A stretch of 64,000 bases of DNA from a virus. Where the stretch lies: positions 1 to 64,000 of IMG/VR virus record IMGVR_UViG_3300047564_005433. One strand, given 5' to 3'. A program made the translations under genes and the position numbers. Numbering within the stretch: the stretch's first letter is position 1; the number at the start of each line of letters is the position of its first letter. This document shows positions 1 through 64,000 of the stretch, one piece after another. The notes under the pieces are model-generated. The model had not been told where the DNA came from. It did no database searches and worked only from the letters and a program-made list of their open reading frames with translations.

Positions 1-1
1 T

Positions 2-222
2 TTTGTTGGCGCCAACAAATTGGTCTCCGCCTGAGAGCTAAGCTTGGGGGCGAATCACGCAAACGCGGCGACCAGAAATTTCCAGTCCGTGCGCTGCTCT
101 CCATTGACAGAGCAATGGAGGGAAGTGATGGCCTAAGCGTGAAGCGATTAACAAGAGCTAATCGCTTCAGAGGCTTAGGCTCTGTCTGCCCGATGCTAAC
201 GCAGAGCGGGAACTCGGTCAAT
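2..222. ncRNA. Candidate structured non-coding element downstream of RNR beta
   Basis: 18-bp palindrome 2-19; hairpin CTCCATTG/CAATGGAG 99-120; long hairpin 131-180 (GCCTAAGC..TGAAGCGATTA/TAATCGCTTCA..GCTTAGGC); no credible ORF. Confidence 0.45.
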
Positions 223-228
223 ATAACA

Positions 229-963
229 CTAGGCCCTGCCGTAGGAAGGCAGATTAGTATTGGCCGCCTCAAAGAACGCAGGCATTCGGCTGCGTTGCGT
301 TTCCGCAAGACCGTCTGCCTTGCCCTTCTCAAACAAGCTATCACTCTGCTTGAGCCAGAAATCTTTGTTTAACCATTTATTTTCGCTAGCGCCCAGCGCA
401 TCAAATGCCCACAATGCAGTGGCACGACGCAGTTTGTTCAAGCTCTGCCCAGCATTCTCATCAAGCTCTTTAGCAACAAGGCTATGCACGCCAACGTGGG
501 TAATCTCGTCACGACTAATATCAGCCGCCACTGTGCGAATGCCCATGTCTCCATTGAAACGGAAGAACGGCAGCACAACAAAGAAAATACTGCGCTCAAG
601 AATGGCAGCTTTCAAAATGGGATGGGCAGGATGCTCTTGCCATGCCTTCAAGATGCCCTCCACTTCCTGCTCGGCCTTTTCATTAGCACCATGAGCAGCA
701 ACGATGTAGTTAAGAGCTTGGTCATGCCGCTGCTCGTCTTCTTGGTTGTGCCGCAGTGCTTCCACCACTCCCGGAGTGGAAGGCAGATCACGCTGTAGCC
801 CTTGCTCCAGAAAGTCCTTTACGGGCAGCTCCAAGTGACGCAATGCCAGTAGCTTGCCCAAAGTGGCTTCACTGCCTTCCTGCACAATGCCCTTGTCCAC
901 GGCAACGGCCTGCCAAGGCCGTTTTTTAGCAATCATTGACAGATAGGGGCTCTTCGTCGTCAT
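229..963 (-). CDS. nrdB: Ribonucleotide reductase class I beta subunit (cyanophage type)
   Basis: Ferritin-like ligands LELPV, DEQRH, ILERS, RDEITH; directly downstream of RNR alpha; start taken at MTTKSPY. Confidence 0.85.
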   Translation of the reverse strand: MTTKSPYLSMIAKKRPWQAVAVDKGIVQEGSEATLGKLLALRHLELPVKDFLEQGLQRDLPSTPGVVEALRHNQEDEQRHDQALNYIVAAHGANEKAEQEVEGILKAWQEHPAHPILKAAILERSIFFVVLPFFRFNGDMGIRTVAADISRDEITHVGVHSLVAKELDENAGQSLNKLRRATALWAFDALGASENKWLNKDFWLKQSDSLFEKGKADGLAETQRSRMPAFFEAANTNLPSYGRA

Positions 964-1025
964 GGTCGTGGTATCGTTCAGTGGGTGTTGAGGAGAAAAG
1001 GGGCCTTCCGGCCCCTTCTTTTTTG

Positions 1026-2471
1026 TCATTCTGAGCAAGCAGCGCAGAATCCAGCCTCCAGCGAACAAGACGCAGAATCCTGCTCAGCCTCTTTATTGAG
1101 GCCAAACATACTCTTAAAATCGTCGTCCAACGCAGCATATGCGTCGTCCTTGCGCTGAGTGTCAGGCAGGACTTGCAAGCTGTAATAGAGGCTCGTCTGA
1201 GGAGAGTCTAGCCAATCCTTCAGGAAGGCTTCGTCATAAATCACCACATCTGACCAAGAATTAAACGAATAGCCATGGAAAAGACCAGTACGTTGATACA
1301 ACTGCACTAGCCCATTGGCAGCTTTATAAAACGCATCCCAGCCCACTTCCGCAGCAGTTTCCACTTCCCCGTAATCAAAGCTCTCCACGCCAAAAGTGCC
1401 GCTGTCGCGATCTACAGTCCGAGCAATGGGAGGGGCAATTTCAGGGGCAGTCGTAAAGCCACGACTGTCGAGATAGCGATAGGAGCAGGAGGCGGTGGGG
1501 GCAATGCAGAAGGCACGCTCCATGCCATGCTCGCGAGCAATATCAGCAGCGCCATCAATACCCTTATAGAGAGCGTAGACGGCTTTTCCGGCCACGGTGT
1601 CTTTCCAATGGTGCGCCCAAGGATGGGGATCGTCCACCAAGAAAGCATCAAGAGCTTCACCAAACTCTTTGTAGCTAATTCCATGGATGGAAAGAAAATT
1701 AGCCAAGCCAAGAATGCCGAGGCCTACTTGCTTGTCAATGGAAGGGGAAAGATATTCACCAGTGTCGCCCACGCCAGTGCGACCATGCAGTTCACAAAGC
1801 TGCGTCATGCCCTCGACAAATGCTCCTTGAATGTTATCAAGCGTGCATGCGCCCAAATTAACGTGCTGAAGAAGGCAAGTACCACGATGCGGAAGATAAA
1901 CTTCCAGGCAAACATTAGCCCGGATGCGCTTTCCACGACTGTCGTAGCGGATTTTGTTGAGCCAGAGATCGCCAGAAGAGACGGCACGAAGACAGGCATT
2001 GATCAGTTCAGGAGACGATGCAGAAAGGAAATTTTCATCAACGTTCAAGCAACGCTTCACCCAGGGAAGCTCACTGCGTGATGCACTAACAAATTCAATG
2101 GCGTCAGGAGAAGAGTAGTCAAGATGAAGAACTACGGCTCCATTCTTATACAAACCGCCCCTACGCAAGATTTCATTAAGCGTGGAATAAATCTTGCCAA
2201 AACTTACTGGTCCACTTGCCACGAGGCCTTTGCCATTTTCAGCCCCCCTCTCACGCAAAGAAGACAAATGAACAGCGACGCCCGCACCATTGCGCAAGCC
2301 GTGGCTAACAAACCGCCAAGACGCTTCAATGCCATCTTCGCCCTCCATTGAATCTTCTACGTTGAAGACAGTACAGCTCACTGGCAAGCGGCCATCAGGG
2401 CTGTCTAGCCAATCTTGCACGCGTCCTGTCCGAGCAATCGGCTCACATTTTGCCTTTTCCTTCAGCTTCAT
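1026..2471 (-). CDS. nrdA: Ribonucleotide reductase alpha subunit, minimal cyanophage type without ATP cone
   Basis: PVSC, NVCLEVYL (N-x-C-x-E), TCLLQHVNL, IAPTASCS, SLYY and C-terminal CAAC motifs. Confidence 0.92.
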   Translation of the reverse strand: MKLKEKAKCEPIARTGRVQDWLDSPDGRLPVSCTVFNVEDSMEGEDGIEASWRFVSHGLRNGAGVAVHLSSLRERGAENGKGLVASGPVSFGKIYSTLNEILRRGGLYKNGAVVLHLDYSSPDAIEFVSASRSELPWVKRCLNVDENFLSASSPELINACLRAVSSGDLWLNKIRYDSRGKRIRANVCLEVYLPHRGTCLLQHVNLGACTLDNIQGAFVEGMTQLCELHGRTGVGDTGEYLSPSIDKQVGLGILGLANFLSIHGISYKEFGEALDAFLVDDPHPWAHHWKDTVAGKAVYALYKGIDGAADIAREHGMERAFCIAPTASCSYRYLDSRGFTTAPEIAPPIARTVDRDSGTFGVESFDYGEVETAAEVGWDAFYKAANGLVQLYQRTGLFHGYSFNSWSDVVIYDEAFLKDWLDSPQTSLYYSLQVLPDTQRKDDAYAALDDDFKSMFGLNKEAEQDSASCSLEAGFCAACSE

Positions 2472-2557
2472 AAGACGACAAAAGGGGACCATGGTCCCCT
2501 GAGAATCAACAGAGGCAGGCTAGCGCAGGAAGCCTTCAGGAAAGAGGAAGAAAGCCT

Positions 2558-2749
2558 TTAATCGCAAAGGCCGTCTGAGTCTTCCATGGAGAGCAAATCA
2601 TTCACGAACAGGCGAGCCTCGTTTGTCGTGCGGAAATAAAAAGGCTTCCCATCAATAGCGGCAAACCATTGGAACTCCGGCTTGCTAAAACATGGCCACA
2701 ATTTATACGGGCCAATATTAAATGGCTGGCGATCAGGAAGGCCCCACAT
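2558..2749 (-). CDS. Hypothetical protein
   Basis: 63-aa ORF co-oriented upstream of nrdA. Confidence 0.6.
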   Translation of the reverse strand: MWGLPDRQPFNIGPYKLWPCFSKPEFQWFAAIDGKPFYFRTTNEARLFVNDLLSMEDSDGLCD

Positions 2750-2914
2750 AGAAGCTTTGCGAAGATTATCTCACGCTAGCCGTTATTAACAATTGCATAA
2801 GTGGCATTTAATACAAAATGCAGCTTTCCCATTGAATCCTTAAGAAACTTGGAAGAATTTAGTCAAAATGTTCGCCACGATACTGAAAACGCCACATTTG
2901 AGCCACAGTGCGAG

Positions 2915-3225
2915 ATACGATAGCCTTAGCGGAGCCGCTGACAACTGCTTGGAATGCTCCGTCGCAAGACGACGCTCCTCAGACGAGAGCCTCAAGCGAG
3001 CGTAGCCCCCAAGGGCGGAGCGTCTACTAACAAAAGGCTAAGTAAGCTGCTCGATCATGACCGCGAGCCCCAAAGGCGAGCTTTCCCTCCGAGCAGCGAA
3101 AAACAAAAGGCTGGTCCTGTTCCTAAGTAAAGGGCTTCCCTTCGTGCGCGTCGCTACCAAGAGAGTGCTAAAAGGCTTTTTTATATCAAGAAGGTCTAGC
3201 ACGGAGGCCTTAAGGCCTCCTTTCT
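2915..3225. other. Hairpin-rich non-coding block A (GCGTAGCCCCCAAGGGCGGAGC motif)
   Basis: No ORF of 60 aa or more; nested stems (CGTC-GCAA-GACG, GCTGCTCG/CGAGCAGC, AGCCTT/AAGGCT); motif recurs inverted at about 17230-17380. Confidence 0.55.
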
Positions 3226-3419
3226 CAGGAAATTAAACGATGGAAAGGGAGGTGATGTAAATTGTTTCGTCTTGCTCTTTGCTCATCGTTCTCCTCCTTG
3301 GGGAGGCTCACTAGCTTAACCATTGCCTAGGACGCTTCATCTGCGCCTCTGCGAGGCTTGATTCAGCGTGTGGCAACTAGCTTTTTGCTTGTTAGCTTTG
3401 CTACAACGCAACGCTTGGC

Positions 3420-3779
3420 ATGAGCGTCTACTCCCTGCAACCAACAAAGCTCTGCCAGCTTTGCAACGAAGCAAAGCCTTTCGTAGCCTTTCCTTCTCAG
3501 CCTCGTAATCGCGACCGTCTCGACTCCCGCTGTCGCACTTGCATTAACCAGCACCAATCTCTTCGCTCTCGCCTGAAACGACAATTCCCTGCCCCTCCTC
3601 CAGGGCCTTGCCCAATCTGTCAAAAACATACTGAACGCTGGGTGTTAGATCATTGCCACAATACAGACGCCTTCAGAGGTTATATTTGCTCCTCTTGTAA
3701 TCTTGGCCTAGGACATTTCGATGATTCGCCCGCCATGGTAAAAGCAGCTCTTGATTATTTGCTAAGTATAAATACTTAG
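3420..3779 (+). CDS. Endonuclease VII-family (HNH-type) nuclease with N-terminal zinc finger
   Basis: CPIC...LDHCHNTDAFRGYICSSCNLGLGHFDD matches the Endo VII pattern; N-terminal CxxC..CxxC. Confidence 0.85.
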   Translation: MSVYSLQPTKLCQLCNEAKPFVAFPSQPRNRDRLDSRCRTCINQHQSLRSRLKRQFPAPPPGPCPICQKHTERWVLDHCHNTDAFRGYICSSCNLGLGHFDDSPAMVKAALDYLLSINT

Positions 3780-3861
3780 ACGATTTTCCAGGTGAAAAAT
3801 GGCCCCACTTTTCGGAGGATATACCCCAGCCCCCCACTTTACTTTTGCCGGGTTACTGCGC

Positions 3862-3876
3862 TGTATCCGTTGATAC
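3862..3876. promoter_or_regulatory. NtcA-type box
   Basis: TGTA-TCCGTTGA-TAC = GTA-N8-TAC with extended GTATC/GATAC symmetry. Confidence 0.55.
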
Positions 3877-3901
3877 CGTTTCACAATACGTTACAGAAAA
3901 G

Positions 3902-3934
3902 TTTTCCACAGGCCTGTGGAAAAACTGTGGAAAA
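3902..3934. promoter_or_regulatory. Three DnaA boxes (TTTTCCACA)
   Basis: TTTTCCACA 3902-3910; TGTGGAAAA 3915-3923 and 3926-3934. Confidence 0.7.
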
Positions 3935-4015
3935 ACTCCTGCAATTGGAGAGATGCTCCCTAGATTCTCCAATCTCCTAGTGTTCACCGATCCTACGGAC
4001 TCTCGCCACACGGTC

Positions 4016-4108
4016 ACCCTATGGGCCCTGCAGGCATTGAAAAGGGCCCTTATGGGCCCTTGTGGCTGGTTTGATTGTGGGGCCCTTATGGGCCCTTGTG
4101 GGGCCCCT
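4016..4108. repeat. GGGCCCTTATGGGCCCTTGTGG direct repeats
   Basis: Two full copies plus partial copies, rich in GGGCCC palindromes, just past the GP88 stop. Confidence 0.75.
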
Positions 4109-4123
4109 CAGCATTCTTGATTG

Positions 4124-5035
4124 TCAGGCGATGCAGAATGATTCTTTATCGGCTGCGGTGTAGTTAATGCCGTGGGGTAGTTTGAAACGCAAGCCTACGA
4201 TATGGCCACCAGTTATATCAGACGGACGAAAATCAGTCAAATCACCATCTAGCACTGCGAACACTCTCCCGGTCATTCTGTCACTGGGTAGAAAATCGAA
4301 GCGCGAACAGTCAACATACTGAGGCAAATCCTGGCCACGTTTGAGAGAGAATGCGGCGGCCACGTTAACGCCAGATTGCAACGCGTCCCGGCAAATCTTA
4401 AGGTTCTGGGGATTGTTCCACCCGTCAAAACTAAACGTAAGATGATAGCCAAGCCGCTTACATTCTGCCCAATTGCGTTTGATTTTCGTATAATCATAAA
4501 ATTGCACCCTTGGCCCTCCATTGTTTGCGATGTAGTTAAACACTTCAAAGATGTTGCGCTTGCCGATAGGCAGATCCTGGCCAAACTTAACGCGGCAGAA
4601 TGCTGCAAACTCTGGCGTGATGGTAAAATCTACATTCTCCCACGCTATATCGCTTGTGCCGTTTAGTCTGATTGCAATGGGCTCGCCTGAATGTTTGGCA
4701 AGCTTGCCTAAGATTGCACAAACAATCAGCCGCGCAAATCTCTGTTTGTCTGCTGCGAATGCTAAAGTTCGGCGGATTCTTGCCGCTTGTTTGTTTGTCA
4801 TATAAACGGGGTTGCCTGCAAAATGTAGGCAAATCTTGCGACAATTTCCAGCGCCGGGGCAAACATTAACGCCACTGGTGTTGTCTGGGGCCAAATGTAG
4901 GATGTAGGTTTGAACTTTAGACTTCTCAGTTTTGGGATTGGTCGAGAGCAAATCACGGGCGCTGATTTTATATTGTTTGGCCATGGAAGCCAAATCAGCG
5001 GGCAGTTTGGCGCGACTGTTGATTGTTGCAGGCAT
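4124..5035 (-). CDS. GP88-family phage protein
   Basis: Cys cluster CPGAGNCRKICL plus IRLNGTSDIAWE, FYDYTK and DGDLTDFR motifs. Confidence 0.75.
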   Translation of the reverse strand: MPATINSRAKLPADLASMAKQYKISARDLLSTNPKTEKSKVQTYILHLAPDNTSGVNVCPGAGNCRKICLHFAGNPVYMTNKQAARIRRTLAFAADKQRFARLIVCAILGKLAKHSGEPIAIRLNGTSDIAWENVDFTITPEFAAFCRVKFGQDLPIGKRNIFEVFNYIANNGGPRVQFYDYTKIKRNWAECKRLGYHLTFSFDGWNNPQNLKICRDALQSGVNVAAAFSLKRGQDLPQYVDCSRFDFLPSDRMTGRVFAVLDGDLTDFRPSDITGGHIVGLRFKLPHGINYTAADKESFCIA

Positions 5036-5077
5036 GATTTTAGTTTGAGAATGTTTGCGGAATGTTTGGATGATTGT

Positions 5078-5260
5078 CTATTGTTCGCCTGGCAGTTTGA
5101 TCTCAAGAATTCGAGCACTCCTAAAAGCATTCAAGGCGCCCATAACTGCAGAACTGCGCGATAATTCGGGATTAACTCGCATACCCTCGCTGAACAACAA
5201 GAATGCGGCGTTAAATTCTGCCTCAGTCAGCGTAGGGATTTGGCGATTGTTTGTGGCCAT
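5078..5260 (-). CDS. Hypothetical protein
   Basis: 60-aa ORF (MATNNRQ) with AAACC-ATG leader like the other early genes. Confidence 0.6.
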   Translation of the reverse strand: MATNNRQIPTLTEAEFNAAFLLFSEGMRVNPELSRSSAVMGALNAFRSARILEIKLPGEQ

Positions 5261-5503
5261 GGTTTGAAACGGTTTGGAGAGGGTCGGTGGAATCGCTTCC
5301 GTCCGATGCATGCATCCTGCCAAATTTCAACGGGCTTGCATAGTGTGCGGTTTGGCAAACCGTCCACTGGTGTTAAGCGTTGCGGCATGGTACCAGGCCG
5401 CGCGATGCTCGCAACATCCGAACTAAAGAGATGAACGCGCCCGCGCGTACCATGGCAGCCGCCCATAGGTCAACCGTTGCAACATTCCGCAACATTCCAG
5501 CAA

Positions 5504-5856
5504 ATAACGCCATCGTGATAATGCAAACAACACAAGCGCAGAATCACAAACAACGCCATCGTGATAATGCAAACAACGCAAGCGTGATAATGGCAAGGGT
5601 ATCATCACGCCATAACGCTATCGTGATATCACGATTCCAGGCGCAAGCTTTTGTAACATTTCGTAACATAAGCTCAGCTTATCACTTCTATAAGCTTGGT
5701 TTATCAGTACAAACGTACTATGTGACAGTTGAGAATTGGCACAAGTACGCCTGTACTATAGTACGCCTGTACTACTATGCCTCTATGCGGCTATGCGCAT
5801 ACAACGATATCGCGATATGCGCATATGCGCATAAAAGCATATAACGGTAGCGTGAT
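5504..5856. repeat. Six copies of imperfect palindrome AYAACG-N4-CG(T/C)GAT
   Basis: Copies at 5504, 5550, 5573, 5612, 5801 and 5841. Confidence 0.75.
5706..5773. promoter_or_regulatory. Three cyanobacterial LexA-type boxes AGTAC-N4-GTACT
   Basis: 5706-5719, 5744-5757 and 5760-5773. Confidence 0.65.
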
Positions 5857-5897
5857 ACGATTTTATGATTTCATCACGATAAAATTTTAAAATTTTC

Positions 5898-5996
5898 CCA
5901 AGATACGCCCCTAGCCGGACCCAAGATACGCATCTAGCCGGTTCCAATTTTTCCTGATACGCATCTAGCCGTGCCCAAGATAGGAAACCAGCCGGG
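5898..5996. repeat. Four iteron-like direct repeats of about 23 bp (CCAAGATACGCATCTAGCCG)
   Basis: Copies near 5898, 5921, 5953 and 5975, preceded by an AT-rich tract at 5860-5897. Confidence 0.75.
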
Positions 5997-6017
5997 CCTT
6001 GTAGCCCGGCTTTTGCT

Positions 6018-6173
6018 TTACCAGCCATGCCCATCAAAAGCAGCCTTCACAGCCGCTTCTTCGCTTTCATACGGCCCTCCCACCCCTTCTCCATCGTCCT
6101 CATACCAATACCAGCCTTCAACTAGTTCAGTGCCTTTGCAGCAATCGTCGTTGAAGAAATCAATGAGGATCAT
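6018..6173 (-). CDS. Small acidic hypothetical protein (MILIDFFNDDCC...GHGW)
   Basis: 51-aa ORF translated by hand; start overlaps the upstream stop. Confidence 0.6.
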   Translation of the reverse strand: MILIDFFNDDCCKGTELVEGWYWYEDDGEGVGGPYESEEAAVKAAFDGHGW

Positions 6174-6436
6174 CAGAGAGGCCTGCCTAGATGTTCAATG
6201 GTTTCAATGCGAACAGTCCTATCAATGGTGAGAGTACCAATCAAGCCAATTAAACTCCCCTCGTCCATTGAAAAAGCTTGTTCTGCAAGGATACCCCATG
6301 CTTCACAAGGCACTGGAGTGGTTTTAGAGCCCCTGGCAATAACGATGTCAAAGGAAGCATGAGCAGAGCCATTGGGAGGCTCTTGATAATGAATGGGGCC
6401 AAGACGGCCAATAAGCGTCATTTGCCTGCTCATCAA
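6173..6436 (-). CDS. SSB/PriB-like OB-fold protein
   Basis: TLIGRLG...VPCEAWGILAE...EGSLIGLIGTL pattern of the SSB fold; lacks the acidic tail. Confidence 0.65.
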   Translation of the reverse strand: MMSRQMTLIGRLGPIHYQEPPNGSAHASFDIVIARGSKTTPVPCEAWGILAEQAFSMDEGSLIGLIGTLTIDRTVRIETIEHLGRPL

Positions 6437-6625
6437 TCTTCCTCGATAATGCGGAAATCAGGATCGTTGCCTTTCTTTATCCATCGGCATTGATTTAGCT
6501 CAGGAAACACCAAGAAAAGCTTATCGTGGTGATTTTGTTCAACAATGGCAGTGGTGAGCTTAGTGCCAATCCGGCTTTTGCCTTTCTTGCTAATTGCAAG
6601 GATGTTAATAGCGTCTTGCATGGTT

Positions 6626-6760
6626 TCAAAGGATGGTAATGAAGGAAAGGAAGAAGCTGCCTGCTTGTTTTGCTGCTGCTCGCAGGGCCTCGTCGTGGTT
6701 TGCTGCTTCAACGACAATACGCTGATTGTTGGAGCAATTGATGAAGAGAAAGCTTTTCAT
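6626..6760 (-). CDS. Small early protein
   Basis: 44-aa ORF directly downstream of a promoter module. Confidence 0.55.
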   Translation of the reverse strand: MKSFLFINCSNNQRIVVEAANHDEALRAAAKQAGSFFLSFITIL

Positions 6761-6770
6761 GGTTTTAGAA

Positions 6771-6848
6771 AGGAGAGGCTCGCGCCTCGTGAGATAACAA
6801 TACAGCATGAAGGGGGCCGAAGCCCCCTTATTAACAAAACGCAACAAT
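6771..6848 (-). promoter_or_regulatory. Early promoter module 1
   Basis: HLR1-like repeat 6831-6848, GC hairpin, -10 TATTGT 6797-6802, GNRA 5' hairpin. Confidence 0.7.
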
Positions 6849-6855
6849 GCCTTCA

Positions 6856-7158
6856 TCAAGCCAGTTGCCTTTGCAGGAAGTCCCAGGTCCACTTGCTCTT
6901 GGTGGAAGGGCGTAGCAGCTCGTAAGCCTCGTGATCGACGATGGTATCGCCTGCGCTGTCCACATGCCCTTCAATATCAAGCTGCCAGATGCCCTTGCAG
7001 GCCCCATCAGCCCCATAAATGCCGATGATGTGCTCTCTATCTTCCATGGCAAGCCTCACGTGGAAAATAAGCTGCTGGAGCGAAGCGGCCTGGTAGGAGC
7101 CCTTAGTGCAGGAGAAATACGGGCCGTTGTCTTGGAAGGTCTTGATGGTGGTGATCAT
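6856..7158 (-). CDS. Hypothetical protein
   Basis: 100-aa ORF in a tightly packed leftward run. Confidence 0.65.
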   Translation of the reverse strand: MITTIKTFQDNGPYFSCTKGSYQAASLQQLIFHVRLAMEDREHIIGIYGADGACKGIWQLDIEGHVDSAGDTIVDHEAYELLRPSTKSKWTWDFLQRQLA

Positions 7159-7397
7159 TGGTCGTAAGTGGAAAGGGGCTCGTCTTCAATGGAAAAGGCA
7201 AGTTGTTTGAGCTGATCCAGAGCAGCTTGGATAACATATCCTCTGCTAACAGAACTTTCGTCAAGCAGCTCTTCTAGCGCTCTAATTTCATCGTGCAGTT
7301 CTTCAATGGAAGAGAAAGTGCGTGCAGCATAGGGCACGCCATATTCATCTTCTGAAACAAAAGAAACGGGAAAAGGCATGGCTTTAAGGAGAAACAA
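7155..7397 (-). CDS. Hypothetical protein
   Basis: ORF with 4-nt overlap into the next gene; start uncertain. Confidence 0.55.
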   Translation of the reverse strand: MFLLKAMPFPVSFVSEDEYGVPYAARTFSSIEELHDEIRALEELLDESSVSRGYVIQAALDQLKQLAFSIEDEPLSTYDQ

Positions 7398-7626
7398 TGG
7401 TCCAGGAAAGATAGTTGTCAGAGTGACGAATAAGGCGAATGAATCCTCGCTCTTCGAGCTTTTCCATTGCCTTTAAATGATCTGCAAGTCTATTGCCTTG
7501 CAAGGGACATTTTGGAGCCTTGCATGGTTCATCTCCATGCTTTTTCTTGTGGGCTAAATAATGCAAATAGATGTTGCGTTGATTAATAGAAAGTGCAAGT
7601 TGTGAATTGTTCATAGTGCAGCCCAT
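7384..7626 (-). CDS. Hypothetical protein, possible winged helix
   Basis: HLKAMEKLEERGFIRL resembles a wHTH wing. Confidence 0.5.
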   Translation of the reverse strand: MGCTMNNSQLALSINQRNIYLHYLAHKKKHGDEPCKAPKCPLQGNRLADHLKAMEKLEERGFIRLIRHSDNYLSWTIVSP

Positions 7627-7810
7627 TCATGACGAATAGCGCGAATAGCTTTCACGTTCCAGCATTCAGGAAAACGATGCTCAGCCAGTGTTTTAGCTTC
7701 TTCTTCGCTGGTGGCATCAAGGTTTATAGTTTGCCAGTTGAAATAGATGTCGCCGTAGCGGTGCTCGATGGTAACAGAATAAGTGTGCATTGTTTTAAGG
7801 AAGGATTAAA

Positions 7811-8020
7811 TTAGCCTTGTGCGCAACGCATAGCGTCTGCACGAAGAAGTCTTTCTACTGCCTCTGCATCAAGATCTACGTGACCAAACGGGCTTTCGTA
7901 GTCACAAAAATAAAATCGAATGCCTTCTGCGAGAAGAAGAGAAAGCATTTGCTCTGGCGTGCGTAGCTCAGCGTTAGCGACGAGCTGCAGTGCTTTTGCT
8001 TGGGTTTCGTTGAGGATCAT
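7811..8020 (-). CDS. Hypothetical protein, possible ribbon-helix-helix
   Basis: LQLVANAELRTPEQMLSLLL; follows promoter module 2. Confidence 0.55.
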   Translation of the reverse strand: MILNETQAKALQLVANAELRTPEQMLSLLLAEGIRFYFCDYESPFGHVDLDAEAVERLLRADAMRCAQG

Positions 8021-8026
8021 GGTTTT

Positions 8027-8112
8027 AGAGGAGAGGAGAGGCTCGCGCCTCATGAAAGAACAATAGTCTGAAAGAGGCCGTGATCGGCCCCGTTGTAACA
8101 ATCAGTCACAAA
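8027..8112 (-). promoter_or_regulatory. Early promoter module 2
   Basis: HLR1-like repeat 8095-8112, hairpin, TATTGT 8060-8065, same GNRA hairpin as module 1. Confidence 0.7.
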
Positions 8113-8464
8113 GCTGAGTTTTGATGCCAGTGGCAGCAGCGTTGCGCCACAGCTCACGAGCCTCTTGGGCATCGTCAATACGCTTGCACCACTTATCTTT
8201 GCCCCACTCTTTCATTTGGCCATGGGAGGGGCTGGTGTAGGAGCGCCAGGTGCGACAACGCAGGAAGGCATGCCAGAACTTGCCATTGAGCATGAACACT
8301 TCCAGCACCACGTCAGAGCTATCACCAATGAAGCTCTTGAAAGAGATGGTGCCAGTGCCGCTGCAGGCGAAGCAATCGCCGTTTGCAATGTGGCTGAAAT
8401 GGGGAAGCTTGCCAGAGCCGTTGCAGACGGGGCAGGTGGCAGTTTCGTGAGTGGTGGTGGACAT
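8102..8464 (-). CDS. DnaJ-type zinc-finger protein
   Basis: CPVCNGSG and CFACSGTG (CxxCxGxG twice). Confidence 0.7.
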   Translation of the reverse strand: MSTTTHETATCPVCNGSGKLPHFSHIANGDCFACSGTGTISFKSFIGDSSDVVLEVFMLNGKFWHAFLRCRTWRSYTSPSHGQMKEWGKDKWCKRIDDAQEARELWRNAAATGIKTQLCD

Positions 8465-8479
8465 GGTTGGTTGCTTAAC

Positions 8480-8568
8480 GAGGAGCGTCGCCGCTCATGA
8501 GAGAACTATACAGCATGGCAAAGCAGGGCCTTACGGCCCCGCTGCTGGCGTTGATATTTCGTTACAAA
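8480..8568 (-). promoter_or_regulatory. Early promoter module 3
   Basis: HLR1-like repeat 8551-8568, hairpin, TATAGT 8505-8510, GAGCG-GCGA-CGCTC 5' hairpin. Confidence 0.7.
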
Positions 8569-8570
8569 GC

Positions 8571-8957
8571 TCAGTCCCAGTGGTTGATGCGAAGCTGCTT
8601 GCCGCTCCAGATGCGCATGGTGCGTTGCAGTTTGCTGTTCCACAGCCATTCTTCACCATCGCGATCCGTCTTGATGCGGAAGCTCTTGACAGGAGCCTCC
8701 ACTAGCTCACCGCCTTGATTGTCAGCACGGTTCTGGAAGACCAGCTTGGGCTTGCGAGTGAGTTCGGGCACTGCGTGGCCGCCTTCAGGGCCGTTGTCCA
8801 CTTCATGGCTCTGAATCTGCTGCACCCAGGCAGTTTTCTCCGTGCAACGCACCACCACGTAGAAATCGACGATGGTCATGGAATAGCCCCATGAGCTGGA
8901 GAGGATGGTGCCAGGCTGAAGCTGGGTGCCTTGGAGGGGAGGAGCAACGAGGGTCAT
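8571..8957 (-). CDS. Hypothetical protein
   Basis: GTILSSSWGYSMTIVDFYVV motif, seen in other phage early proteins. Confidence 0.65.
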   Translation of the reverse strand: MTLVAPPLQGTQLQPGTILSSSWGYSMTIVDFYVVVRCTEKTAWVQQIQSHEVDNGPEGGHAVPELTRKPKLVFQNRADNQGGELVEAPVKSFRIKTDRDGEEWLWNSKLQRTMRIWSGKQLRINHWD

Positions 8958-8968
8958 GGTTTTTGATT

Positions 8969-9047
8969 GAGGAGGCGTCTCCGCCTGTGAGAAGAACAAT
9001 ACAGCATGGCAGGGCCTCTATCGAGGCCTGTTACAAAGAGAAACATT
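8969..9047 (-). promoter_or_regulatory. Early promoter module 4
   Basis: HLR1-like repeat 9030-9047, hairpin, TATTGT 8996-9001, AGGCG-GAGA-CGCCT 5' hairpin. Confidence 0.7.
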
Positions 9048-9079
9048 TCATGTTTCCGACGAAGCGCAAGCGCTTCTGC

Positions 9080-9280
9080 TTAATAAAGGCTCTCGATGCG
9101 AAACGGGCGGAGCCTGCCCATGCGGAGCTTGTCTTCCTTGACAAATTGCTGGCTATTGGTTTTTGTATTCTTGATTTTATGCAGGCCAGTGTCAGTGATC
9201 TTCACCACTGTATATTCGCCTCTCCATTGTTGAAAGCCTGAATCGTAAAGATCAACGAGGGTTCCAATGGGGAAAGGCAT
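9080..9280 (-). CDS. Hypothetical protein, SH3-like
   Basis: 66-aa beta-rich ORF. Confidence 0.55.
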   Translation of the reverse strand: MPFPIGTLVDLYDSGFQQWRGEYTVVKITDTGLHKIKNTKTNSQQFVKEDKLRMGRLRPFRIESLY

Positions 9281-9375
9281 GATAGTATTTGTGTTCCCAA
9301 CAATTTCTTTGTGGGCGTTACCAGCGACGGAGCACGCTGTGAGGGCTAGGCCTCGTGAAGCCTAGCCCAGCTCTA

Positions 9376-9636
9376 CTATCGTTGCTGGTCGCAAATACCA
9401 GCGAGCATTTCGCCTGCGTATTGGTGAGCTTCACGAAGATTGTCAAGAGCTGCTTGGCGCTCGTCGCGAGCCTTGTAGAAAGCATCTGGTCCTTGAGGAT
9501 AAAAATCCCGACCATTAAGCTCGGCTTTTACTAGAGCATCAATGGCTTTGTCAATGGCTTGGTAAGCATTGGCGTAGCCGTCTCTGAGCGTGGTGAAGCC
9601 AGTGCCGTTAAGGTGGATGGTGGGGATGGTTGCCAT
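9376..9636 (-). CDS. Hypothetical protein
   Basis: PTIHLNGTG...NGRDFYPQG; follows promoter module 5. Confidence 0.65.
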   Translation of the reverse strand: MATIPTIHLNGTGFTTLRDGYANAYQAIDKAIDALVKAELNGRDFYPQGPDAFYKARDERQAALDNLREAHQYAGEMLAGICDQQR

Positions 9637-9641
9637 GGTTT

Positions 9642-9710
9642 GAGGCGCGAACGAGGGAACAATACAAAAGAAAGGGGCCTGATGGCCCCTTTGTCACAAA
9701 GCTTTACAAA
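9642..9710 (-). promoter_or_regulatory. Early promoter module 5
   Basis: GTCACAAA-GC-TTTACAAA 9693-9710, hairpin, TATTGT 9659-9664. Confidence 0.7.
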
Positions 9711-9895
9711 GACAAAAGTCGCTTGATGTCGCGCTCCACATTCTTCAAGCTGTGTCTGTCTGTCGTGCTTTTGCTGCAGACCAGCATTTTGCCAGAAGAA
9801 TGCTTAAAAACATAATGCTTTGTTTGTCTATGCAAAACAAAGCCATGCTTTTTAACAAGCGCAAACAATTCTCGTCTATTGTCCTTGAGAGCCAT
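9704..9895 (-). CDS. HicA-like small basic protein
   Basis: LVKKHGFVLHRQTKHYVFKHSSGKMLV resembles the HicA fold; no HicB neighbour. Confidence 0.55.
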   Translation of the reverse strand: MALKDNRRELFALVKKHGFVLHRQTKHYVFKHSSGKMLVCSKSTTDRHSLKNVERDIKRLLSL

Positions 9896-10125
9896 TAAGC
9901 GTCGCCAGCAAGTATTTGGCCAATTTCTGTTTCTGGGCCATCGCTGTAAACGAGGCAATTAGATTTCCAGGACAAAGGATTTTTACCTTCTCCCACCTCT
10001 TCCGACCAGATAGAAGGACGTTCGTTGGAGACTATTTCATTGGCGAAATCCTCCGCTTCGCAACTGTCTTCAGCCCAAACATAGGCTTGGTAGTTAATTT
10101 CAACAACGTACAGTTTCTTTTCCAT
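9895..10125 (-). CDS. Hypothetical acidic protein
   Basis: Translationally coupled ORF. Confidence 0.6.
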   Translation of the reverse strand: MEKKLYVVEINYQAYVWAEDSCEAEDFANEIVSNERPSIWSEEVGEGKNPLSWKSNCLVYSDGPETEIGQILAGDA

Positions 10126-10127
10126 GA

Positions 10128-10334
10128 TCAAAGCACCTTCCAAATGTCATCTTGCAAAGCGTCTGCAAGCGTGATTAGCAAGTCTTTCTTGCTTTTATAA
10201 GCGGGCTTATTAACGCGGGAAAGAATAAAAGAGCGAGCAGAAGAACGATCATTGGAGCTGTAATCTTGCCATTTGTGCTTGGCATTGTCAGAAACCATTT
10301 TGGCAATGGCTTGTTGCGTTTTGGTGAGAGGCAT
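10128..10334 (-). CDS. Hypothetical protein
   Basis: 68-aa ORF in operon. Confidence 0.6.
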   Translation of the reverse strand: MPLTKTQQAIAKMVSDNAKHKWQDYSSNDRSSARSFILSRVNKPAYKSKKDLLITLADALQDDIWKVL

Positions 10335-10337
10335 GGT

Positions 10338-10544
10338 TCAAAGATTTCGGGAGTGGATGTAAATAGACAAGCTTTTAATTTTGCCTTCTAACTTGCCAAT
10401 GTAATTAAACAGGCGCTCAAGCATCACGCCGTCTTCTTCCATTAGCTCTTCTGCTACTGGTCGCCCTTCGGGGAGCAAATACCGAGAAAACAGCACCCTG
10501 TCTCTGTTTGACATGCGTGGTTTGTTTTTACGAAAGAAGCGCAT
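10338..10544 (-). CDS. Hypothetical protein
   Basis: 68-aa ORF in operon. Confidence 0.55.
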   Translation of the reverse strand: MRFFRKNKPRMSNRDRVLFSRYLLPEGRPVAEELMEEDGVMLERLFNYIGKLEGKIKSLSIYIHSRNL

Positions 10545-10547
10545 TGT

Positions 10548-10826
10548 TCAGAAGACGAGGGTTTGTCCATTGGCTTTGATGCTTGTCACGCGCTCACAAT
10601 CAAACGAACGCCAAGCACCTTCCCCTTCTTTACGAGCGATGGAGAAATCACGACAACGGACAATGCTGGGCTTTTTGATTACCGTGCCAGTGCCCTTGAT
10701 TTCCTTGGTGTCCCAGGGATTGAACTGGAGCTTGCGCAGGGAACCGTCTGCCTTAACGAATTCCACTGAAACAATGCTGTGGCCAGCATTGAAGATGAAC
10801 TGTTTAATGCGGGAGGTTTTGTCCAT
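10548..10826 (-). CDS. WYL/SH3-like beta-barrel protein
   Basis: VEFVKADGSLRK...AWRSFDCERV pattern. Confidence 0.65.
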   Translation of the reverse strand: MDKTSRIKQFIFNAGHSIVSVEFVKADGSLRKLQFNPWDTKEIKGTGTVIKKPSIVRCRDFSIARKEGEGAWRSFDCERVTSIKANGQTLVF

Positions 10827-11102
10827 GAGGAGCTGTCGCCAGCGAAGGAACGAGGAAGAAAGAAAGGGGGAGCCTCTTGCGAAGCTCCTTTCCGATCGAC
10901 CGAAGGAACTATAGGCTCAACTGAGCGGGGCTGTCAAGCCTTGGTACGGGGAAGCCGTTGGCAATGCGGCAGTAGCGCTCAGGATGCAGGAGCATGCACT
11001 TCTCCAAGCCTTCCTTGTTGGGCAGCACGTTAGGGGAAGCTGCAATGGCAAAGGCACCTAGACCAAAGATGAGGCTTACGAGCAGGAAGGAAGCGGTGTC
11101 TT

Positions 11103-11459
11103 TCATAGCTTTGAAATGCAAACGTTTGTAACGCCTTGCGAGGGGCGGGCAATACGAGAGAAAGCGCCGATGGAAAGATCGAGAATGCGCCCTCCGTAGA
11201 ATGGCCCGCGATCTGAGACGGTCAACACCACTTGCTTTCCATTGTCACGGTTCTTAACAAGAAGCTTCGTGCCAAATGGAAGCCATGGATGGGCGGCGAT
11301 CATTGCTTGGGGATTCATGGGGCGACCATTGGCCATTGTCTGCCAGGCGTAGCCATCACCATGCCCTCCATAGAAGCTTGCTTCACCACATTGGAGCGTT
11401 GCTGCTTGCGCCTGGAGAGGGCATAGCAGCAGGAGAGAAAAAAGGAAACGTTTCATCAA
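11103..11459 (-). CDS. rlpA: RlpA-like double-psi beta-barrel lytic transglycosylase with signal peptide
   Basis: ASFYG, MANG, AAHPWLPFGT, DRGPFYGGRILDLS; hydrophobic N-terminus. Confidence 0.9.
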   Translation of the reverse strand: MMKRFLFSLLLLCPLQAQAATLQCGEASFYGGHGDGYAWQTMANGRPMNPQAMIAAHPWLPFGTKLLVKNRDNGKQVVLTVSDRGPFYGGRILDLSIGAFSRIARPSQGVTNVCISKL

Positions 11460-11569
11460 TTAGTACGAAAGAACTAGCGAGGGCCATGCCGTCTCCGACA
11501 AGGCAGCCCCTATTGTGCCATGAAACTGCTCGTTGCTGCCGAACGGACTTGGCGTGTTATGCTTTTGAA

Positions 11570-11780
11570 GCACTCGGCCCTAGCGGCTTAATTGCTGCTC
11601 TCGTCTTCGGGCGAGCCGTGAGGATGGGCGTTTCTGATGATGCGGGCGAAGATCGAACGATCTAGCCAAGGAGTTTTTGCATGGTCTCCTGCGAGGCGCA
11701 TCATCTCCCTACGCAACTGATGGGAAACAGAAAAATCGGAGGGTGTAAAGAGAAGGGGCCGCAAGGCCCTTTTTCTTTTG
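11570..11780 (+). ncRNA. Candidate structured small RNA of about 200 nt
   Basis: Extended -10 TGtTATGCT 11555-11563; C-UUCG-G hairpin 11600-11615; 9-bp stem 11636-44/11697-705; terminator about 11754-11778. Confidence 0.55.
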
Positions 11781-11826
11781 CCAATACAAAGCCAGTTAGA
11801 CTCAGGCAATACAAGATCAGCCGATC

Positions 11827-11994
11827 ATGAAGCTTTCTGCAGAGCAGGAAAGAGAAAGGCTTAAACGATGGATGGCAAGCGGGGAAGTTTATGACCCTCG
11901 CAACGAAGAAGATTTTGACACTTGGTCCGTAGGGATGGAGCCTCTTCCTGGTGATACAACGTGGGCAAAGAAAAAGCCCCTTGAGGGGCTTTAG
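11827..11994 (+). CDS. Small hypothetical protein (MKLSAEQERE...)
   Basis: 55-aa ORF translated by hand, ending in a terminator hairpin. Confidence 0.5.
   Translation: MKLSAEQERERLKRWMASGEVYDPRNEEDFDTWSVGMEPLPGDTTWAKKKPLEGL
11971..11992. terminator. Intrinsic terminator, probably bidirectional
   Basis: AAAAAGCCCC-TTGA-GGGGCTTT between convergent genes. Confidence 0.7.
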
Positions 11995-12061
11995 CAGGAT
12001 TCTTGATAAATGGCGTTTATTGGAAATCCTGATAATTGACGAGGGCTCTCAGTGGGTCTGA

Positions 12062-12280
12062 CTACTGGTCTTCAAGCTCATCAGCGATGGCGAGTAAGTC
12101 GTCCGCGTCGCACTGCCATATGTCGTGGCCAGGATGCCTCTGCGTATGGGCTACAGCAGCACGAAGGGCGGCGGCAGCAATGTCCCTAGAGTCATTTAGG
12201 ATGTCATCTGGGCCATAGCAGCAAGCGCCATTGGCGGCATCCAACACAGCTTGGGCAGCAGGTGAAAGTTGTTGAGTCAT
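12062..12280 (-). CDS. Cassette gene, paralog of 12782-13030
   Basis: LSPAAQAV..IAAAALRA..LLAIADELE. Confidence 0.7.
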   Translation of the reverse strand: MTQQLSPAAQAVLDAANGACCYGPDDILNDSRDIAAAALRAAVAHTQRHPGHDIWQCDADDLLAIADELEDQ

Positions 12281-12292
12281 TAGTTGATCGGA

Positions 12293-12763
12293 CTAAGAGG
12301 GCTGGGGCAAAGCGTTGGCGGGGAGCCAGTGGGAAAAGCCCAGCCATTGGACAGAAGGCAACACGTGTTGAGTTGGTACTAAATACCAAGATTCCCAAAT
12401 GTCGTCGTCTTCCGGGTTGTACTGGTGAAAACCCCAACACCTCCCTTCTTCATCGCAATCTTCCGGTCCTGGCAGGCGCTCGCTCACTGGGATGGACTGA
12501 GTTGAACTATCTGGAGATCCCGGATGGTTGCCCCAGCGAGCAAGGACAGCACGGGCATAGGCACGCCAGCTTTCGGGCTCACCGCTCTGGTCGATCTCGG
12601 TGAACAGCTCGTCAAGAGCCTCATCAGTCGGCTCCTCCGGCTCAGGCTCAGCCAGGGCGTCGCGGACACGCAGCATTAGGGGAGACAAGTGCATCCGATC
12701 TGTGGGAATACCGCTATCAATAGCGTCAACCAACTCAGCGCACAGTCGTTTGTAATCGGTCAT
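12293..12763 (-). CDS. Cassette gene, mosaic protein with DUF551-like C-terminus
   Basis: IPVSERLP...SHWLP motifs. Confidence 0.7.
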   Translation of the reverse strand: MTDYKRLCAELVDAIDSGIPTDRMHLSPLMLRVRDALAEPEPEEPTDEALDELFTEIDQSGEPESWRAYARAVLARWGNHPGSPDSSTQSIPVSERLPGPEDCDEEGRCWGFHQYNPEDDDIWESWYLVPTQHVLPSVQWLGFSHWLPANALPQPS

Positions 12764-12781
12764 GGTGTTAAGTGAGGTGGA

Positions 12782-13030
12782 CTACTGGGCATAAAGCTCA
12801 TCAGCAATAGAAAGAAGTTGCTGACGGCATTTTTGTCTTGTGTCCCGCTCAAGCTGCCAACGCTCATCAAGAAAGTGAAGCGGCTCTTCTGGAACTATTT
12901 GATCTGCAACAGCACGTAAAACAGCGGCTGCAATCTCTTCAGCTTGGCAAGGATAGTCGTCTGGATCAAAAGAGCTGACATAAAGGGCAGCTTTTGCTAC
13001 TGCTTGTGCAGCAAGTGAAAGTTGAGACAT
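12782..13030 (-). CDS. Cassette gene, paralog of 12062-12280
   Basis: LSLAAQAV..IAAAVLRA..LLSIADELY. Confidence 0.7.
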   Translation of the reverse strand: MSQLSLAAQAVAKAALYVSSFDPDDYPCQAEEIAAAVLRAVADQIVPEEPLHFLDERWQLERDTRQKCRQQLLSIADELYAQ

Positions 13031-13044
13031 AGAAGTGATGTTGA

Positions 13045-13383
13045 CTACTCGGGCAGGGATTCAAGAGCTGTCTTGATGGTTTCAAGGTCTTGGTGAAACT
13101 CTCTGGTGTCATCAGCGCCTGTGGCTATGGCATAGAGAGCACCCAGCGCCTGCTCCTTCAAGCTCGGCGGCTTGGTGCGGCGGGCGGTGCGGAGACCCCG
13201 GCTTAAAGTTTCCCAGTGATCTGCAACTAGCAACTCACAGCACGCCTCCAGCTCCTGATCAGCGCCAGCCTGGTAAGCCTGAACAAACAAAGAGTCAACA
13301 TCAGCGCCCATGGCTAGAGCCTGTTTGCACCAGGCATCAACCTGCCACTGCGGCGGAGTAATCGGATGGTTTTTGTCAGTCAT
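13045..13383 (-). CDS. Cassette gene, hypothetical protein
   Basis: HPITPP..GADQELEACC..PSLKEQAL; start at MTDKNHP. Confidence 0.7.
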   Translation of the reverse strand: MTDKNHPITPPQWQVDAWCKQALAMGADVDSLFVQAYQAGADQELEACCELLVADHWETLSRGLRTARRTKPPSLKEQALGALYAIATGADDTREFHQDLETIKTALESLPE

Positions 13384-14078
13384 GAGAAAGAGAAGTGTGT
13401 AGAAATTGGCAATTTGGCTAGATGGAAGTGATGAGACGATAGCGCTTGAGGATTTCCTCTTGCTCTTTATCTCGCCAGTATTGAAGCCTACGCTCAAGCC
13501 TTGCCGTGGCAAGTTGCATTACGCTTCGCTTGTCATGGTCCCAATCAAGCAATGGATCAGAATTGCTGGCCAAAGAGCTGCTCGTAGGCATGAGAGATAG
13601 CGCGAAATTTCCTAAGATGATGATCCCTATCTTTCGCCAACAATTCCGCGAGATCTTTAACGAGCTGGTCGCCATTGTCATTGTCAAAGTATTCAAAAAT
13701 AGCGTCCGTAAGTGTGTCTTTGGGCGTGCTCACAGTTTGCCTCCTTTAATGGCATTGTTGTAGTTCATCAGATATTCTTCAAAATCAGCGCCAGTGGGAG
13801 CTTCTTTACAAAGCTCTTCATGGTTCTCCTTGAGCATTTCCAAGCTCACAACAAATGCACAACGAATGCGATTCAAAGCAAGTTGTTGCACGAGATTGGG
13901 CTCTTCATCAATAGCCTTTTCAATGGTGCAAATGTATTCCTGCAGATCAGTCATGGCAAAGCTGCGCGTCACCATTGGCTGACCAAAGCTCATGGCAAGC
14001 TCGTTGTCCTTAAAAGCAGAAACGGGATGGTTCGGCAGCAGGTGATTGAAAGAGACGGTCACGATGGAAAAGCGGAGG

Positions 14079-14161
14079 GCTAGCGACGTTCGCCGTCGCA
14101 TGGCCATAGTATGCCATCAAAAAGGCCCCCATCAAGGGGGCCGTTCATAAATCGTTACAAA
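14079..14161 (-). promoter_or_regulatory. Early promoter module 6
   Basis: TTCATAAA-TC-GTTACAAA 14144-14161, GGCCCCC/GGGGGCC hairpin, -10-like TACTAT, 5' hairpin GCGACG/CGTCGC. Confidence 0.6.
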
Positions 14162-14577
14162 GCTCGTGCTGGCTTTCGCAAGGCCTGCGTGGCAATGCTC
14201 AAATTCTTAGTGATGGGCAATGGCTTTTCCCTCCACTTGATGGCAATGGCATGGCAAGTGCCCACTGGCATCAGCTCAGCGTGCCTGTAAGCCCTGTCCA
14301 GCAGAATTTGATAGGCCTGGCGTTTTGGTTTGCTCATTGGCCCCTCGGGCTCTTCAATGTTGGTGCGAGCGAAATCAGCCAGCTCCGTGATGTCATCTAG
14401 TTCGTTCGTGGCAATAACAAAATGCCTGCCACGTTGCTGCACCTTTCGCCATGCTGGATGAATGGGAGGGTTTTCCATGGCCAAGGCTTGCGCTTCTTCT
14501 CGGAGTTGAGGAGGAATGCAAATGTGAACCATGCGAGGCAAGGAATGCTCTTCAACCAAGGAGAGCTGATAATCCAT
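14155..14577 (-). CDS. Hypothetical protein
   Basis: 140-aa ORF from MDYQL. Confidence 0.6.
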   Translation of the reverse strand: MDYQLSLVEEHSLPRMVHICIPPQLREEAQALAMENPPIHPAWRKVQQRGRHFVIATNELDDITELADFARTNIEEPEGPMSKPKRQAYQILLDRAYRHAELMPVGTCHAIAIKWREKPLPITKNLSIATQALRKPARAL

Positions 14578-15283
14578 GGTTAGGCGAAACGGAATTGTCC
14601 GAAGCGAAAGGAACGAGAGCCAATGGCAAGGCGACATTCGCCAAAACCATCGTACATAGTGCCAAGAAGAAAGCTATTCCTCCATTGGAAACAAAATCGT
14701 CCTAGGCGGAAATGGCCAGTGGCATCAGTGCAATGGAAAGAGAACGTCATGGGCTGGTTTTGTCTTTAGTGACAGTAGCTTCAATGGCATTAGCAAGCTG
14801 CAGCTTGCTTAAATCAGGAAATTGTTTCGTACTAACACGAATCATTTCCACTGCCGCCAAAATGCCTTCATTCATGGCGTCTTCAGTGACTTTTGCAATC
14901 ACTGCACGCATTGCAGCTTCTTCTATTGGTGTCATTTGTTAATAACAGGAAGTGATTGGCCCAGTGTCTCAAGCCAGCAGAGCATACACCAATGGCCGTT
15001 ATGACCAGGAATCGTACTCACAATGGTATGGGGATGAACACCGTGTTTTGGGCAATCAATTTTGGCAGCTTCAACAACGAGAGTGCTTTTCCACTCTAGG
15101 TCTGTCAATTGTGTCATAACTGTGGATCTTCAGGAAGCGGAGGAATTTCTTCAATGAGAGCAATCTTTACATCGGGGCGCATTGCAAGAAGAAAATGCTC
15201 TGCTTGTTTTGCTGAAATTGCCCCAAGGGCAATTTTCTTCCCTTCTGAAGTGGTAATACAAAACGTACGACAAAGTGAGGCCA

Positions 15284-15730
15284 TTACCAACTTTCCTCCT
15301 CAAGCTCTTCAAGGATGTGTTGACTGAGCGTTTGTTCAAGCATGGGCTTCCATCCGCCGTCGCCTCCAATGCTATTAATTTCTCCCAAGAGATGGAGGGC
15401 ATCAGCAACGCGAGTGGCGTCCATCAGACAGCTACAGGCCATACTCGGCTCCTCGCCAATCAGCTCCTCAAACATGCCAATGTGCAGCTCAAACCATTTA
15501 CCAAGACAGAACAGGGCAATTTGCCTGTAGGTTTCGTCGCCATGCTTTTCGAGCATGGCTTCAATGGTGGCGGCCAGCTTTGGAGGAATGCCTACGGTGC
15601 CATGGTCCTGCAGGCCAGGGGAGATTGAAGAGGCAATAGCTTGACGCTTGCCGTCTTTGGCGGCTACGGCTTGGCGCAGGAAATCGTCAACGGAGGCGAA
15701 TTGATCCAATGCAAGGAAGCGTTTCGTCAA
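15284..15730 (-). CDS. Hypothetical protein
   Basis: 148-aa ORF in the leftward run. Confidence 0.6.
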   Translation of the reverse strand: MTKRFLALDQFASVDDFLRQAVAAKDGKRQAIASSISPGLQDHGTVGIPPKLAATIEAMLEKHGDETYRQIALFCLGKWFELHIGMFEELIGEEPSMACSCLMDATRVADALHLLGEINSIGGDGGWKPMLEQTLSQHILEELEEESW

Positions 15731-15754
15731 TAATGGCGCCTTAAGGCGCCGTTG

Positions 15755-16510
15755 TCAATAATCATCTTCATTAATTGTTTGTAAAGGCATGGTTTCAGGA
15801 ATGGGCTCACTTTCTGGCTCGGCATCAAAGCTGATGGTCTCAGCAGACGCAAGGAGAGAATTGCCACGTCGTTCTTCCGTAGCCTTCGCTTCCTTCTCCT
15901 TTTCAATGGTGGAAGACAAGTCTTTTAGGAAGGTTCGGTAGGAAGTGTCTTGGTTTTCTACTGGCTTGATTTCGTTCAAGCCCAGCAGCTTTGCTTGTTC
16001 CACCAAGGAGTTTTTGGCCACGTTAAGGAACGAAGCATCACCAGCGCTTTCTTCTATCTTCACCATTTCCTTTCCGCCATCGTCACCGCCGTCCATGATG
16101 GTCACTGTCTTTTTGCGCTTACTGGTTTCAAAGCTTGCCAATGCAAGATCTTTTAGGTCCATTTGCTCTTTCAACAAACGCGCCCGATGAGTGTCTTGAT
16201 TCTTGAGAATCTCTTGCGTGTATAGGTCTCTGTTGAAATGCCTATCTCCATTGACTGTTTCTTTGCTTAGTTTTAGTACATTCGCGATCTGACGATTGCT
16301 CATCTTCGCTGCCAACAATTCTTGCACCATCCATCGCCTTACGCCAAGCATTTCCTTTGTATAAATGCCAGCACCATGCGTGCCGCCCTTTGATTTATGC
16401 TCGCGGATGGTTTCGTATTGCGTAATTGGTACGCCTGCCTTTTCTAAGGCTTTCCTCGCATAAGCTTCTTCTTCTTCAGGCGTGGCGAATTCAATCTCTG
16501 GACGAGGCAT
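15755..16510 (-). CDS. HTH protein, probable terminase small subunit
   Basis: HTH MSNRQIANVLKLSKETV followed by a coiled coil and GDASFL..QAKLLGL. Confidence 0.55.
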   Translation of the reverse strand: MPRPEIEFATPEEEEAYARKALEKAGVPITQYETIREHKSKGGTHGAGIYTKEMLGVRRWMVQELLAAKMSNRQIANVLKLSKETVNGDRHFNRDLYTQEILKNQDTHRARLLKEQMDLKDLALASFETSKRKKTVTIMDGGDDGGKEMVKIEESAGDASFLNVAKNSLVEQAKLLGLNEIKPVENQDTSYRTFLKDLSSTIEKEKEAKATEERRGNSLLASAETISFDAEPESEPIPETMPLQTINEDDY

Positions 16511-16729
16511 TGTTTATTATTTTGCTCCTCGCATTGTATCCCCTTTTCCATGGAGAGTACGGACAAACAATTCAGTGAAACGTTCCATGCGAGAAGCCAC
16601 GACAGTGGCTGGACCATCATCAATTGCTTTCTTGAGCATGCAAAGCTCTTCCCACTCAGAGTCAGACAATGGCACGATGATTTCCATAGTTAAGCAAAGG
16701 GGCGCATAAAGCGCCCCGTTTCTCCACAA

Positions 16730-16945
16730 TCAATGATACTGCCAGAAGGCTTTTTCTAGCAAATCATCAAAATCGTTAAGCTTTTTAGGGCAATACTTTC
16801 GGACAAATTCTTCCATTTCCTTATGGAAGCTATCGACAATTTCTGCATAGGCAGCATCTAGTCCACGAGCGTCCATTTCATGCTCAGCTTCGCGCTCATA
16901 AGCAAGAGCCATGCAATCTTTTGGATTGGTGCAAAATTCACGCAT
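16730..16945 (-). CDS. Hypothetical protein
   Basis: Coupled ORF from MREFC. Confidence 0.55.
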   Translation of the reverse strand: MREFCTNPKDCMALAYEREAEHEMDARGLDAAYAEIVDSFHKEMEEFVRKYCPKKLNDFDDLLEKAFWQYH

Positions 16946-17174
16946 TAGCCTGCTCCTGAGTGGCGAAGCCATTATCAATTAATTGCTTGATTTCATGCAA
17001 GCTAGAGCGCCAATGGCGCTCGCCATTCTCATCCCTTGCTCCATAAATTGTTCGGGCCGCTGGTTGCGGCCCTTTGCTTGGCTTTGAAAAACCGTGATGG
17101 ACAATAGGCAAAATTTCTGCCCCATTGTGCTCTAGGAGGGGAAGCTTGTCTACTGGTTGAGGCGGGAGAAGCAT
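16938..17174 (-). CDS. Hypothetical protein
   Basis: 78-aa ORF. Confidence 0.6.
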   Translation of the reverse strand: MLLPPQPVDKLPLLEHNGAEILPIVHHGFSKPSKGPQPAARTIYGARDENGERHWRSSLHEIKQLIDNGFATQEQANA

Positions 17175-17214
17175 TGCGCTGGTAGATTCCTTTGCAATGT
17201 TAAGAGCGTTTTAG

Positions 17215-17420
17215 ACGATTGAAGGTTGTTTATGCCTTTTGTCTAGAACGTTCCGCCTTGGGGGCTCCACTATGTCTTGAACGGCATTGCGAAGGTTTGA
17301 GGCATCGTCTGGCTTTGATCGTTTTGTTAGGTGATCTTGGCCTGATGATTGAGCGCTCCGCCCTGGGGGGCTACGCTTGCCCTCGCTGGCCAGGCAGCGT
17401 AGGCTTGGTAGCCCCCTCAT
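17215..17420. other. Hairpin-rich block B, homologous to block A (inverted)
   Basis: Minus strand reads GCAAGCGTAGCCCCCCAGGGCGGAGCG and GAGCCCCCAAGGCGGAACGTTCTAGACAAAAGGC. Confidence 0.55.
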
Positions 17421-17658
17421 GCCCTGCTGAGCATGTCTGGATGCACGCGGGACATTCCGGAACCAGTGTACAGCCCCCCACCAAATTTCCACAAGAGGGC
17501 CAATCCTTGAACTGTCTTCCTCTATGGAAAAACGGGCTGATGGTAGGATTCTTGGGCTTCGCAAGCCACCATGACTGCTTCCCTTCCTGACGGTTTCAAG
17601 ATTATTAAGCTCCCTCGTAACGGCCCCAAGCCAGGGCAAAGCACCAAAGACTGGCTCT

Positions 17659-17913
17659 ATGGCAAGGACAAAAATTGCCAAGCCGAGCGTGACGCTGCTA
17701 AATGGCAGGAGGGCAAGCGTGCCTGAAGAAATGGACTACAAACAGGCCTACTTAGAGATTGTCTCAGTGGTGGCGCCAAGGTTTCCAGAATGCTCCATCT
17801 ATACCGTCGATCTGGTTCGGCTCTTAGCCTTCGAGAACGATACGTTGAGAATGGCGCTGAATTTACCACTGGCCACTAAGGTTGTGGCAGCCATTGAAGA
17901 CGATTTGAATTAA
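17659..17913 (+). CDS. Hypothetical protein
   Basis: 84-aa ORF followed by a terminator at 17921-17944. Confidence 0.55.
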   Translation: MARTKIAKPSVTLLNGRRASVPEEMDYKQAYLEIVSVVAPRFPECSIYTVDLVRLLAFENDTLRMALNLPLATKVVAAIEDDLN

Positions 17914-17943
17914 GCAAAGCAAAGGGGCCATCAGGCCCCTTTT

Positions 17944-18060
17944 TCATTCTTCGTCTTCGTCTTCGTAGTCTTCTTCAAGATCATCTTCAAAGATTTCAGG
18001 AGCTTCTTCAACGATGGGAAGAGGAGCAGCACTTTCGCTGTTATCAAAAATTAGCTTCAT
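17944..18060 (-). CDS. Very acidic 38-aa peptide or gene remnant
   Basis: MKLIFDNSESAAPLPIVEEAPEIFEDDLEEDYEDEDEE, translated by hand. Confidence 0.4.
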   Translation of the reverse strand: MKLIFDNSESAAPLPIVEEAPEIFEDDLEEDYEDEDEE

Positions 18061-18158
18061 AATTTCATGAGCGCTTTCTGTTTATACTAGAAAAAGCTGC
18101 TCGCTACGGTAGGCAGCGGGGAGGCTAGCAATAGAGCCTCCCTCCTATTGCGAGACAG

Positions 18159-20213
18159 TTAGAACCAATCATCCTCGTCTTCCTTCACGGGAAGACTTTC
18201 ATTGGCTTGACATAGCACAAAGTCCTCAGCCGCTACGGGAATGGGGGCGAAAATTTCATCGTCTTTTTCATTTTCAACTTCCGTGAAAACTGGTTCTTCC
18301 TGAAAATCCAAGTCAGGCTCCACGTAGTCCCACGAATGGTAGAGGCGATCCCGCTCCCCATTGGGACCAACAATAAAGCTGCTGCTAATTAAGCCTTGCC
18401 GCCTGGCCACTTCCAGCATCTTGCCCGTGGAGCCAGTGTCAAAACTGCCAGAAAGCATTGCCACTTGTTGCTTGGTGAAGCGTTCAGTTTTGCGCATTTC
18501 CACGACGTTCACCACTTGATTCAACTCTTCCAGGGAGCCACCAACTGGTCCTGCATAGTGCCAACCATACGTGAGATTGTCGCGCTTGAGCACGTGCTTG
18601 CCCGTGAGGCCACTCCTGCTCTTCATCCACTCCAGCGTAAATTCATTTGGATCGAAGCTTTCAGAACGCGTGAGCTTCACCACTTCACTAACGTTGTCCA
18701 CAAAGCTTGTTGAGTCGCGCAGGCCTCCGCTTTTGTTGAGGTGGTGGAGAATGAGGATGGAGCAGCGATAAGTGTTGGCAAGATCACGCAGGCCGTAAAT
18801 AACGTCACCAGCGTTGCTCTTCACCATATCCACGTCCATGCCAGCAAGGCAAGCAGTGAGGCTATCAATCACCACAAACAGCGGACGTTCTTTCCTCACG
18901 TATTCTTCAAGCTGCCTCATGTGAGCAAACCGCCAGGTTTCCCAAAATTCAATGGTGCGAGGAGCAAGGGCAGTGTCTTGATAGCCAATAACGGAAAGCT
19001 TTTCGCTGGTATCAATGAGGGGCTCGTCACTTTGGCAAATGAGAGTGCGGCCCTTCATGCAACGCCTGCCGCTCCACTTTGTACCAAGACCAATATTGAG
19101 CGCCCAGTTATATGCCACTGTTGATTTGCCCGTGCCGCCTCCAGCAGCAAGCAATGTCACGCTTCCCAAGGGGATGATGCCAGCAATGAGCCATTCACGA
19201 GCTTTGTCAGCATTGGCAATAGAAAGTGCATCAATACTTTCAAGCTCTTCTCTGCCATAGATGCGTTCTTTTGCTTCGGCAATGATCTTCTCAACATTCT
19301 GTTGGCTCATCTTCACGCCACGTTGCTCTAGCCAATTACCAGTTTCGTAAGCAATGCGTGAATCATTGGCATAGAGGCCAACAAAATTTTCAATGGTGGA
19401 AATAATCTCCTCGTAAGCAGGCTTTCCGTCTTGCCCTTGATGGCGGCTTTTGGAAACAATGGAGGAGAGAAGATCGTCTTTAGAAGCGCCTTCCTCAATG
19501 TAATCGCCTAAGTCGTAGCCATTTCCAGAAGGAAGATTGTCCCATTCCCATGAACGAGGGTCTGCATAAAGCCAACTTGCCCCAGGATTATCACTGGCAA
19601 TTTCTGCCATGAAAGCAACGCCCTGCTCGTCACGATCAGGACAAAGGACAAGCTTTTTGTTGCGGAAGAGGCTTGAATAGTCACCGTTTGTGCGATATTG
19701 CTTGCTGCCACCGAGGAAAGTGATACAAGGAATATCAAGAGCCCACACTGCTTCGCACGTCAATTCGCCTTCGACAATAAAGATGGGAAGGCCAGTTTCG
19801 TCGCTTTTTGCTATTGCATCGTCGTAACGATAAGGAAGAACATTCGCCTTGATTTCCTTGAGCGCAGTTTTATGGCCCTTCTCATTTTTGTCAATAGTGG
19901 GAAAATCTTGCCAAATCTTTTTGCTGCCTGAAGTGTCGTCACGATGGACAATTACCACTTCCTTTCCATTGTTATTTTTGTAGACAAACGAATAGTTACC
20001 AGCGTCACGAGGGGGCTTCTCCCATCTGGTGAGCGGGGCTAAAGCATCGCGAATTTCAGCACGGTGAGCAGGGCTGGTGTCATGCCAGCAGTTGTATCCC
20101 CCGTTGTTCTTGTTGACAGTGAAATCATTCCCGCCGCATGCAGGGCATTGATACTTGCCTGGCTCGTTGCTTGGCTCCAGTTGTTCGAGGTGATCGAGGA
20201 TGGAGAAGGTCAT
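18159..20213 (-). CDS. Primase-helicase (Zn finger + TOPRIM + RepA/AAA_25 helicase)
   Basis: CPACGG; IVEGE and PDRDEQG (TOPRIM); GGTGKS Walker A; VVIDS Walker B; LHHLNK. Confidence 0.9.
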   Translation of the reverse strand: MTFSILDHLEQLEPSNEPGKYQCPACGGNDFTVNKNNGGYNCWHDTSPAHRAEIRDALAPLTRWEKPPRDAGNYSFVYKNNNGKEVVIVHRDDTSGSKKIWQDFPTIDKNEKGHKTALKEIKANVLPYRYDDAIAKSDETGLPIFIVEGELTCEAVWALDIPCITFLGGSKQYRTNGDYSSLFRNKKLVLCPDRDEQGVAFMAEIASDNPGASWLYADPRSWEWDNLPSGNGYDLGDYIEEGASKDDLLSSIVSKSRHQGQDGKPAYEEIISTIENFVGLYANDSRIAYETGNWLEQRGVKMSQQNVEKIIAEAKERIYGREELESIDALSIANADKAREWLIAGIIPLGSVTLLAAGGGTGKSTVAYNWALNIGLGTKWSGRRCMKGRTLICQSDEPLIDTSEKLSVIGYQDTALAPRTIEFWETWRFAHMRQLEEYVRKERPLFVVIDSLTACLAGMDVDMVKSNAGDVIYGLRDLANTYRCSILILHHLNKSGGLRDSTSFVDNVSEVVKLTRSESFDPNEFTLEWMKSRSGLTGKHVLKRDNLTYGWHYAGPVGGSLEELNQVVNVVEMRKTERFTKQQVAMLSGSFDTGSTGKMLEVARRQGLISSSFIVGPNGERDRLYHSWDYVEPDLDFQEEPVFTEVENEKDDEIFAPIPVAAEDFVLCQANESLPVKEDEDDWF

Positions 20214-20420
20214 GGGGGAAGGTGAGATGAAAGTGTTCTAGCACCAGAATCCTGCCGCTGCAAGGCTTTCACAATTCTTAACGCGCTCTTCAGTCCCAAG
20301 CCTTGACCTCCTGGCCATAACGGCTATATTGGCCATGTCCCTCGCAAGGCAAAACCATGGAGCTTTGGCTGGCCGCCATTATCGGCTTCAGCATTGGCTA
20401 CCTTCTCGGCCCTTTGTTTT

Positions 20421-20663
20421 ATGACCATTGATCACGGCGAACCGAAGAAGAGTCGCCACTTCACCCTCACTGACACCGCCTACTCTCATTTGAAGGATAT
20501 TGCCCATGAAGCACGACTGAGCCTCAGCGAGACTGTCGAACGTCTCATCCGCACCACTTCTCCATGGGAAGGAAATGCAGTGCTTTCTGACGGTGCATTC
20601 TCCTTGGTAGAAGACCATTCCATTGTTTCTGAAATTGAGGATTATGAAGGTTTCTCAGCTTAA
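20421..20663 (+). CDS. Ribbon-helix-helix (CopG-like) regulator
   Basis: RHFTLTDTAYSHLKDIAHEARLSLSETVERLIR. Confidence 0.65.
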   Translation: MTIDHGEPKKSRHFTLTDTAYSHLKDIAHEARLSLSETVERLIRTTSPWEGNAVLSDGAFSLVEDHSIVSEIEDYEGFSA

Positions 20664-20919
20664 GCTTGCTTGCGAAGAGTTTCTTCTGGAATTTCCCGAC
20701 ACAGAAGTGAAGCTTCTCTGGGAAGAAGGCGTTCTCACTGAGAATTACGATCCCGAATGTTTAGAAGAGCCCACTGACGTGAGGATCATCAGCGACTGGC
20801 CGCTTCCTGGTGAAAGCCTAGTCAATAAAGCTGAAAATCCTGAGAAGATGTTTGTCATCATGTATGGCGAATATCAGCCTTCAGGCTTTGGCTACAAAGC
20901 AGTTGCTTGTCTTGATTGA
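20644..20919 (+). CDS. Hypothetical protein
   Basis: Overlapping ORF in the rightward operon. Confidence 0.6.
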   Translation: MKVSQLKLACEEFLLEFPDTEVKLLWEEGVLTENYDPECLEEPTDVRIISDWPLPGESLVNKAENPEKMFVIMYGEYQPSGFGYKAVACLD

Positions 20920-21107
20920 TGGAAACGCCCAATCTCACCACCTCCGAGTTTTATGCTCGCATGAAGCAAATGGATCTTGATGTGATTGATTGCCTTGATT
21001 CTTTCCTTTTGGATACTGGCGTAGGCGTTGCTGGGCTGCGTCTTTCGTTCAGCAAAGAAAGCGAAGAATATCTTCTTGATTGGCACTTCGTTTTTCCTGA
21101 AGAATGA
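20916..21107 (+). CDS. Hypothetical protein
   Basis: Coupled ORF. Confidence 0.55.
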   Translation: MMETPNLTTSEFYARMKQMDLDVIDCLDSFLLDTGVGVAGLRLSFSKESEEYLLDWHFVFPEE

Positions 21108-22042
21108 ACCACACTATCCTCACCTACTCCCCCTCCGACTTTTTCAGCATGGAAGACTCCGCAAAACAAGCAATGATGGACCGTTACAACGGCGTCTTCT
21201 CCCCCCTAGAGATCAGCGCTGAAGCTTTTAAGGCTGCTTACGACACACCTGACATTGGCCCCCACATTGAAAAGGACTACAAAGGCCTCTCCTATCTGTC
21301 GTGGCCGTTTGCCTTTCGCTATCTGAAGGAGCATTTCCCGACGTTGTTTGTAGCGTTTGAAGAGAAGACCATTGGCTGGCCCGTATTTGGCGAGCCTGGC
21401 GCCTTCATCCTTCGCCCCTATCTCACTGATGGAATCAAGCGCACGCCTGCGCTGGTGTTCCCCATCATGGACCGCAAGCACAATTCCATTCAACAGCTCG
21501 ATGGTCGTGCAATTAGCGACAACATCCAACGTGCCAGTGTCAAAGCCATCGCTACGTTCACGGGCCTTGGTCTTCGGCTCTATGCCGGAGAGGACATTCC
21601 TAAGGAGGAAGCGCCAAAGCTGCAGCAGGACACGCTCAAGACGCCTGCACGCACGAAGAGTGCCGCTAAGGAAAGCACTGCTGCTTCTGGAAGCGAGGGG
21701 CCTGTTGCCGCCGCTGATACAGGGTCCGCTGAACCCTTCGATGCAAAGGCAGCTCTTACGGCAGTGTGCAAAGCCAATCCTTTGAACTATGTCGACGAAA
21801 AAGCTTCTATGGCTGCAGGTAAAGCTGCTCTTGAAAGTATTGGACTTGCTCGCGCCACAGAAATCAAAAGCTGGCAAGCCTTCGGAAACGTCGTCGCAGC
21901 AATGATGACACTATGGGCTAAGCAAGAGCAAATTGTCATCAGCAAAGCTGAAATGACAGAAGAAATCAATGCCGTGCGTGGCCTTGAAGACACCAGTGCC
22001 ATTATTGAGGGGATGAAGGCTTTCGTGGCAAAAAAGAAATAG
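21104..22042 (+). CDS. Sak/Rad52-like single-strand annealing protein (DUF1071-like)
   Basis: LSYLSWPFA, PIMDRKHNSI and QRASVKAIATFTGLGLRLYAGEDIP motifs. Confidence 0.8.
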   Translation: MNHTILTYSPSDFFSMEDSAKQAMMDRYNGVFSPLEISAEAFKAAYDTPDIGPHIEKDYKGLSYLSWPFAFRYLKEHFPTLFVAFEEKTIGWPVFGEPGAFILRPYLTDGIKRTPALVFPIMDRKHNSIQQLDGRAISDNIQRASVKAIATFTGLGLRLYAGEDIPKEEAPKLQQDTLKTPARTKSAAKESTAASGSEGPVAAADTGSAEPFDAKAALTAVCKANPLNYVDEKASMAAGKAALESIGLARATEIKSWQAFGNVVAAMMTLWAKQEQIVISKAEMTEEINAVRGLEDTSAIIEGMKAFVAKKK

Positions 22043-22230
22043 ACCTAGCGGCGGCCCGCCTAGCGCGGGCCTTTGCTGGCACTGTTTGCATTGATGATGA
22101 CTTTCTTCCCATTGTTGAGCTTCCTCCCAAGCTATTTAGCTGATGATCCTCTTGGCTTGTTTCTTCTCGTTACTTTCACATGCTTGATCCTTGCTCTGTC
22201 AATCCTCGCCATCCTTTCGTTGATAGTCCC

Positions 22231-22449
22231 ATGAGCCGCTTCACTTTTCTGAATGAAGATGGAGAAACCAAGATCTCCCATTCATTCCATAACATTTGCT
22301 GTCCAGAAATTATGCACAATTTCAAGGACTTCCTTCTTGGTTGCGGCTTTCTTGAAAGCACAGTAATTGAGGCCATGTATGGAGTGATTGAAGAATACGA
22401 AAGCCTCCATCCTCAAAAGGATAATGGAAAATCATCGTCAATTGATTGA
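22231..22449 (+). CDS. Hypothetical protein
   Basis: FKDFLLGCGF motif. Confidence 0.6.
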   Translation: MSRFTFLNEDGETKISHSFHNICCPEIMHNFKDFLLGCGFLESTVIEAMYGVIEEYESLHPQKDNGKSSSID

Positions 22450-22744
22450 TGCTTGCCATGAAGCATTCTGGAGCTTTCCTGAAGATACGCTTAGCAGTGA
22501 TCGTCGCATTGCTGCATTGCTCAAGGCTATTGCTGACTTTCCTCTGGCTGATCGAACTTTTCTTTCTCAAACTGCACACCGTATTCTCATGGCCGATATT
22601 GGCAAGTGCTCGGGCGATGGATGTCCTGTCAAGGAAAACTGTTGGCGTTATTTGGCGCCTGCTTCCGATTGGCAGAGCTATTTCGCTCCGCCTCCATTCA
22701 CGGAGGAAGGCTGCGACTACTTCTGGGACGTGAACGAGAAATGA
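22424..22744 (+). CDS. Hypothetical protein with Cys-rich C-terminus
   Basis: ADIGKCSGDGCPVKENCWRY...CDYFW. Confidence 0.6.
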   Translation: MENHRQLIDACHEAFWSFPEDTLSSDRRIAALLKAIADFPLADRTFLSQTAHRILMADIGKCSGDGCPVKENCWRYLAPASDWQSYFAPPPFTEEGCDYFWDVNEK

Positions 22745-22747
22745 GCA

Positions 22748-23548
22748 GTGGCCTGTTACGATCTATGCCTAGCCTCCCTTCAAATGCAAGCATTTCCCCG
22801 TTACGAACCGAACCGGCTCCAAATTCAAAAGAAGCGTTATTATCATTTGAACGGTTTTCCAAATGTTCCCGAAGGGTATGTTTTGCCCTCTGTGACAACT
22901 ATTGCGAGCGCGTGTTCAGCGCCTGGCAAGATTGCAGCGCTAATGAACTGGCGAAAAAAGGTGGGCAATGAAGAAGCTAATCGTCGCACTCGTAATGCTG
23001 TGGATCGAGGCAATTGGCTTCACGGTGTTCTAGAAGATTTCTGGAATGGTGAAGACATTCAAGAGCATCTTGATTCTCACGAAAACTACGTGCCTTATTT
23101 TGAGAGCATTGTTGGTTTTCTTGAGCGCGTTGATAGTCCATTGCTCGTCGAAAGTGCCATTGCCTGGTACGATCCTGCGCAAGAAATTGGCTATTCAGGC
23201 ACCTTTGATATGCTCGCCAAAATGAACAGCGGGCAATATGCCCTGCTTGATTGGAAGACAAGCTATAAAGAGAAGCCTGATACACAGCTAGCCGACTATC
23301 GCATGCAGCTTGGTGCCTACGTTCAGGCCATTGAGCAGATGTATGACATTGAAGTTAATGAAGCACATTGTGCCATTGCCATCCACGATCCTGATACTGG
23401 CCATTCCCAAGAAGCGCAAATCGTGAGTCTCTCAGCGGGGGAGCTTGCCATGCAGGCGGGCATCATGGTGCAGAAGGTGCAGCAGTTCTTCTTCGAGCAT
23501 TACCCAGGCGGACGCCCCTTAATGATTTCTATGGACCGAGGAGCTTAA
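22748..23548 (+). CDS. PD-(D/E)xK exonuclease
   Basis: PSVTTI, RGNWLH, YSGTFD, LLDWKTS and QLGAY motifs. Confidence 0.85.
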   Translation: MACYDLCLASLQMQAFPRYEPNRLQIQKKRYYHLNGFPNVPEGYVLPSVTTIASACSAPGKIAALMNWRKKVGNEEANRRTRNAVDRGNWLHGVLEDFWNGEDIQEHLDSHENYVPYFESIVGFLERVDSPLLVESAIAWYDPAQEIGYSGTFDMLAKMNSGQYALLDWKTSYKEKPDTQLADYRMQLGAYVQAIEQMYDIEVNEAHCAIAIHDPDTGHSQEAQIVSLSAGELAMQAGIMVQKVQQFFFEHYPGGRPLMISMDRGA

Positions 23549-24540
23549 CGATGGCTATTGAACACACGTTTAACTCAGTACAGCAGCGCAATCTCATCGA
23601 ACCACTTGCCGTTTATTTTGCTGGCAAAGTTCGGAAAGGAATGCAAGATTACAGGGCAATCCTGTTCCACGACGACAGGATAATGTCACGAGTTGTAAAG
23701 AGCGAACTGAAAATCTTTAACCAGCTTCCCAGGGAGTGCCCGGCAGGGACCGTTATTTATGCGGGACCGAGCGCTTTATCTTGCGACCATGGATGCTGGC
23801 ACGACAAGAAATACGAGATTGGCGCAAATCATGGCATAGTTAATCCCTGGGGGCCGCGTAAAGATTTATCTTTTCCCGATGGAGGATCAATCCATGTTGG
23901 ACGCGAATGGTTATCCTACTTTCAGCAAAAAACTGACTGTCCCAACGGAAGCAACGGGCTCTCAAAAGCACAAGCTGTAGAACGTTGCTTGTATCAAATT
24001 AGGATGTGCGATGCTCTTTACGCATACATAGATGAACTCGATTGTTATGGTACTATTTCCGAAATTGGCTACGCATATGCACTGGGAATTCCAATTTACA
24101 TTGTCTTTGACGACAAACTAAAGAATGCTTGTGATGAATACGAAGATTCGGGCGGACATGGAAAATACCAAGTTGCACGCAATGATTTTTGGTTTATTGC
24201 AGAAATGGCCACACAATGCGCGTGGGGGAAGCCATGGGAATTAATACATGAGATTGCGTTTTCAAGGCAAAAAGATAGTAAATTCTCAAAAGCAAAAAGG
24301 GTTGGAATTAGGCCTAAAGATCGAGTGGTAGTACTTGTTCGCGATCAATACACTTGCCAGATGTGTGGTGTATCCAGGGCAGACGGAGCAGTTCTTGAGA
24401 TTGATCACATTCATCCAGTATCCAAAGGTGGCACTAACACTCTTTCGAATTTGCAAGTACTATGCCGCGAGTGCAACGCTGGCAAAAGCGACCACGTTTT
24501 ACCCATGCCTTAACAATTTCTATGGACCGAGGCGCTTGAC
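23517..24540 (+). mobile_element. Inserted HNH element flanked by 33-bp imperfect direct repeats
   Basis: 23517-23549 vs 24508-24540, 4 mismatches; duplicates the last codons of the exonuclease gene. Confidence 0.75.
23551..24513 (+). CDS. Nucleoside deoxyribosyltransferase-like domain fused to HNH endonuclease
   Basis: CDALYA..DCYGTISEIGYAYALGIP; RDQYTCQMCG..EIDHIHPVSKGGTN..NLQVLCRECNAGK. Confidence 0.8.
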   Translation: MAIEHTFNSVQQRNLIEPLAVYFAGKVRKGMQDYRAILFHDDRIMSRVVKSELKIFNQLPRECPAGTVIYAGPSALSCDHGCWHDKKYEIGANHGIVNPWGPRKDLSFPDGGSIHVGREWLSYFQQKTDCPNGSNGLSKAQAVERCLYQIRMCDALYAYIDELDCYGTISEIGYAYALGIPIYIVFDDKLKNACDEYEDSGGHGKYQVARNDFWFIAEMATQCAWGKPWELIHEIAFSRQKDSKFSKAKRVGIRPKDRVVVLVRDQYTCQMCGVSRADGAVLEIDHIHPVSKGGTNTLSNLQVLCRECNAGKSDHVLPMP

Positions 24541-24564
24541 CTCTGTCCACGCTGGCGTTATGCT
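24536..24564 (+). promoter_or_regulatory. Sigma70-type promoter
   Basis: TTGACC-N17-TATGCT. Confidence 0.6.
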
Positions 24565-24611
24565 GGCAATGCCCTTCCAGGGCCAACCACTCTCCTTTTG
24601 AGGAACACTAC

Positions 24612-24884
24612 ATGCCCTCTGGCAATCTGCCCGTATTCAGCGGCACCATTGATCTCACTTCCGACATTCTGAACGCTGCCAAAAAGCAAGGCCCCAACGA
24701 TCAAGGAAACTATTCCTTCCGCGTGGCCCTGTGGAACAATGACAAGCGTGATAAGGACACTGCCCCTCATTACAAAGGGCAAGTGACTGTCAACAAAATG
24801 CAGGACTCTCCCAAGGCCTATTCCAGCTTCTGGCGCAATGAAGAAGCAGGCAGCAGCTCTGGCTCTTCAGACGATCTGTTCTGA
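24612..24884 (+). CDS. Putative single-stranded DNA-binding protein
   Basis: Small beta-rich protein (VALW, PHYKG) with acidic/aromatic tail SSDDLF; in the recombination operon. Confidence 0.55.
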   Translation: MPSGNLPVFSGTIDLTSDILNAAKKQGPNDQGNYSFRVALWNNDKRDKDTAPHYKGQVTVNKMQDSPKAYSSFWRNEEAGSSSGSSDDLF

Positions 24885-24941
24885 ACTTCGTTTCCATTGT
24901 TCATGAGGGCGCTAATGCGCCCTTTTCTTTTCTTCAAAACC

Positions 24942-25526
24942 ATGCTTCTGAATGACAAGGAAATCAGCATTCTTGCTGAAAATGATATTATTTTTCCTTT
25001 CGTCGCGGAGAAAACCAGAGAGCTTCCCAATGGAACAAAAGCCCTCTCATACGGACTGAGCCATGCCGGATACGATCTCAGGCTCTCGCCAAGGGGCTTT
25101 ATGGTCATCAACAACAACAACCCCGTGGAGGCCCTGGACGTTAAGAGCTTCAATAAGGAGCTGATGTATGAGGCTTCTCCCGTCGAAGAAAATGGCTCTA
25201 CGTTCTTCGTGCTGCCCCCGTTCTCCTACGCTCTTGGCGTGAGTGTGGAATTGCTGACAATGCCGTCTAACATCATGGGGATCACAGACGGCAAAAGCAC
25301 GTATGCCCGGCAAGGCACCATCATTAACGTTACGCCAATTGAGCCTGGCTGGTCTGGTCATCTCACTATTTGTATTGTCAATCCCTTGGCTTTTCCCGTT
25401 CGTATTTATGCCAACGAAGGGATCGTGCAAGTCATGTTCGCTCGCCTCTCCAGTGCAGCAGATCAGGATTATGGACAAGGCAAATATCAAAACCAAGGCG
25501 CTAACGTAGCATTTGCTGCCGTCTGA
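24942..25526 (+). CDS. dcd: dCTP deaminase
   Basis: SYGLSHAGYDLRL, GKSTYARQG, TPIEPGWSG, YANEGIVQ, GKYQNQ. Confidence 0.92.
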   Translation: MLLNDKEISILAENDIIFPFVAEKTRELPNGTKALSYGLSHAGYDLRLSPRGFMVINNNNPVEALDVKSFNKELMYEASPVEENGSTFFVLPPFSYALGVSVELLTMPSNIMGITDGKSTYARQGTIINVTPIEPGWSGHLTICIVNPLAFPVRIYANEGIVQVMFARLSSAADQDYGQGKYQNQGANVAFAAV

Positions 25527-25529
25527 TTA

Positions 25530-25892
25530 GTGAGTGCTCTTGAAGACCAGTTTCTCGGACTGTGGCAAGCTAATTTTCCCGATCTTCCATTGATCAGAGA
25601 ATTTAGCGACGTGCCAACATGGGAAGCTGATTTTCAAGAGCGCTATGCAAAAAGCAAGCGATCAAAGCGCTATAGGGCAGACTTCGCTCATCTGCCCTCA
25701 CAAAGCCTCATCGAAATTCAAGGGGGCACATTCAGTAGGGGCCGGCACGTAACCGGCTCTGGCTACGAGCGTGATGCCCGCAAATTTAATCTTGCCACCA
25801 TTGGTGGCTGGAAAGTGTTCCTTCTTACCACCCAAACGGCCAAGGAAACTTTTTGGCTTGAGCGGATTGCTGCTTCATTGCGAACTGCGTAA
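25530..25892 (+). CDS. Vsr/DUF559-like endonuclease
   Basis: RADFA..IEIQGG..GRH..D..KFN..GWKV. Confidence 0.75.
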   Translation: MSALEDQFLGLWQANFPDLPLIREFSDVPTWEADFQERYAKSKRSKRYRADFAHLPSQSLIEIQGGTFSRGRHVTGSGYERDARKFNLATIGGWKVFLLTTQTAKETFWLERIAASLRTA

Positions 25893-26199
25893 CGGCATCA
25901 GCGGCCTCCCCTAGCAGCTCATCAGCAGCTTCCAGATCGGCCTGTTGCATCTGCATGGCTTGACGCAGTTCTAGATTTTCCTTTACCAGCGATGTGACGG
26001 CTTCTTGCATATTGCTCCAGCCTTCCATCATCGTGCAGGCCACTTCCCGCAACTTCTCAATGTCAGTGCATTCGCTGAGCGCCTTCTTGTTGGCAACGAG
26101 AGCAAAATCTCGTTCCATACTGCGTTCAAAAGGCCCCATAATGCCAATACAATCTTGACCATTGTATTTTAAGCCAATGGGAATCGAGAAGGTGCTCAT
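25825..26199 (-). CDS. Hypothetical coiled-coil protein
   Basis: 124-aa ORF with heptad pattern. Confidence 0.6.
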   Translation of the reverse strand: MSTFSIPIGLKYNGQDCIGIMGPFERSMERDFALVANKKALSECTDIEKLREVACTMMEGWSNMQEAVTSLVKENLELRQAMQMQQADLEAADELLGEAADAVTQFAMKQQSAQAKKFPWPFGW

Positions 26200-26229
26200 T
26201 GCTCTTGCATTGTTTCGTTTAGCCTAGCC

Positions 26230-26556
26230 ATGCAGCGATTTGGCAAACGGTTTGTTTATCGGGTGGACGATGGGAAGGATGCCGTAAAATGCGGGACGGG
26301 CTACCGCCCCTACAAGCTTCCCTGCACTCCTCGCAACCATGAATGGCTGGTCGGACAAGAAGTGGTGTACGTGCAACGCACAGCAGCAGGGTGGATGCCC
26401 TCTTCTATTGTTGGCACCATTGAAGGCTTTGATGCAAGCGGACGCGCCAGGAAGGCACGAGTACGCTGGCATTCGGCTACGAACATTGCTCCTACAATCA
26501 GCTTGCAACGACTTCGGCCCCTCTCGCTAATCAACCATGCTTACCAAGGCAACTGA
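26230..26556 (+). CDS. Hypothetical protein
   Basis: 108-aa ORF starting the next rightward run. Confidence 0.55.
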   Translation: MQRFGKRFVYRVDDGKDAVKCGTGYRPYKLPCTPRNHEWLVGQEVVYVQRTAAGWMPSSIVGTIEGFDASGRARKARVRWHSATNIAPTISLQRLRPLSLINHAYQGN

Positions 26557-26746
26557 CGATCTCCTTAAGGATCTTTCTAAAACTGCAGGCGTGCTGCTTG
26601 CGGCTTTTGGCATTCTGTGCTTGCGGGCATGGCTTGTAAGCATTTGCGCAGGCCTACTGTTTCCTGCTTTTTCTTTGGGCTTTTGGAATTGGGTGTTGAT
26701 TGTTGCCACCTTTCGCGCCCTTATTGCTACGGACAAAGCTGAATGA
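26537..26746 (+). CDS. Small membrane protein
   Basis: Two hydrophobic segments. Confidence 0.6.
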   Translation: MLTKATDDLLKDLSKTAGVLLAAFGILCLRAWLVSICAGLLFPAFSLGFWNWVLIVATFRALIATDKAE

Positions 26747-27450
26747 TGGCCAAGATTGATCCGCTGATGGATGGCATCAGCTTCGTGCGTCTCATTGATT
26801 GGATGGGAAGCTCGCTTGACATTGTTTGTGATGCCAGGCAAAGCTTTGATCAAAGCAGCAGCGAATGGTCCGAAAAGGATCAAAAGCTTCTTAACTATCT
26901 AGTGCAGCACAAACACACTAGTCCGTTTCGTGGCGTGGTCACAAAATGGCAAGTGAAAGCTCCGCTGTATGTTTGTAGGCAATGGTGGAAGCATGTTATT
27001 GGCGGGACGTTCGCTAATGACACGCTTGGCTGGAACGAGAAGAGCTTTCGCTATTGCGAAGCTGATGATGAGGCCTACTACATGCCTCGCGAATTCAGAC
27101 AGCAAAGCTCCAGCAACAAACAAGCCTCTAGTGGGCCTCTGGAGCCCAGTATGAACCAAGTGGCAATGATTGAATATGCCAAGGCTCTTGAGCAGGCAAA
27201 GCAAGCTTACAGGGCGCTGCTGACGCTAGGTGTGGCGAAGGAACAAGCCAGGGGCATTTTGCCAATGGCGACTTTTTCTACTTTTACATGGACCTGCAGT
27301 CTCCAGGCCCTCCTGCACTTTGTTTCATTGCGTGACAGCCCCGACAGTCAAGGGGAAATCCAAGCCTATGCTCAGGCCATGGTAGTATTGGCGCGTCCTC
27401 TTTTCAAAGAAGCATTCGAAGCATTTGAAAGCCATGGCAGCACCTTCTAA
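26743..27450 (+). CDS. thyX: FAD-dependent thymidylate synthase
   Basis: HTSPF, RQWWKH, NEKSFRY, EQARGILP, LRDSPDSQGEI. Confidence 0.92.
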   Translation: MMAKIDPLMDGISFVRLIDWMGSSLDIVCDARQSFDQSSSEWSEKDQKLLNYLVQHKHTSPFRGVVTKWQVKAPLYVCRQWWKHVIGGTFANDTLGWNEKSFRYCEADDEAYYMPREFRQQSSSNKQASSGPLEPSMNQVAMIEYAKALEQAKQAYRALLTLGVAKEQARGILPMATFSTFTWTCSLQALLHFVSLRDSPDSQGEIQAYAQAMVVLARPLFKEAFEAFESHGSTF

Positions 27451-27985
27451 AATTGTCAATCCCCGACCTTGGGCAGTGCCATTCCCGCGTGCATTCAATG
27501 CCGGAGAAGGCACTCTTTACGAACGCTTTTCTTCGTATGTTTACAGGAAGAAAGACCATGAATGCTGGCCTTGGGTGGGCGCCATCACCCATGCGACTGG
27601 ATACGGGCAAATTACTGAATGGCGAGACAACAAGCGCGTAAGTCGGAGGGCACATCGCTTGGCATGGGAATTTTGCTTTGGCCCAATACCAGGCGAACTA
27701 CTTGTTCGGCACATGTGTCACAATCGAGCCTGCTGCAATCCAACACATCTTCTTCTCGGTACAGCTAAAGATAATTTCGATGACAAAATCAGGGCAAAAC
27801 GCGAAGGTAATTCGGTGATGCTTAAAGGCGAAGACAATGTAAACTCTAAGCTTACGGAGGCAGAGGTAATGGAGATTCGGGCGACCAACGGCAAAACAGT
27901 TCGCCAAATGGCGAAAGAATATGGTGTAAGCAAAACTTTGATTAGCGCAGTTCGCTGCAATAAGGCTTGGAAATCCTTCATCTAA
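27425..27985 (+). CDS. HNH homing endonuclease
   Basis: CWPW, AHRLAW, VRHMCHNRACCNPTHL..GT..DN; C-terminal HTH. Confidence 0.85.
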   Translation: MKAMAAPSKIVNPRPWAVPFPRAFNAGEGTLYERFSSYVYRKKDHECWPWVGAITHATGYGQITEWRDNKRVSRRAHRLAWEFCFGPIPGELLVRHMCHNRACCNPTHLLLGTAKDNFDDKIRAKREGNSVMLKGEDNVNSKLTEAEVMEIRATNGKTVRQMAKEYGVSKTLISAVRCNKAWKSFI

Positions 27986-28002
27986 CTAAAACCATTTTAA
28001 TT

Positions 28003-28350
28003 ATGACTGACGCTGTGAATCATCCCCGTCATTACGCTAAAAATGGCGGCATTGAATGTATTGAGGCCATTGAAGCTTCAATGGACAAAGACGATTTCCG
28101 TGGCTTCCTCAAAGGGAACATTCAAAAATATGTTTGGCGTTATGAAGAAAAAAATGGCCTAGAAGATTTGAAGAAGGCCAGTTGGTATCTTGATCTTCTC
28201 ATCTTCAATATAGAAAGCGAGCCGCAACAAGAAGCCGTTGAAGCCCTTGAGAATGCTTCTATGGAATGCAAAGATGGATTCTGTCCAATGCCTGGAATTC
28301 GCTATGACCTTCCTGGAAAGCAAATCACTTTTGCCCCAGTAGAAGGCTAA
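28003..28350 (+). CDS. DUF3310-family protein
   Basis: [37 protein letters not shown]. Confidence 0.85.
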
Positions 28351-28829
28351 GCAGCACTACAACAAAGCCCCCACAAGGGGGCTTTTTCATGCTCAATTTT
28401 TTGGTGCATCGGCAGGACAATCCCTTTCTTTTCGCACCACTCCTCAAGATGCTTTTGGTCAGTGTGAGCGCTAACAAAGCTATTGCAATACACCCACGCC
28501 ATCACAATTTCCTCTCGTTGCTCCGTCCAAAAAGGTTGCACTCGCCACCATTCAAGCATCGGCAAGTCTCCCTTCTTGAGATTACAGCTCTTACATGCCG
28601 GAAGCATGTTCCAGCGCGAGAAGTGTGGGCCGCCTTTGCTCTTGGGAACAATGTGATCAATCGTAAGCTTTTCTCCCCATTCTCCGCAATAAGCGCAAGC
28701 GCATTGCCCAAATGGTCCCCTCAAAAAATAGTCTTCAAAAATACTCTTACGGAATCTACGTTTTGCATCACCAGGGCGAAGTTCAATGAGAGAATAAAGC
28801 AGCTCATCAGGACCATTCGCTCTAAGCAT
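28347..28829 (-). CDS. HNH endonuclease
   Basis: [31 protein letters not shown]. Confidence 0.85.
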
Positions 28830-28906
28830 GGCACTATTTAGTTGTCTTGCCCATAGTTTAACGCTAAATAATGCCCCATGAATTTCGTCTAGAATTAGAG
28901 CATTGA

Positions 28907-29125
28907 TTGTCGGCTATGGACAGTTTCAAGGACGGCCTTGCAAATTTCGTAGCCACCATCACGGCTGGCATGTTGCTTTCAACGGGCGCCATGCTTATAG
29001 CCGTAGGCACTCAACAAGCAAGAGTGGCAGTACAAATTGAAACCGTCACAGAGAAGCTTTCTACGCTCACAGACAAGATGAGCGAAATGGAAGCAAGAGT
29101 ACGAAACCTAGAGATTGAACGCTAG
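28907..29125 (+). CDS. Membrane-anchored coiled-coil protein (lysis module)
   Basis: One TM segment plus coiled coil; upstream of the endolysin. Confidence 0.55.
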
Positions 29126-29155
29126 GCTATTTATATTCCCGTTGCATCTCTCGTC

Positions 29156-29299
29156 ATGAGCGGCATTGAATGGTTCGTGATTGGTGGCATCATTGTTGCT
29201 GCTGTTGACCAAATCATCGAACGCACTCCCTACAAGGAAAACAATATCATCCAGCTTCTGCTGACTGGCCTCAAAGCAGTCTTCCGCGTGAAGGGCTAA
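29156..29299 (+). CDS. Putative holin
   Basis: 47 aa, MSGIEWFVIGGIIVAAVDQ...; immediately before the endolysin; translated by hand. Confidence 0.55.
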   Translation: MSGIEWFVIGGIIVAAVDQIIERTPYKENNIIQLLLTGLKAVFRVKG

Positions 29300-29303
29300 A
29301 GCC

Positions 29304-30248
29304 ATGTGGCCTTCAAATCGGGCTTTCTGGGACGAATGCTTCCAGACAGCCCGTAAATATGGTGCTCGCTATCCTGAGCTTGTGGCAGCACAATGCTGCC
29401 TAGAGAGTGGCTTTGGTAAGCACACGTCTGGTAAGCATAACTACATCGGCGCCAAAGGCGAAGGCACTACTACCACCACTCAAGAATTTTACGATGGTCA
29501 GTGGGTGACTATCAAAGCTGGTTTTATTGATTTTCCTAGCCTTGCTGCTTGCATTGAATACTTAGTTACGCGCTGGTATAAAGACTATCGTCAATTCAAG
29601 GGCATTAATCATGCTCCCAATCGTTACGCTGCGGCACGAATGCTCAAGGAGCAAAGCTATGCCACTGATCCGGCGTATCCAGCAAAATTGTCTAAGCTCA
29701 TGAAGGAATATGCTCCTGAGAGCACTGCTGTTACTATGATCGGCCCCAAGAAACGTCCGCAAGATTTTGGCTTCAAGAAAGGCGATTCGCATTTGATTGT
29801 GAATGATGCCGTTGAGACCATGAAAGCTTTCTCTTTTGAAGGGAAGCTTCTATGGGAAATCCCTTGTCTTGCTCGCGGACAATACAGTGATTTTGAATGG
29901 AAGATTAAAAATTCTGACTGTCCTCCTGGTCTGTACAAGATCGGCGCCATCTACAAAGACTACGAGCGAGTGGGTGATAAGCCTGCCTATGATCGTACGC
30001 TCATGGCTTACGGCTGGTATAGCTTTGACATGGTGGAACTAGAGAATCAGGAAGCTAAATATGGCCGTGCAGGAATTATGGTCCACGGTGGATCCAGCGC
30101 CCTTGGATGGCCTGGAGCTTGGGCGCCAAACCAAGCGCTTATGCCAACTCACGGCTGTTGTCGCTGTAAAAATATTGATCTTCGCGATAAAATTTTGCCT
30201 CTCACTAAAACTGGCACAGTATATATTTCAGTTTTTCAGGAAGGCTGA
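29304..30248 (+). CDS. Endolysin: GH73 glucosaminidase + L,D-transpeptidase-like domain
   Basis: AQCCLESGFG, NYIGAKG, YATDPAY; C-terminal IMVHGG..PTHGCCR. Confidence 0.85.
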   Translation: MWPSNRAFWDECFQTARKYGARYPELVAAQCCLESGFGKHTSGKHNYIGAKGEGTTTTTQEFYDGQWVTIKAGFIDFPSLAACIEYLVTRWYKDYRQFKGINHAPNRYAAARMLKEQSYATDPAYPAKLSKLMKEYAPESTAVTMIGPKKRPQDFGFKKGDSHLIVNDAVETMKAFSFEGKLLWEIPCLARGQYSDFEWKIKNSDCPPGLYKIGAIYKDYERVGDKPAYDRTLMAYGWYSFDMVELENQEAKYGRAGIMVHGGSSALGWPGAWAPNQALMPTHGCCRCKNIDLRDKILPLTKTGTVYISVFQEG

Positions 30249-30652
30249 TGAATTGGCAGTCTTGGTTTAATGCTCTTTGCTACGAACTAGGCTTATGGGC
30301 CGCCTCAAAGCGGCCTTCTCTTGCTCTTCAGCCATGGTTCAAGCAATTAATGGCTTGGTGCAGGCCTGACTGGGCAGAGTGGAAAACCAAAGGCGTCATG
30401 CAGAAAGTTGACCAGCAAGCAAAAACGCTGGTTAAACAATGGGAAGAAGAGGAACGAGAATCAAAAGCAAATGCCCTTGCATGGGAAGCCCACAAGCTTT
30501 TTCCTGGTGCCATCGTCACGCCCCTTCCAGATGCCATTGTTCCATCAGTGCTCATTGAAACAGCCCCACCAGCGAACGCTAGTGAGGCCGTGAAAGCCCT
30601 TGGCGGTGAGCTAAGAATCACCTATCGCTTGCCAGACCAAGGAGAGTCCTGA
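30248..30652 (+). CDS. Hypothetical protein
   Basis: Coupled to the endolysin. Confidence 0.55.
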   Translation: MNWQSWFNALCYELGLWAASKRPSLALQPWFKQLMAWCRPDWAEWKTKGVMQKVDQQAKTLVKQWEEEERESKANALAWEAHKLFPGAIVTPLPDAIVPSVLIETAPPANASEAVKALGGELRITYRLPDQGES

Positions 30653-30856
30653 GGCGCTTCCATTTAGCAAGCTCCTTCTCGTGATAATCCTCCCACGAAG
30701 CGATGGTTTCGCTAAGAGCCTTGCAGGCCATAGCCGGATCATCGTCCGTTAGCAGCTCTGCAAGAATGTCGGAGAGACCCTCGGTCTGCTGCTTGTACCA
30801 TTCGCCCTCTGCAACAAAAGGAAAGGCCATGGGAAGGGGCATATTGCCCCCATAGC

Positions 30857-32080
30857 TTAAGTGATTTCCACCCAGCCGATCATGCCAAGTGCTTTAGCGC
30901 TGACTGCACTATCGACGGTCAAGATGAGAGTGTCGCTTTCGCCAGAAGCATTTTGCCCTAGGGCAAGACGAATGGCCACTGCAATGTCGTAATTATTCGC
31001 ACTGCCTTGACTGACAAAACCTGCGTCAACCACTGTGCCGCCTGTGGCAGTACCACTAGTTGTCACTTCCACATTGCCCCTTTGATTGTCCGCAGCACTC
31101 CAAGTGACGTCACTCAGTGTTGGATTTAAACGCAAACGCCACAACACCACATCACTAGAAGCAGTGGCAGTAGAAATTCTTACGGGGAGAATAACATTAC
31201 CAGTGCGACCACTTGCCATGCGAATACCAGCGGTGATGCGCTCCCCAGATGTATTTGGAACAGTGCTTAAATCGTGATTCACTGAATACACGGCGCCATC
31301 TGGCTCATATCCCCCCTCGCTAAGAATGCTGCTACAAATTTGCTTCATGGTGCGTCCTGAAGCTTGAGCGGAAGCATTGTGAATGCGATAGGACAATGGC
31401 AAAATAGCCGTTGTCATATATGCGCTAGTCAGTGTGTTGTAGTGATTGAATTCATGGCAATAAATGATCTCGCCGTTAATTACAAAGCCAGTCCTCACTC
31501 GCCCCACGCCAAGCCATTCAAGATCGGCAGTGAAAATCTGAGCTTTAGAGAAGTCGAGCGAATCAAGAGTGTTAATGTTCCACGCTGATTGATCAACTAC
31601 GTTTTCAACAACTGCGCCAGACGTGAAGCTTCTGATGACCATTTGCAACGTAGTACCACTTGCCCTAATCATCACTCCATTCTGGTCATCAAAGAAGCCC
31701 ACTTCTTGAATGAGACCTGCTGTTGGAGTGGTGCCAGCGAAGCTTTGCATGATCATCATGCTTTTTCCTGGTTGGTACGGGAAGTATTGCTTAGTTCTAC
31801 GCAGCACTGTATCGCCAGACGCAGTGGTGGTCGTCAAAGCAGTGCTGCTTTCGTTTGTTAAATACGTGACCACGCCTCCATTGGACACGCGATCAAACCA
31901 TTGGTCAGCACGCTTGTTGTAACGCATCGTGCTATCAAAAAGCGTATAGGGAGCGCTCGTGCGAGCACGCCCAAAAGCATCAACTGCTCCACTATCAGGG
32001 CCTGTCTTTAAAATCTGCCCGCGATAATCAGATTGAATGTGAGTTTCAAACTGTTCGCCCCCAGCAATTATTTGTCCCAT
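30857..32080 (-). CDS. Putative virion structural protein (beta-sandwich/lectin-like)
   Basis: DAFGRAR, YQPGKS, EWLGVGRVR motifs; Thr/Ser-rich. Confidence 0.6.
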   Translation of the reverse strand: MGQIIAGGEQFETHIQSDYRGQILKTGPDSGAVDAFGRARTSAPYTLFDSTMRYNKRADQWFDRVSNGGVVTYLTNESSTALTTTTASGDTVLRRTKQYFPYQPGKSMMIMQSFAGTTPTAGLIQEVGFFDDQNGVMIRASGTTLQMVIRSFTSGAVVENVVDQSAWNINTLDSLDFSKAQIFTADLEWLGVGRVRTGFVINGEIIYCHEFNHYNTLTSAYMTTAILPLSYRIHNASAQASGRTMKQICSSILSEGGYEPDGAVYSVNHDLSTVPNTSGERITAGIRMASGRTGNVILPVRISTATASSDVVLWRLRLNPTLSDVTWSAADNQRGNVEVTTSGTATGGTVVDAGFVSQGSANNYDIAVAIRLALGQNASGESDTLILTVDSAVSAKALGMIGWVEIT

Positions 32081-32140
32081 GGAAAAGAATGCTTTCTTTC
32101 ATTGTACTAGCAAAAGAAAAGAGGCCTTTCGGCCTCTTGA

Positions 32141-32272
32141 TTATTTGCCTTGTCCTCGCGGAAGCTTTCGACCGTGCGAAGCTTTACTATTTGCTCCATT
32201 GCCTTGGCGCGTGCGCTTGCTTTTATTTGGCTGATGAAGCTTTTGCCCGTTAATGGTTTTGCTTGATGCCAT
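32141..32272 (-). CDS. Small basic protein ending RGQGK
   Basis: 43 aa, translated by hand; KRTRQG..RGQGK pattern seen in cyanophages. Confidence 0.6.
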   Translation of the reverse strand: MASSKTINGQKLHQPNKSKRTRQGNGANSKASHGRKLPRGQGK

Positions 32273-32583
32273 CAGGACCAGGGCACTCCAGTGCCATTAG
32301 TGGGAGTGCGCTGTTGAGAAATTTGCTCTGCGAGAGCGGCTTCAATTTCAGCCACTTTTTCGTCGCCAAACTTTTCCTTCACCCAACCAGTAACGATGTC
32401 CGGCGTAAGTTGCGCATAAGGAATTTCATCATCTTCGTCGGGAGCTTCAAGCCCAAGACTGCCATACGCCGAACTGGCATATGTGCCGTCATCAGCAGAA
32501 ATTGTATAATGAACCGTGTAGACGATTCCATCAGCAAGGTGGCGCTCAAGATTGGCGACGCCCCATTGGTAAGTGATTGCCAT
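32272..32583 (-). CDS. Tail-fibre-associated protein
   Basis: WGVANLER..IPYAQLT..GVPW; commonly found after tail fibres. Confidence 0.6.
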   Translation of the reverse strand: MAITYQWGVANLERHLADGIVYTVHYTISADDGTYASSAYGSLGLEAPDEDDEIPYAQLTPDIVTGWVKEKFGDEKVAEIEAALAEQISQQRTPTNGTGVPWS

Positions 32584-32649
32584 GATTAAAAAGAATGGTC
32601 TTTGTTAGTTTAACAATGGAAAAGAAGGCGGCTTCTTCGGGAAACCGCC

Positions 32650-33504
32650 TCAAAGCACTGGCATCTCGTATTCCTGCGTGCTATTGCAATAGTGCTTGAA
32701 AATCACTTCGCTTGTATTGCCTGCCCAGTTGGCCACTTGTGGCACGGGAATGCCAGCTTCAATCCAGCGGCTAATAGCAGTGTGGCGACAATCATACGGC
32801 CTATAAACATGGGAAATTAGCCCTGCTTCATGCAGAGGCGAAAGCTTTTTCCTGAAATAGCTCTGAAAGGCAAGCCGATTCCATGGAAAAATAAATTCGT
32901 TTTCGCGAGGAAGCTCAGCAAGGATTTCTTGGCAACGAGCATTGATAGGCACCCAACGGCGCTTGTTGGTTTTCGTGCTGTTCTTTAAACCATGAGTGAG
33001 TGTATAGTTTTGGTGTACCAAAAGCTTATTTTCCTTAATATCGTCCCACTTGGCTGCCCTCACTTCTCCAGTGCGCATTGCAGTTTGCAACATAAATTCC
33101 GTGTACCAAGACCAATTAACATCGCGATAAGTTAGCTTCGCTTCTAATGCGGCAAGGACTAGGCCAGTTTCATTTCGAGGGATGACAACGATTTCCTCCT
33201 CGCGTTGAGGAGCCTTTGGCATTTTGAAGCTTGCCAATGGATTGCGAGCAACGATTGCCACGTCTTCTTGCGCCGCCCATTTGTACATAGTCTTGATGTA
33301 CATAGCAACGCGCCTTGAAGTGAGCACTGGCTTCTCTCCTAAAGCCCAAATCATTAATTTTCGTGCCTCGTTAATGTCTTGAATGGGGCAGCGAGCAAGC
33401 CATTTACCCACCTGCTTGTAGTCTGAAGTGAGACTGGTTGGACATAAAGAAATGGAGCGCTCTTCGACGAAGGCGCTCCAGAGGCTTGAGACAGTGGTGG
33501 TCAT
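32650..33504 (-). CDS. Tyrosine recombinase without arm-binding domain
   Basis: TAMRTGE (R), STKT (K), PYDCRHT, WAGN, KHY (Y); 284 aa. Confidence 0.9.
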   Translation of the reverse strand: MTTTVSSLWSAFVEERSISLCPTSLTSDYKQVGKWLARCPIQDINEARKLMIWALGEKPVLTSRRVAMYIKTMYKWAAQEDVAIVARNPLASFKMPKAPQREEEIVVIPRNETGLVLAALEAKLTYRDVNWSWYTEFMLQTAMRTGEVRAAKWDDIKENKLLVHQNYTLTHGLKNSTKTNKRRWVPINARCQEILAELPRENEFIFPWNRLAFQSYFRKKLSPLHEAGLISHVYRPYDCRHTAISRWIEAGIPVPQVANWAGNTSEVIFKHYCNSTQEYEMPVL

Positions 33505-33525
33505 GCTGGTCTTAAGAGGAGACTC

Positions 33526-33554
33526 AAGTTACCAGCTTTGCAAGGCCTTGTCAA
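33526..33554 (-). promoter_or_regulatory. Promoter of the recombinase
   Basis: TTGACA-N17-TAACTT on the minus strand. Confidence 0.6.
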
Positions 33555-33575
33555 GTCAAAGCCTTCTGGCTCTGG

Positions 33576-33839
33576 CTAAAGAATTGACAAGCCGCCCTTG
33601 TGATCCAGCCCCACTGTAAGAAAAACAGTGCGAGTCGTCTTAATGTCGCCCATGCTTTTCTTGAACTCTTCAGTTTCTTTTTCGGGATACTTTGGTTCGT
33701 ACTGCATGGTTTCCGGGTTCAAACGATTGCACTCGGCATCACCAAGGTGGTAGGTGTTGAGTGCTGCTTGTGCTTCTTTGATCTGCTCAGAGTCAAGACA
33801 AAACGACACTGGCACCTTAAAGGTTGCAATTAAATTCAT
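33576..33839 (-). CDS. Hypothetical protein between tail fibre and recombinase
   Basis: 87-aa ORF. Confidence 0.55.
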   Translation of the reverse strand: MNLIATFKVPVSFCLDSEQIKEAQAALNTYHLGDAECNRLNPETMQYEPKYPEKETEEFKKSMGDIKTTRTVFLTVGLDHKGGLSIL

Positions 33840-33966
33840 GGTTACTAGAGCAAGTGTCTTGCCACCTATAATAAGGTTTCACCCAGTGGCGTTACGATGC
33901 CGCTGCGCCCTCAGGCTTAGGTCTGGGGGCAATTTAATGCCTTGCCAGACCCAGAGGAGAAGGGGA

Positions 33967-36414
33967 CTAGGCGCTTTCGAAAACAGCAACTTTGGCCTGC
34001 AGCTCAGCAATCATTGCTTGCTGCTCCTGAATCGCCTTGATGCACAGCGACACCATGTTTCCGTAGGCAAGGGCATCTGGCGTACCATCATCCGCGTATT
34101 GGACAAACTCTTGCAAGCCAGCGGCATCCACTTCTTCAGCAATCAAGCCACCATAAACAGTATTGCCGTCAGATGCCGATTTTCCCTGATATGTAACTGC
34201 CCTCAACGCCATCAGCTCTTGTAGGCCGTATGGTGCGTCTTGAACGTTCTTCTTGTACTTCAAGGATGAAGTGCTTCTTTGAAGCTCACCTCCTGATGTG
34301 ACAAATAAGTTTGCCGCGCTAGCGGTTGTGTTGTTATAGGGAGAAAGTGTATCAGTTCCAGTCAGTATTACGCCATCGTTTCGGATAGTGAAGTGGACAA
34401 TGTCACCGCTTTCTGTAACCTCAAGAGAGTAAGCGCTTGAATCAGACGTCGAACCTTTAATCGTTGTTTTGCCGTTACTCGCAATCCTCATCCGCTCCGT
34501 CGGAGAACTCGCCCCATCCGCAGTAGTGGAGAACACTAATCTGCCTGGCATGTCGTTAGCGCCAGGGGTGCCGTCTACTTGGCATTGAATCACCGCAGCT
34601 TGCTTAAATCCTGTTCCATCGTTTCCTTCAATGGAAATATCCATCAATAAATCGTTATTACTGACGATGGTATTGCCACCGACAGAAGCATTTCTGCTCT
34701 TTTGAAAAACCAGGCCCGCGCCAGAAGTTGAATCAACAAAAGTAGCAAAATGTCCGACGCCATACGAACCGGCTACCTGCAAGTTTGCCAAATTGGACCA
34801 GTAGGGGCCGCTAAGCGCACTAGACGTACCAACCAAGAGCTGCCCCGAGTTTGAGATTCGGACTTTCTCGCTTGAATTGTTTGTGTACCAGATGTGTTCG
34901 CCTACATATCCTTGCGTCGCCGATCCAGTGATCTTGTATGCGTTTTGACCCGTATTAAAGGCGTCACTTCCTCTTGCTACTCCAAAGTCTCCATTGATAG
35001 AACTTACACTCCAGTTTTTGTAGTCCGTTGCAGCGTTCGTATCGGTAAGCCACAACAGACCGCCGTTGTTTGGAAAAGCATTTGCAGATGAACCTGCAAG
35101 CCGCAATACGCCTCTAGCGTCAGTAGTGCCAATCCCTACGTTGCCTGCGGAGTTGATTACCAACAAAGGTGTTGTGAACGTTGTCCCCCCTACAGCGGTA
35201 GATGGCGTGATCTCAAGTGCATTATCTACATTTTGTTGAGCGCCTATTTTCCAGTTATATTTTGTGCCTGTTCCATAAAAGATAGCCGCACCAGTATCGC
35301 CAGCATCATTTGATCCAATACTTACAACTGTTGCGCCGCCAGCAACGTGTAACTTTGAGCCAGGCGAACTAGTCCCCACGCCTACGAACCCTGCCGAGGT
35401 GATGCGCAGGCGTTCGGCGACTGTGCCCGCACCCGTGCGTGTCCGGAAATAAATAAAATCGCTGTTGAGTTCAAGAGGCGCGTAATCGCCTTGGTCGTTA
35501 TTAAGAGCCGAGACAATTCCGCCACCTCCTGCACTTCTGGCTGTTACCGCAAGACAGTCACCGCCCGAAGAAGCTTTAACGGCAAATAGATTAGCCGTTG
35601 GGCTACCTTGAACTTCAAAAGCATTGATAGGGTTTGCGGCAGCCACACCCACTCGCCCATTCGCATCCACAAACAACCTGCCAGACCCACCAGTGCTGAT
35701 GGCTACTTGGTCTGCACCGGGGGAGTAGATGCCGGTGTTGGTGTCGCCAGTGAATGCAATGGAAGGTGCAGCAGCACTACCACCTGCAGCGCTAAAAATG
35801 CCAGTGGTTTGAACTGTCTGGCTGCCGAAATCAGGACTAATCTTGGTGCCAGCAATGGCGGCGCTTGAATTAATATCTGCGTTGACGATGGTATCATTTC
35901 TAATCATCGTACTGGTCACTGTTTCACTATCACCAGTAGTGACAACGGTGCCGCTTACATTTGGCAAAGTAATAGTACGATCCGCTGTGGGATTGACAAC
36001 AGTCAAAGTGGTCTCAAAACCATCATCTACACTGCCTTCAAAAATAAGATCGGCAGAAGGCCCCATGGTCAAGGAGCCAGTCATGGTGTCGCCAGTAGAA
36101 TTTACAAATTCACCAGCTTCACTGCGCCATGCAGCGCCGTCCCAAATCTTGAAGACATAAGTGCCGCCACTGGTATCAAGCCATTGCTCGCCAAGGCTAT
36201 TACCAGCAGTGCCACCACTTGCAGGGCTAACATTAGGAGCCGTTGCTCCCACATGCACAGGCCCCACTTTTACTAGACTTCCATTGCTGTCCTTGAAAAA
36301 CATTCCAGGACTACCACTTGCATAGTTAATGGCAACTTGCCCATCAACCATGGAAGCAGGATTAGGACGCTTGTTAAGCGTCGATGAACGCAGATGCTGA
36401 AGAACACCAGCCAT
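33967..36414 (-). CDS. Modular tail fibre with C-terminal peptidase S74 chaperone
   Basis: Repeated ERxRI..GxVG(I/V)GT modules; TSSLKYKKNV..GLIAEEV..Y..L.KAIQE. Confidence 0.88.
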   Translation of the reverse strand: MAGVLQHLRSSTLNKRPNPASMVDGQVAINYASGSPGMFFKDSNGSLVKVGPVHVGATAPNVSPASGGTAGNSLGEQWLDTSGGTYVFKIWDGAAWRSEAGEFVNSTGDTMTGSLTMGPSADLIFEGSVDDGFETTLTVVNPTADRTITLPNVSGTVVTTGDSETVTSTMIRNDTIVNADINSSAAIAGTKISPDFGSQTVQTTGIFSAAGGSAAAPSIAFTGDTNTGIYSPGADQVAISTGGSGRLFVDANGRVGVAAANPINAFEVQGSPTANLFAVKASSGGDCLAVTARSAGGGGIVSALNNDQGDYAPLELNSDFIYFRTRTGAGTVAERLRITSAGFVGVGTSSPGSKLHVAGGATVVSIGSNDAGDTGAAIFYGTGTKYNWKIGAQQNVDNALEITPSTAVGGTTFTTPLLVINSAGNVGIGTTDARGVLRLAGSSANAFPNNGGLLWLTDTNAATDYKNWSVSSINGDFGVARGSDAFNTGQNAYKITGSATQGYVGEHIWYTNNSSEKVRISNSGQLLVGTSSALSGPYWSNLANLQVAGSYGVGHFATFVDSTSGAGLVFQKSRNASVGGNTIVSNNDLLMDISIEGNDGTGFKQAAVIQCQVDGTPGANDMPGRLVFSTTADGASSPTERMRIASNGKTTIKGSTSDSSAYSLEVTESGDIVHFTIRNDGVILTGTDTLSPYNNTTASAANLFVTSGGELQRSTSSLKYKKNVQDAPYGLQELMALRAVTYQGKSASDGNTVYGGLIAEEVDAAGLQEFVQYADDGTPDALAYGNMVSLCIKAIQEQQAMIAELQAKVAVFESA

Positions 36415-36486
36415 GATTAAAGCCTTTCGGAATTACAGGAGACTAATTAGTCTTTTGCAATTCTAAAAGGCTTTCTTTTCTAGTGA

Positions 36487-39400
36487 TTAGAACGTTCCTT
36501 CGTCAACAGTGGCATCAATGGTGCCAGCAGAGAAGTTACCGCTTGAATCGCGGGCAACAATTGCGCTAGCAGTGTTGGCACTAGTGGCAGTCGTTGCGCT
36601 ATTGCTAACCTTTCCAGCGGTGGAAATTGTACTGAGCTTAGTGTCGGCAATGCTGCCTGCAAGCATCGCATTTGTGACAGTGCCGCTATCTCCAGTGGTA
36701 ACAATGGTGCCAGTAGTGTCTGGCAGCGTAATCACCTTGTCCGATGTGGCATCAGCAGCGGCGAGTTGAATTTCAAAAGCATTGTCGGTGGCGCCTTCAA
36801 AAAGCAACGTGCCAGTGGTGCCAATAACCACTTCGCCAGTAATAGTGCCGCCTGCACGGGGCAATGCAGCATTGGCCAGGTCGTAAGCGCTCTTCACTGC
36901 AGTGGCAGTAGCTGCAAGCGTAGAACTTGTGGTGGACGTGCTGTCAGTAAGAATGACAGTACCACGAACGCTTGTTGTGGCATCTGGGATGGAAATAACT
37001 GGCGTGGTGGAGCCACTAACAACAGTGAGAGGAGCGTTCACACTCACTGAAAGAACAGTGCCACTTGCGGGCGTAGCCCATTTCACTCCAGTGCCAAGTG
37101 CTGAATCAGCCGTCAACACTTGTCCATTGGTACCAACTGCTTGCTTCAGTAGAACAGTGCCACTGCCAACAAGAAGATCACCTTTGGTATAAGCATTAAA
37201 GCTTGTGCCGCCATAGCCAATGGCAAGAATGCCACTCGCTACATTGTTTACATTCCTGCATTCAGTGCTAACTTCTTCAATTGCCGCTTGCACATTTCCT
37301 GCAGCAATGCCTGCGGCAGGCGAGAATGCAACTTGCGAGGCAGTCTGAGAAAGATAGGTGGAGCTAACGTCCACTTCCGTCCATGCCGTGCCATTGCAAA
37401 GCAAGATGTCCGGCGGTTGCAAAACAGTGGTAGGAGCTGGTGAAACGCCAGTACCTCCGCTGGAGACCACCACGTAATAGCGATTAAAAGTGGCCGATGG
37501 AGTGGGAAGTGGTTGTCCTACACTCAAGCCAACTGCTGCACCATCGCTACTTGTGCTGGCAATGGTATTTCCGCTTGCGTTATAAGTGCCAGCAAAAATA
37601 ATTTCGCCAACACTAATGCCAACTGGGTTCCAAACGTTACCATCCCACAGATAGAGATCTTTCTCCAATGGATTGAAGAAAAATTGTCCAATAAAATCAG
37701 CAACTGGCGGTGCTTCACCAAACTGACTTACGGAATAGTTTGCCAGTTTTGAAGCAAGAATGGAATCATCTGCAATTAAGCCACTGCCAAATGTGCCTGT
37801 CGTAATCTTGGAAGCAGGAAGAGAAGGAATGTCGTCTGCTACAAGAGACGTTTCGCCAGCATTAACGTGTCCTTCCGTATCTACCGTCACTTTGTAATAA
37901 GTGCCAGAAGCCACGCTGTTTGCGTGATTGAAGATGCCGCTAACAGTGACTAAGCCAGTACCAGCTTGTGCCACACCTAGTGCAGCAATGGTTGCCTTGG
38001 GAAGGTCATCAGCGGAGATAGCTCTAAAAGTCGGAGCAGCATCAGCACTGCCACTAGCTGGGCCAGCAAAGAAACGAGCAGCAACTTGCGTGTTTAAGGA
38101 AGGAACAATGGATGCACTAAATTCATCCGGGTAGGAAGTGGCAAAGCTATAAATAGTGTCGCCAGAAATAACCGTAGTAGAAAGGCCAGCTTGCCGCTGC
38201 CAAGTGCTTCCATTCCATGTGTATTCGTAGCCCGTACCAGTATTTAGCCATTGTTGGCCAATGAATTCACCGCTGCCCGTTGGCGTGGAACCAGCGACAA
38301 TGGCGGCAGAATTATCTGCCATCTTGACGCCAGTGACTGCTCCATTGGCAATCTTGGCAGTAATAACAGCGGCATCATTAATCTTCGCTGAAGTGACTGC
38401 AGAATTAGCAATGGTTGCAGCAAACGCTCCAGTGCCAGTGCCCGTCACGTCTCCAGAAAGAGTGATTGTTTGATCGCCAGTATTAGTGCCGGTGGAAGTG
38501 CCAGAGAAAGTGCCATCTTGAACGGCTAATGTGCCAAGTCCAAGCGTTTCTCTAATGTCTGCAATACTGGCATCGTCAAGGATAGAACGAGCAGCAGAAG
38601 TGCAAGCAATTTCTTCTACAGTGCCGCCGCTTGCGGAAAAGCGCCCAAGAATGACATCGCTAGAACTTGTGGATTGAATTTTGCTGTAGGAAACTGCCGC
38701 GTCAGCAATTTTGACAGCAGTAACGCCACTGTTGACAATCTTGGCAGTGGTAACTGAATCGCTGGCAAGCTTGGCATCCGTGATGTTTCCATCAGCAATC
38801 TTGATGGTGGTTACGCCACTGTCAGCAAGTTTTGCAGTGGTAATTGCACTGTCGGCAATATTCGCAGTGACAATGGAGGAGGAATCATAATCGCCGCTTC
38901 CAACTGTATTTTTTACAGCTAGCGAACCAAGGCCAAGCGTTGTACGTTGTGCGCCTGCATCAGCATCATCAAGAATGGCACGACCAGCAGCAGTGATTGC
39001 ACTAGTGGCGTAAGTGTCAGACGCAGTGGTATAAATGAGCTGACCAGATGCAGTGGTCAGTCCTGCAATTGAAGCCAGGGCGGAATCATAAGCCTGCACG
39101 TCAGTGCCAATAACCAAGCCAAGATTGGTGCGGGCGCCAGAAGCAGTAGATGCGCCTGTACCGCCGTCTGCAATGGCAAGATCAGTGATGCCACTGATAA
39201 TTCCCCCATTGATCGTGGCGTAAGAGATGGTGCCACTACTAAGCACTGCCGTGCCACCAGTGATTGCCACGCCAGAAGCAGCTTGCACTGCCATGGTGCC
39301 AAGGCCAAGTGTTGTACGCTGAGCAGCAGCATCGGCATCGTCCAGAAGCGCCCTACCAGCCTCAGTGAGCGTGATGCTTTCCACGTTGCCACTGCCAGCG

Positions 39401-41487
39401 GAAGCCCGACCAAGAAGCACGCCACTTGCTACTTGCTGGATCTTGGCGAACGTAACTGCATTGTCTGCAATGGCGGCGGTAGGAATGGAGCCGCTTGCAT
39501 AGCTTCCAGAGGGAATGGAGCTAGCAGTAATGACAGCGCCGGAAAGTTCTCCAGAAGAAAGACTTAACTTGCTAATGGTGACAGCACCAGATGCAATCTT
39601 TGCAGTAGTAATTCCGCTATCAACGAGCTGTGCAGTATTGACACTGCCGCTTGCCATCTTGGCGAGAGTTACGGCGGAATCGACAATGTTGATTGTGGCA
39701 ACGGATCCGCTGGACAGCTTTTCTTGGGTGACTCCGCTATTGACTAGTTGGCTCGTTCCAACACTGTTACTCGCCATCTTGGCAAGCGTTACAGCAGCAT
39801 CAACAAGATTAACGGTATCAACAGCGCCACTAGAGAGTTTCGACTGGGTGATGCCGCTATCAACGATATTTGCAGTTGCCACTGCATTCGCTGCCAGTTT
39901 GGCTTGAGTGACGCCACTGTTGACCAAATTGATGGTATTGACGCTATCGGCTGCAAGCTTTGCAAAAGTGACGCCACTATCAACTAAATTAATAGTTGCC
40001 ACTGCATCGGCAGCAAGTTTCGCTTGGGTGATTCCGCTGTTGACAATGTTGATTGTCGCCACCGCGTCAGTGGCAAGTTTTGCCTGGGTGACGCCACTAT
40101 CAACAAGCTGAGAAGTGTCAATGCTATTGCTTGCCATTTTGGCAAGCGTCACCGAAGCATCAATAATATTAATGGTATCAATGGACCCACTCGCCAACTT
40201 GGCTTGTGTGATGCCGCTATTGACAATCTGAGAAGTGCCAACACTATTGCTTGCTAATTTTGCAATCGTTACAGAGGAATCGACGATATTGACGGTATCC
40301 ACAGCTCCGCTAGAAAGCTTTGCCTGAGTGATGCCACTATCGACAATATTGACAGTAGCAACGCTGCCAGAAGCAAGCTTTGCCTGAGTGATGCCACTAT
40401 CAACTACATTGACAGTTGCCACGGCATTTGCAGCCAGCTTAGCTTGAGTGACGCCACTGGCAACAATCTGAGCAGTATCAACGCTATTGCTCGCCATTTT
40501 GGCGAGCGTAACGCTACTGTCAACAAGATTAATCGTTGCGATTGCTCCACTTGCAAGCTTTGCTTGAGTGACGCCGCTATCAACTAATTGAGCAGTGCCA
40601 ACACTGCCACTGGCCATTTTTGCAATGGTAACGGCGCTATCAACAATATTGATTGTCGCCACTGCATCGCTTGCTAGCTTTGCCTGCGTAACACCACTAT
40701 CAATAAGATTGACAGTGCCAACGCTATTTGCAGCAAGTTTGTTTTGAGTGATGCCACTATCGGCAATATTGGTGGTGCCAACTACGCCACTTGCTAGCTT
40801 GGCTTGCGTAACACTGCCGTCAACAATTTGAATGGTTCCAACAGAGTTGGAAGCCATTTTTGCCAGCGTAATACCACTAGCAGCCAAATGAACAGTGTCA
40901 ATGGCGCCAGCGCTTACATTGGCGCCAGTAATACCACTAGTTTGAATTTTGGCAGAAGTTACGGCGCCATCAAGGATTTTTACAGTTTCTACTGCATCGC
41001 TAGCAAGCTTGCCAGCAGTAATGGCAAGATTGTTTATTTTGCCGGTGGTAACACTGAGGTCTTCAAGGAGAGACGTGTTAATTGTATTGCCAGTGGCAAC
41101 CACCCCAAGTTCAAGCGTTGAACGAGCAGCAGCAGCATCCGCATCGTCAAGAAGCGTGCGAATGTAAACCGTACAATCAATCTCCTCTACATCACCAAGA
41201 GACGTGCCGCGACCCAGTAATTTATTGGCACTTACTTGCTGGATTTTGTCGTAAGTGAGAGTATTGGCAGCAATGGAAGAACCAGTTAATTTTGCCGCAC
41301 TGCCTTGATTGATCTTGGAAATATCGAGCGTTGAAGCATCAGCAAGATTAAAGCCTGCCTGAATCAGGCTCTTTACTTGCACCTTCTTGGTTTGATTGGC
41401 GCTAACGTCTGCAATAGGCAATACGTCGTTTGAAGCTACGCCTCCCTGAGGAAGTTCGACGAGTTCCGTAATTCTTTGATCGGCCAT
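36487..41487 (-). CDS. Long tail fibre/virion protein with decapeptide repeats
   Basis: Dozens of (A/S)VxTxx(I/L)xD/SGVTQAKLA units; 1666 aa. Confidence 0.8.
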   Translation of the reverse strand: MADQRITELVELPQGGVASNDVLPIADVSANQTKKVQVKSLIQAGFNLADASTLDISKINQGSAAKLTGSSIAANTLTYDKIQQVSANKLLGRGTSLGDVEEIDCTVYIRTLLDDADAAAARSTLELGVVATGNTINTSLLEDLSVTTGKINNLAITAGKLASDAVETVKILDGAVTSAKIQTSGITGANVSAGAIDTVHLAASGITLAKMASNSVGTIQIVDGSVTQAKLASGVVGTTNIADSGITQNKLAANSVGTVNLIDSGVTQAKLASDAVATINIVDSAVTIAKMASGSVGTAQLVDSGVTQAKLASGAIATINLVDSSVTLAKMASNSVDTAQIVASGVTQAKLAANAVATVNVVDSGITQAKLASGSVATVNIVDSGITQAKLSSGAVDTVNIVDSSVTIAKLASNSVGTSQIVNSGITQAKLASGSIDTINIIDASVTLAKMASNSIDTSQLVDSGVTQAKLATDAVATINIVNSGITQAKLAADAVATINLVDSGVTFAKLAADSVNTINLVNSGVTQAKLAANAVATANIVDSGITQSKLSSGAVDTVNLVDAAVTLAKMASNSVGTSQLVNSGVTQEKLSSGSVATINIVDSAVTLAKMASGSVNTAQLVDSGITTAKIASGAVTISKLSLSSGELSGAVITASSIPSGSYASGSIPTAAIADNAVTFAKIQQVASGVLLGRASAGSGNVESITLTEAGRALLDDADAAAQRTTLGLGTMAVQAASGVAITGGTAVLSSGTISYATINGGIISGITDLAIADGGTGASTASGARTNLGLVIGTDVQAYDSALASIAGLTTASGQLIYTTASDTYATSAITAAGRAILDDADAGAQRTTLGLGSLAVKNTVGSGDYDSSSIVTANIADSAITTAKLADSGVTTIKIADGNITDAKLASDSVTTAKIVNSGVTAVKIADAAVSYSKIQSTSSSDVILGRFSASGGTVEEIACTSAARSILDDASIADIRETLGLGTLAVQDGTFSGTSTGTNTGDQTITLSGDVTGTGTGAFAATIANSAVTSAKINDAAVITAKIANGAVTGVKMADNSAAIVAGSTPTGSGEFIGQQWLNTGTGYEYTWNGSTWQRQAGLSTTVISGDTIYSFATSYPDEFSASIVPSLNTQVAARFFAGPASGSADAAPTFRAISADDLPKATIAALGVAQAGTGLVTVSGIFNHANSVASGTYYKVTVDTEGHVNAGETSLVADDIPSLPASKITTGTFGSGLIADDSILASKLANYSVSQFGEAPPVADFIGQFFFNPLEKDLYLWDGNVWNPVGISVGEIIFAGTYNASGNTIASTSSDGAAVGLSVGQPLPTPSATFNRYYVVVSSGGTGVSPAPTTVLQPPDILLCNGTAWTEVDVSSTYLSQTASQVAFSPAAGIAAGNVQAAIEEVSTECRNVNNVASGILAIGYGGTSFNAYTKGDLLVGSGTVLLKQAVGTNGQVLTADSALGTGVKWATPASGTVLSVSVNAPLTVVSGSTTPVISIPDATTSVRGTVILTDSTSTTSSTLAATATAVKSAYDLANAALPRAGGTITGEVVIGTTGTLLFEGATDNAFEIQLAAADATSDKVITLPDTTGTIVTTGDSGTVTNAMLAGSIADTKLSTISTAGKVSNSATTATSANTASAIVARDSSGNFSAGTIDATVDEGTF

Positions 41488-41563
41488 CTCTCAAAAAGGC
41501 AGGGCTAAATACAGTCTAGTCTCTCTCGATAATAGCTATTATTGCCCGCTGCTCTTTGCCTTG

Positions 41564-42574
41564 TTAATCCACCACTTCTTTTAACAGGTAATCAAGGCCC
41601 TGTTCAAGGTAAATGGCATCATAATCTTCCTTCAGAATGTACTCTGCAGGCACTCCCACTCGAATTTTGAATTCTCCAGTGGTAACAAAGTCAACAGAAC
41701 ACGCCACCAACGCATCGGAAGTAACAGTGACGCCTGCTCTTGTTACCACTGCTTCAATATCGTAATAAACTTCCTCCCTAAAGCCTGGCGTTTCTTCTGT
41801 AGAGGATATGGCAAGTAAAGCCTTAAAGCTGCTTCCCACGTCCAGGCGGTTAATCACTTGTAACAGAAATAGCGGTATGTCTTGGTTTGCTACTGTTTCA
41901 TAGCTAAACAAGCATTCAATGCTTCCATTGCCACTTAACAAGCCAGCCGAATACTGCTGCTTAAAGCGATCAGACAAACTCGTTGTCTCCATCGCAGCCC
42001 TGTCCGTATTAATCTCAAATGATGTGACAGAACCAAGTGTATTGTATCTAGTGTCTCTTACGCCCACTGTAATATCAATGGGTTCGCCATAAAAGTCTGC
42101 TAAAGCATATTCGCTTGCCCTTTCATTATTCACTGCATCGGCAAAAGTGGGAAACAAGCGAATGCCTCCCACTGCATTAATGTGGGCATAAGCCGTTAAG
42201 CTATTTGCAATGACATAATCACTGAGCCTAAACTCGTCATATCCTGCAGGCGGTAAATCGCTACTGGTGCTAATTTCATCATCTAACCACCCCGCCAATC
42301 CAGCGGTGCTTCCCGAAGACCATACCACTGCGCTATAGCCATCAACATCCTGTCCAGGTATGTCCCAAAATGTGGCAGGCATAAACAAAAGACCTCTTGG
42401 ATCTTCTGTTGAAATCTCAAGGAAATCTCCTGTGATTAAATTATTATCGCTCCCATCAAAACTAAAGCGATTTAATAGTGTGTTTACATCGCTAGCGGAA
42501 ACAGTGGCCGTGAAAGTGTTCTCGCCCCCTCGCTGAAGCTTGATAGCGCCTGTGTGGCCAACAAAAAACGTCAT
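41564..42574 (-). CDS. Tail tube-like structural protein
   Basis: VTSFEINTDRAAMETTSL...SVDFVTTG, related to the neighbouring tube-fold gene. Confidence 0.6.
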   Translation of the reverse strand: MTFFVGHTGAIKLQRGGENTFTATVSASDVNTLLNRFSFDGSDNNLITGDFLEISTEDPRGLLFMPATFWDIPGQDVDGYSAVVWSSGSTAGLAGWLDDEISTSSDLPPAGYDEFRLSDYVIANSLTAYAHINAVGGIRLFPTFADAVNNERASEYALADFYGEPIDITVGVRDTRYNTLGSVTSFEINTDRAAMETTSLSDRFKQQYSAGLLSGNGSIECLFSYETVANQDIPLFLLQVINRLDVGSSFKALLAISSTEETPGFREEVYYDIEAVVTRAGVTVTSDALVACSVDFVTTGEFKIRVGVPAEYILKEDYDAIYLEQGLDYLLKEVVD

Positions 42575-42635
42575 CTCGCTTCAGCGACTATTCTTCCATT
42601 GTACGAACAATGCAAATTGTAAATTAAGCTTCTGA

Positions 42636-43055
42636 TCAAGTGGTACCAGTAAGAGTGACAGAAGTGAGGGGGCCGTTGATTGTAAAGTTGAACGAAACAG
42701 TGGTTAGCTCGTCGGTGGACGAAGTTATGCTGGCACTGTTAATAAAAGCATCGGCAGTGAAAGACTGACTGGTGCCCACTTCAAAAGTGAGAGCCACTTC
42801 ATCTGTGTCAGTGACAGCGCCAGTTTTAGCAATCTTTTCAAGAAGATTGGTCACATCAGTGGTGTCGCCGTTGTAATACGACAGCGTGGCGCTACCAGTG
42901 GCACTAAACAGCCCAGGAGTGAACGTATTCGCGGTATCTCCCAGTGCCGTAGTATCAAGCATGTTTACGGAAGTATCAAGCGTCCAGTTACGAACTTTTG
43001 ACACCTCGCTGCCGCCAAGACGCAGCTTACCAGTGCGACCAGTGTAAAAAGGCAT
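42636..43055 (-). CDS. Tail tube-like protein
   Basis: VRNWTLDTS..DTTALGD..VSFNFTINGPL. Confidence 0.7.
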   Translation of the reverse strand: MPFYTGRTGKLRLGGSEVSKVRNWTLDTSVNMLDTTALGDTANTFTPGLFSATGSATLSYYNGDTTDVTNLLEKIAKTGAVTDTDEVALTFEVGTSQSFTADAFINSASITSSTDELTTVSFNFTINGPLTSVTLTGTT

Positions 43056-43100
43056 TGTCTTAAAGCTTTTTGTTTATGATAGCGAGATTTACCATGCGTG

Positions 43101-46100
43101 TTAGTCAATTAAGAACGCATCGTCAAAATTGGCAATCTTTGATAAAGTGGCGCCGCCAACTTCTTCGCAAGGATGTTCAATAGCGCTAATCGTAATCTCA
43201 CCTTCCTCTTCCATTGAAACGTCAGTCACGCGAAATACGCGCTTCACTTCAGATGGTATGCCAAGCACAAACAACCATCCTTCATAATTTATCAGCGCGG
43301 AGGATTGATTGTCAACAATGGAAACAGAGGAAAGTTTAGTGGGCGAATCTTGGCCGTTATAAAGCAAGATGGTATAGCTTCCGTTTATGGCATCTTCAAC
43401 TAATGGAATATTCAGCTTTCCACCTTCCTCGATGACGCCACTTCTAATATCATCCCATTGATCTCTACCTAATTGCACGTAAATATAAGATCCAGGAGCA
43501 ACAGGGCTTTCAGTGGGGAATGTTTTAAATTCAATGGCACGACGAGAGAAGCGACGTTGCTGGCAAAGAAGCTTGCCATATTTAATCGCCTGCTCTCTGC
43601 TGCTTACGAAAGTAGACAGGTCAAAAGTTTGACGGATGCTATCAGCTTCAATGGCATCAGCTCGCATGATTTGCAAGCTAGTGTTTTGAGGGAAAACATT
43701 ATCGTCTGCAGTGTTCCTATAGACAATGGTGGCGATTAAATCTTGCGTATTGTCCCCATAGTCAAGAAACTCCTCTTTGTAACTGTCCTCCAAAATATTG
43801 CCTTGATTAAACAAGGCGGAAATTTGAATGGCCCTTGAAATCCTATAGAGAGGGTCATAAGGTACTGCCGGAATGAGGGTTTCCTTGCCGCCAATGCGCG
43901 CAAACTCAAGCAAGCTAAACGGAGCGGTTTGCGCCCAAAATTCACGCCATGACGTGGGATCAGCAATCACGCCGTCCATAAACAATTCATTTTCTTCGCA
44001 AAAACGCTGCGAAATACTAAGCTGCTTTTTGTCTATGCCATTTTCATTGGCATAGGCAGCAATACCGTTTTCCTTGTCAAGGATGGTATCTAAAAAAATC
44101 TCTGGCGCATAGCTAGTTGATTCAACGGCATCTCCGTAATTTCCCTCTGTATCAAGAAACTTTCTAACCTTCTTTCCCTTATTCACCCATGCACTAAGCG
44201 AACGCAAATCTCTCACTCCTTGCCCGCTATAGATATTCAAGCCAAGCATTGCCATGCCATCGTAAATAGACGGCGTAAGTGCTTGCTTTTGTTGCTCTGT
44301 TACTGCGACAAGAGCAATTTCTGCTCCACTTTCAAAAGAAAAGGAAATTTGCGTGTCACTACGAAGTGAGAACAGGCCCCATTCATCAACAAATTTAGGA
44401 GTGCGATTAAGTGGAGGGCGACGGCGAATTGTATTAACAGGATCGCGTCCTTTGTAAACAAAAGAAAACCCGTTGCCAAACGTAATTTGCTTGCCAGCAA
44501 TGGATCCCTTCGTTCCAGCAGTGCGCAAATAAATCATGGGCATATCATTGCCATCGTTGTGAGTGCGCAATTCTGCTGCTAAGTCAACAATGGGCTCAAG
44601 CTTAAATTGCCATTTTGCTTTTGATGGCGCAATAAATCGTAGTCCTACATAGGAGTCAAGTTCCTTGCCATTTCTAATGGCAAAAACGTATGGAACCAAG
44701 CTGTATTGACTAGTGGGATCAAAAGGATCCTTGTACCACAGCCAGAACATAGAAGTGCGATTGCGAATGCCATTGTCACTATCTTTATGGCCCTGCTGAT
44801 CTTCTTCTGCATATTTATTCATGCGCCCTTGAATGCGTTGAAACACCTTGGCCTTAAATGCAAAATTAACCACTTCACATTTTGTTATACATTCGTAACG
44901 GATTTCATCAATCTTGGCAATACATTTGGTGTTGAAATAGTCATTCCACGAATCTTCGTCCTTTAGTTGCGCGACGATGTTGTTTAAATTCGCCACTGCC
45001 GCGTTATAACTCGCAGTCCATGCGGATTGAGCTGCGTTTTCAGCGCTGGAATCCCGCTCGACATTGCTTGCAACTTCGGCTCTTCTTTTCGTAAGATTGC
45101 GCCGTCTAGCTTTTAACTTTTTACGCTCTTCTCTAAGATCAGTATTTTTCGCACCATCGTAAAGACCCTGTTCAATGGCACGAGTGGTAAGGCGTGAATA
45201 CTGGTCTTTTAGTTCTCCCTTCTTGGCACGCTTAACTGCAATTTGTTTTGCCTTTTCTTCTTTTGCATCTTGGAGCTGACGCTTTTGTGCATTAGTTCTG
45301 CTTCCAGCGGGAGTATCCCTAATAGTGCCAATTGTATTTTCTGCAGCATCTATCTTATCGTTTGCGCTTTTAATGTCATTTTCAAGCTGATCAATGGCAA
45401 GCCTAATGCCTTTAAAGACCCCCTCTTCTTTAATGACATTCAAAAGTTCGCTGCCCGTAAGATTGCCTTTCAAGATGGCAGTGGCACTTTCAATGGCATT
45501 GTCAATTTCCTCTAGCTCAGCATCAAAAGCTGCAATCTTATCAGCTCCAGGCCCTTTAAATCGTTCTGCAAATGCAGCACTTTTTTCCGTATTAAGAGTG
45601 CTGATCGTGTTTTCGGCTTCTCGCTTTTGCCTCCTTAGATCCTGCTCGTTTTCTTGATAACGCCTAGTGCCATAATCCTCTTCGCAAAGCACTCCGCTTT
45701 CGACGCATTCAAAAACAAAAGTGCCCTCAATGTCGCTCCCGTTTTGAATATTATCCGCACGTAATTTAAACTTCGCCGCGCCAATCTTATAAGTGCTAGC
45801 AGGATCAAAGGTGTTGATATAAGCGCTTCTTAAATCAATAGCCGCACGCTCCACTTGATCAGTAGGCTTATTGTCATCTTCACTGAAAACAACAAAAAGC
45901 AAACTACCCTTTGGAAGAGCTGGTCTCACTCCAGTGGTCGGCCATGTGTTAGGCCAATAAATCCCTCTGCCTTGTACAGGAAAACCATTGAGAACCGACT
46001 GTGGCACGTTAATGCCTAAGGAGTCTTGCTTTAAATTGCCTTCATCATCTCTATCTTCTACTTGCACTCGCAATGGCACAACGTCGTACAGTCCTAGTGA

Positions 46101-46826
46101 AGAACTAGTTGTAGGGGAGAAAGCTTGGCTATAACCTTGTGTTCTATTTTGCCCATTGGTAATGACAGTGCAAAGATCGGCATTGCCAGTGGTATAAACT
46201 GGATCGTCTTCTGCTCGTACATCAGTGGGCAGCTTTCTGTCTTTAAAGAAAAGCCTGCTCTGATCTTCGTTGGCGTAAAGAAAATAGCGCTGCGAAGCCA
46301 GGTCCCTAAGTGGGGTTTGACCAAATGCAGTGCGACCATAATCAAAACTTTGAATGGGACCAGCACCTATGACTGTCAACATCTGCATGTACTGGCTAGT
46401 GCCAAAACTATGCACTGCAGACCAAACAAGAGAAGTGTTAACGCGCAATCCTCCTGCTAGCTTGTTTTCGTCAGCATTGGTATAAATTAAGTTGACGGGT
46501 TCTCCATATCGAGCAACTTCTTGAAGCGAATTGAAGCCATAACGCGGAGCAAAAAATGGATTACGGGATTGTCTTCCCATTTTGTCGCCTGGAACTTCAG
46601 GCTTTGGCGCAAGTAATGTTGCTGCAACTTGCGCAACCGTGCCAACAATCGAGATGATTGCAGCGGCTAACGCCCATTCGGCCCCTGTTCCCATCCTTAC
46701 GTCAAGGATGGTGCCCTGCTTTTCGTCGCGGTAATTTAACCTGGCTAAATAAAACTGCCAATACTCTTCCTCAGAAATTTGCAGAGCATCAATAAGAGCA
46801 CGTTCGTAAGGAAGAAGCTTTCTCAT
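43101..46826 (-). CDS. Tail tip/central fibre protein (lambda J-like) with coiled-coil insertion
   Basis: Size and position after NlpC/P60; C-terminal RVTDVSMEEEGEITISAIEH. Confidence 0.75.
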   Translation of the reverse strand: MRKLLPYERALIDALQISEEEYWQFYLARLNYRDEKQGTILDVRMGTGAEWALAAAIISIVGTVAQVAATLLAPKPEVPGDKMGRQSRNPFFAPRYGFNSLQEVARYGEPVNLIYTNADENKLAGGLRVNTSLVWSAVHSFGTSQYMQMLTVIGAGPIQSFDYGRTAFGQTPLRDLASQRYFLYANEDQSRLFFKDRKLPTDVRAEDDPVYTTGNADLCTVITNGQNRTQGYSQAFSPTTSSSLGLYDVVPLRVQVEDRDDEGNLKQDSLGINVPQSVLNGFPVQGRGIYWPNTWPTTGVRPALPKGSLLFVVFSEDDNKPTDQVERAAIDLRSAYINTFDPASTYKIGAAKFKLRADNIQNGSDIEGTFVFECVESGVLCEEDYGTRRYQENEQDLRRQKREAENTISTLNTEKSAAFAERFKGPGADKIAAFDAELEEIDNAIESATAILKGNLTGSELLNVIKEEGVFKGIRLAIDQLENDIKSANDKIDAAENTIGTIRDTPAGSRTNAQKRQLQDAKEEKAKQIAVKRAKKGELKDQYSRLTTRAIEQGLYDGAKNTDLREERKKLKARRRNLTKRRAEVASNVERDSSAENAAQSAWTASYNAAVANLNNIVAQLKDEDSWNDYFNTKCIAKIDEIRYECITKCEVVNFAFKAKVFQRIQGRMNKYAEEDQQGHKDSDNGIRNRTSMFWLWYKDPFDPTSQYSLVPYVFAIRNGKELDSYVGLRFIAPSKAKWQFKLEPIVDLAAELRTHNDGNDMPMIYLRTAGTKGSIAGKQITFGNGFSFVYKGRDPVNTIRRRPPLNRTPKFVDEWGLFSLRSDTQISFSFESGAEIALVAVTEQQKQALTPSIYDGMAMLGLNIYSGQGVRDLRSLSAWVNKGKKVRKFLDTEGNYGDAVESTSYAPEIFLDTILDKENGIAAYANENGIDKKQLSISQRFCEENELFMDGVIADPTSWREFWAQTAPFSLLEFARIGGKETLIPAVPYDPLYRISRAIQISALFNQGNILEDSYKEEFLDYGDNTQDLIATIVYRNTADDNVFPQNTSLQIMRADAIEADSIRQTFDLSTFVSSREQAIKYGKLLCQQRRFSRRAIEFKTFPTESPVAPGSYIYVQLGRDQWDDIRSGVIEEGGKLNIPLVEDAINGSYTILLYNGQDSPTKLSSVSIVDNQSSALINYEGWLFVLGIPSEVKRVFRVTDVSMEEEGEITISAIEHPCEEVGGATLSKIANFDDAFLID

Positions 46827-47218
46827 TGTTTAATATCTGGCAGCATTTTAAATAGCTTCAACGATGGAAATAAGCGAGACCAGTATGATCTGCCTCCTCG
46901 TGAAACCGTAAGTATTCCCCCATCATAAGCCACTCCAACTGCTATCTCGCCTCCTAATTTTGGCAAAATAATTGCAACATTGCCATCTTTTTTCTCAAAA
47001 GTTCTTTTGCCATTTTCAAACAACCATCTCACAATTCGCCGCATTGGCAAATTGCCAGAATCATATTCATCATATGCCCATCGAAACTCATCCTCATAGT
47101 CGTGCAATCCAAGCCGTCGCCTTACTTCACATACGAGCATAAAACAATCGCTCTTTCCATTGCCCTCGCAAAAGCGAGCCCTCCGTTCATATTGCAAGCC
47201 AATTAAATCATTGATCAT
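46823..47218 (-). CDS. NlpC/P60-like tail tip protein
   Basis: DLIGLQY..SDCFMLV; position. Confidence 0.7.
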   Translation of the reverse strand: MINDLIGLQYERRARFCEGNGKSDCFMLVCEVRRRLGLHDYEDEFRWAYDEYDSGNLPMRRIVRWLFENGKRTFEKKDGNVAIILPKLGGEIAVGVAYDGGILTVSRGGRSYWSRLFPSLKLFKMLPDIKQ

Positions 47219-47754
47219 CGTAGGTTTACTTCTGCATTCAATGGCAAAATGCCAACATTTTTAGACGTGAATGTACGACGAGGAAAACTTGCTCCTACAC
47301 TGTCCATGGAAGAACGAAATCGAAGCTCAACGGTTGTATCGTCAAATGAAGCTCCTACGCCCACGTAAAATTCTTCATATTGCGCCGTTGCAGAAGCAAG
47401 GCTATACGATGCGTAGTCTGTAATATCACCAGTGCTTGCCATCCATATGGTTTTTAAGGAAAGTTTGCTAAGCCTATTGCCATTTCCTTCTTCTACCATT
47501 GCTACGGTAAATTCACTATGGGGAAACAGCAGTCGCAATATACTGTTATCTCCATTCAATGCTGCTAATGCTCCTTCAGCTCGAAATGGCGCAAAACGAT
47601 ATACCGGCGAAGCAGTGCCAGGCACTGCTACAGCGGCAAAATCTTTGCCAAAAAAATAGTTTTGGTATAAATGCTGTCGTCCTTGTGGCGCCTTTTCTGT
47701 TGGCGGCGTTTCAATGGAAGCAAAATTGGCAATGTGAATAGTGGTGGCAGTCAT
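47215..47754 (-). CDS. Minor tail protein (lambda L-like)
   Basis: Position; YRFAPF..PRRTF. Confidence 0.6.
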   Translation of the reverse strand: MTATTIHIANFASIETPPTEKAPQGRQHLYQNYFFGKDFAAVAVPGTASPVYRFAPFRAEGALAALNGDNSILRLLFPHSEFTVAMVEEGNGNRLSKLSLKTIWMASTGDITDYASYSLASATAQYEEFYVGVGASFDDTTVELRFRSSMDSVGASFPRRTFTSKNVGILPLNAEVNLR

Positions 47755-47756
47755 AA

Positions 47757-48152
47757 TCAAGCGCCAGAATAATCAAGCTCGCCAATGAGCCTCACTGTAA
47801 CAGTGCTACGCCCATTGAATACGCTTTCCACTTGTGGAGGCTCAGCGTATTCCCAAAGGATGTTAGCAGGAGCCTGTAGAACGCCTTTTAGCTCAGAGGA
47901 AGTGCCAGAAAAAACAGCATCAGGGAGAGTGAAGCGAGCATAGTTGCCAAACTGTCCGTAGTAGTGATCAAGAATGGCTTTTGTATTTACGTCAGAAATG
48001 TTTTCAAACTGAAGATCAATGGCATGGCCAAATGAGCGATTGCCAAACACTCGTTTAACAGTGGCACCAGACAAACCACGATAAGTTTTAGTGGGAAACT
48101 GCCCTGGAGAATAAGAACGTCCAGTTGGTCTAATGGAAGGAAATATTGCCAT
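47757..48152 (-). CDS. Distal tail protein
   Basis: Directly after the tape measure; WEYAEPP. Confidence 0.65.
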   Translation of the reverse strand: MAIFPSIRPTGRSYSPGQFPTKTYRGLSGATVKRVFGNRSFGHAIDLQFENISDVNTKAILDHYYGQFGNYARFTLPDAVFSGTSSELKGVLQAPANILWEYAEPPQVESVFNGRSTVTVRLIGELDYSGA

Positions 48153-51100
48153 CAGCGGATACCAATACTAGAACGAGTGGAGGGGCTTTGCTTAATCTTA
48201 TCGAGCGTCATTGACATACCTCGTTGAGCACCGCCTGCAATGGAAGCTCGACGAGTTTCTGCCATTGCTTGCTCTAATTGTTCGCGGCTAACGTATTCTA
48301 CGCCATTGATCTTAGTAGTTTCAAACTTCATGCTGAGAGAGGGCGCCTGAGGCATGCCGGGGGCATTGCCTCCCATCATGTCGCGAGCGGAACGTCCTCC
48401 GAGCTGCACGGGAATGGAACGGCCATCGGGAAGGGGTACAACTGCTTCGTTGTACTTGCCTTCGCCTACTAAGCCAAGAGTAGGACCAGTGACCACTCCA
48501 CCATTAGCGAAAGCTTGGAATCCGCCAGGGGCAATACCTCCATTTGCAAACGGCGTAAATCCAGGTCCTTCCAGCATCGGGTATTTAGTAAATCCAGAAG
48601 TATCAAGACCTCCTTTTCCTCCGCCTCCTCCTCCACCAAGTCCAGCAAACATCTTTGCAATGCCAATGGCAATGTAAGTGGCAATCATTTGCGAAGCTGC
48701 TTGAGACAATGCTTGCCCCACGCTTTGCAAGAAGCTTGCAAACACTTCCTTGGCAGTGGCGGTGCCAGAGATCATGCTGGTAACGCCTTCAGTGAGCACA
48801 TTGGCAAATGCGCTGCTCACGCCAGCAATGGCTCCCTGCAGACCCTCGAATACGCTCCTGAGCTGCATGGCAGCAGTTTCAACATTTGCAAGTTGCGTGG
48901 CGTAATCAGTGTCGCCATACTGCTCCATTGCCCGTTCAAACACGCCCGCAGCACTTCCCGTAAAGCCGGCCCTCAGCCCACCACCAATTGCGCTCAAACC
49001 GCGTTGAGCCTCGAAAAGTCCTTGCTCCTTTTCAAGAAGCTTAAGGTTTTCAATACGAAGGCGAATTTGATCTCGAAGCCCGTTTGTACGACTTTCAATT
49101 AATTTTTGCTCGTCTGCTCTCAGCCCTGCAATTTTTTCTTCAACGATAAAATTAGCCTGCTGTTCTGCAGTGAGTTCGCCAACGCCATTTTTAAGATTGT
49201 TCAACAATGCCTCTTGTTTTTCAATCTCTAAATTCTCATTACGTAAGGCATCAATAAACGGCTTTTCAAGCTGAAGCCTTGCGCCCTTCACTGCAATATC
49301 TCTTTGTTTTTCGGCTATAGCCAGCCCGTTTGCCAGTTTGACTTCCTGATCCTTGATGGCAAGAGCTTTGTCGGCAGCACTTAAATTATCGTTTCTAATT
49401 TTTTCGGTTTCCAGGCGGAAGCGCTCTTGCAGTTCCGCTCTTTCCGTCTCAAGAGTGAGTTCAGCAAGTTTAATGTCGTAAGACGTTTGCGACAGCAAAT
49501 TCGCCTGCAACTGCTGATCCAGTATTTGCTTCTCTGCATCAAAGCGTTGCTTGATAAAATCAAGTTGGCTTCTGTTGTACGTATCAAGTTCTTTGCCTTT
49601 TTGTGTTCTACCGTCGCCTTCTGATGGTGAAATTGGAGCAAGCACTGCTTGCTGTTGCACTTGCTGTTCTTCAAACTTGATTTGTCTTTGCCTAAAAGCA
49701 GCTTCCGATTGAAGTCGTTGAGCTTGCGGGGCAAGCGCCATAGCCTCACTACGCTTAACGTAAATCGGGCCTCCCGGCGCCTGCTGAGATTGAATACCAC
49801 CTAACTGCTGCAATTGACTCAGTTCTTTCTGGCTCACTGGAACAAGCCTGTCCCCGCCTGGCTGCTGTGCTCCCTGTCGTCCAGCAATTTGTCCAATTAG
49901 TTGATACGCAGACTGCGCCTGCTGCTCTGCCGCCCTTGCTTCCGTTTGAGACATAGAGCGAATTGCTTGAGCGGCTCCAAGCGCTTTAGCTTTTGTATCG
50001 GCTAGCGCTTGGTTCATGCTCATGAATTTTTCAATGAGCATACTGATGCCAACAATTACAAGCCCCACTCCAGTAGTGGCGAAGAAAGTGCGCAATGTAA
50101 TGCCAGCAGTGCGAATAGAGGCGGCAGTGGTCTGGGCAGTGGCGCCAGTAGCGGCCATCATTCCTCTAAAAGCAGTAAGAGTGCTAGTACCAGTAGCCAC
50201 GCGAGTGTTGAAGATTACAAGCTGTAAAGCATTAGCGGCCCATAGCCCCTTCATCACATTGAGGGCAATATTAATTGGCAACGCAATGGCATATAGCCGA
50301 GCCAGATAACCAACAATCGGATTTCCCGCAATTTGCAGGAGCACCTTACTCACTTCAAGGGCTATGCGAGCAAATTGGCCAAATTGCTCAATCAATAAAG
50401 CAGCATTTTGCCTAATTCCATCGAACGCTGGCCGCAGTCTTTCAAGCTCTTGTGCAATGGCAAAACCGCCAGCCGTTTGCGCCGCCATGCCAGTAAAAAA
50501 CGACTTAAATCCGTCCGAAATCTCTTTAATGCCAGACGTTAGTGGCACCACTACGCCATTGAGGAAGTTAATTGCAACAGGCTCAAAGCTCTCATACAAG
50601 AGAGTCATTGAGTTTTGCATGCGATTAATGACGCCTTGGAAAGTCCGAGCGGCTCCTTCGGCTCCAGAGCCAAATTCCTGCTTCATCACAATGCCAACAT
50701 TTTTCAGCAACGCGACCATCGCTTCGCCTTTGTAGGCACCGTCTTCCAGCGCAGCAGAAAAGTCTTGAATTGCTTTTGGCCCTTCAAATCCAGCAGCTTC
50801 CGCAAACAACGCCATCGCACCGGGCAACACGTCACCCAGTTGCCCTTTAAGTTCTTCGCTCATCACTTGGCCTTTGCTTGCCATTTGAGCAAAGGCATAG
50901 TTCACGCGATCAACTTTATCTGCGCTCATGCCAAACGTGGCAGCAGCTTGCGTGATGCCAGTGAACAAATCTCTAATCTCATCTCCGCTAAACCCAGCAG
51001 GAGCCATGGAAGCATAAAGCTTAGTAAAACCATCGCGGGCCGATTGCAGCGGCACGTTATATTTATCAACTAAATCAAGAATGAGCTGATTAGAGGCGGC

Positions 51101-52759
51101 AGCTTCTTCTGCGGTGGGCGAAATAGCGCCAAGCGTATTACGGAAATTTTGAAGCTGGCTTACAGCCGCACCCACTTGTGCCGGAAAATTTTGAATGAAA
51201 GCAAGCATTTTATATGCCTGCCCAAATAGCAGTACTTGCTTAGTGGCAAACGCAAATTCAGAGCCGAGTTCGCGAATAACACCAGCGCCAGGGAGATTAA
51301 CGCCACCAAGAGCGCGCCCAAAGCCTCCCATGCCACCGGTTCCACCCCTGCCTCCTCCAGAAGGCGGGACGATGCCACCTCCGCCTCCTCCAATGGGAGC
51401 AGGAATACTTGGTGCTCGCATGAATTGCTGTTGCCCAAGAGCGGCACCAGTTCTCACTGCATTGAAACGCATTTGACCGATTGGCGTTGTACCGCCCGCT
51501 GCTGGCAGGAGTCCAGCCACTTGACTTCCCGGCCCAAGTAAGGGCTGTCTACTAATGGGAGCCTTGGGTGCTTGAGCAATTTCCCTTGCAACTGCTTGTA
51601 AATAAGTGCGCACAGCGCCTGCTAAAATATTGTTTAGCTCAAGCATGCTTGCTTGAGACGGTCTTCCTGGGAGAAATCCAGCAATGCGGCCAGCCCCAAG
51701 CAATGGCTGGCGTGAAATGGACGGCCCCATGTCCCGCACGCTCACCTGCCTAATACCAGCACGGATAGTGTCAAGGAAGGCATTGGCTGCTTCTCGCAGC
51801 ACTCGCTTCATCTCCTCTCCCAGAGCAGACGGGAGATAGCGCTGAGCCGCAAAAGCCGTACCAGGCAGTGCGCCGGGAGTTGCGCCAGGGGGCAGTGCTC
51901 TTCCGGTGTCAGAAGGGCCAATTGCAATGCGTTGGCGAGGTGGAACAGTCGCCGGAAAATCAACAGGAGGCAATGCTCGCGCTTGCCCCACTTGCCGACT
52001 AATTTCGGCAGCGCTCATGCCGCCGACCATTAGCGCCATTCGTGCAAGGCGATCAAGCATGCGGCGCATTTGGCGCGTGGCAGATCGCTCCGCGATCTCC
52101 ATAGCTTTTAATAAGCCCAGCTCAAAACCCTTGCCAGCGTCTTCGCCTATTTTTCTGAATTCCCTTGAAGGCGAAGCAATCCCTAAAACGCCTTTAATCG
52201 TTTTGATAAGGTTTTCTCCGATGGATGCAGCGGCAGTCTTTAATCGCTCGTCCTGACTTGCGAGACCATTAAGAAGGCCAGCAATTGCGTCGCGCCCAAC
52301 CAAATCAAGAGCTGCAACCATCGCAGCTTTTGTACGTGCTATTTCTTTATCAAATTCAAGAATTCCAGCTTTCGCAGCAGCCTTGTAAAGCTTTGCAACT
52401 TCTTTAGATCCAATGCCTCCAGATTGCGGACCAGGAAGAAGTGCTCCCATCCCCATTTGTTGCCGCACTCCACCTTGCCCAGCGGCTCTAACTCTCCCCA
52501 AATTTTCAAGTTCTTTGGCGAGCGTTTTCGCGTTTGCAATTTCGGCCTGCAAATTTGTATTGACATTTAACGTATAACTTCTTCGCCTAATATTTGCACC
52601 AAGAGCATTCAGTTCGTTCTGGACAGAGCGCCGATCAAGCTGCACCTTAATTGGCAGGTTATATCCAGCCGCCGCTTGCCCCAGTCCTGTTAATTGCTGC
52701 CTAAAAAAACCCAGGTCAAGACTTACCTTCAGCTTCAGTTCGGCGTCTTGAGCTGCCAT
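48152..52759 (-). CDS. Tape measure protein
   Basis: 1535 aa, Ala/Gly-rich; QMASKGQVMSEELKGQLGDVLPGA; FANGG..GEGKYNEAVVPL. Confidence 0.92.
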   Translation of the reverse strand: MAAQDAELKLKVSLDLGFFRQQLTGLGQAAAGYNLPIKVQLDRRSVQNELNALGANIRRRSYTLNVNTNLQAEIANAKTLAKELENLGRVRAAGQGGVRQQMGMGALLPGPQSGGIGSKEVAKLYKAAAKAGILEFDKEIARTKAAMVAALDLVGRDAIAGLLNGLASQDERLKTAAASIGENLIKTIKGVLGIASPSREFRKIGEDAGKGFELGLLKAMEIAERSATRQMRRMLDRLARMALMVGGMSAAEISRQVGQARALPPVDFPATVPPRQRIAIGPSDTGRALPPGATPGALPGTAFAAQRYLPSALGEEMKRVLREAANAFLDTIRAGIRQVSVRDMGPSISRQPLLGAGRIAGFLPGRPSQASMLELNNILAGAVRTYLQAVAREIAQAPKAPISRQPLLGPGSQVAGLLPAAGGTTPIGQMRFNAVRTGAALGQQQFMRAPSIPAPIGGGGGGIVPPSGGGRGGTGGMGGFGRALGGVNLPGAGVIRELGSEFAFATKQVLLFGQAYKMLAFIQNFPAQVGAAVSQLQNFRNTLGAISPTAEEAAASNQLILDLVDKYNVPLQSARDGFTKLYASMAPAGFSGDEIRDLFTGITQAAATFGMSADKVDRVNYAFAQMASKGQVMSEELKGQLGDVLPGAMALFAEAAGFEGPKAIQDFSAALEDGAYKGEAMVALLKNVGIVMKQEFGSGAEGAARTFQGVINRMQNSMTLLYESFEPVAINFLNGVVVPLTSGIKEISDGFKSFFTGMAAQTAGGFAIAQELERLRPAFDGIRQNAALLIEQFGQFARIALEVSKVLLQIAGNPIVGYLARLYAIALPINIALNVMKGLWAANALQLVIFNTRVATGTSTLTAFRGMMAATGATAQTTAASIRTAGITLRTFFATTGVGLVIVGISMLIEKFMSMNQALADTKAKALGAAQAIRSMSQTEARAAEQQAQSAYQLIGQIAGRQGAQQPGGDRLVPVSQKELSQLQQLGGIQSQQAPGGPIYVKRSEAMALAPQAQRLQSEAAFRQRQIKFEEQQVQQQAVLAPISPSEGDGRTQKGKELDTYNRSQLDFIKQRFDAEKQILDQQLQANLLSQTSYDIKLAELTLETERAELQERFRLETEKIRNDNLSAADKALAIKDQEVKLANGLAIAEKQRDIAVKGARLQLEKPFIDALRNENLEIEKQEALLNNLKNGVGELTAEQQANFIVEEKIAGLRADEQKLIESRTNGLRDQIRLRIENLKLLEKEQGLFEAQRGLSAIGGGLRAGFTGSAAGVFERAMEQYGDTDYATQLANVETAAMQLRSVFEGLQGAIAGVSSAFANVLTEGVTSMISGTATAKEVFASFLQSVGQALSQAASQMIATYIAIGIAKMFAGLGGGGGGGKGGLDTSGFTKYPMLEGPGFTPFANGGIAPGGFQAFANGGVVTGPTLGLVGEGKYNEAVVPLPDGRSIPVQLGGRSARDMMGGNAPGMPQAPSLSMKFETTKINGVEYVSREQLEQAMAETRRASIAGGAQRGMSMTLDKIKQSPSTRSSIGIR

Positions 52760-52792
52760 CTTGATTCCGCTTACTTTCTCTTCATTCTATAA

Positions 52793-53260
52793 TCATTGAT
52801 CCTGATTACGTCCGGCGAAGTTTTTAAGCTCGTCGGCAAGCAGTGCGATAACGCGCCCGTCCATTCTCTTCGTCTTCATTAAACGTTGCAGAACAATCAA
52901 GCTTTCGTCCGTCACGCCATCATCTTTCTTCAGTTTTTTCGTGTCAAATGGTAAGAAATCATCCGGCTTGACTTTGCTTTTCTTGCCCGCCAGCATTCCT
53001 GCTGCCATCGTACCAAGCTTCGCAACGGCAACGCTGCTCACATTGTATTTTGCAATATCATGACGATCAAGATATTTCAATGCACGCTTAACATCATCAA
53101 GCTTTTGGAGGCCAAAATTTTTGGCGCTCCATCGCTCATCCTTGAAATCTGAAGCAGAGAGTCTGAAATAAATTTCGTTCCAATCCGTCAAATTCTTAAG
53201 TTGTTGCCTAGCTCGTGCTTCAAGCTTTTCTGCTACTGAGGACCATTCCTCTTCGTCGCT
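52793..53260 (-). CDS. Tail assembly chaperone, -1 frame extension (GT)
   Basis: Frame is open from the A7 slippery site into the 52793-53191 ORF. Confidence 0.75.
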   Translation of the reverse strand, partial: SDEEEWSSVAEKLEARARQQLKNLTDWNEIYFRLSASDFKDERWSAKNFGLQKLDDVKRALKYLDRHDIAKYNVSSVAVAKLGTMAAGMLAGKKSKVKPDDFLPFDTKKLKKDDGVTDESLIVLQRLMKTKRMDGRVIALLADELKNFAGRNQDQ

Positions 53261-53766
53261 TTTTTTGCTGCCATGGCCTCCTGCGTCTCAGCATTTTGCT
53301 CTTCAGCAATAAACTCCACTACCTTCGCAATGGCCTTACGGGGAAGAGTTTTAGTGTCTTCAAGCTCCCAATCAGAAAGGTCTTGCCAGTCGCCATCAAT
53401 CATGCCTTGCCCGCGAGAACGAATGAAGGCAGTAACCATGCGAGCATTGGTAGCTTCTACAGATGACCCACTGGTAATCATTGCCAGGGTCTCTTCAGTG
53501 AAGTCAGAAAGCAATTCTGCTTCAGTAATGGTGCTACCGCCTTGCAATAGGGCAAAAGCCTCGTCCAGAGGAATCTCGCGCTGAGCGGCAATTCGCTTGG
53601 CAAGCTGGACGGCGCGAATAGTGGCTTGGCTTTGCAGTTTGCTAATTTCTTCCTGTTCAATGGATTCAGCAACAAGCCAGCTACCATAGCGCTTCAGGCG
53701 AATTTCGGGCAGCAGCTCAAAATAACCTTCAGTTTTGGTCTGAACCAGAAAGCTGTATTTGCTCAT
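53233..53766 (-). CDS. Tail assembly chaperone (G)
   Basis: Upstream of the tape measure; ends with GCA AAA AAA GCG. Confidence 0.75.
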   Translation of the reverse strand: MSKYSFLVQTKTEGYFELLPEIRLKRYGSWLVAESIEQEEISKLQSQATIRAVQLAKRIAAQREIPLDEAFALLQGGSTITEAELLSDFTEETLAMITSGSSVEATNARMVTAFIRSRGQGMIDGDWQDLSDWELEDTKTLPRKAIAKVVEFIAEEQNAETQEAMAAKKATKRNGPQ

Positions 53767-53992
53767 GATCAAGAATGTTAAGCAATGCGTTGAACACCTT
53801 CACTCGCTCATGGGAAGAGCGAAATTCAGGCGGCACTTCAACCAACATTGAATGATTGTCGTTGCTAATTCTAATGGTCTGTTCTCGGCAGGAAATAAGG
53901 CACAAAATGCCAACTTCCAAAGCAGTGCCGTCCACCAAGCAATTAATGGCATGCACTGTATTGTCTGCGCTCCACAAATAGTCAACTTTCAT
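53729..53992 (-). CDS. Hypothetical protein
   Basis: 87-aa ORF in the tail operon. Confidence 0.55.
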   Translation of the reverse strand: MKVDYLWSADNTVHAINCLVDGTALEVGILCLISCREQTIRISNDNHSMLVEVPPEFRSSHERVKVFNALLNILDHEQIQLSGSDQN

Positions 53993-54438
53993 TGCAATGC
54001 TGTTCTAATGCGCCCTTTGAGCTGTCTGCTTACATTACTGCCAGCAAACAAATCTCGCTGCTGAAATACATCCGTCCATTGCCGTGGAGAAAGGTTGGTA
54101 CTGAGTCCTTCATGCACATACCAAGCGTATCCTCTCCCGCTATCATTCTTTGCATCCCAGTCCCAAGAGGCGGTAATATCAATGCCCCCTTGTGAAATAG
54201 AAAAACTGTCGCGCCCGCTTCGGTAGAGTTCTCCTAAGTCAAAAATATCGCGAGGGCTGCTAACAGTTTCTCCATTTTTCCTTTCAGTTTCTCCGTCATA
54301 AGGCCATTTTTCTTCAAGAAATTGGTCACGGAAGTAATCATTCACGTCAAAACGCGTCCAAGTCTCAAAGGCTTTTACGAGCTTTGCCTCTAAGCTTTTT
54401 GCATTGACGATGGCCCCTCCAACGATAGTTGCGCTCAT
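53989..54438 (-). CDS. Tail completion/neck protein
   Basis: DLGELYRS..YAWYVHEG (HK97 gp10-like). Confidence 0.65.
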   Translation of the reverse strand: MSATIVGGAIVNAKSLEAKLVKAFETWTRFDVNDYFRDQFLEEKWPYDGETERKNGETVSSPRDIFDLGELYRSGRDSFSISQGGIDITASWDWDAKNDSGRGYAWYVHEGLSTNLSPRQWTDVFQQRDLFAGSNVSRQLKGRIRTALQ

Positions 54439-54845
54439 GATGCAATAAGAGGACGAAGAACAAGATCAGGAATCAAAAAGCGAGAACGCTCGTAAGCAAT
54501 ATCATCACCCGGAAAATATCTTTGCGTGGCATCAGGAAATCGCCGCACCATTCTGTCCATTGCCAAAGCAAGCGTATTGGAGCTTGGCGTGTATTGCACC
54601 ATTATCACTTCCCATACCTGCGTAACTTTTACAGTGCCTCCCAATGGAGATGCAGGCGTAAGCTGTGGAAACTCCCTCATTGTCACCTCCAGCCCTTTCA
54701 CCTTCCATTCTTTGGGCACACTTTGCCTGCCCACTACATACACTGCAGGAATCGTCGCGGCATTGGGTAGCGTATAAGTGCCAATCAGATTGGGCGATGC
54801 AGAAAGCAGCTCGGTGATAGTCTCACGCAGTTGAGAAATGTTCAT
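54435..54845 (-). CDS. Putative tail terminator
   Basis: Size and position. Confidence 0.5.
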   Translation of the reverse strand: MNISQLRETITELLSASPNLIGTYTLPNAATIPAVYVVGRQSVPKEWKVKGLEVTMREFPQLTPASPLGGTVKVTQVWEVIMVQYTPSSNTLALAMDRMVRRFPDATQRYFPGDDIAYERSRFLIPDLVLRPLIAS

Positions 54846-54896
54846 TAAAAAAAGCCTGCCCCGTAGGGACAGGCTAGCGAAAACAATGGAAAAGAA

Positions 54897-55475
54897 TCAG
54901 GAGTTAGGAGCGCTCGGGATGAGGCTGCCAGTATTCTCAGCATTCTGGTGAATGCCGATGCGGCCACGGCTGGTCAGATCAAAAGTCACTTCCACGAGGT
55001 TGTCAGCAGGATAGCTCTCGTTATAGTTCATCACGCATGCAACAAATGCCACGCGATCATAGTAGTAAGTGGTACCAGAAGCTCCGAGCTGCTTATTAAT
55101 TTCCACGTACACTTCGTGGTTCTTGTTGTAACGGCTTTCGCTAACCACTTGGAAAGCTTCGTCAAAGCTGTTGGGCAGGAACACAGTACCATCAACATCC
55201 TTCTGAAAATAAGACGTGATGGAGGCAGTAGCTTGGCTGGTAACAATCACGCTATCAGCGAAACCGCCGCCACCCAGCAGATAAAATTCTTGGTTGCCAT
55301 CATTGAAGGCAACAGAAGCAGTTGTAGCCGCCTGCAGAGTGTAGAGAGTGGGGGCGCCGCTTACGGTGAAGGTAGCGCCAGATTGAGTGATAACGGGACG
55401 AGCAGTGCCAGCAATAGAGCCCACGCGGACAATCACGTCCTGGCTCTTCACTAGCTCAGTGGGATGGTAGAGCAT
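54897..55475 (-). CDS. Major tail tube protein
   Basis: NYNESYPADNLVEVTFDLTSRG; followed by a terminator-like hairpin. Confidence 0.7.
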   Translation of the reverse strand: MLYHPTELVKSQDVIVRVGSIAGTARPVITQSGATFTVSGAPTLYTLQAATTASVAFNDGNQEFYLLGGGGFADSVIVTSQATASITSYFQKDVDGTVFLPNSFDEAFQVVSESRYNKNHEVYVEINKQLGASGTTYYYDRVAFVACVMNYNESYPADNLVEVTFDLTSRGRIGIHQNAENTGSLIPSAPNS

Positions 55476-55503
55476 GAGAAATTCCTCGATGGAAAGAAGA
55501 GAG

Positions 55504-55893
55504 TTAAGCGTTGTCCACGCTTCCTTTGCCAATCAGTCTAAAAATGCCCCTGATCGGCGTACCTAAAAACTGCCAATAGTGAATAGCAATTTGTTCGTTA
55601 GGCAACAGTTCAAATCTTCCTTCTCTTCCATTGATGGTGGCTTTTGCACTATCGCCAACAGTTACGCCAGACAGCGTAAGGGGACTGGTCATCCTGCCTT
55701 CCATGTAGACGGCAGTCAGATCAGCCCCCAACAGTTGGTCGTAACGAGGATTGGCTTTTTGCTTCAATGTGGCATAAAACGTAACTCCCGTGCTAACGGG
55801 CACGTAATTACCAGTTTCAGCATCAAGCGCATAGCCTGAAGCCACGTGAAATACCAGAGTGGCATTAGCAAGTGGCTCCAGAAAGTTACTCAC
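55504..55893 (-). CDS. Head closure protein
   Basis: Position; YALDAETGNY. Confidence 0.55.
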   Translation of the reverse strand: MSNFLEPLANATLVFHVASGYALDAETGNYVPVSTGVTFYATLKQKANPRYDQLLGADLTAVYMEGRMTSPLTLSGVTVGDSAKATINGREGRFELLPNEQIAIHYWQFLGTPIRGIFRLIGKGSVDNA

Positions 55894-56201
55894 ACGACAA
55901 ACCCAACAGAAGAAAGAGGAAGATTGTTGGTCATTCGTTTAAACTCCTGACCATATTGAGTAGCATCAAGCCCCTCGCCATATACTTTGCCGTCAGTGGC
56001 ACCAATTTGAATGCCCATTTGAGCAAGCTGAATGGCAATGATATGAGCAGCAAGGAACTTTACAGCCCTATCAGTTTGATCCCCAAACACATCGCTAGAG
56101 GCATCGTAAGAAGCCTCTGCAATGGCGCCATTGACGATGCCAGAAGGATGCGGGCTGAATTCAGGAAAGCGCTCAAGAAAGCTTGCATAAGAAACTGCCA
56201 T
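55890..56201 (-). CDS. Head-tail adaptor (DUF4054-like)
   Basis: FLERFPEF..LAAH..TQYGQEF. Confidence 0.8.
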   Translation of the reverse strand: MAVSYASFLERFPEFSPHPSGIVNGAIAEASYDASSDVFGDQTDRAVKFLAAHIIAIQLAQMGIQIGATDGKVYGEGLDATQYGQEFKRMTNNLPLSSVGFVV

Positions 56202-56203
56202 AA

Positions 56204-56590
56204 TCAGGCCTTCCCAATACGAATGGCTTCCGTGCGCTTTGCAATGGCATTCCTCACGCGAACGCGGCCTTCAATTTTCTTCCAATCAGCAAGACGATCT
56301 GCATCATGGATGAGTTCGATGGCACGAATGGCTTGCGTGAGAGGAAGTTCGCTAAGGCTTTGAACATTTTCAGGCAGGTCTTCTACCATCACTTGTTCTT
56401 TCATTTCTTCAATGGCGCCAATAGCAAGAAGCTTCTTGACCGTACCATTTTCCTTCGCCTCCTTCCATTTCTCATCAGGAATTTCCTGATTAAGACCAGG
56501 CGTCAGTTGAATGAGCCCGCTCTTGGTAATAATGCCAAACCCTGCATCACGAGGGGGATTTTCAAGTTCGGGACGATAAGCAATCAGCAT
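56204..56590 (-). CDS. Hypothetical head-associated protein
   Basis: LTPGLN..W motif; follows the capsid gene. Confidence 0.6.
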   Translation of the reverse strand: MLIAYRPELENPPRDAGFGIITKSGLIQLTPGLNQEIPDEKWKEAKENGTVKKLLAIGAIEEMKEQVMVEDLPENVQSLSELPLTQAIRAIELIHDADRLADWKKIEGRVRVRNAIAKRTEAIRIGKA

Positions 56591-56646
56591 TGTTCAAGAA
56601 AAACAATTGCTAATAGCTTAACGCCCCTCTTCTTGATTAACTATCC

Positions 56647-57555
56647 TCAGGCAGAGGCCTGCACATAGATCATGCTCTTGGGATAGTACAGAGCAACGCC
56701 ACCCACACGGGCATGGGCAGGAACGATGAATTCCAGACCACGCTGTTGAGGCGGGAACAGCTCGAGAGGCTGAGGGATGTGCAGTTGCACTTTCTCAGGA
56801 TCACGCTTGTACACAACCATACGGTCAGTGTTCAGCACGCTGTTGTCGGCTTCCAACTGGTTGATGGGCTCAACGTTACGAATGTAGGGGTTGGTACGCA
56901 GGAAATACTCAAGCACAGTCACGTCCGAGCTGTCGGAGTTACGAGTGGTGCTGATCTTGTTGTAGTCCGCGTAGGACAGCAGAATGGTATCGGGCTGTTC
57001 CTTCATCTTGGAGCCGTTGATGATGGCAGTCACGCCATAGTTCAGCAGTTCCAGCATTTCCTGGGCAGTGGTACCAGTAGTGGTGAACCACTTGTCAGCA
57101 GCAACCACGTCCACGGTGGAGTTGTTGAAGAAACCAGCCAAGCCCACAGAGCTTTCGCCGAAGAAAGCAAGGCTTTCCACTTTCTCTTCATAGGCACGAC
57201 GCACAGCAGCAGCGCGACGCTGCTCCAGAGCGATGTTGGCCATTTGAGCAGCACGCAGTTCCTGCACGGTGTAACCGAAGCTGCCACCGAAGGAACGAAT
57301 GTTGATGCTCTTTTCCACTTGGCTGATGTCAGCGCGGGGCAGATCATCAGCAGCGTCCGCAATCAGACGGAACTCACCAGTGGAGTCCATGATGCGATAG
57401 GTGAAGGTCTGGGCGCCAGGACCAGCTTCAGCAGTGACGGGCAGAACAGTGGGATATTTAATATCCGCATACTGCACTTCAAAAACTTGGGGGCGAATGT
57501 ACTCAAGCTGACGCTCAAGGAACAGGCCCGCATCATCCATACGGAATTCAGACAT
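56647..57555 (-). CDS. Major capsid protein (DUF2184, HK97 fold)
   Basis: FLERQLEYI, YTVQELRAA, GGVALYYP; strong codon bias. Confidence 0.9.
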   Translation of the reverse strand: MSEFRMDDAGLFLERQLEYIRPQVFEVQYADIKYPTVLPVTAEAGPGAQTFTYRIMDSTGEFRLIADAADDLPRADISQVEKSINIRSFGGSFGYTVQELRAAQMANIALEQRRAAAVRRAYEEKVESLAFFGESSVGLAGFFNNSTVDVVAADKWFTTTGTTAQEMLELLNYGVTAIINGSKMKEQPDTILLSYADYNKISTTRNSDSSDVTVLEYFLRTNPYIRNVEPINQLEADNSVLNTDRMVVYKRDPEKVQLHIPQPLELFPPQQRGLEFIVPAHARVGGVALYYPKSMIYVQASA

Positions 57556-57571
57556 TGTTAAGAGCCTCCTA

Positions 57572-58132
57572 TCAAGAATCAGCAGAGAGGGTGAAGCTCG
57601 GACCATTCAGCTCCAGAACAGCGAGACCGCTGCCAGTGGTGGAGGTGAGGAAACGAGCGTTAGCGAGGCGCACAGTTTTGCCCGATGCAAAAGCATGGGA
57701 GAACTGACCAGCCTTGCCAGTGCCACTAGCGGAATACAGCACACGCACGGGCGATGCGGGAGTAACAGCGCCGGTCACGTAGACGGCCACTGCACCTTCG
57801 TTAGCCACGTTCATGGCTTGCTGATTCTTCACACCAGGACGGCTGTTGCTGTCGAGGGCAGTTTCATCAACGTAGGTGAGGACGTTAACGCCCAGCACAG
57901 TGTCAGAAGCGCCAGAAATGGTAGTGGCGGAATTAGCGATGGTACCAGCAGTGTTATACACAGCCAGATTACCAAAGGGAACAACAGCGCCAGTCTCGTT
58001 GACGTAGGTGCCGATGGTGTTGTCGCGGATGTCAGACAGTTGACCTTCCAGCAGTGCAGCATGCGCGAGGCTGTAAGCCTGTTGCACGCCACCAGCGGAG
58101 GCGGTGCCCGAAGCAGAGAAAGTTACGGCCAT
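57572..58132 (-). CDS. Capsid decoration protein
   Basis: Between protease and MCP; VPFG, EGAVAV. Confidence 0.75.
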   Translation of the reverse strand: MAVTFSASGTASAGGVQQAYSLAHAALLEGQLSDIRDNTIGTYVNETGAVVPFGNLAVYNTAGTIANSATTISGASDTVLGVNVLTYVDETALDSNSRPGVKNQQAMNVANEGAVAVYVTGAVTPASPVRVLYSASGTGKAGQFSHAFASGKTVRLANARFLTSTTGSGLAVLELNGPSFTLSADS

Positions 58133-58134
58133 AA

Positions 58135-59328
58135 TTACTTAGCCTCCTTAGAGATGGAAAGGGGCTTCTTCCAAGCATTCTGCAGCATGTCCATGTAGGA
58201 CGAAGGAGCAGAAACGGGAGAAGCAATGGAAGCTACGGCTTTGCGCAGCTCATCAGTGGTAACAGAATCTTTGCGACCCTCAGAGAGAGTGTCAAACATT
58301 GCTTGCACGTAGTCGTCGCTCTTCTCAGAAAGATCAAGCTCATCACCACGCACTGCCTTGATGGAGTCAACCATCACTTCGCGAGCAGTTTTGCCAGCGA
58401 AAGCATAAGCTGCATCGAGCACAGGCTTGGCTTTTTCAATGAGAGCAACGCGCTCTTCCACCATGGAATCAAGATTGATTTCCTTGGCAGCAGCGAGTTC
58501 AGCGGAAAGCTCTTCCACTTGCTCAGCCAGAGCATCAGCGCGACCCTCAGCGGAATCACACTTGCCCTTCATTTCTTTTTCCATGGCGTCCATTTCTTCC
58601 TTCATTTTGGAAGCTTCGGACATCATGCCGTCATACTTTTTCTTCATGTCCTCGTAGGACATTTTGGCGTCTTCCCGTTCTTTGGTAATCGCCAGAGCTA
58701 CGCTCTCGCTCACCTCGAACTCGGCGCCATCAAAATTGACCTTAGCAGTCATAGATGGATCCTCATTATTGGGGATTAAAGATGGATCAGCGGCATCTTG
58801 GCGATCAAGATGAAGCTTCACTTGCGGGCCAGCGCGGCCACGACGAACAACAGCGATGTGATTACCAAGGATTTCCTTTTGGATGCCATCGTAATGTTCA
58901 CCGCCATCAGTAACGCCAGGCGTAGGATCATAATTAACCCTATAGCCAGCGCTTACCTCACGAGCATCGCCACGCATGATGCGCTCAATGGTGTCTTGAT
59001 CAGTGATTGTCATCACAGCCTTGACAAAACCATTGTCGTACACCACTTCAGTGCCGCTAAATCCTACTTGGTAGTCTTTAGTATTTTCGGCATCAAGAAG
59101 GACGGGGGGATGCTCAGAAGTGATTGCCTTGCCCGCAAAGGAAGCAAGACTATCGGGAGAAGCCACTTCTGTTTCAGGCCTGTATTCGCGACGCACGGAG
59201 CCATCAGCATCTGTGTAGAGCTGAATACCAGTGCGAGCAATCGAGGCCCAAGCCCGAAGATAGCCTTCAGGCGTCACCTCATATTTCTCAATGGGAGAGA
59301 AATCGTAGCGACAAGATGTGGTGCTCAT
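58135..59328 (-). CDS. DUF2213 prohead protease/scaffold
   Basis: TPEGYL, ARTGIQLY, ITSEHP, EVSAGY, NHIAVV..GRAG; coiled-coil C-terminus. Confidence 0.88.
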   Translation of the reverse strand: MSTTSCRYDFSPIEKYEVTPEGYLRAWASIARTGIQLYTDADGSVRREYRPETEVASPDSLASFAGKAITSEHPPVLLDAENTKDYQVGFSGTEVVYDNGFVKAVMTITDQDTIERIMRGDAREVSAGYRVNYDPTPGVTDGGEHYDGIQKEILGNHIAVVRRGRAGPQVKLHLDRQDAADPSLIPNNEDPSMTAKVNFDGAEFEVSESVALAITKEREDAKMSYEDMKKKYDGMMSEASKMKEEMDAMEKEMKGKCDSAEGRADALAEQVEELSAELAAAKEINLDSMVEERVALIEKAKPVLDAAYAFAGKTAREVMVDSIKAVRGDELDLSEKSDDYVQAMFDTLSEGRKDSVTTDELRKAVASIASPVSAPSSYMDMLQNAWKKPLSISKEAK

Positions 59329-59390
59329 ATAATCACTTTACCAATAATTATAGTTTACAATTGAAACGGCTATTCAGGACTGAATAAAAA

Positions 59391-59675
59391 ATGTGGCTGC
59401 TTAAGAAAAGCGACGTGGATGTGCTTAAGATGCCTCATCAGCAGGCTCGTCTTCTCATTGCTTCTCGCATTAAAGAAGCCCGCCTTAATAGCGGGCTTTC
59501 TCAAAAGGACGTAGCTCAAGCTTTACATACAAGCCAAAGCTCTTATTCACGAATGGAACGCGCTGAACTGGCTCCAGATTGCGTGCAAATTCGCACTCTC
59601 AGTGGTCTCTATGGAATAAGCGTATTGTGGCTGATGGGCTACCCCTCGTTTATTCTCAACACGCGAAGAGATTAA
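59391..59675 (+). CDS. XRE-family HTH regulator
   Basis: RIKEARLNSGLSQKDVAQALHTSQSSYSRME. Confidence 0.85.
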   Translation: MWLLKKSDVDVLKMPHQQARLLIASRIKEARLNSGLSQKDVAQALHTSQSSYSRMERAELAPDCVQIRTLSGLYGISVLWLMGYPSFILNTRRD

Positions 59676-59983
59676 TCCTCGTCGCCGTCATCATCACGAA
59701 GGTCGCGAAGTTGATCTTCAATGCCCTCCATAATGTATGACTTTGCCATTGCCTCAATTTCAAACGTAAGAAACTTAGTCGGATCAAAATGAGGGTCGGG
59801 CTTTTCGTAGACGCTCATCACATAGATGTGCGTCTCGTCTAGCCGGCCATTCTTGAAGCATTGCTTCTCCACTAGTTCCCATCGCGAAGTATTGCGGTGT
59901 TCGTTAGCAGAAAGAATGGCTAAAGCCTGCATCACGCCAATACCTTCATCTTCTTGCTCGATGACGCGCACGTATTCGCTCAT
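59672..59983 (-). CDS. Hypothetical protein
   Basis: 103-aa acidic ORF. Confidence 0.6.
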   Translation of the reverse strand: MSEYVRVIEQEDEGIGVMQALAILSANEHRNTSRWELVEKQCFKNGRLDETHIYVMSVYEKPDPHFDPTKFLTFEIEAMAKSYIMEGIEDQLRDLRDDDGDED

Positions 59984-60333
59984 TGGCTTGTATTACGACT
60001 TTCTACCATCTTAATGATGCGTTTAGCCCATGCCCTCCCGGCATCTCCTCCCCATAGCAACCAAGCAATATATCCAGCGTCGTTTTCCCCGCCGCTTTTA
60101 TTCTTCTCATGACGAGAAAAGAATGCAGACATACGTTTGATTGTGGCATAGCTGATCTTGCTGCCACCAGCCAAATCACCAGCTCTAGCAACGCCACTGC
60201 CAATGCTCTGTTTACCAGCTTCCTGCGTTGTTAAGCCGCCTTTGCCATGCTTCTTGCGCAGTTCTAGTCCTCGACGGGCAGCACTTCGCACAGCAGCAGG
60301 AGGGGAGAAACTCTCAGCGTCTCCCCTCAGCGC
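59980..60333 (-). CDS. Head-module protein, probably translated as a -1 frameshift extension of the upstream ORF
   Basis: RMSAFFSRH..IAWLLWGGDAG; frame is open back to A AAA AAG. Confidence 0.65.
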   Translation of the reverse strand, partial: ALRGDAESFSPPAAVRSAARRGLELRKKHGKGGLTTQEAGKQSIGSGVARAGDLAGGSKISYATIKRMSAFFSRHEKNKSGGENDAGYIAWLLWGGDAGRAWAKRIIKMVESRNTSQ

Positions 60334-60584
60334 TTTTTTCCGCAGCTCCCATCCATTTCCTCTTCTTCCTCTTCCTCTTCGCCAATCATCTCCTTAAAGA
60401 ATCCCATGTAGTATTCATCGCTCATGTCTTCTTTCGGTTTGCGCGTCATGCCAGCTTCAGACAAGGCAATTGCTAGTGCCTGCTTCGGGCTCTTCACCGC
60501 CTCGCCACTGCTGCTCTTTAGCTTGCCACTTTTGTATTCGCGCATCACCTTGGCAATTTTTACCTGCTTTTCCTTCTTGGTCAT
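60327..60584 (-). CDS. DUF6496-like protein
   Basis: KVMREYKSGKLKSSSG..SPKQALAIALSEA. Confidence 0.75.
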   Translation of the reverse strand: MTKKEKQVKIAKVMREYKSGKLKSSSGEAVKSPKQALAIALSEAGMTRKPKEDMSDEYYMGFFKEMIGEEEEEEEEMDGSCGKKR

Positions 60585-60611
60585 AACGCTAAATGCTTTC
60601 CTTAAGCATAA

Positions 60612-61328
60612 TCAATGGATGAATCCTATAGGAGCAGTGGCAATGTTCATGCCAGGGAAAAGCTTGTCGCGATACAAAACCATGCCAGTAATGAGACGTT
60701 CGGCAATGAAGGCCAACGCTCGCTTGTCATAGCCTCCAATGCGAAGAAACTGCTCTTCGTGCTTATGCCAAATGGGAGCAAGCGCGACAAACAATGCGCT
60801 CATGAATTGTTTGTATTGCACGTTGGCTCCCCTGGCCATATTGCAGCCAATAAAGCTATTTTGCTTCCAAATGGCATCAATTTCTTCACGAGAGAAAATC
60901 CAACTCCCAGAATCGGCAAGCTCTCTAGTTATTGCAGGAGCATCAAAGGCAGAATGTCCACCATAAAACTGCTGCTCCAGCGTGCAATTGAACAGTGCAG
61001 GCTCGGGAAAATACAACGTATTTTCGTCATACCATTGATCATTTGGCTCTAACCAATTACGCCTGTATTGCGCATTGCCAATGTTTTTCTCATTCGCATT
61101 GAGAATCATCCAAGAAATACAAGACAGCTCTCCCCAGCGACTATTAAGCCGCGAAAGGGAAGCATTCTCATCATCGAACACATAGCCCTGTAAACGAAGC
61201 GCTTCACGCTCTTCGCTTGACAAAACATGCGCCCCTCCCATGATGGGAACAATGGAAGAGCGAGCTTCGTAGCGCACTTTCTCGCCTGGAATGCAAACGG
61301 CATAAATAGTGCAATCAGACGGTTGCAT
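60612..61328 (-). CDS. DUF4422-like glycosylation protein
   Basis: NSRWGELS, GNAQYRR, CNM, RALAFIAERL. Confidence 0.7.
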   Translation of the reverse strand: MQPSDCTIYAVCIPGEKVRYEARSSIVPIMGGAHVLSSEEREALRLQGYVFDDENASLSRLNSRWGELSCISWMILNANEKNIGNAQYRRNWLEPNDQWYDENTLYFPEPALFNCTLEQQFYGGHSAFDAPAITRELADSGSWIFSREEIDAIWKQNSFIGCNMARGANVQYKQFMSALFVALAPIWHKHEEQFLRIGGYDKRALAFIAERLITGMVLYRDKLFPGMNIATAPIGFIH

Positions 61329-62031
61329 ACACTTTCCTCGCAGACCAAAGCTCGTTGTAATTATTCACGCCTTTAGCGCCAAGACCAGTCAAGTCGCCAC
61401 CTCCTGCAGGCTTGCTCCAGGCCATGATCGTACCATCAGGCAGCACAAAAGCTCTATTCTTCTGGTCGTATGTTGGCGTTAGCTCAAGATAATCTCCATA
61501 GACGAAATTGGCTTGACTTCCGTTGAAAGCAAGCGCCTTGCCCAGTAACGTAGGACCAGTAGGGCACAATGGCGTGATTCCATAGTATTGATTTTGGCAA
61601 TTGGCCACAATCATTTCAATGGCCATTTGCAGCGCTGCATTGTTTGGCTTTGAATAGAGAACGGTGGTAGCGCATGCCCAACTGGTATAGCTGAACCGTT
61701 GAATGTCACGAAAAGCCAAGAATTCAATGCGATCCCCAAGGTCCACTGCGTTGAAAGCTCTCACGCCAATATCGAAATACCAGCCGCCAAGTTTGTTTAA
61801 CAAGCAAAACCGCCCAAGATCTGCTTTGTAAGAAAATGGCACCAGGCAATCATATGCCCACGCCACTTCTTCCCCATAGTTCTCCGCAATAAAAGCACGC
61901 AGTGAAGCGTCGCTGTAAATGACATGCTCCGCACTGGGGAAGCACGCATCAATGGTGCCAGTGGCGTGCTTAAGAAATGGACTCAGCTCTTCCGCTGGAT
62001 CAGTGGAAAGAAAGATTTGTGAAATTTGCAT
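61315..62031 (-). CDS. GT32-like (DXD) glycosyltransferase
   Basis: KADLGRFCLLNKLGGWYFDI; TGPTLL. Confidence 0.8.
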   Translation of the reverse strand: MQISQIFLSTDPAEELSPFLKHATGTIDACFPSAEHVIYSDASLRAFIAENYGEEVAWAYDCLVPFSYKADLGRFCLLNKLGGWYFDIGVRAFNAVDLGDRIEFLAFRDIQRFSYTSWACATTVLYSKPNNAALQMAIEMIVANCQNQYYGITPLCPTGPTLLGKALAFNGSQANFVYGDYLELTPTYDQKNRAFVLPDGTIMAWSKPAGGGDLTGLGAKGVNNYNELWSARKVYATV

Positions 62032-62036
62032 GGTGA

Positions 62037-63260
62037 TCAAACAATTTTGGCGGGAGTACCAAAGCCCTTAAATTCGGGCTCTGCAGGCTTGGTGGCGAGT
62101 GTTTCACTCACTGCATCTTTAAGCTGCTGTTGAATGTAGGGCCAAGTAAAAGGCTCTTCATGCAGACGGTTATAGCACCATTGCCCATGCTTCTTCAAAA
62201 TGTCGCGATTCTCATAGTAATAAGTGAGAATATTGGCGGCACACTCAGGGTCTGGCAACAATCGCTCAAGTCCATAGTTCCTATCAGTCTCACTGGCGTT
62301 GCATTCAATGCGAGGCATCTCATCAAAAATTTCAGCCAAGCTCGTATGATCAGGAACCACTTGCGCCACGCCAGTGGCACCATGTTCCGAGTTGACCAAG
62401 CCCCACCCTTCGCCAATGCAAGTGTTAATGCCAATATCAGCAGCGTTATACACTTGATTGAGCTGTTCAATGGGGAGGCAATTGTCCACTGAATAATGCG
62501 GGCTTGTCAAGATAAGCTTGCCAGTGGCATCAAACCCTTCGTCACGCGCAACGCGCTTAAATAATGGAACCAACTCCCATCCCAAATCCTTGCTGCCCAT
62601 ATTGAGCCATAGCCGAGCATCGTCTTTGTCCTTGGCAAATTTGATGAATGCTTTAATGGTCAAGTCGATGCGCTTACGCGGCTGATTTCTATTGCCATTG
62701 AACACGACAAACACATCTTCTGGTACGCCAAGTTTCTTGCGGCATTCCTGCTTGTCGAGCGGGAAGAACTTCGTGAAATCAGTGCCATGGCCAATGATAC
62801 GCACGGGCTTTGTATAGCCCATCAGTTCAAGCTCTTTCTTGGCAAATTCTGTGTAAGTGGCAAGGCCGTCCCACTCCATCATGGGCTTGGCCAGATCTGG
62901 GAACAAACCGTAGGAGTCAATGGGTGTGTAGACGAACCATTTGAAACCGAGCTGCTCCTTGAGGGGCTTCGCCTTTTCCCATAGTTGCAATGCAATCCAA
63001 ATATCGTTTGTCACCCACACAAGATCGGGCTTAAAAGCTTGAATAACTCCAGTGATGCGATGGGAACCGAATGGGTCGGAGCCATGAAGCATGGCTGGAT
63101 AAACCGTATAGTTCTTTGCTTCTGGATGTGGGTCTCCATGAAAGTTGACCGCCAAAACCGCCACTTCATGCTCTTCTGCCAGTGCGGGCAGCAAATATTG
63201 AGCCACTCTCCCAAAACCAGTTTCTACAAAAGCATCGCCACAGTACAGAATACGAGCCAT
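62037..63260 (-). CDS. GT4-like (GT-B) glycosyltransferase
   Basis: TGFGRV, NRNQPRKRID, YNAADI..GEGWGLVNSE. Confidence 0.88.
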   Translation of the reverse strand: MARILYCGDAFVETGFGRVAQYLLPALAEEHEVAVLAVNFHGDPHPEAKNYTVYPAMLHGSDPFGSHRITGVIQAFKPDLVWVTNDIWIALQLWEKAKPLKEQLGFKWFVYTPIDSYGLFPDLAKPMMEWDGLATYTEFAKKELELMGYTKPVRIIGHGTDFTKFFPLDKQECRKKLGVPEDVFVVFNGNRNQPRKRIDLTIKAFIKFAKDKDDARLWLNMGSKDLGWELVPLFKRVARDEGFDATGKLILTSPHYSVDNCLPIEQLNQVYNAADIGINTCIGEGWGLVNSEHGATGVAQVVPDHTSLAEIFDEMPRIECNASETDRNYGLERLLPDPECAANILTYYYENRDILKKHGQWCYNRLHEEPFTWPYIQQQLKDAVSETLATKPAEPEFKGFGTPAKIV

Positions 63261-63321
63261 GATCTCCTCTAAATCTTCGTCATCTTAAGGGCCTTTTATA
63301 CTGACGGCAAAAGGAGGCTAG

Positions 63322-64000
63322 ATGATTCTTCCAGAAGGCTCAATCCGCTTTTGCATTAGTACGTGCAAGAAGTTTGCTCCGCACACAATTCCCGTCATTA
63401 TTCCTAGCTTGCTTGCTGCTGGACTAAAGCCAGAGGAGATTTTGATTGTCAATGGTGGGCAAACCGTCAGGGCTTTCACCAGCTACAAAGACGTGCCAAT
63501 GCTGCTGACGCAGCAAAATTCCTTTGAATACACGCCGCTCATTGAAATTGTTGAGCATTCGATGGAGAGTCCATATTGGTTCCTCCTGCACGACACTTGC
63601 ATTGCAGGCCCCACTTTCAGACAGCTCGCTTACGAACCTCCAGTGAAAGCGCCAGAAAAGGTGGCAATGAAACACACGCCCTCCATGAGCATCGGTCTTT
63701 ACCGCCACGACTACCTCATGGCCCACAAGGAGCGCTTGGTGGCCATTAAGAACACAGACAGCTCACCAGATGCGCTGCAGCAATGGAAGCAATGGGGCGT
63801 ACCGAACGAAGACTATATGCTCTGGAAACTCCAGGACGTGCCTTGCCATATTTACCACCCCGATAAGCATGGTCCTGATGAATGGAATTATCAAGGGCAT
63901 GCCGATCCATATGGCACTGGCATGCAGCGTCGCATTGAATATTTCCCTCAACTGCACCTTGCTAAAGCCAAAAGCAATTGGCAGGGCGTTCAACCCCACC
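63322..64000 (+). CDS. Putative GT-A glycosyltransferase, truncated by the window edge
   Basis: AGGAGG RBS; MILPEGSIRFCISTC..IVNGG..YWFLLHDTC; open to the end of the window. Confidence 0.55.
   Translation, partial: MILPEGSIRFCISTCKKFAPHTIPVIIPSLLAAGLKPEEILIVNGGQTVRAFTSYKDVPMLLTQQNSFEYTPLIEIVEHSMESPYWFLLHDTCIAGPTFRQLAYEPPVKAPEKVAMKHTPSMSIGLYRHDYLMAHKERLVAIKNTDSSPDALQQWKQWGVPNEDYMLWKLQDVPCHIYHPDKHGPDEWNYQGHADPYGTGMQRRIEYFPQLHLAKAKSNWQGVQPH

Follow-up and report, generated by a model that had tools for sequence, protein, structure and literature searches.

We analyzed a 64,000-nucleotide window of virus DNA (positions 1 to 64,000 of IMG/VR record IMGVR_UViG_3300047564_005433), and motif counts were made over the whole 73,391-bp genome and compared with those in 100 shuffles. 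The phage carries genes for a primase-helicase with a neighboring SSB-like gene, Sak, and an exonuclease, and has an integrase gene at 32650-33504, as a temperate-type phage would. At 5479-5995 lies a stretch crowded with repeats and dyads, hereafter the cassette. To its left, a module on the minus strand (5263-5478) forms the leader between the cassette and a small gene followed by GP88, and within this leader is a GC hairpin whose tail is T-rich (stem 5448-5435, minus strand). To its right is a gene of 51 residues on the minus strand (6018-6173), downstream of which stands a bidirectional terminator-like hairpin at 5990-6011. Further on, a gene at 7384-7614, also on the minus strand, encodes a 76-residue winged-helix protein.

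The cassette begins with GCAACATTCC in two direct copies with a 10-bp period (5479-5498, plus strand), which form its conserved left junction; a third, degenerate copy of CGCAACATCC is found at 5410-5419 in the left module. An iteron-like main array follows at 5504-5636 on the plus strand. The unit AYAACG-N4-CGYGAT(A) occurs in it four times, at 5504, 5550, 5573, and 5612; a further copy, at 5527-5543, is degenerate, and the half-site TATCACG lies inverted at 5627-5633. Each unit is an imperfect dyad of 16-17 bp, and the phasing between units is 23 bp or a multiple of it, an iteron-like anatomy. Next come the octamers TTTTGTAACA and TTTCGTAACA (5649-5668), two ATAAGC-N3-GYTTAT dyads lying 22 bp apart (5668-5682 and 5690-5704), and three copies of AGTAC-N4-GTACT (5706-5719, 5744-5757, and 5760-5773) that flank a TGTGACA-N9-TGGCACA dyad at 5721-5743. 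From 5775 to 5857 run 8-bp repeats of (C)TATGCGN together with three ATGCGCAT palindromes (5793, 5817, and 5825) and the last two of six AYAACG-N4-CGYGAT units (5801-5816 and 5841-5856). An AT-rich tract of 17.5% G+C (5855-5896) then leads into a right module on the plus strand, with GATACGC-N2-CTAGCCG(G) at 5902, 5925, and 5956, joined by a fourth, degenerate copy at 5979; the copies are spaced by 23, 31, and 23 bp, and the module ends at 5995.

All elements that an earlier note on this DNA had listed in 5478-5860 were present where it had placed them or within a few bases, and every listed repeat was unique to 5479-5860 in the 73-kb genome. The six-copy motif had 6 matches against 0.01 expected genome-wide, all inside the cassette stretch, AGTACN4GTACT was found in 3 places (6 strand-hits for a palindrome) against 0.00 expected, and ATAAGCN3GYTTAT in 2 places against 0.01. 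Tandem Repeats Finder placed the six-copy motif in an array of period 23 with 4.0 copies at 5500-5592, that is, as phased direct repeats of the iteron-origin type, with 2 further distal units. ATGCGCAT gave 8 strand-hits against 5.0 expected, three of its four places being in the cassette stretch, and GCAACATT by itself was not enriched over the genome (5 against 5.0 expected), only its tandem pair being special. No 400-bp window of the genome had more repeated 8-mers than the one that begins at 5501, with 112 (median, 10). Elsewhere, dense repeats were confined to 3.7-4.1 kb and to a coding repeat in a tail-fiber gene near 40 kb. The 23-bp phasing, the 5902-5995 array, the AT-rich tract, and the hairpins at 5990-6011 and 5435-5448 are additions to the elements listed in the earlier note.

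The three AGTAC-N4-GTACT sites appear to be LexA (SOS) boxes. All three fit RGTACNNNDGTWCB in one orientation, against 0.18 matches expected genome-wide. The account in PMC3091678 gives the cyanobacterial LexA consensus as AGTACWNWTGTACT and reports that recA of Synechococcus WH8102 carries CGTACGCCTGTACT. We took as the likely host genus that of a Synechococcus MAG with a GP88 relative, an indirect assignment. In five genomes of this genus, RGTAC-N4-GTAYT immediately preceded recA, lexA, dprA, a photolyase gene, and two umuD-like S24 genes, and GGTACATCTGTATT or a near variant was seen by eye in all nine lexA upstream regions inspected. By sequence, therefore, the sites are the predicted SOS box of the likely host genus, and this element of the earlier note is well borne out. 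LexA-like boxes numbered 31 in 44.6 kb of homologous gaps from relatives, whereas 183 kb of flanking DNA had 2. They were missing from 15 of 32 distinct gaps, so that SOS input would be optional in the phage family.

Other host-factor assignments of that note fared less well. The pair of octamers at 5649-5668 reads GTTACGAA-AT-GTTACAAA on the minus strand and had been proposed as a near-perfect HLR1 site, the target of RpaB. HLR1 sites are imperfect by definition; the strict consensus had no match in the genome, the site carries one mismatch (GTTACGAA), and among 12 relatives one octamer, TTTTGTAACA (minus strand GTTACAAA), was conserved at 0.95 against 0.66 for the other, which makes for a weak candidate. 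The LysR-like T-N11-A pattern proposed for the ATAAGC dyads is so loose that it has no discriminating power; the phage frames scanned showed no LysR gene, and ATAAGC-N3-GCTTAT had no copy in five host-genus genomes. The suggested nitrogen input depends on a site outside 5478-5860, and a Pfam search of 58 frames did not turn up the phage XRE and RHH proteins suggested as binders of the six-copy motif. Neither the iteron motif nor the ATAAGC dyad was enriched in the five host-genus genomes, an indication that their binder is encoded by the phage.

Comparison with relatives revealed a footprint-like pattern of conservation. The same ordered module was common to 12-13 relatives, and over 12 of them half-sites were conserved at 0.9-0.97 with spacers lower. 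In the main array the values were 0.92-0.97 for half-sites, 0.52-0.94 for spacers, and 0.54-0.66 for the DNA between units. The GCAACATTCC pair had an identity of 0.89-0.90 in 12 relatives, the half-sites of the ATAAGC dyads 0.75-0.90 with 0.37 for the DNA between the dyads, and the repeats at 5775-5857 0.55-0.71. Four relatives could be scored for both the cassette core and GP88 over 98% of the core; DNA identities of core and GP88 were 82 versus 73.5% (L013), 81 versus 72.8% (L014), 86 versus 84.6% (L003), and 79 versus 76.3% (L008), and our tally has the core more alike than GP88 in three of the four. The conservation is a constraint acting at the level of DNA.

The cassette is also exchanged as modules among relatives. 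Near-identical relatives carried unrelated repeat arrays at the same genomic place, which identifies the array as an exchangeable cassette. The left module was 98% identical in L012 and L015 despite their unrelated cores and 76% identical in L019, L026, L028, and L029, and the minus-strand hairpin with its U-rich tail was present in at least nine different left variants. The GCAACATTCC junction was retained beside unrelated cores in L012, L015, L019, and L026, and the right module at 5902-5995 was likewise retained beside unrelated cores. In other cassette types an 11-mer recurs in 3-5 exact copies, roughly every 24, 25, or 33-34 bp, and that of L015 had about 10 dyads by eye. The nearest named phage, S-CBS4, matched so little of the region 3000-9000 (15%, at 76% identity) that it was uninformative on the cassette. 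The dense mosaic of dyads and repeats of protein-binding type described in the earlier note is thus upheld, and 5479-5995 is, as judged from its sequence, non-coding cis-acting DNA organized as a modular cassette of predicted binding-site arrays.

We lean, with somewhat less than even confidence, toward 5479-5995 being an iteron-type replication and control locus with SOS input, or lying directly beside one; such a gene-free, site-packed, and swappable stretch is probably a replication and control hub. The phased imperfect-dyad iterons and the other dyads would serve to assemble a binder encoded by the phage, beside an AT-rich tract that melts easily, and the three host LexA boxes, over a likely promoter pair, would shut local transcription, and hence firing of the locus, until SOS induction. 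The candidate for the binder is the winged-helix protein. The AT-rich tract has the tied lowest G+C of any 40-bp window in the genome (rank 1 of 73,224); at 60 bp, the window at 5831 ranks fourth among distinct regions for low stability. Non-coding DNA is commonly AT-rich anyway, and the sequence of the tract is not conserved among relatives (0.35). Of the 33 distinct cassettes, 14 contained a 40-mer of at most 20% G+C, compared with 1.4% of the 276 1-kb windows used as background, and 12 were without any 40-mer of at most 25%. In each of three long genomes (G000, G028, and G029) the minimum of detrended cumulative GC skew, a coarse measure in 1-kb windows, fell 1.5-3 kb from the cassette; it was closer to the other repeat region, at 3.8-4.1 kb, and in G000 the skew switch lies among genes that share a strand on either side of it.

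Known iteron-type origins include ori-lambda with its O protein and the non-coding origins of lactococcal siphophages. The cassette resembles them in its phased imperfect dyads of 16-19 bp with a period of about 22-24 bp, in the adjacent AT-rich tract, in its place among early replication and recombination genes, and in having specificity types that differ between similar phages. It differs from them in that it packs at least eight unrelated repeat families with host LexA boxes among them, that no initiator gene was recognized beside it or in co-variation with it, and that it is exchanged while the replication genes stay near-identical. Among the phage frames scanned, no polymerase or initiator family was found. 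The primase-helicase was 99% identical to that of G027, which has an unrelated core, and 59% identical to that of G028, which has the same core; replication proteins therefore do not co-vary with the cassette.

A scan for a co-varying cognate binder gave a single candidate, the winged-helix gene, with one exception. The gene was present in 11 of 12 loci with the same core and enough flanking sequence against 2 of 21 without that core, counts uncorrected for kinship and including several duplicate loci, and was missing from G028 (L009), a complete genome with the same cassette. The AlphaFold2 model of the protein had a pLDDT of 81.6 and matched, weakly, ScpA, the LexA DNA-binding domain, MarR-type proteins, and ORC (E 0.08-0.6). 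We regard it as the candidate trans factor for this cassette type, one that may bind the iterons. In G027 and L015 other genes stand in its place, none of them with an obvious DNA-binding character.

The three LexA boxes are equally explained by an SOS promoter with no link to replication, because LexA is a transcription repressor. The stretch could accordingly be a promoter-operator region only and not an origin, with its own LexA-repressed transcription unit (the small variable gene and GP88, or a short leftward RNA ending at 5448-5435) and the winged-helix protein on the dyads adding control of the lambda-operator kind; we consider this the chief competing explanation, possible but doubtful. 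LexA boxes usually overlap promoters, and three in tandem imply tight repression. Here they flank a conserved dyad (arms at 0.89) whose arms look -35-like by eye, and back-to-back promoters may be placed by eye at the boxes (TTGGCA at 5736-5741, 15 nt, and TATAGT at 5757-5762), but a consensus scan of 5330-6017 returned no promoter, this pair included. Some 450-510 bp moreover separate the boxes from the nearest start codon that they could serve, with a conserved terminator-like hairpin intervening. The terminator-like hairpins at 5990-6011 and 3923-3902 bracket GP88 as in a separately regulated "moron" unit, and a swap of the cassette while replication genes stay 93-99% identical is easier to understand if the region is regulatory than if it is an origin. 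This explanation, however, leaves the GC-skew turn and the extreme AT-rich tract unaccounted for.

LexA-repressed prophage promoters are known from coliphage 186 tum, the Gifsy antirepressors, CTX-phi rstA, and GIL01. The cassette shares with them tandem consensus host SOS boxes in a temperate-type phage, but no antirepressor-like gene lies directly downstream of its boxes, which are deep in a 750-bp non-coding array with a hairpin before the next gene. In lambda-type operator arrays and immunity-region mosaics, specificity blocks are exchanged at conserved junctions between related phages. Block exchange of this kind and 17-bp dyads about 23 bp apart, as in the spacing of lambda OR and OL, are found here as well, whereas the frames scanned held no repressor- or Cro-like gene in or beside the block, there are far more sites and families, and 4 to about 10 phased repeats exceed the needs of known operators. 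We retain the replication and control locus as the preferred reading; its being an origin, the identity of the iteron-binding protein, the positions of promoters, and a gating by LexA of replication rather than of a neighboring operon are inferred.

A broader idea, which we hold to be unlikely, is that one fixed slot holds a "plug-in" cassette of interchangeable site arrays, host SOS boxes together with sites for phage factors, whose sub-modules are shuffled between near-identical genomes. Swapping sites rather than genes would rewire the timing of replication and of the early program, or the titration of competitors and host factors, and the open plus-strand frame may be a sign that this DNA is translated as well.

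That frame bears on a further explanation, that 5431-5844 (or from 5380) on the plus strand is a real, fast-evolving gene with embedded sites, as the lambda origin lies within gene O. The frame was open in 12 of 13 aligned relatives, and an open plus-strand frame of at least 100 codons was present in 29 of the 33 distinct gaps. Of 300 dinucleotide shuffles, no more than 19 gave a frame as long in 10 of the 13 cassette representatives, for windows picked post hoc, and 5 stops were gained in the 5431-5844 frame at homologous triplets against 20 and 24 in the other two frames. Gene callers predict it in 73 clusters, a count biased by a protein database that holds only called frames. Mismatches by codon position were 260:247:335 in the core, a mild third-position excess, against 637:371:1602 in GP88, and the excess was absent from the L015-type cassette (67:45:49 and 58:50:47). 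In L003 the protein identity was 72%, below the DNA identity of 86-89%, and dN/dS for the frame was 0.46-1.64, like that of an off frame. Its codon-usage score, -0.13, was about that of spurious frames (mean -0.15), the training genes having a mean of 0.31 and a minimum of 0.13. The product matched no Pfam family, and its best Atlas score, 0.79, was at the level reached by shuffled proteins. Frame-shifting indels were present among relatives, and in L009 a 23-bp insertion of one additional iteron unit breaks the frame, yet every site is kept; by eye, only about 21 residues are common to the products of different cassette types.

The earlier note had depended on ORF 5380-5844 being untranslated. 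Its openness and the gene-caller clusters are awkward for that position, and the evidence for a protein was absent from substitutions, codon usage, and family searches. On these three counts the stretch does not behave as a protein-coding gene, and we judge a genuine gene here to be improbable. The plus-strand frame nonetheless stays open beyond chance, and the origin and control model leaves this openness unexplained.

Still less probable is a decoy or anchor for host factors, in which boxes for LexA, and perhaps for DnaA, would serve to titrate host proteins or to tether them, and not to control a phage promoter or origin, as a "sponge," as the earlier note had put it, or as a counterpart of the T5 injection stop. 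Three consensus LexA boxes in the cassette and three exact copies of TTTTCCACA 1.8 kb away would suit such a role, and loci in conflict with the host typically show rapid cassette exchange. But three boxes are few relative to a host regulon, most motif families of the cassette are not host motifs, and the box-free gaps noted above tell against it. We know of no two-step injection for this phage. The T5 injection-stop region, as described in bioRxiv 10.1101/866236, is untranslated and has repeats, inverted repeats, palindromes, and 8 DnaA boxes, and is alike in being large, repeat- and palindrome-crowded, and accompanied by host-factor boxes. The cassette, however, is not in a long terminal repeat (the end repeat of the record is only 127 bp), the DnaA-box-like sites lie outside it at 3902-3934, and the phage family and host are unrelated to those of T5. 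A structured RNA gene, with the dyads as hairpins of a few-hundred-base transcript, is very improbable: short palindromes abound, terminator-like hairpins lie on either side, and the minus-strand hairpin with a U-rich tail at 5448-5435 is conserved, but the half-sites appear to be conserved by sequence and not by compensatory change, AGTAC-N4-GTACT equals the host SOS box, the plus-strand terminator pattern was absent from the other relatives checked, and the best Rfam E value was 0.16, both matches being microRNA families far under threshold.

The region search found no tRNA, and no RNA run was listed as containing 3800-7000. We also set aside an SOS-induced plus-strand small RNA ending at 5990-6011, since a simple pattern for this terminator matched none of 16 other relatives checked. 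GP88 was dismissed as an iteron-binding initiator; its model (pLDDT 73.9) had only weak TIM-barrel and radical-SAM-type matches. A packaging site is unlikely, given where the genes for the large terminase (about 69.7-71.1 kb) and the portal (67.1-69.2 kb) lie; the terminase genes are about 9.5 kb from the cassette across the junction of the record. An attP site was rejected as well, as the integrase gene is 27 kb off and G028 has the same cassette with no integrase match.

To our knowledge, little is known of the control of replication or of the choice between lysogeny and lysis in cyanobacterial siphoviruses. Among the sources searched, partly as titles and abstracts, none described an origin, operator, or LexA site for these phages, and the titles and abstracts on cyanophage, LexA, and "binding site" were without a phage LexA site. 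The match for "cyanophage" with "iterons" concerned a Vibrio phage, and PMC6157547 does not mention origin, repeats, intergenic, LexA, or repressor. A conserved trio of predicted host SOS boxes in a phage control region offers a directly testable tie of phage activity to damage of the DNA of picocyanobacteria by UV or mitomycin C. Exchange at fixed junctions, in turn, is a natural experiment on which phage proteins read which arrays, and can reveal the movement of specificity modules among environmental phages.

The second repeat region merits a brief description. TTTTCCACA, which is DnaA-box-like, occurs there in three exact copies at 3902-3934, with no exact copy in 5330-6017. The site is also a terminator-like hairpin and is kept in just 5 of 39 relatives. 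Exact copies of TTTTCCACA were neither clustered nor enriched in three host-genus genomes; copies with one mismatch clustered upstream of dnaN in all five genomes.

The elements named in the earlier note, which had described an operator mosaic at 5478-5860, were all found in the sequence, and no other 400 bp of the genome is as dense in repeats as this stretch, here called the cassette. The motif AYAACG-N4-CGYGAT matched six times genome-wide (0.01 expected), AGTAC-N4-GTACT in three places (5706, 5744, and 5760; 0.00 expected), and ATAAGC-N3-GYTTAT in two (0.01 expected), all within the cassette stretch. The six-copy units, which we refer to as iteron units, have a 23-bp phasing, and every one is an imperfect dyad. 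An AT-rich tract (5855-5896) is followed by a second phased array, GATACGC-N2-CTAGCCG (5902-5995), and by a terminator-like hairpin on both strands (5990-6011). Just left of the cassette, a minus-strand GC stem with a T-rich tail (5448-5435) forms a further terminator-like hairpin, kept in at least nine left-module variants with differing stem sequences; it probably serves as a terminator or attenuator separating the cassette from the GP88 operon.

The 73,391-bp record has an end repeat of 127 bp. The ribonucleotide reductase gene (229-2492, minus strand) and GP88 (PF17338; 4124-5035, minus strand) lie on one side of the cassette, and on the other a run of small minus-strand genes leads up to the primase-helicase gene (18159-20213, minus strand), followed by Sak and an exonuclease (21-23.5 kb), an integrase (32650-33504, minus strand), tail and head genes (34 to 69 kb), and the large terminase (about 69.7-71.1 kb). 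The cassette gap itself, ~700-750 bp, is bordered by a small gene and GP88 on one side and by a 51-residue gene (6018-6173) on the other, the latter preceded by an SSB-like (OB-fold) gene of 87 residues (6173-6436, minus strand) with a weak match to the NCBIfam SSB model (E 0.001, far below cut-off). The SSB-like gene adjoins the cassette region and was found in only 4 of 43 relatives.

What is new here is that the locus is exchangeable and multi-array, and that it finds support as a putative cis-acting control region conserved within an uncultured group of cyanosiphoviruses. The comparison drew on 43 related loci retrieved through GP88. A blastn map of these loci revealed left (5263-5478), core (5500-5860), and right (5861-6017) modules combined in various ways. 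Two loci, L012 and L015, are 98% identical to the window in DNA up to the GCAACATT repeats, with L015 matching again from the GATAC...AGCCGG repeats onward; in both, orf51 is 96% identical and the SSB-like genes are about 95% identical to those of the window. Despite these near-identical flanks, the central ~600 bp of each is unrelated to that of the window. The center of L015 instead carries about ten TTAGCRCGAGATGCTAA dyads, counted by eye, with a period of about 22-25 bp, and that of L012 several other repeat families; the left half of the L015 type is again mosaic. In 26 of the 38 gaps examined (the gap being the DNA at the cassette slot in each relative), some 11-mer occurred three or more times, and repeat periods were about 24, 25, or 33-34 bp in L041, L036, and L024.

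Between the cassette and GP88, a slot (5078-5323, minus strand, in the window; loci L003-L045) holds small genes that differ by relative. They encode two kinds of ~50-residue proteins, membrane-spanning in look, or the 60-residue helical protein of the window, all behind a conserved leader, and codon usage in the window's own slot gene is atypical (score -0.36).

Among named phages, the nearest is the Synechococcus siphovirus S-CBS4, with 76% identity over only 15% of window positions 3000-9000. A GP88 relative sits on a 1.5-kb contig from a Synechococcus MAG, and the host is therefore, by this indirect evidence, probably a picocyanobacterium. The pattern RGTACNNNDGTWCB fits all three AGTAC-N4-GTACT sites. 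In five genomes of the genus of that MAG, RGTAC-N4-GTAYT immediately precedes recA, lexA, two umuD-like genes, a photolyase gene, and dprA. In genomes of that genus, GGTACATCTGTATT or a near variant was also seen by eye in all nine lexA upstream regions inspected. Li et al. 2010 (PMC3091678) give AGTACWNWTGTACT as the LexA consensus and CGTACGCCTGTACT as the Synechococcus WH8102 recA box, from which the phage box AGTACGCCTGTACT differs by one base. Among the relatives, LexA-type boxes numbered 31 in 44.6 kb of gaps versus 2 in 183 kb of flanking DNA, with at least one in 17 of 32 distinct gaps. The consensus fit, the upstream regions of host SOS genes, and the enrichment in gaps together make the reading of the three sites as predicted host LexA boxes well supported at the level of sequence.

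The interpretation of the earlier note is therefore partly right: its LexA reading is supported at the level of sequence, and its HLR1 component is weak. The strict HLR1 pattern had no match genome-wide because the site has one mismatch, and of the two octamers in the HLR1-like pair only one is conserved (0.95 vs 0.66). The LysR reading is uninformative, the T-N11-A pattern being too loose to discriminate. The iteron unit occurs in 1-4 copies per host-genus genome, approximately the length-based estimate, although a reversed-pattern control gave 0-2, and the ATAAGC dyad had zero copies in the host-genus genomes searched. Since neither is over-represented in the host genus, both are more likely predicted sites for a phage protein.

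By anatomy, the closest known systems are iteron origins, lambda-type operator arrays with immunity-region mosaicism, and LexA-repressed prophage promoters. We rank first, as a tentative reading, a replication and control locus of the iteron type that takes SOS input. Consistent with an origin, the iteron-like arrays are phased, the joint lowest-G+C 40-mer of the genome lies beside them, very AT-rich 40-mers occur in 14 of 33 cassettes versus 1.4% of background windows, and replication and recombination genes surround the locus, with no initiator or polymerase recognized in the phage gene scan. In all three long genomes the detrended cumulative GC-skew minimum falls, at coarse resolution, 1.5-3 kb from the cassette, although in the present genome the skew switch has same-strand genes on both sides. 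In this genome the skew is lowest near 4 kb and highest near 41 kb, positions separated by roughly half the genome, a layout that bidirectional replication starting close to the GP88 region would predict. Against an origin, LexA acts as a transcriptional repressor, the AT-rich tract lacks sequence conservation, and the replication proteins do not co-vary: the primase-helicase is 99% identical to that of related genome G027, which has a different core, and 59% to that of G028, which has the same core. With 57-59% identity of the primase-helicase to G028 and G029 versus 80-99% for neighboring genes, the replication module is itself mosaic.

Ranked second, and possible though doubtful, is an SOS-controlled promoter-operator region only; the two readings are compatible and not mutually exclusive. 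The conserved dyad flanked by LexA boxes has -35-like arms and terminator-like hairpins stand on both sides of GP88, but the boxes lie 450-510 bp from the gene, separated from it by a conserved minus-strand hairpin whose tail is U-rich, and a consensus promoter scan of the cassette region gave no match.

A candidate reader of the cassette, offered as a lead only, is the predicted winged-helix protein encoded at 7384-7614 on the minus strand (model pLDDT 81.6), whose structural matches, all weak, were to ScpA, the LexA DNA-binding domain, MarR-type regulators, and ORC. Its gene is present in 11 of 12 loci having this core and enough flank versus 2 of 21 lacking the core, counts uncorrected for shared ancestry, and is missing from the complete genome G028 despite the same cassette. 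GP88 was rejected as the iteron-binding initiator: its model (pLDDT 73.9) looks like an enzyme of the TIM-barrel or radical-SAM type, and biotin synthase, lipoyl synthase, and further TIM-barrel enzymes were among its matches, all weak. Three invariant GP88 cysteines (C59, C65, and C69) lie within a low-confidence loop. On this model the function of GP88 may be enzymatic, dependent on a metal or a cluster, and not DNA binding.

Twelve relatives align across the module with element order unchanged. Identity to the window was 0.9-0.97 for most half-sites, 0.44-0.94 for spacers, and 0.37-0.69 between sites, a profile that is footprint-like in these alignments. Indels included a whole extra 23-bp unit (L009, the G028 locus) and events of 1, 5, 7, 8, and 50-69 bp. 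The core DNA was better conserved than GP88 in three of four relatives in which both were scored (98% of the core), with 82% versus 73.5% in L013. Mismatches by codon position in ORF 5380-5844 were 260:247:335, versus 637:371:1602 for GP88 in the same genomes, and dN/dS in this frame (0.46-1.64) was close to that of an off frame. Compared to L003, protein identity was 72% and DNA identity 86-89%. The codon-usage score was -0.13 (means of -0.15 for spurious frames and 0.31 for training genes), and the product had no Pfam match and only chance-level scores in the protein atlas. From the footprint-like identity, the codon-position pattern, dN/dS, codon usage, and lack of a family, we conclude that constraint acts at the DNA level, and we read the cassette as non-coding.

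That the cassette DNA is translated as well is improbable in our estimate, and L015-type cassettes show no third-position excess, but 12 of 13 aligned relatives keep the plus-strand frame open, and 29 of 33 distinct gaps, unrelated cassette types included, have a plus-strand frame of at least 100 codons. Stop gains numbered 5 in this frame versus 20 and 24 in the other two. In 10 of 13 representatives, for windows picked after the fact, no more than 19 of 300 dinucleotide shuffles reached the length of the frame, and gene callers predicted it in 73 clusters of a database restricted to called frames. The frame stays open beyond chance expectation, which the DNA-constraint reading leaves without explanation. 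The T5 injection-stop region resembles the cassette only by look.

A second repeat-rich gap (3.7-4.1 kb) brackets GP88 on its other side. It includes GGGCCCTT(A/G)T repeats just downstream of GP88 (4042-4106), four forward and one reverse with a 10-bp period. Three exact TTTTCCACA copies, one forward and two reverse, stand at 3902-3934; the genome has no other exact copy (0.6 expected), and in look they resemble DnaA boxes. In host-genus genomes, exact TTTTCCACA copies showed neither clustering nor enrichment; with one mismatch allowed, clusters were found upstream of dnaN in five of five. The site doubles as a terminator-like hairpin after GP88, and its TTTTCCACA copies are kept in only 5 of 39 relatives. 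Nearby, the endonuclease VII/HNH gene (3420-3779, plus strand) lies on the opposite strand, has most of its length in only two relatives (L012 and L030), and looks like a mobile homing-type insertion; more HNH genes are located at 23551-24513, 27425-27985, and 28347-28829.

Follow-up and report, generated by a model that had tools for sequence, protein, structure and literature searches.

Short stop-containing linkers at apparent gene-swap positions in a small-gene island of uncultured cyanophages

Results

Organization of the gene array

The window analyzed here is a 64,000-nt stretch of viral DNA, comprising positions 1 to 64,000 of IMG/VR record IMGVR_UViG_3300047564_005433, from the 73,391-bp genome of a freshwater cyanophage. 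A first reading made from the sequence alone, referred to in the following as the sequence-only reading, had described four consecutive small genes that each end in a TAG stop codon within a TAGT-N7-ACT site. The sequence and the ORF calls bear this out: the genes lie on the minus strand between 13383 and 12062. The first, A (13045–13383, 112 amino acids), is an ORF that matches PHROGs family phrog_32006, and its stop is contained in the linker J1, TAGTCAACATCACTT (13033–13047). It is followed by ORF P1 (12782–13030, 82 amino acids), which fills the slot from J1 to J2 and ends within J2, TAGTCCACCTCACTT (12770–12784), and by ORF X (12293–12763, 156 amino acids), which ends within J3, TAGTCCGATCAACTA (12281–12295). 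The last ORF, P2 (12062–12280, 72 amino acids), belongs to the 'LSPAAQAV' family and occupies the slot from J3 to J4; its ATG adjoins J3, and its stop lies in J4, TAGTCAGACCCACTG (12050–12064). All of these genes and linkers are on the minus strand. J4 is the last site of the array, has no gene after it and forms the right edge of a variable island. At J1, J2 and J3, the next ATG follows the 15-mer after 2, 6 and 0 nt, respectively, in agreement with the 0–6 nt first proposed, and the two genes suspected to be diverged paralogs, P1 and P2, are indeed related (41% identity, E = 2e-6).

The same reading had placed a degenerate fifth site at 13406–13420, but this stretch does not match the motif. 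It consists of the stop codon of the backbone gene U (13418–13420, minus strand) plus 12 nt, and marks the left edge of the variable island. The real fifth linker, J5, is found 5' of A at 13393–13404 on the minus strand, where it reads TTCTACACACTT and lacks the TAG; together with CTCTTTCTC (13384–13392, same strand) it makes up the leader of A. In relatives, J5 takes the form TAG(T/A)TCTACACACT, followed by the same leader as in the window. The sites had also been taken for a 15-bp inverted repeat. They are recurrent, but the dyad is limited to AGT/ACT (3 bp) in three of them and TAGT/ACTA (4 bp) in J3, and the shared consensus of the J words, TAGTC-N5-CACT, is asymmetric.

In the 64-kb window, TAGT-N7-ACT has seven matches at five places, against 2.92 ± 1.96 in shuffled sequences (n = 100), of which four reached seven. 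Four of the five places fall within 1 kb, on a single strand and all at stops; TAG is the rarest stop codon, used by 23 of 105 mechanically called ORFs. The whole genome has six such places, the two outside the array being at 34524–34538, inside a tail-fibre ORF, and at 66047–66061, after 44 open codons. As initially noticed, the motif is missing from other stops: it occurs at none of the remaining listed stops and at no other gene stop genome-wide, and one array per genome holds all of the sites, in the window genome as in the relatives examined.

A is the most constant member of the array. AlphaFold predicted A to be all-helical (pLDDT 81.9) and P2 to be a three-helix protein (pLDDT 78.9). 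Compared with the PDB, both models are helical bundles without a match at E ≤ 0.001; these predicted structures neither point to nor exclude a nuclease, recombinase or HTH fold. Pfam gave no match for A, P1, P2 or X, and the only PHROGs match among the array genes was phrog_32006 for A, with no function assigned there. The Atlas connected A to 'hypothetical' clusters only, and X to DUF551 (lead 0.85). X comprises an N-terminal '...ARWG' module fused to a C-terminal module, with the weak DUF551 lead residing in the latter; in two related loci (L020 and L021), the N-terminal module forms an ORF of its own, with the ending ...ARWGK/Q and J3 after it.

Expression setting of the linkers

The predicted RNA folds of the four junctions had minimum free energies of −1.3 to −6.7 kcal/mol, no better than those of shuffled sequences (z about 0), which rules out an RNA hairpin of more than shuffled stability at the junctions. 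No promoter-like or terminator-like sites were found at the four junctions by a simple consensus scan, from which cyanobacterial promoters may differ. Over the whole genome, an SD-like tetramer precedes 26 of 108 ATG-started ORFs, and the early genes have C/A-rich leaders. The linkers' own job may be to couple the termination of one gene to the SD-less initiation of the next. Read-through of the TAG into the following gene was considered and rejected: the ATG is in frame at J2 and J3, and out of frame at J1 and with the commonest leader, ACTTCTATG. The sites also differ from a genome-wide repeated regulator of the stoperator or SAS type in that there are four or five per genome, in one island, each with a different center. 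The sole Rfam match between 10000 and 15500 was ctRNA_p42d at 11751–11781, whose 29.7 bits fall short of the gathering score of 50; it sits outside the linker sites, on a terminator hairpin.

The linker words recur with different neighbors

Dozens of contigs from uncultured cyanophages carry the 14-mers of J1–J4 and J5 on the gene strand, next to unrelated genes on one side or on both. Among 163 loci (1.37 Mb), which were fetched by genes A, P1 or X and are therefore biased toward these arrays, the gene strand has TAGTC-N5-CACT in 49 distinct contexts, of which 38 follow 40 or more open codons, and the opposite strand has it in six; eight control patterns gave 0–6 in the same loci. A search by word alone, with the exact 18-mer of J3 plus ATG, found 29 viral contigs with eight named upstream families, besides contigs without a callable upstream ORF, and nine downstream families; in 14 of the 29, the gene after this 18-mer ends at J4. 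ORFs were called mechanically throughout, and nearly all of the evidence comes from metagenome assemblies. Matches in bacterial genomes amounted to 11 loci, all of which lie in mixed-taxon metagenome bins, with Cyanobium and Synechococcus among the taxa, and so carry no information on host or prophage state.

Among cultured phages, the window genome is distantly similar to S-CBS4 only, and the S-CBS4 region examined contains no array. The A family is present in the isolates S-RIP1, S-H1 and S-CBS2, with a J1-like linker after the A gene in S-H1 only. Searched against cultured phages, the end of P2 plus J4 gave no match, and the leader TAGTCATTACCACT matched the start of the A gene alone.

The whole pattern might have arisen by chance, local paralogy or chimeric metagenome assembly: it was chosen after seeing the data, most of the relatives are assemblies, and since P1 and P2 are paralogs, two of the four sites may have been copied along with them as flanking sequence. 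Against this stand the enrichment and strand bias across the 163 loci and the exact words in the 29 contigs that were found by word alone. Furthermore, the words are shorter than the usual assembly k-mers, an identical arrangement was recovered in nine pairs of contigs with different dataset numbers, and the J1-like linker of S-H1 comes from an isolate. We find such an origin barely conceivable.

The gene families adjoining each word were also compared. The J4 14-mer was found in nine distinct contexts, with four upstream and seven downstream families; J1 in 12 contexts, with seven downstream families and the A family always upstream; J3 in 12, with three upstream and four downstream families; and TAGTCATTACCACT in seven, with six upstream and two downstream families. 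When pairs of loci sharing a linker word were considered (n = 223), both flanks were alike in 13 (5.8%) and neither in 83 (37%); the corresponding figures for pairs sharing other 14-mers (n = 15,199) were 46.6% and 10%. In an unbiased '14-mer island' ranking, the top words encode conserved P- and A-family peptides, with J3 ranking low. Since this ranking is dominated by peptide-coding words, the gene-family and flank tests were used instead. Natural variants of the words include TAGA..., ...CCCT, ...CATT, ...CGCT and TAA..., and J2 occurs in relatives as TAGACCACCTCACT and ATGTCCACCTCACT. Some junctions have a doubled TAGTAG, one word, TAGTCCGACCCACT, may be a hybrid of J3 and J4, and in L093 and L094, J3 lies 10 nt past a TAA stop.

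These contexts bear on the possibility that the words are expression signals or UTR pieces traveling with one neighbor, in which case the joints would be random and illegitimate, selection would act on the stop–linker–start geometry, and word homology would be irrelevant. The constant attachment of J1 to A is consistent with this, as is the A gene found downstream of TAGTCATTACCACT plus its leader in nearly all cases. So are the truncated or offset joints (J5 without its TAG in the window, the offset J3 of L093 and L094, and the TAGTAG doublets), and genes without an SD plausibly need a nearby upstream stop. However, the full 14-mers of J3 and J4 are found intact next to several unrelated genes on either side, one and the same pair of words encloses three or four unrelated genes, and random joints would yield many more ragged edges than are observed. 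Nor do the sites occur at any other gene junction in these genomes, which shows that they are no general expression signal. We regard this explanation as unlikely.

Similarity breaks at the linkers and the words keep a fixed order

The sequence-only reading had suggested aligning related cyanophage contigs and comparing the breakpoints with the motif. In such alignments, breakpoints of gene gain, loss and replacement do fall at the linkers. Compared with L093, the window is identical at 371 of 371 positions from 13404 to 13034, a stretch that begins exactly with J5 and ends with the final base of the J1 14-mer, and unrelated beyond; identity to both L093 and L094 starts at 13404. Among the pairs alike on one side only, 21 of 127 have a shared side of at least 90% identity over 150 nt and another side at chance level (0.19–0.30), which speaks for recent exchange. 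In many pairs, the first or the fourteenth base of the word is exactly where similarity ends. Logan contigs of other freshwater runs diverge from the window at 12051, 12283, 12782/4 and 13403, and in another freshwater run, contigs join or break at 12782/12784 (J2). Many breaks are found inside genes as well (12553, 12627, 13155, 13143–48 and 13266), showing that the linkers are not the sole exchange points.

Three relatives that share the backbone of the window, L100 (≈87%), L150 and L123, lose similarity at 13414–13420, carry different genes inside the island, and regain similarity at about 12067–12094, a position that for L100 was placed exactly at the TAG of J4. In the place of window positions 13406–13420, L100 reads TAACCAATGGACACT. 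In these vertical relatives, J4 drifts like the backbone, by 1–2 of 14 bases, so that its exact identity in foreign contexts points to recent transfer.

The order of the words is J5, J1, J2, J3, J4. It was kept in 78 ordered pairs, with none reversed, and there was one J3–J3 pair. Within this order, the genes vary: in relatives, the slot from J3 to J4 is occupied by three unrelated gene families, that from J1 to J3 by four and that from J2 to J3 by three. Conversely, a single gene family is found with different downstream words, so that gene and site are not linked.

The integron model and the phage tyrosine recombinase

The array had been proposed to be integron-like, with the 15-bp sites serving as core sites at which the phage tyrosine recombinase encoded at 32650–33504 (PF00589 by Pfam) excises and inserts cassettes. 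As a description, a gene-cassette array with very short junction sites is apt; as a mechanism, the proposal fails. In its favor, the sites bracket small promoterless genes one at a time and lie at breakpoints where genes were gained, lost or replaced, some contain the weak dyad TAGT...ACTA, and a PF00589 protein is encoded not only by this phage but also, at 83% identity, by the relative G001. However, the recombinase does not follow the sites that it was supposed to serve. Of eight site-bearing genomes at least 90% complete, only three have a PF00589 match above the cut-off; there is none in G002, G003, G006 and G010, and in G007 the match is below the cut-off. G002 is 85 kb long with terminal repeats, and G003 has the fullest, five-site array. 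No IntI-type recombinase adjoins the array, the sole PF00589 gene lying 19 kb away beside tail genes, as for an ordinary phage integrase.

The sites themselves are equally unlike those of such systems. The core of a tyrosine recombinase site has two inverted binding arms of about 9–13 bp around a spacer of 6–8 bp, and attC sites are imperfect inverted repeats that extend over tens of bp and include conserved core sites. Here, the unit of 14–15 nt has a dyad of 3–4 bp that is broken by natural variants without compensation and a fold z of about 0, with no imperfect inverted repeat of tens of bp. As a core of the lox, FRT or dif type, it would have arms of just TAGT and ACT(A), and its conserved bases 5 and 11 (C and C) are not complementary; the consensus is asymmetric and strand-specific. 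In an integron, each cassette carries its own site, so that the order of the array reflects insertion history. In the present arrays, the same word pair brackets three or four gene families, no gene family is tied to one site, many breakpoints lie inside genes, and the order is fixed (78:0), which insertion at a single attI-like site would not produce. The likeness to integrons is that of an array of single, promoterless, co-oriented small genes with a short site by each stop and highly variable gene content; the sites differ from attC in size (15 bp compared with ≈57–141 bp) and in having neither an extended imperfect palindrome nor a GTTRRRY core. Because of the poor co-occurrence of the recombinase with the sites and because of the site order, the integron reading is largely refuted, and we hold it to be very improbable.

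Discussion

Judged from the sequences compared here, the linker words mark gene-swap positions in these viruses, and not by way of an integron-like enzyme. The explanation that we favor, with confidence a little better than even, is that the sites are stop-to-start linkers of a promoterless early operon that provide short homology for gene exchange between colinear arrays. A linker consists of a TAG stop and about 11 unstructured C/A-rich bases, followed by a leader of 0–13 nt and the ATG. The linkers sit in a hypervariable small-gene island common to many otherwise unrelated freshwater and estuarine phages of the Synechococcus type, each position (J5, J1, J2, J3 and J4) having its own word. 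Co-infecting or successive phages that share a word would recombine there through the general recombination functions of phage or host, by exchange that depends on homology or microhomology, and the gene between two linkers would be replaced while stop, spacing and start stay intact. Since neighboring linkers of one genome differ in their centers, internal deletion would be disfavored and the order kept. We infer that the exchange is driven by homology rather than enzymatically site-specific.

The Sak-like ssDNA-annealing protein (21104–22042) and the exonuclease (22748–23548) that PHROGs identified on the plus strand of the window are general recombination functions and candidate catalysts for short-homology exchange. 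A homolog of the Sak-like protein is present in only one of ten other genomes examined, so that it is not a dedicated partner, and no single recombination gene co-occurs with the arrays in the genomes examined. The minimal efficient pairing segments given in De Paepe et al. 2014 (PMC3945230) are 31–34 bp for RecA and 23–27 bp for Red-beta. The 14 identical bases of a linker fall below these minima, so that events in which both flanks differ would need rare short-homology recombination or several steps.

Homology alone leaves the shared TAGTC and CACT ends and the near-constant TAG stop unaccounted for. All words have these ends and the same length, which homologous exchange does not require, and they might instead reflect a dedicated site-specific or site-targeted enzyme that exchanges or cuts strands in the shared ends, with the 5–7 nt center acting as a slot address. 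Such an enzyme could be encoded by the host, be a small array protein such as A, or be a phage HNH nuclease that makes breaks. Crossovers in the shared ends would carry intact words into new contexts, as seen; the exact ends of similarity at base 1 or 14 in many pairs, the TAGTAG doublets and the possible J3/J4 hybrid would also fit. On the other hand, no candidate co-occurs with the arrays, the word ends vary in natural copies, breakpoints fall inside genes too, and strict colinearity suits ordinary homologous exchange. We consider a dedicated enzyme improbable. If there were one, phages with unrelated backbones would have in common a natural system for cassette exchange, whose 14-bp sites also supply the stop codon.

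The linkers bear on a debate that has continued since the modular theory was proposed, on whether mosaic joints are random and then selected or lie at short shared 'linkers'. For the linker view, the locus is a natural data set of unusual clarity, in that 14-nt stop-containing words in fixed order bracket single genes, with three or four unrelated genes per slot and one 100% identical cassette bounded exactly by two linkers. It suggests that differing linker centers can keep the order of an array while its contents turn over. The words also offer a practical handle for finding fast-evolving accessory-gene islands of picocyanobacterial phages in metagenomes. In the limited literature searched, we found no paper in which the words, searched as four 14-mers, appear and none on such cyanophage linkers.

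Several known systems resemble the linkers in part. Heterospecific lox and FRT sites, which have 13-bp arms and a known recombinase, are used for recombinase-mediated cassette exchange. The likeness is one of logic only: common ends and different centers pair like with like, and a segment is swapped without loss or inversion. In the linkers, however, the arms would be 3–5 bp, and the recombinase is only hypothetical. The 'linker' model of modular phage evolution reportedly goes back to Botstein in 1980, and conserved boundary sequences in lambdoid phages are said to have been described by Clark et al. in 2001. As in that model, interchangeable modules in a colinear scaffold would be exchanged at short sequences common to dissimilar genomes, and the linkers are indeed short shared sequences at the same relative position in genomes that lack similarity on one side or on both. 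Unlike in the lambdoid case, they are 14 nt long, contain a stop, lie between individual small genes instead of functional modules, and are found on unrelated backbones. Relaxed recombination by Rad52-like phage recombinases, as reported by De Paepe et al. 2014 (PMC3945230), also has a parallel here in the Sak-like annealing protein and exonuclease of the window phage.

Short repeated sites at gene boundaries have been described in mycobacteriophages, including the stoperators of Cluster A (PMC9283540) and, in PMC4351075, the 17-bp dyad repeats of Cluster O, the 17-bp direct repeat flanking Corndog gene 14 and the start-associated sequences of Cluster K. By these accounts, they resemble the linkers as short conserved words near or between stop and start, oriented with transcription, and one 17-bp repeat flanks a gene found in one phage only (PMC4351075). 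In contrast to the four or five different words in one island per genome described here, the mycobacteriophage repeats follow one consensus some 30 times genome-wide and are presumed or shown to bind protein; few if any of the Cluster O repeats take part in insertions, according to the same source (PMC4351075).

A close parallel is offered by the promoter-early stem-loop (PeSL) cassettes of T4-type phages described by Arbiol et al. 2010 (PMC2839356) and Comeau et al. 2014 (PMC4122927), which these papers interpret as places where sequences with no other relationship undergo homologous exchange. Like PeSLs as described there, the linkers are conserved units that span the gap from stop codon to start codon between ORFans of a hyperplastic region, and they lie at indel and replacement breakpoints of related phages. 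PeSLs are much larger and, in these descriptions, have a sigma-70-type promoter, a stem-loop terminator and a Shine–Dalgarno sequence, whereas the linkers are 14–15 nt long and have none of the three; the four junctions that were scanned and folded showed neither a sigma-70-like early promoter nor a stable stem-loop terminator. The PeSLs of one genome are also reported to be similar to each other, to recombine within the genome and to form mini-circles, while the linkers are position-specific and fixed in order. By analogy, the linkers are best read as a miniature, heterospecific counterpart of the modular shuffling at PeSLs and 'linkers' in T4-like and lambdoid phages.

Genomic Setting of the Array

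The source record (73,391 bp, of which the window is the first 64 kb) has direct terminal repeats and is rated complete. The window encodes tail and head proteins, ribonucleotide reductase, ThyX, dCTP deaminase, primase/helicase, a Sak-like ssDNA-annealing protein with an exonuclease, several HNH endonucleases, an endolysin and one tyrosine integrase. The only cultured relatives at the DNA level were Synechococcus siphophages, chiefly S-CBS4 (71% identity over 9% of a 6-kb query), and the sequencing runs containing the region were labelled as freshwater or lake-water metagenomes. Three HNH endonuclease-like ORFs (23551–24513, 27425–27985 and 28347–28829) and one endonuclease VII-like ORF (3420–3779) were scattered among the nucleotide-metabolism genes, a pattern typical of free-standing homing endonucleases. 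A 251-residue ORF (15755–16510), a possible early regulator, matched GerE/HTH weakly; its PHROG label, "Rnase E", looks doubtful. Near-identical G+C-rich hairpins, GGGGCC(N4–5)GGCCCC with T tracts, stood 3' of many window genes (for example at 11973–11992, 14124–14142, 9704–9720 and 17900–17930) and appear to be a repeated terminator family; a sub-threshold Rfam match to ctRNA_p42d (11751–11781) coincided with one of them.

Four Small Genes End in Stop-Codon Linkers

On the minus strand, the consecutive genes A (13045–13383, 112 aa), P1 (12782–13030, 82 aa), X (12293–12763, 156 aa) and P2 (12062–12280, 72 aa) each end in a TAG that opens a 14-mer linker word: J1 (TAGTCAACATCACTT), J2 (TAGTCCACCTCACTT), J3 (TAGTCCGATCAACTA) and J4 (TAGTCAGACCCACTG), respectively. 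The sequence-only reading had placed these stops inside TAGT-N7-ACT sites, with an ATG 0–6 nt after each internal site, and both points were borne out: all four stops lie in the motif, and the next ATG follows J1, J2 and J3 by 2, 6 and 0 nt, with no gene after J4. P1 and P2 are, as proposed, diverged paralogs (41% identity, E 2e-6). Neither promoter-like nor terminator-like sites were found at the junctions, in agreement with the genes having been called promoterless; the array region is flanked by terminator-like hairpins.

TAGT-N7-ACT occurs at five places in the window (7 matches on both strands), against 2.9 expected, and four of these are J1–J4. The fifth, TAGTGGAGAACACTA at 34524–34538, lies within the tail-fibre ORF (33967–36414) and reads as coding sequence, not as a linker; it is a perfect palindrome with 4-bp arms, and was also found in one relative's contig (L167). 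A sixth, TAGTCAGGGGCACTT, is located in the rest of the genome, beyond the window (66047–66061, minus strand), after 44 open codons; it is J4-like, with no array around it. TAG was the rarest stop among mechanically called ORFs (23 of 105), and no other stop in this set carried the motif; the sequence-only reading had not seen it at the other early-gene stops it checked. The symmetric 15-bp inverted repeat stood only in part: a dyad exists, but it covers 4 bp in J3 and just 3 bp (AGT/ACT) in the other three sites; the feature common to all four is the asymmetric TAGTC-N5-CACT. The supposed degenerate fifth site at 13406–13420 turned out to be the stop of the upstream backbone gene U plus 12 nt, with no copy of the motif.

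The Words Recur with Different Neighbours

Relatives were collected from viral contigs with an alignment of the A protein (583 relatives among 622 matched stretches, 80 kept), with X (110 relatives, 80 kept) and with P1 (3 relatives). All loci were obtained through these genes, except those of an exact 18-mer search with J3 plus ATG; nearly all are metagenome assemblies, and ORFs and families were assigned mechanically. Across 163 loci (1.37 Mb), TAGTC-N5-CACT occurred on the gene strand in 49 distinct contexts, of which 38 followed 40 or more open codons, and on the opposite strand in 6; eight control patterns gave 0–6. Within relatives' whole genomes the sites were restricted to one array, with 4 of 4 within 2.6 kb in G001, 5 of 6 within 1.3 kb in G003 and 4 of 4 within 2.6 kb in G005. 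Nine arrangements were found twice, in contigs with different dataset numbers, and the k-mers usual in assembly are longer than the words. The isolate S-H1 has a J1-like linker, TAGGAAACATCACTT, 3' of its A gene.

The 80 kept X relatives ended in TGA (63, usually overlapping the next start), TAG (9) or TAA (8). Only 6 had J3 at the stop, followed by varying genes, so the words are a feature of a subclade, not of whole gene families. In relatives' loci L010–L172, far more ORFs began with ATGACTGA than with any other 8-mer (165 of 2191 distinct ORFs, gene strand), and it also led among the 8-nt overlaps of stop and start (70 of 121 at −8); 26% of these ORFs start with MT, and unrelated families open with MTD, MTE or MTQ. 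This 8-mer, present in the window at 12278–12285, 12756–12763 and 13376–13383, is a second stereotyped junction, one that may have the same linker role in GC-richer relatives without TAGTC words.

The sites are discrete words that recur exactly: J1 in 12 distinct contexts, J3 in 12, J4 in 9, TAGTCATTACCACT in 7, TAGTCACCTTCACT in 5, TAGTCGCTTCCACT in 4, and J5, the word upstream of A, in 6 as TAGTTCTACACACT, plus 6 for TAGATCTACACACT. Flanking families, counted upstream/downstream, numbered 4/7 for J4, 3/4 for J3, 1/7 for J1 and 6/2 for TAGTCATTACCACT; these are undercounts, since single-linkage BLASTP merged A, P and X into one family. Anchored alignments showed 14/14 identity with abrupt loss of similarity at base 1 and/or base 14. 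Among 223 context pairs with a common word, both 40-nt flanks were alike in 13 and neither in 83, whereas control pairs with other 14-mers from the same loci gave 46.6% and 10%. Of 127 one-sided pairs, 21 had a shared side at least 90% identical over 150 nt and an opposite side at chance, which marks these as recent events. The gene-independent J3 plus ATG search hit 29 viral contigs, with 8 named upstream families (besides contigs in which no upstream ORF could be called) and 9 downstream; J4 closed the downstream gene, irrespective of that gene's identity, in 14 of the 29.

We collected 36 distinct units in which a gene was bracketed by two words. The J3–J4 slot held three unrelated families (P type, MKLEIKL... 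and MPMANSRL...), the J1–J3 slot four and the J2–J3 slot three, and the P family was found in several different slots. On the gene strand the order was strictly J5, J1, J2, J3, J4, with 78 ordered pairs from distinct arrays, none reversed and one J3–J3 duplication; a second word set behaved similarly, with K1, K3 and K4 before K2. The picture given by these comparisons is of heterospecific linkers that form a scaffold of fixed order, between which the contents can be interchanged.

Breakpoints at the Edges of the Island

If the words are exchange points, breakpoints in relatives should fall at them, and many did. The relative's locus L093 is identical to the window over 371/371 nt (13404–13034), from the first base past the J5 stop position to the final base of the J1 14-mer, with both outer sides unrelated. 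Another, L094, is identical over 250/250 nt from 13404, ending within A at 13155. The backbone relatives L100 (about 87%), L150 and L123 match up to 13414–13420 and again from 12067–12094, with different genes between, and in L100 the TAG of J4 is the exact point at which similarity restarts. This makes the array a hypervariable island whose edges are the stop of U and J4. Drift in the vertical relatives has changed J4 itself at 1–2 of 14 bases (TAGTCAAGCCCACT, TAGTCAGACCCGCT and TAATCAGACCCACT), so exact words in foreign contexts are better explained by recent transfer than by deep conservation. Other freshwater-run contigs part from the window at 12051, 12283, 12782/12784 and 13403, but also within A (13143–13148 and 13266) and X (12503 and 12556), and many block ends in the BLAST table against relatives fall within genes. 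The linkers thus appear, from these alignments, to be preferred, not exclusive, exchange points.

X resembles an in-frame fusion when compared with L113, L201, L210, L211, L020 and L021. Its relatives end in ...ARWGN(H/R)PGSPDSSTQPS and a stop directly 5' of J3, or in ...ARWGK and a stop before J3; in the window's X, a DUF551-like module is inserted ahead of the final ...QPS. Mosaicism therefore works at the sub-gene level too. Some junctions looked like exchange footprints, with TAGTAG doublets ahead of a word or J3 intact 10 nt past a TAA stop (L100 4571, L186/L205, L163 1685, L144 4591; L093 4527, L094 5046), and L090 has a possible J3/J4 hybrid word, TAGTCCGACCCACT, at 6247. At L040 8244–8258, two convergent ORFs apparently use one palindromic site (TAGTGAAGGTGACTA / TAGTCACCTTCACTA), each arm giving a stop, one of which closes a 590-codon frame. 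The A family (phrog_32006) was also present in the cultured Synechococcus phages S-RIP1 (31851–32192), S-H1 (643–990) and S-CBS2 (49881–50144); since these differ in type (an Autographiviridae podovirus, a 39-kb phage and a siphovirus), these small genes move between unrelated backbones.

The Sites Are Not Tied to a Tyrosine Recombinase

The sequence-only reading had proposed an integron-like system served by the recombinase at 32650–33504. We rejected this mechanism on co-occurrence, site anatomy, gene–site independence and fixed order. Only three of eight site-bearing genomes at least 90% complete had PF00589 above the cut-off (the window's genome, G001 and, marginally, G009); G007 scored 11.9 bits, and the domain was absent from G002, G003, G006 and G010. 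The fullest array is that of G003, and a homolog of the window's integrase was found in one of five relatives tested. Natural copies break the dyad without compensation (TAGA..., TAAC..., TAAT..., ...CCCT, ...CATT, ...CGCT and ...CACC), the conserved bases 5 and 11 are non-complementary, and RNA or DNA hairpins at the sites are negligible. Unlinked genes and sites, like the fixed order, are not what the insertion of cassettes at one attachment site would give. No other candidate partner surfaced: the window's Sak-like protein was present in one of ten other genomes, and models of A and P2 were small helical bundles, with no PDB match at E ≤ 0.001. The observation is thus confirmed and strengthened, and its description as a gene-cassette array is supported by the recurring words with changing neighbours, the slots and the breakpoints; the integron/recombinase mechanism is unsupported.

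Proposed Role of the Linkers

Our best reading is that the ordered stop-codon linkers serve as putative exchange points in a shared accessory-gene island. The words sit within a polycistronic, SD-poor early operon: an SD-like tetramer precedes only 26 of the genome's 108 ORFs that start with ATG, and early-gene leaders are typically C/A-rich, ending in ...ACC ATG. A unit in which the stop codon is followed by some 11 unstructured, G-poor bases and then, before the ATG, by a short leader would suit termination-coupled re-initiation, a role that we infer for the linkers. Such coupling would explain why the words are strand-specific, why they include a stop codon, and why the TAG has been kept even in L093/L094, whose upstream ORF now stops 10 nt short of the word. 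The exchange role is based on recurrence, breakpoints and slots: phages with the same word would recombine at it, so that stop, spacing and start survive and the neighbour changes, and the differing centres of adjacent linkers would preserve order and disfavour internal deletion.

Word length is the weak point, because 14 nt is below the pairing minima quoted as 31–34 bp for RecA and 23–27 bp for Red-beta (PMC3945230). A word plus a conserved gene end or leader makes about 30–36 nt, usable in many events; contexts differing on both sides would need rare short-homology events or successive steps. Homology alone does not account for the TAGTC and CACT ends common to all words, which leaves room for an enzyme that acts on these ends and takes the centre as an address, a reading that we consider very improbable.

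Comparison with Known Systems

A search of one open-access library with four of the 14-mers returned no paper containing any of them, nor did we find there a description of such linkers in cyanophages. The words are consistent with what the modular theory calls a "linker", and with the boundary sequences known from lambdoid phages. Regulator sites spread across mycobacteriophage genomes resemble the words in size and position, but are about 30 copies of one repeated consensus (PMC4351075, PMC9283540). Of the systems described so far, the PeSL of T4-type phages comes closest: a conserved stop-to-start unit of hyperplastic regions through which recombination inserts, deletes and replaces ORFans, and which can give rise to mini-circles (PMC2839356, PMC4122927). 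The linkers resemble PeSLs in position, association with ORFans and breakpoint behaviour; unlike PeSLs, they contain neither the promoter nor the stem-loop that define those units, are several times shorter, and come as ordered, heterospecific words, whereas PeSLs are repeats of one consensus.

Follow-up and report, generated by a model that had tools for sequence, protein, structure and literature searches.

The window analyzed here is a stretch of 64,000 nucleotides (positions 1 to 64,000 of the IMG/VR virus record IMGVR_UViG_3300047564_005433), the minus strand of which carries a tail-fibre gene. The encoded protein, of 815 amino acids, matches phrog_18345 (3e-70) and phrog_9942 (8e-64) among the PHROGs. 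No Pfam family was matched by the full-length protein; when the last 137 residues were scanned alone, Peptidase_S74 (PF13884) was found at 24.1 bits (cut-off 22, E = 4.4e-5). Copies of a joint motif repeated in the protein align to the fibre structures 8OND_A (1.1e-6) and 8OML_A (0.0038). Judged from these alignments, the fibre appears to consist of an N-terminal anchor, repeated shaft modules, a tip and a C-terminal chaperone, and its shaft reads as a repeated beta-helix with a capping-loop motif. It would form an S74-type trimer with modules of ∼80–107 residues, each opened by the conserved joint peptide ...R-I-x-S-x-G-x-(V/L)-G-(I/V/L)-G-T-(T/S)-S-P..., of which VAIST, LVGTS and LVFST would be variants. 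In the mosaic adhesive trimer (MAT) fibres of Bdellovibrio, to whose structures the motif aligns, beta-helix domains have their edges capped by loops of this kind according to passages of PMC10769870. At the DNA level, five short islands part modules that have no similarity between relatives. The islands and adjoining features are as follows (cds, numbering within the coding sequence).

33967..36414, minus strand: tail-fibre gene, S74-type, 815 amino acids (open reading frame and PHROG matches)
36070..36414, minus strand: N-terminal anchor block, cds nt 1–345 (84–92% DNA identity, 14 loci)
35656..35748, minus strand: island D, cds 667–759, ...GDTNTGIYSPGADQVAISTGG..., which holds site D at 35691–35705 (short DNA matches)
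35359..35417, minus strand: island C, cds 998–1056, AERLRITSAGFVGVGTSSPG, which holds site C at 35370–35384 (block starts)
35123..35152, minus strand: island B, cds 1263–1292, SAGNVGIGTT, with the 17-nt word GTAGGGATTGGCACTAC and site B at 35124–35138 (block ends and starts)
34810..34844, minus strand: island E, cds 1571–1605, GQLLVGTSSALS, which holds site E at 34821–34835 (block starts and ends)
34477..34578, minus strand: island A, cds 1837–1938, DGTPGANDMPGRLVFSTTADGASSPTERMRIAS, which holds site A at 34524–34538 (DNA identity)
33967..34476, minus strand: tip and S74 chaperone module, from island A to the stop codon (swapped as a unit)
33874..33954, minus strand: conserved 81-nt element directly 3' of the stop codon (identity to phage S-H1)

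A sequence-only reading of this DNA had proposed that a short site, TAG-N9-CTA, marks the module junctions of the gene. The sequences and coordinates that it gave are correct: sites A, B and C are exact, and sites D and E are degenerate, with one arm base off in each. A 'half site' that it placed at 33955–33969 shares only the CTA, the complement of the TAG stop codon of the gene, and is merely this stop codon adjoining the conserved 3' flank. Every site lies on the noncoding strand of the open reading frame, and the five within the gene are all in the same codon phase (offset 1), the peptides of sites A to E being LVFST, VGIGT, VGVGT, VAIST and LVGTS, respectively. The TAG arm corresponds to (G/T)TA plus the G of the following codon and the CTA arm to ACT plus the A after it. 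Long inverted arms (∼10 bp or more), as in a classical recombinase core, are absent from the sites; the arms measure 3–4 bp (TAG/CTA, or GTAG/CTAC if Thr-Thr follows) and the middle is non-palindromic.

The pattern is not enriched in the window as a whole (four occurrences against 6.19 ± 2.53 expected, with 82 of 100 shuffles reaching four), and inside the gene its excess is marginal (three against 0.73 ± 0.83 for synonymous-codon shuffles, 62 of 2000 reaching three). Both GTA (19 of 64 Val) and ACT (27 of 80 Thr) are common codons in this gene. In a set of 70 distinct fibre ORFs homologous to this gene, with a length of 138 kb, 123 sites were counted against 53.3 ± 6.7 expected, with a maximum of 74 in 200 synonymous shuffles, and 117 of them share the codon phase; TAG-N9-CTA has the highest z (11.1) of all 64 patterns of the type XYZ-N9-reverse complement, followed by TTG-N9-CAA (6.3), with the z values and shuffle statistics inflated by kinship among the ORFs, which they ignore. 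TAG-N9-CTA is a real signature of the fibre gene family, although the window alone cannot demonstrate this, and the short sites show, from the opposite strand, conserved DNA that joins the building blocks of fibre genes.

What is conserved is not a small palindrome, which had been put forward as the functional unit, but a DNA word of 17–100 nt, since the middle codons of each word class are fixed like the arms and the shared stretches extend over 30–100 nt. As had been anticipated, the synonymous codons at the sites are conserved among homologues. Of 67 copies of [VIL]G[IVL]GT, 53 have xTA as the first codon and 53 have ACT as the fifth (background GTA 33%, ACT 37%); LVFST begins with xTA in 13 of 15 instances and VAIST with GTA in 23 of 28. 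One 15-mer encodes 14 of the ∼31 distinct VGIGT instances counted by hand and a second encodes six, and most codons are 75–100% fixed within VAIST (21 contexts), LVFST (14), LGLGT (8) and LVGTS (25). Codon homozygosity is elevated only ∼7 codons to each side of the motif core, and the rare codon GGG provides 40% of the motif glycines compared with 8% in the background. The fixed codons are not universal to the peptide, as synonymous choice is free elsewhere in viral contigs: among the viral-contig matches listed, 246 codings of GNVGIGTT use GTA 77, GTT 77, GTC 73 and GTG 19 times, and only three of the 246 are the word itself. In viral contigs, the exact 17-nt word GTAGGGATTGGCACTAC was found in at least 124 stretches whose flanks are unrelated, and one 17-mer occurs in at least 105 differing peptide contexts. 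When islands A–D were compared with 50,697 phage records, the DNA matches were confined to Synechococcus phages and cyanophages (26 of 26, 5 of 5 and 6 of 6 records), podoviruses and large-genome (167–207 kb) phages being represented. TAG-N9-CTA would be incidental to such words, arising from Val GTA or Leu xTA plus G, then Thr ACT or Ser TCT plus A. Arms and phase are common to four word classes. Plain descent explains the common arms only if their synonymous sites survived while amino acids in the middle of the word changed.

Mosaic boundaries coincide with all five in-gene sites and with a point just past the stop codon, in agreement with the sequence-only reading. Blocks 95–98% identical to relatives begin or end at the sites; these recent blocks derive mostly from contigs assembled out of metagenomes, where chimeras could arise at exactly such shared repeats. 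The sites do not account for every junction, as boundaries at cds nt 338–345, 449 and 759 lack one: the anchor-block matches at 14 loci all stop at cds nt 338–345, where TAG-N9-CTA is absent, and blocks stop at cds nt 759 before a degenerate motif copy, RVGVA (35641–35655), which the sequence-only reading had not listed. In an all-against-all comparison of 71 ORFs, blocks (≥90% identical, ≥100 nt) had 82 endpoints, of which 26 were no more than 15 nt from a motif core; random placement gives 5.6 ± 2.3 and reached at most 14 in 1000 trials.

The junction at island B is sharp on both sides. The 98% blocks of loci L001, L006 and L038 stop at cds nt 1292–1294, their identity being 95–98.6% as far as the 17-nt word reaches and random beyond, whereas the blocks of L010 and L011 begin at cds nt 1263–1265, unrelated ahead of the word and 90–98% identical past it. 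Junctions of the same sort occur at islands C, where the L001 and L006 blocks begin at cds nt 997–998 and isolate 7B11-B is 91% identical, and E, where a second L001 block begins at cds nt 1571, the L011 block extends to 1605 and S-H1, DSL-LC07 and S-LBS1 are 90–93% identical over 29–30 nt. Island D shows 78–97% identity to many loci and to the isolates S-CBP1, S-LBS1, S-H1 and DSL-LC07. Island A is 95.1% identical over 102 nt in the podoviruses 7B11-B and WH11-B, which have nothing else in common with this siphovirus in 24 kb, and 80–98% identical in many loci and isolates. The number of modules varies, island C being present twice in L006, at a distance of 589 nt, and once in the window. In seven clonal isolates, similarity is limited to the islands (80–100%, mostly 80–90%), and long recent blocks were not seen among them. 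Compared with L011, the islands of the window are 84–95% and the backbone 88–93% identical; islands of close relatives are thus no more conserved than their backbone.

The tip behaves as a unit. In the complete relative behind L011, island A is 95.5% identical, DNA similarity is then absent until 2 nt past the stop codon, and identity of 97.3% resumes over 33554–33965; a contig of run X6 spans exactly 33957–34531. Island A and the conserved 3' flank would be the two points between which the tip module is exchanged. The 81-nt element in this flank is 97.5% identical to DNA directly adjoining the S-H1 fibre gene on its 3' side (92% in L011, 81% in L022) and has a predicted RNA fold of −43.8 kcal/mol (z = −2.6). 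It is likely to be the right-hand homology arm, a terminator or both. Scans for tRNAs and Rfam families were empty across the window, so that the element is no recognisable tRNA fragment or known RNA.

Contigs from independent lake metagenomes extend from site to site, and their depth peaks on the islands. Run X5 yields pieces at 34553–34840, 34833–35139, 35123–35386 and 35389–35686, the first two meeting at island E and the last two at island C (35386/35389); run X6 yields 33957–34531 and 34549–34840, run X1 contigs overlap on exactly 35123–35151 at island B, and contig breaks and depth peaks also occur at island D. The depth of the island A word is 479 compared with about 28 in run X1, and 8953 compared with 34 in run X5. 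Modules occur independently of one another in natural samples, with depths of 34, 6.6, 19 and 304 in one run; contig depths under the gene are also uneven in the likely source run (28.5, 20.7, 23). Island-to-island joints were seen in metagenome contigs, with matching sides of only 21–41 nt that may belong to other phages; they are not counted as evidence for deletions.

The identity of the words between otherwise unrelated fibre genes suggests that they are in-frame crossover points based on short homology, and this is probably their role in the fibre modules of Synechococcus-type cyanophages. The joints of the cyanophage pool would be encoded by a few fixed words of 17–100 nt, between which general recombination during co-infection would swap, add or drop modules. 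The pathway would most plausibly involve host RecA or two proteins encoded in the window.

21104..22042, plus strand: Sak-type single-strand annealing protein, candidate recombinase (phrog_8492, 1.9e-47)
22748..23548, plus strand: PD-(D/E)XK exonuclease, partner of the annealing protein (phrog_298, 2.9e-45)

The annealing protein matches Pfam SSAP_Sak (5.7e-19; 68.6 bits, cut-off 22.3) and the exonuclease PF12705 (34 bits, cut-off 22). The shared stretches, of at least 30 nt, exceed the minimal pairing segment of Red-beta, which is given as 23–27 bp in the relevant part of PMC3945230. Exchange at the words may alter host range, and their identity may be selected or may be kept by repeated exchange.

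As the crossover point is irresolvable within an island, homologous and site-specific exchange look alike, and the TAG-N9-CTA site or the word might instead be the target of an enzyme, for example in a shufflon-like reaction by the tyrosine recombinase encoded 460 nt downstream.

32650..33504, minus strand: tyrosine integrase downstream of the fibre gene (Phage_integrase 1.9e-12, phrog_1 1e-36)

The best plasmid matches of this recombinase (2068 records) are mostly Escherichia and Salmonella conjugative plasmids, and in one IncI1/B/O record the matched gene lies directly behind pilV and the shufflon (28.6% identity, 6e-10; 29% and 5e-17 pairwise); there is no match among solved structures. The repeats of the IncI1/B/O shufflon are GTGCCAATCCGGTnnnTGG, and the plus strand of site B carries GTGCCAATCC. 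A second copy, GTGCCAATCCGG at 6563–6574, was set aside: it lies in unannotated sequence, its minus strand would read R-I-G-T in the same codons and it is probably due to chance, nine matches with up to one mismatch being found where 5.4 are expected. The recombinase lies within about 5 kb of a fibre word in all eight records that hold it and in isolate S-LBS1, downstream and on the same strand in the six layouts read (five stretches and S-LBS1), and the arms are common to four word classes. However, the enzyme is missing (E ≤ 1e-3) from five records searched, among them the complete L011 relative and isolate S-H1, both of which bear words; it occurs in only eight of 50 word-bearing records and in three of the seven that are at least 90% complete, and, by comparison with the L011 record, it is an insertion of 904 nt (32650–33553). 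It is about equally like ordinary phage integrases (23–26% identity, E to 2e-13; the S-LBS1 integrase 80%), and in one relative the gap between fibre gene and integrase is only 27 nt. Furthermore, the words are all direct repeats in one ORF with no spare cassettes, inverted copies were found neither at 30000–42000 of the window nor in five recombinase-bearing relatives, the arms are a mere 3–4 bp and some boundaries have no site. The sequence-only reading had dispensed with an invertase and a diversity-generating retroelement (DGR), and rightly so: neither the resolvase family (PF00239) nor the reverse transcriptase family (PF00078) was matched in the complete 73,391-bp genome, whereas control genomes were (12 in the case of PF00239). 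A dedicated site-specific system is unlikely, because complete word-bearing relatives lack the integrase, inverted copies are absent and neither reverse transcriptase nor invertase is present; action of an enzyme on these sites or words, such as the downstream recombinase, is most improbable. The proposal of in-frame recombination sites stands as far as boundaries and fixed codons are concerned, whereas no sign of a dedicated site-specific enzyme was seen.

If the words had no role in recombination and reflected protein constraint, shared ancestry and codon bias, alignments would simply stop where conservation does. The joint peptide is indeed a widespread structural motif, GTA and ACT are common codons, synonymous shuffles alone yield 53 sites, and the island identity of the isolates, mostly 80–90%, is near that expected from identical peptide alone. 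This account is nevertheless improbable: a few bases suffice for identity to fall from 98% to the random level, the partners differ between the two sides, the 102 nt of island A are 95% identical in podoviruses that otherwise have nothing in common with this siphovirus in 24 kb, and the GGG excess, the recurrence of one 17-mer in differing peptide contexts and the unequal module depths in one sample also argue against it. The words might also be kept for some other nucleic-acid reason, such as out-of-frame or antisense TAG stops, a translational pause at domain joints or mRNA structure, recombination then being a by-product. The arms of all four word classes create a TAG both in the +1 sense frame and in an antisense one, the joint is enriched in rare GGG codons, and among the matches listed GTA is paired with ACT more often than GTT is (40/21 versus 18/34, p = 0.0013). 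However, this pairing may stem from repeat copies in single genes, the middle codons within a class are fixed like the arms and the free codon choice in the general matches listed implies that nothing universal is tied to the peptide, which makes such a reason quite improbable. Finally, the mosaic could be largely an artefact of short-read assemblers that mis-join different phages at shared repeats. Many co-occurring genomes have the islands in common as repeats of 30 nt or more, contig depths under the gene are uneven in the likely source run and the sharpest junctions come from metagenome contigs. Against this, the same islands lie between unrelated modules in clonal isolates, Logan contig pieces break at islands rather than bridging them while module abundances still differ greatly in one run, and identical junctions reappear in contigs of different samples, so that an artefact on this scale is very improbable.

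The words could even be dedicated, selected 'universal adaptors', a handful of in-frame linkers kept identical at synonymous positions across sipho-, podo- and large-genome picocyanobacterial phages and with arms that an enzyme might read in addition, although this remains doubtful. If it were true, lineages that keep the linkers could draw on a community-wide library of fibre modules, and candidate readers of the arms would be enzymes that make exchange more frequent there, such as a recombinase or a nicking or homing endonuclease. The arms in question are xTA-G ... xCT-A, in one phase in four word classes.

The host range of phages is set by their tail fibres, and in lakes and oceans picocyanobacteria play a major part together with the phages that infect them. 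The joints are now defined in sequence, five in the shaft and an arm pair around the tip, with words that cross phage families, and host-range evolution in these phages becomes directly testable. The islands also explain why short-read assemblies break, or may mis-join, in fibre genes, and the words offer natural in-frame junctions for chimeric fibres in laboratory cyanophage systems. A literature search, mostly outside subscription journals, found no paper describing the words or junctions of cyanophage fibres.

Several known systems resemble parts of this arrangement. The MAT/S74 fibres described in parts of PMC10769870 (Bdellovibrio Bd2133 and Bd3182, the L-shaped fibre of T5 and the K1F endosialidase) have the same repeated peptide, which aligns as ERMRI..G.LGLGT..P..LHV, a beta-helix shaft, capping loops, a C-terminal S74 chaperone and variable tips; that paper describes protein architecture, and its recombination-related passages are silent on DNA-level words or crossover points. 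The IncI1/R64 shufflon (Rci, with sfx repeats in pilV) likewise has an adhesin gene followed by a tyrosine recombinase and short repeats in coding sequence, 10 nt being identical to the sfx core. However, inverted repeats and spare C-terminal segments are absent here, the words persist without a recombinase and in PilV the repeat is read from the opposite strand and in a different frame. The Gin, Cin and Min serine invertases and DGRs also vary the receptor-binding end of a fibre, but resolvase and reverse transcriptase are absent here. Closer in mechanism is the relaxed homologous recombination of Rad52-like proteins treated in sections of PMC3945230, in which side tail-fibre genes were among the tested substrates: here too a Sak-group annealing protein and a nuclease are present and short homology bounds the mosaics. 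Those sections concern lambdoid phages of E. coli with homologies of hundreds of base pairs, whereas the present stretches are 30–100 nt long, in frame and in one ORF. In T-even phages, the genes of the distal tail fibre and the gp38 adhesin recombine between conserved motifs to give chimeric adhesins (Tetart et al., 1996, 1998, as cited in part of PMC3157838), and in both cases conserved motifs flank variable segments and recombinant junctions lie in or beside the motifs. The present case differs in its S74-type beta-helix shaft in place of gp37/gp38, its GxVGIGT joint in place of His boxes or glycine-rich motifs, its cyanobacterial hosts, words common to sipho-, podo- and large-genome phages, and its basis in sequence comparison rather than a cross. 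Recombination at conserved motifs has itself been known since the T-even work and is a known route by which the host-recognising fibre is varied.

The fixed unit in this fibre family is a DNA word, that is, a fixed stretch of DNA coding the joint peptide between fibre modules, and not a palindrome. The source genome is complete (73,391 bp with terminal repeats, the window being bases 1–64000); its DNA relatives among 50,697 isolate phage records are all Synechococcus phages or cyanophages, and the runs containing the sequence are mostly labelled as freshwater or lake-water metagenomes. The fibre gene and its neighbours are as follows.

33967..36414, minus strand: tail-fibre ORF, 815 aa (phrog_18345 at 3e-70; phrog_9942 at 8e-64)
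Upstream: second fibre gene (36487..41487, minus strand, 1666 aa), tape-measure gene and other tail genes
Downstream: 87-aa ORF, tyrosine integrase and virion protein

The whole 815-aa protein gave no Pfam match; its last 137 aa, scanned alone, passed the cut-off for Peptidase_S74 (24.1 versus 22 bits), the endosialidase-type intramolecular chaperone. The 1666-aa fibre gene, which has a Phage_fiber_2 repeat at its end and no TAG-N9-CTA sites, carries an array of diverged repeats at 38300–41050 with spacings that are multiples of 30–60 nt (300-nt unit ×12, 75-nt unit ×17), and the gap between the two fibre genes (36419–36474) is filled by a 28-nt inverted repeat without a spacer (82% complementary). 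Four HNH/endonuclease VII-type genes (3420–3779, 23551–24513, 27425–27985 and 28347–28829), possibly homing endonucleases, are spread across the replication and nucleotide-metabolism region.

The sites proposed by the sequence-only reading were all found in place: three exact copies of TAG-N9-CTA (A, B and C), two with one mismatch (D and E) and a half site (F), on the non-coding strand of the fibre gene. Read in the direction of the gene, all five in-gene sites fall in the same codon phase, with the peptides L-V-F-S-T, V-G-I-G-T, V-G-V-G-T, V-A-I-S-T and L-V-G-T-S; the TAG arm is made of the last two bases of a GTA or TTA codon and the G that opens the following one, the CTA arm of the last two bases of ACT and the A after it, and half site F is the gene's TAG stop codon seen on the opposite strand. 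The window as a whole is not enriched in the motif (4 observed versus 6.19 expected), and the excess inside the fibre gene (three sites versus 0.73 expected) is marginal, being reached in 62 of 2000 synonymous shuffles.

Synonymous-codon conservation was examined in relatives comprising the best 80 of 241 (from 262 candidate stretches) in viral contigs and the Synechococcus phage isolate S-H1, with a family set of 70 distinct fibre ORFs besides that of the window. The codons singled out originally proved to be strongly preferred over the family background of 33% GTA and 37% ACT. For [VIL]G[IVL]GT (n = 67), codon 1 was GTA, TTA or CTA in 53, codon 5 was ACT in 53, the next base was A in 53 and the site was complete in 39; LVFST-type motifs had xTA in 13/15, ACT in 13/15 and 12 complete sites, and VAIST-type motifs had GTA in 23/28, ACT in 26/28 and 18 complete sites. 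The 70 ORFs held 123 sites, 117 of them in the proposed phase, versus 53.3 ± 6.7 in synonymous shuffles. Among the 64 three-base inverted pairs possible at this spacing, TAG-N9-CTA showed the strongest over-representation (z 11.1, versus 6.3 for the runner-up), these values being upper bounds because related ORFs were treated as independent.

Within each word class, the arms are no more fixed than the middle codons: GCC, ATC and ACT each occur in 21/21 of the VAIST class, and GGT, CTG, GGG and ACT each in 8/8 of the LGLGT class. Examples of words are GTA GGG ATT GGC ACT AC, GTA GGC ATA GGG ACT AGT TCG CCT, TTA GGT CTG GGG ACT AGT AGC CCT, GTA GCC ATC ... ACT and CTA/TTA GTG TTC TCC ACT ACT. 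Of the motif glycine codons, 40% are the rare GGG, versus 8% in the background, and codon homozygosity is back at the background level about eight codons either side of the core. The exact 17-nt site B word is present in at least 124 viral-contig stretches, with the same frame open in 114 of the 116 listed instances with full flanks; the 10-aa contexts of 114 distinct listed sequences comprise 105 different ones upstream and 109 downstream. Among the viral-contig matches listed, the 246 codings of GNVGIGTT used GTA 77, GTT 77, GTC 73 and GTG 19 times, and ACT 82, ACG 79, ACA 65 and ACC 20 times for threonine, the site B word accounting for 3/246. Given this free codon use, the joint peptide does not itself demand the word codons; the fixation is a property of one gene pool.

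The four word classes share the same arms and phase, and in the general GNVGIGTT sample from unrelated viral contigs (loci L082–L233, matches listed) GTA pairs with ACT and GTT with ACA (40/21 versus 18/34, Fisher p 0.0013). Both features may derive from one ancestral repeat or from repeated copies within genes; alternatively, they may reflect a sequence-level preference. Several contigs in the general sample carry many GNVGIGTT copies with a single coding each, a hint that joint words are made uniform separately within each fibre gene or phage pool.

Mosaic boundaries between relatives had been expected to coincide with the sites, and blastn blocks of 95–98.6% identity do begin or end there. 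With cds nucleotides counted from the gene start, blocks shared with the related viral-contig loci L001 (cds 997–1292), L006 (998–1293) and L038 (1045–1294) end at the final base of the site B word, those of L010 (1263–1641) and L011 (1265–1605) begin at site B, and a second L001 block starts at site E (cds 1571). In base-by-base displays, identity decays to random within a few bases of the junctions. When all ORFs were compared with one another, 26 of 82 block endpoints fell no more than 15 nt from a motif core, versus 5.6 ± 2.3 expected (maximum 14 in 1000 null trials), with starts 12–36 nt ahead of the core and ends on its 3' edge. The other 56 lay elsewhere, for example where the N-terminal anchor ends (cds 338–345), at cds 449 and at cds 759, the last adjoining a degenerate motif copy absent from the original list of sites; such boundaries without a site indicate that TAG-N9-CTA is not required for a boundary.

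Between the window and the complete relative behind L011, DNA similarity is absent from the whole tip and chaperone module (cds 1934 to the stop); island A, the conserved stretch holding site A ahead of the tip module, is 95.5% identical, and the 3' flank is 97.3% identical over 412 nt from 2 nt past the stop codon. Half site F therefore marks a genuine boundary, but one that is due to the conserved 3' flank. This flank includes an 81-nt element directly 3' of the fibre stop (33874–33954) that is 97.5% identical to the sequence immediately 3' of the S-H1 fibre gene. The element recurs in L011 (92%) and in the related locus L022 (81%), forms a strong hairpin (−43.8 kcal/mol, z −2.6) and has no Rfam or tRNA match.

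Logan contigs from four metagenome runs were placed on 33500–36500; X1 may be the source sample, and X6 and X7 are equal in their figures and were counted once. Contig pieces span the intervals between sites in X5 (34553–34840, 34833–35139, 35123–35386 and 35389–35686), X6 pieces cover 33957–34531 and 34549–34840, and X1 contigs break at 34483–34576, 35123–35151 and 35712–35715. Contigs are blind to rare variants, and short-sided joints were left out of the evidence. The islands are peaks of summed word depth (X1, 479 at 34510–34610 versus about 28; X5, 8953 versus 34), and the X5 module depths are so unequal (34, 6.6, 19 and 304) that the modules cannot all share the same genomes. Mean contig depths in X1 are also unequal (28.5 at 33500–35151, 20.7 at 35123–35715 and 23 at 35712–36500), which suggests either that the middle modules vary within the population or that the window's gene was assembled in part as a chimera. 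Among the fibre genes of seven clonal Synechococcus phages, similarity to one another and to the window is restricted to these islands (24–105 nt, 80–100%), with no long recent blocks seen among the seven; phase-1 sites occur in 7/7, at joint motifs in 6/7. Because clonal isolates carry the islands, these cannot be purely a product of assembly; the most abrupt junctions come from metagenome contigs, in which mis-joining at such repeats could occur.

The initial observation is confirmed in part, and its interpretation finds partial support: the junctions and the DNA-level conservation hold, but the palindromic recombinase site does not. Site-specific, shufflon-like exchange driven by the downstream integrase is unlikely, since the resemblance of this enzyme to the IncI1 shufflon recombinase is matched by equal similarity to ordinary phage integrases, its gene lies in an insertion of 904 nt when compared with the L011 record, complete word-bearing genomes lack it and neither inverted words nor spare cassettes were found; the 10 nt common to site B and the shufflon repeat speak for such exchange. 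Identity to the IncI1 repeat core (plasmid NZ_MG825377.1), 10 nt at 35126–35135 and 12 nt at 6563–6574, is probably a coincidence. A reverse transcriptase and a resolvase-family gene are absent from the genome.

The insertion (32650–33553) consists of the integrase gene plus 49 nt and is clean against the complete relative. The integrase protein is 80% identical to that of S-LBS1, a Lake Bourget (freshwater) phage, and lies within about 5 kb of a fibre word in 8/8 records having it and directly downstream of the fibre gene in 6/6 layouts (five fetched stretches and S-LBS1), including ~40 kb records. It is adjoined by a 103-aa DUF7936 protein (6e-37; 32272–32583, minus strand), which is kept in five integrase-bearing relatives (52–67% identity) and the region of which has 92.9% DNA identity in the integrase-less L011 record.

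Short-homology recombination at the words is favoured instead. The common stretches measure at least 30 nt at B, about 35 at E, 59 at C, 93 at D and about 100 at A; the minimal efficient pairing segment is given as 23–27 bp for Red-beta and 31–34 bp for RecA, and Rad52-like phage recombinases, a family that includes Sak, are shown to make mosaics from short, diverged homology (passages of PMC3945230). Among the phage's own genes are one for a Sak protein (PF06378, 5.7e-19) and, two genes downstream, one for a PD-(D/E)XK nuclease. In addition, the joint peptide aligns to the Bdellovibrio MAT fibre structures 8OND and 8OML, and in S74 fibres such loops are described as capping beta-helix domain edges (passages of PMC10769870). 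A crossover at the joint would join whole domains in frame and, judging from the role of such fibres, module exchange may alter host range.

No description of such words or junctions in cyanophage fibres was found in the literature searched. The closest known system is that of the T-even phages, the fibre and adhesin genes of which recombine between conserved motifs (Tetart 1996, 1998, as cited in passages of PMC3157838). The fibre family, the motifs and the hosts differ, whereas the way of working, seen here from sequence comparison, appears to be the same.
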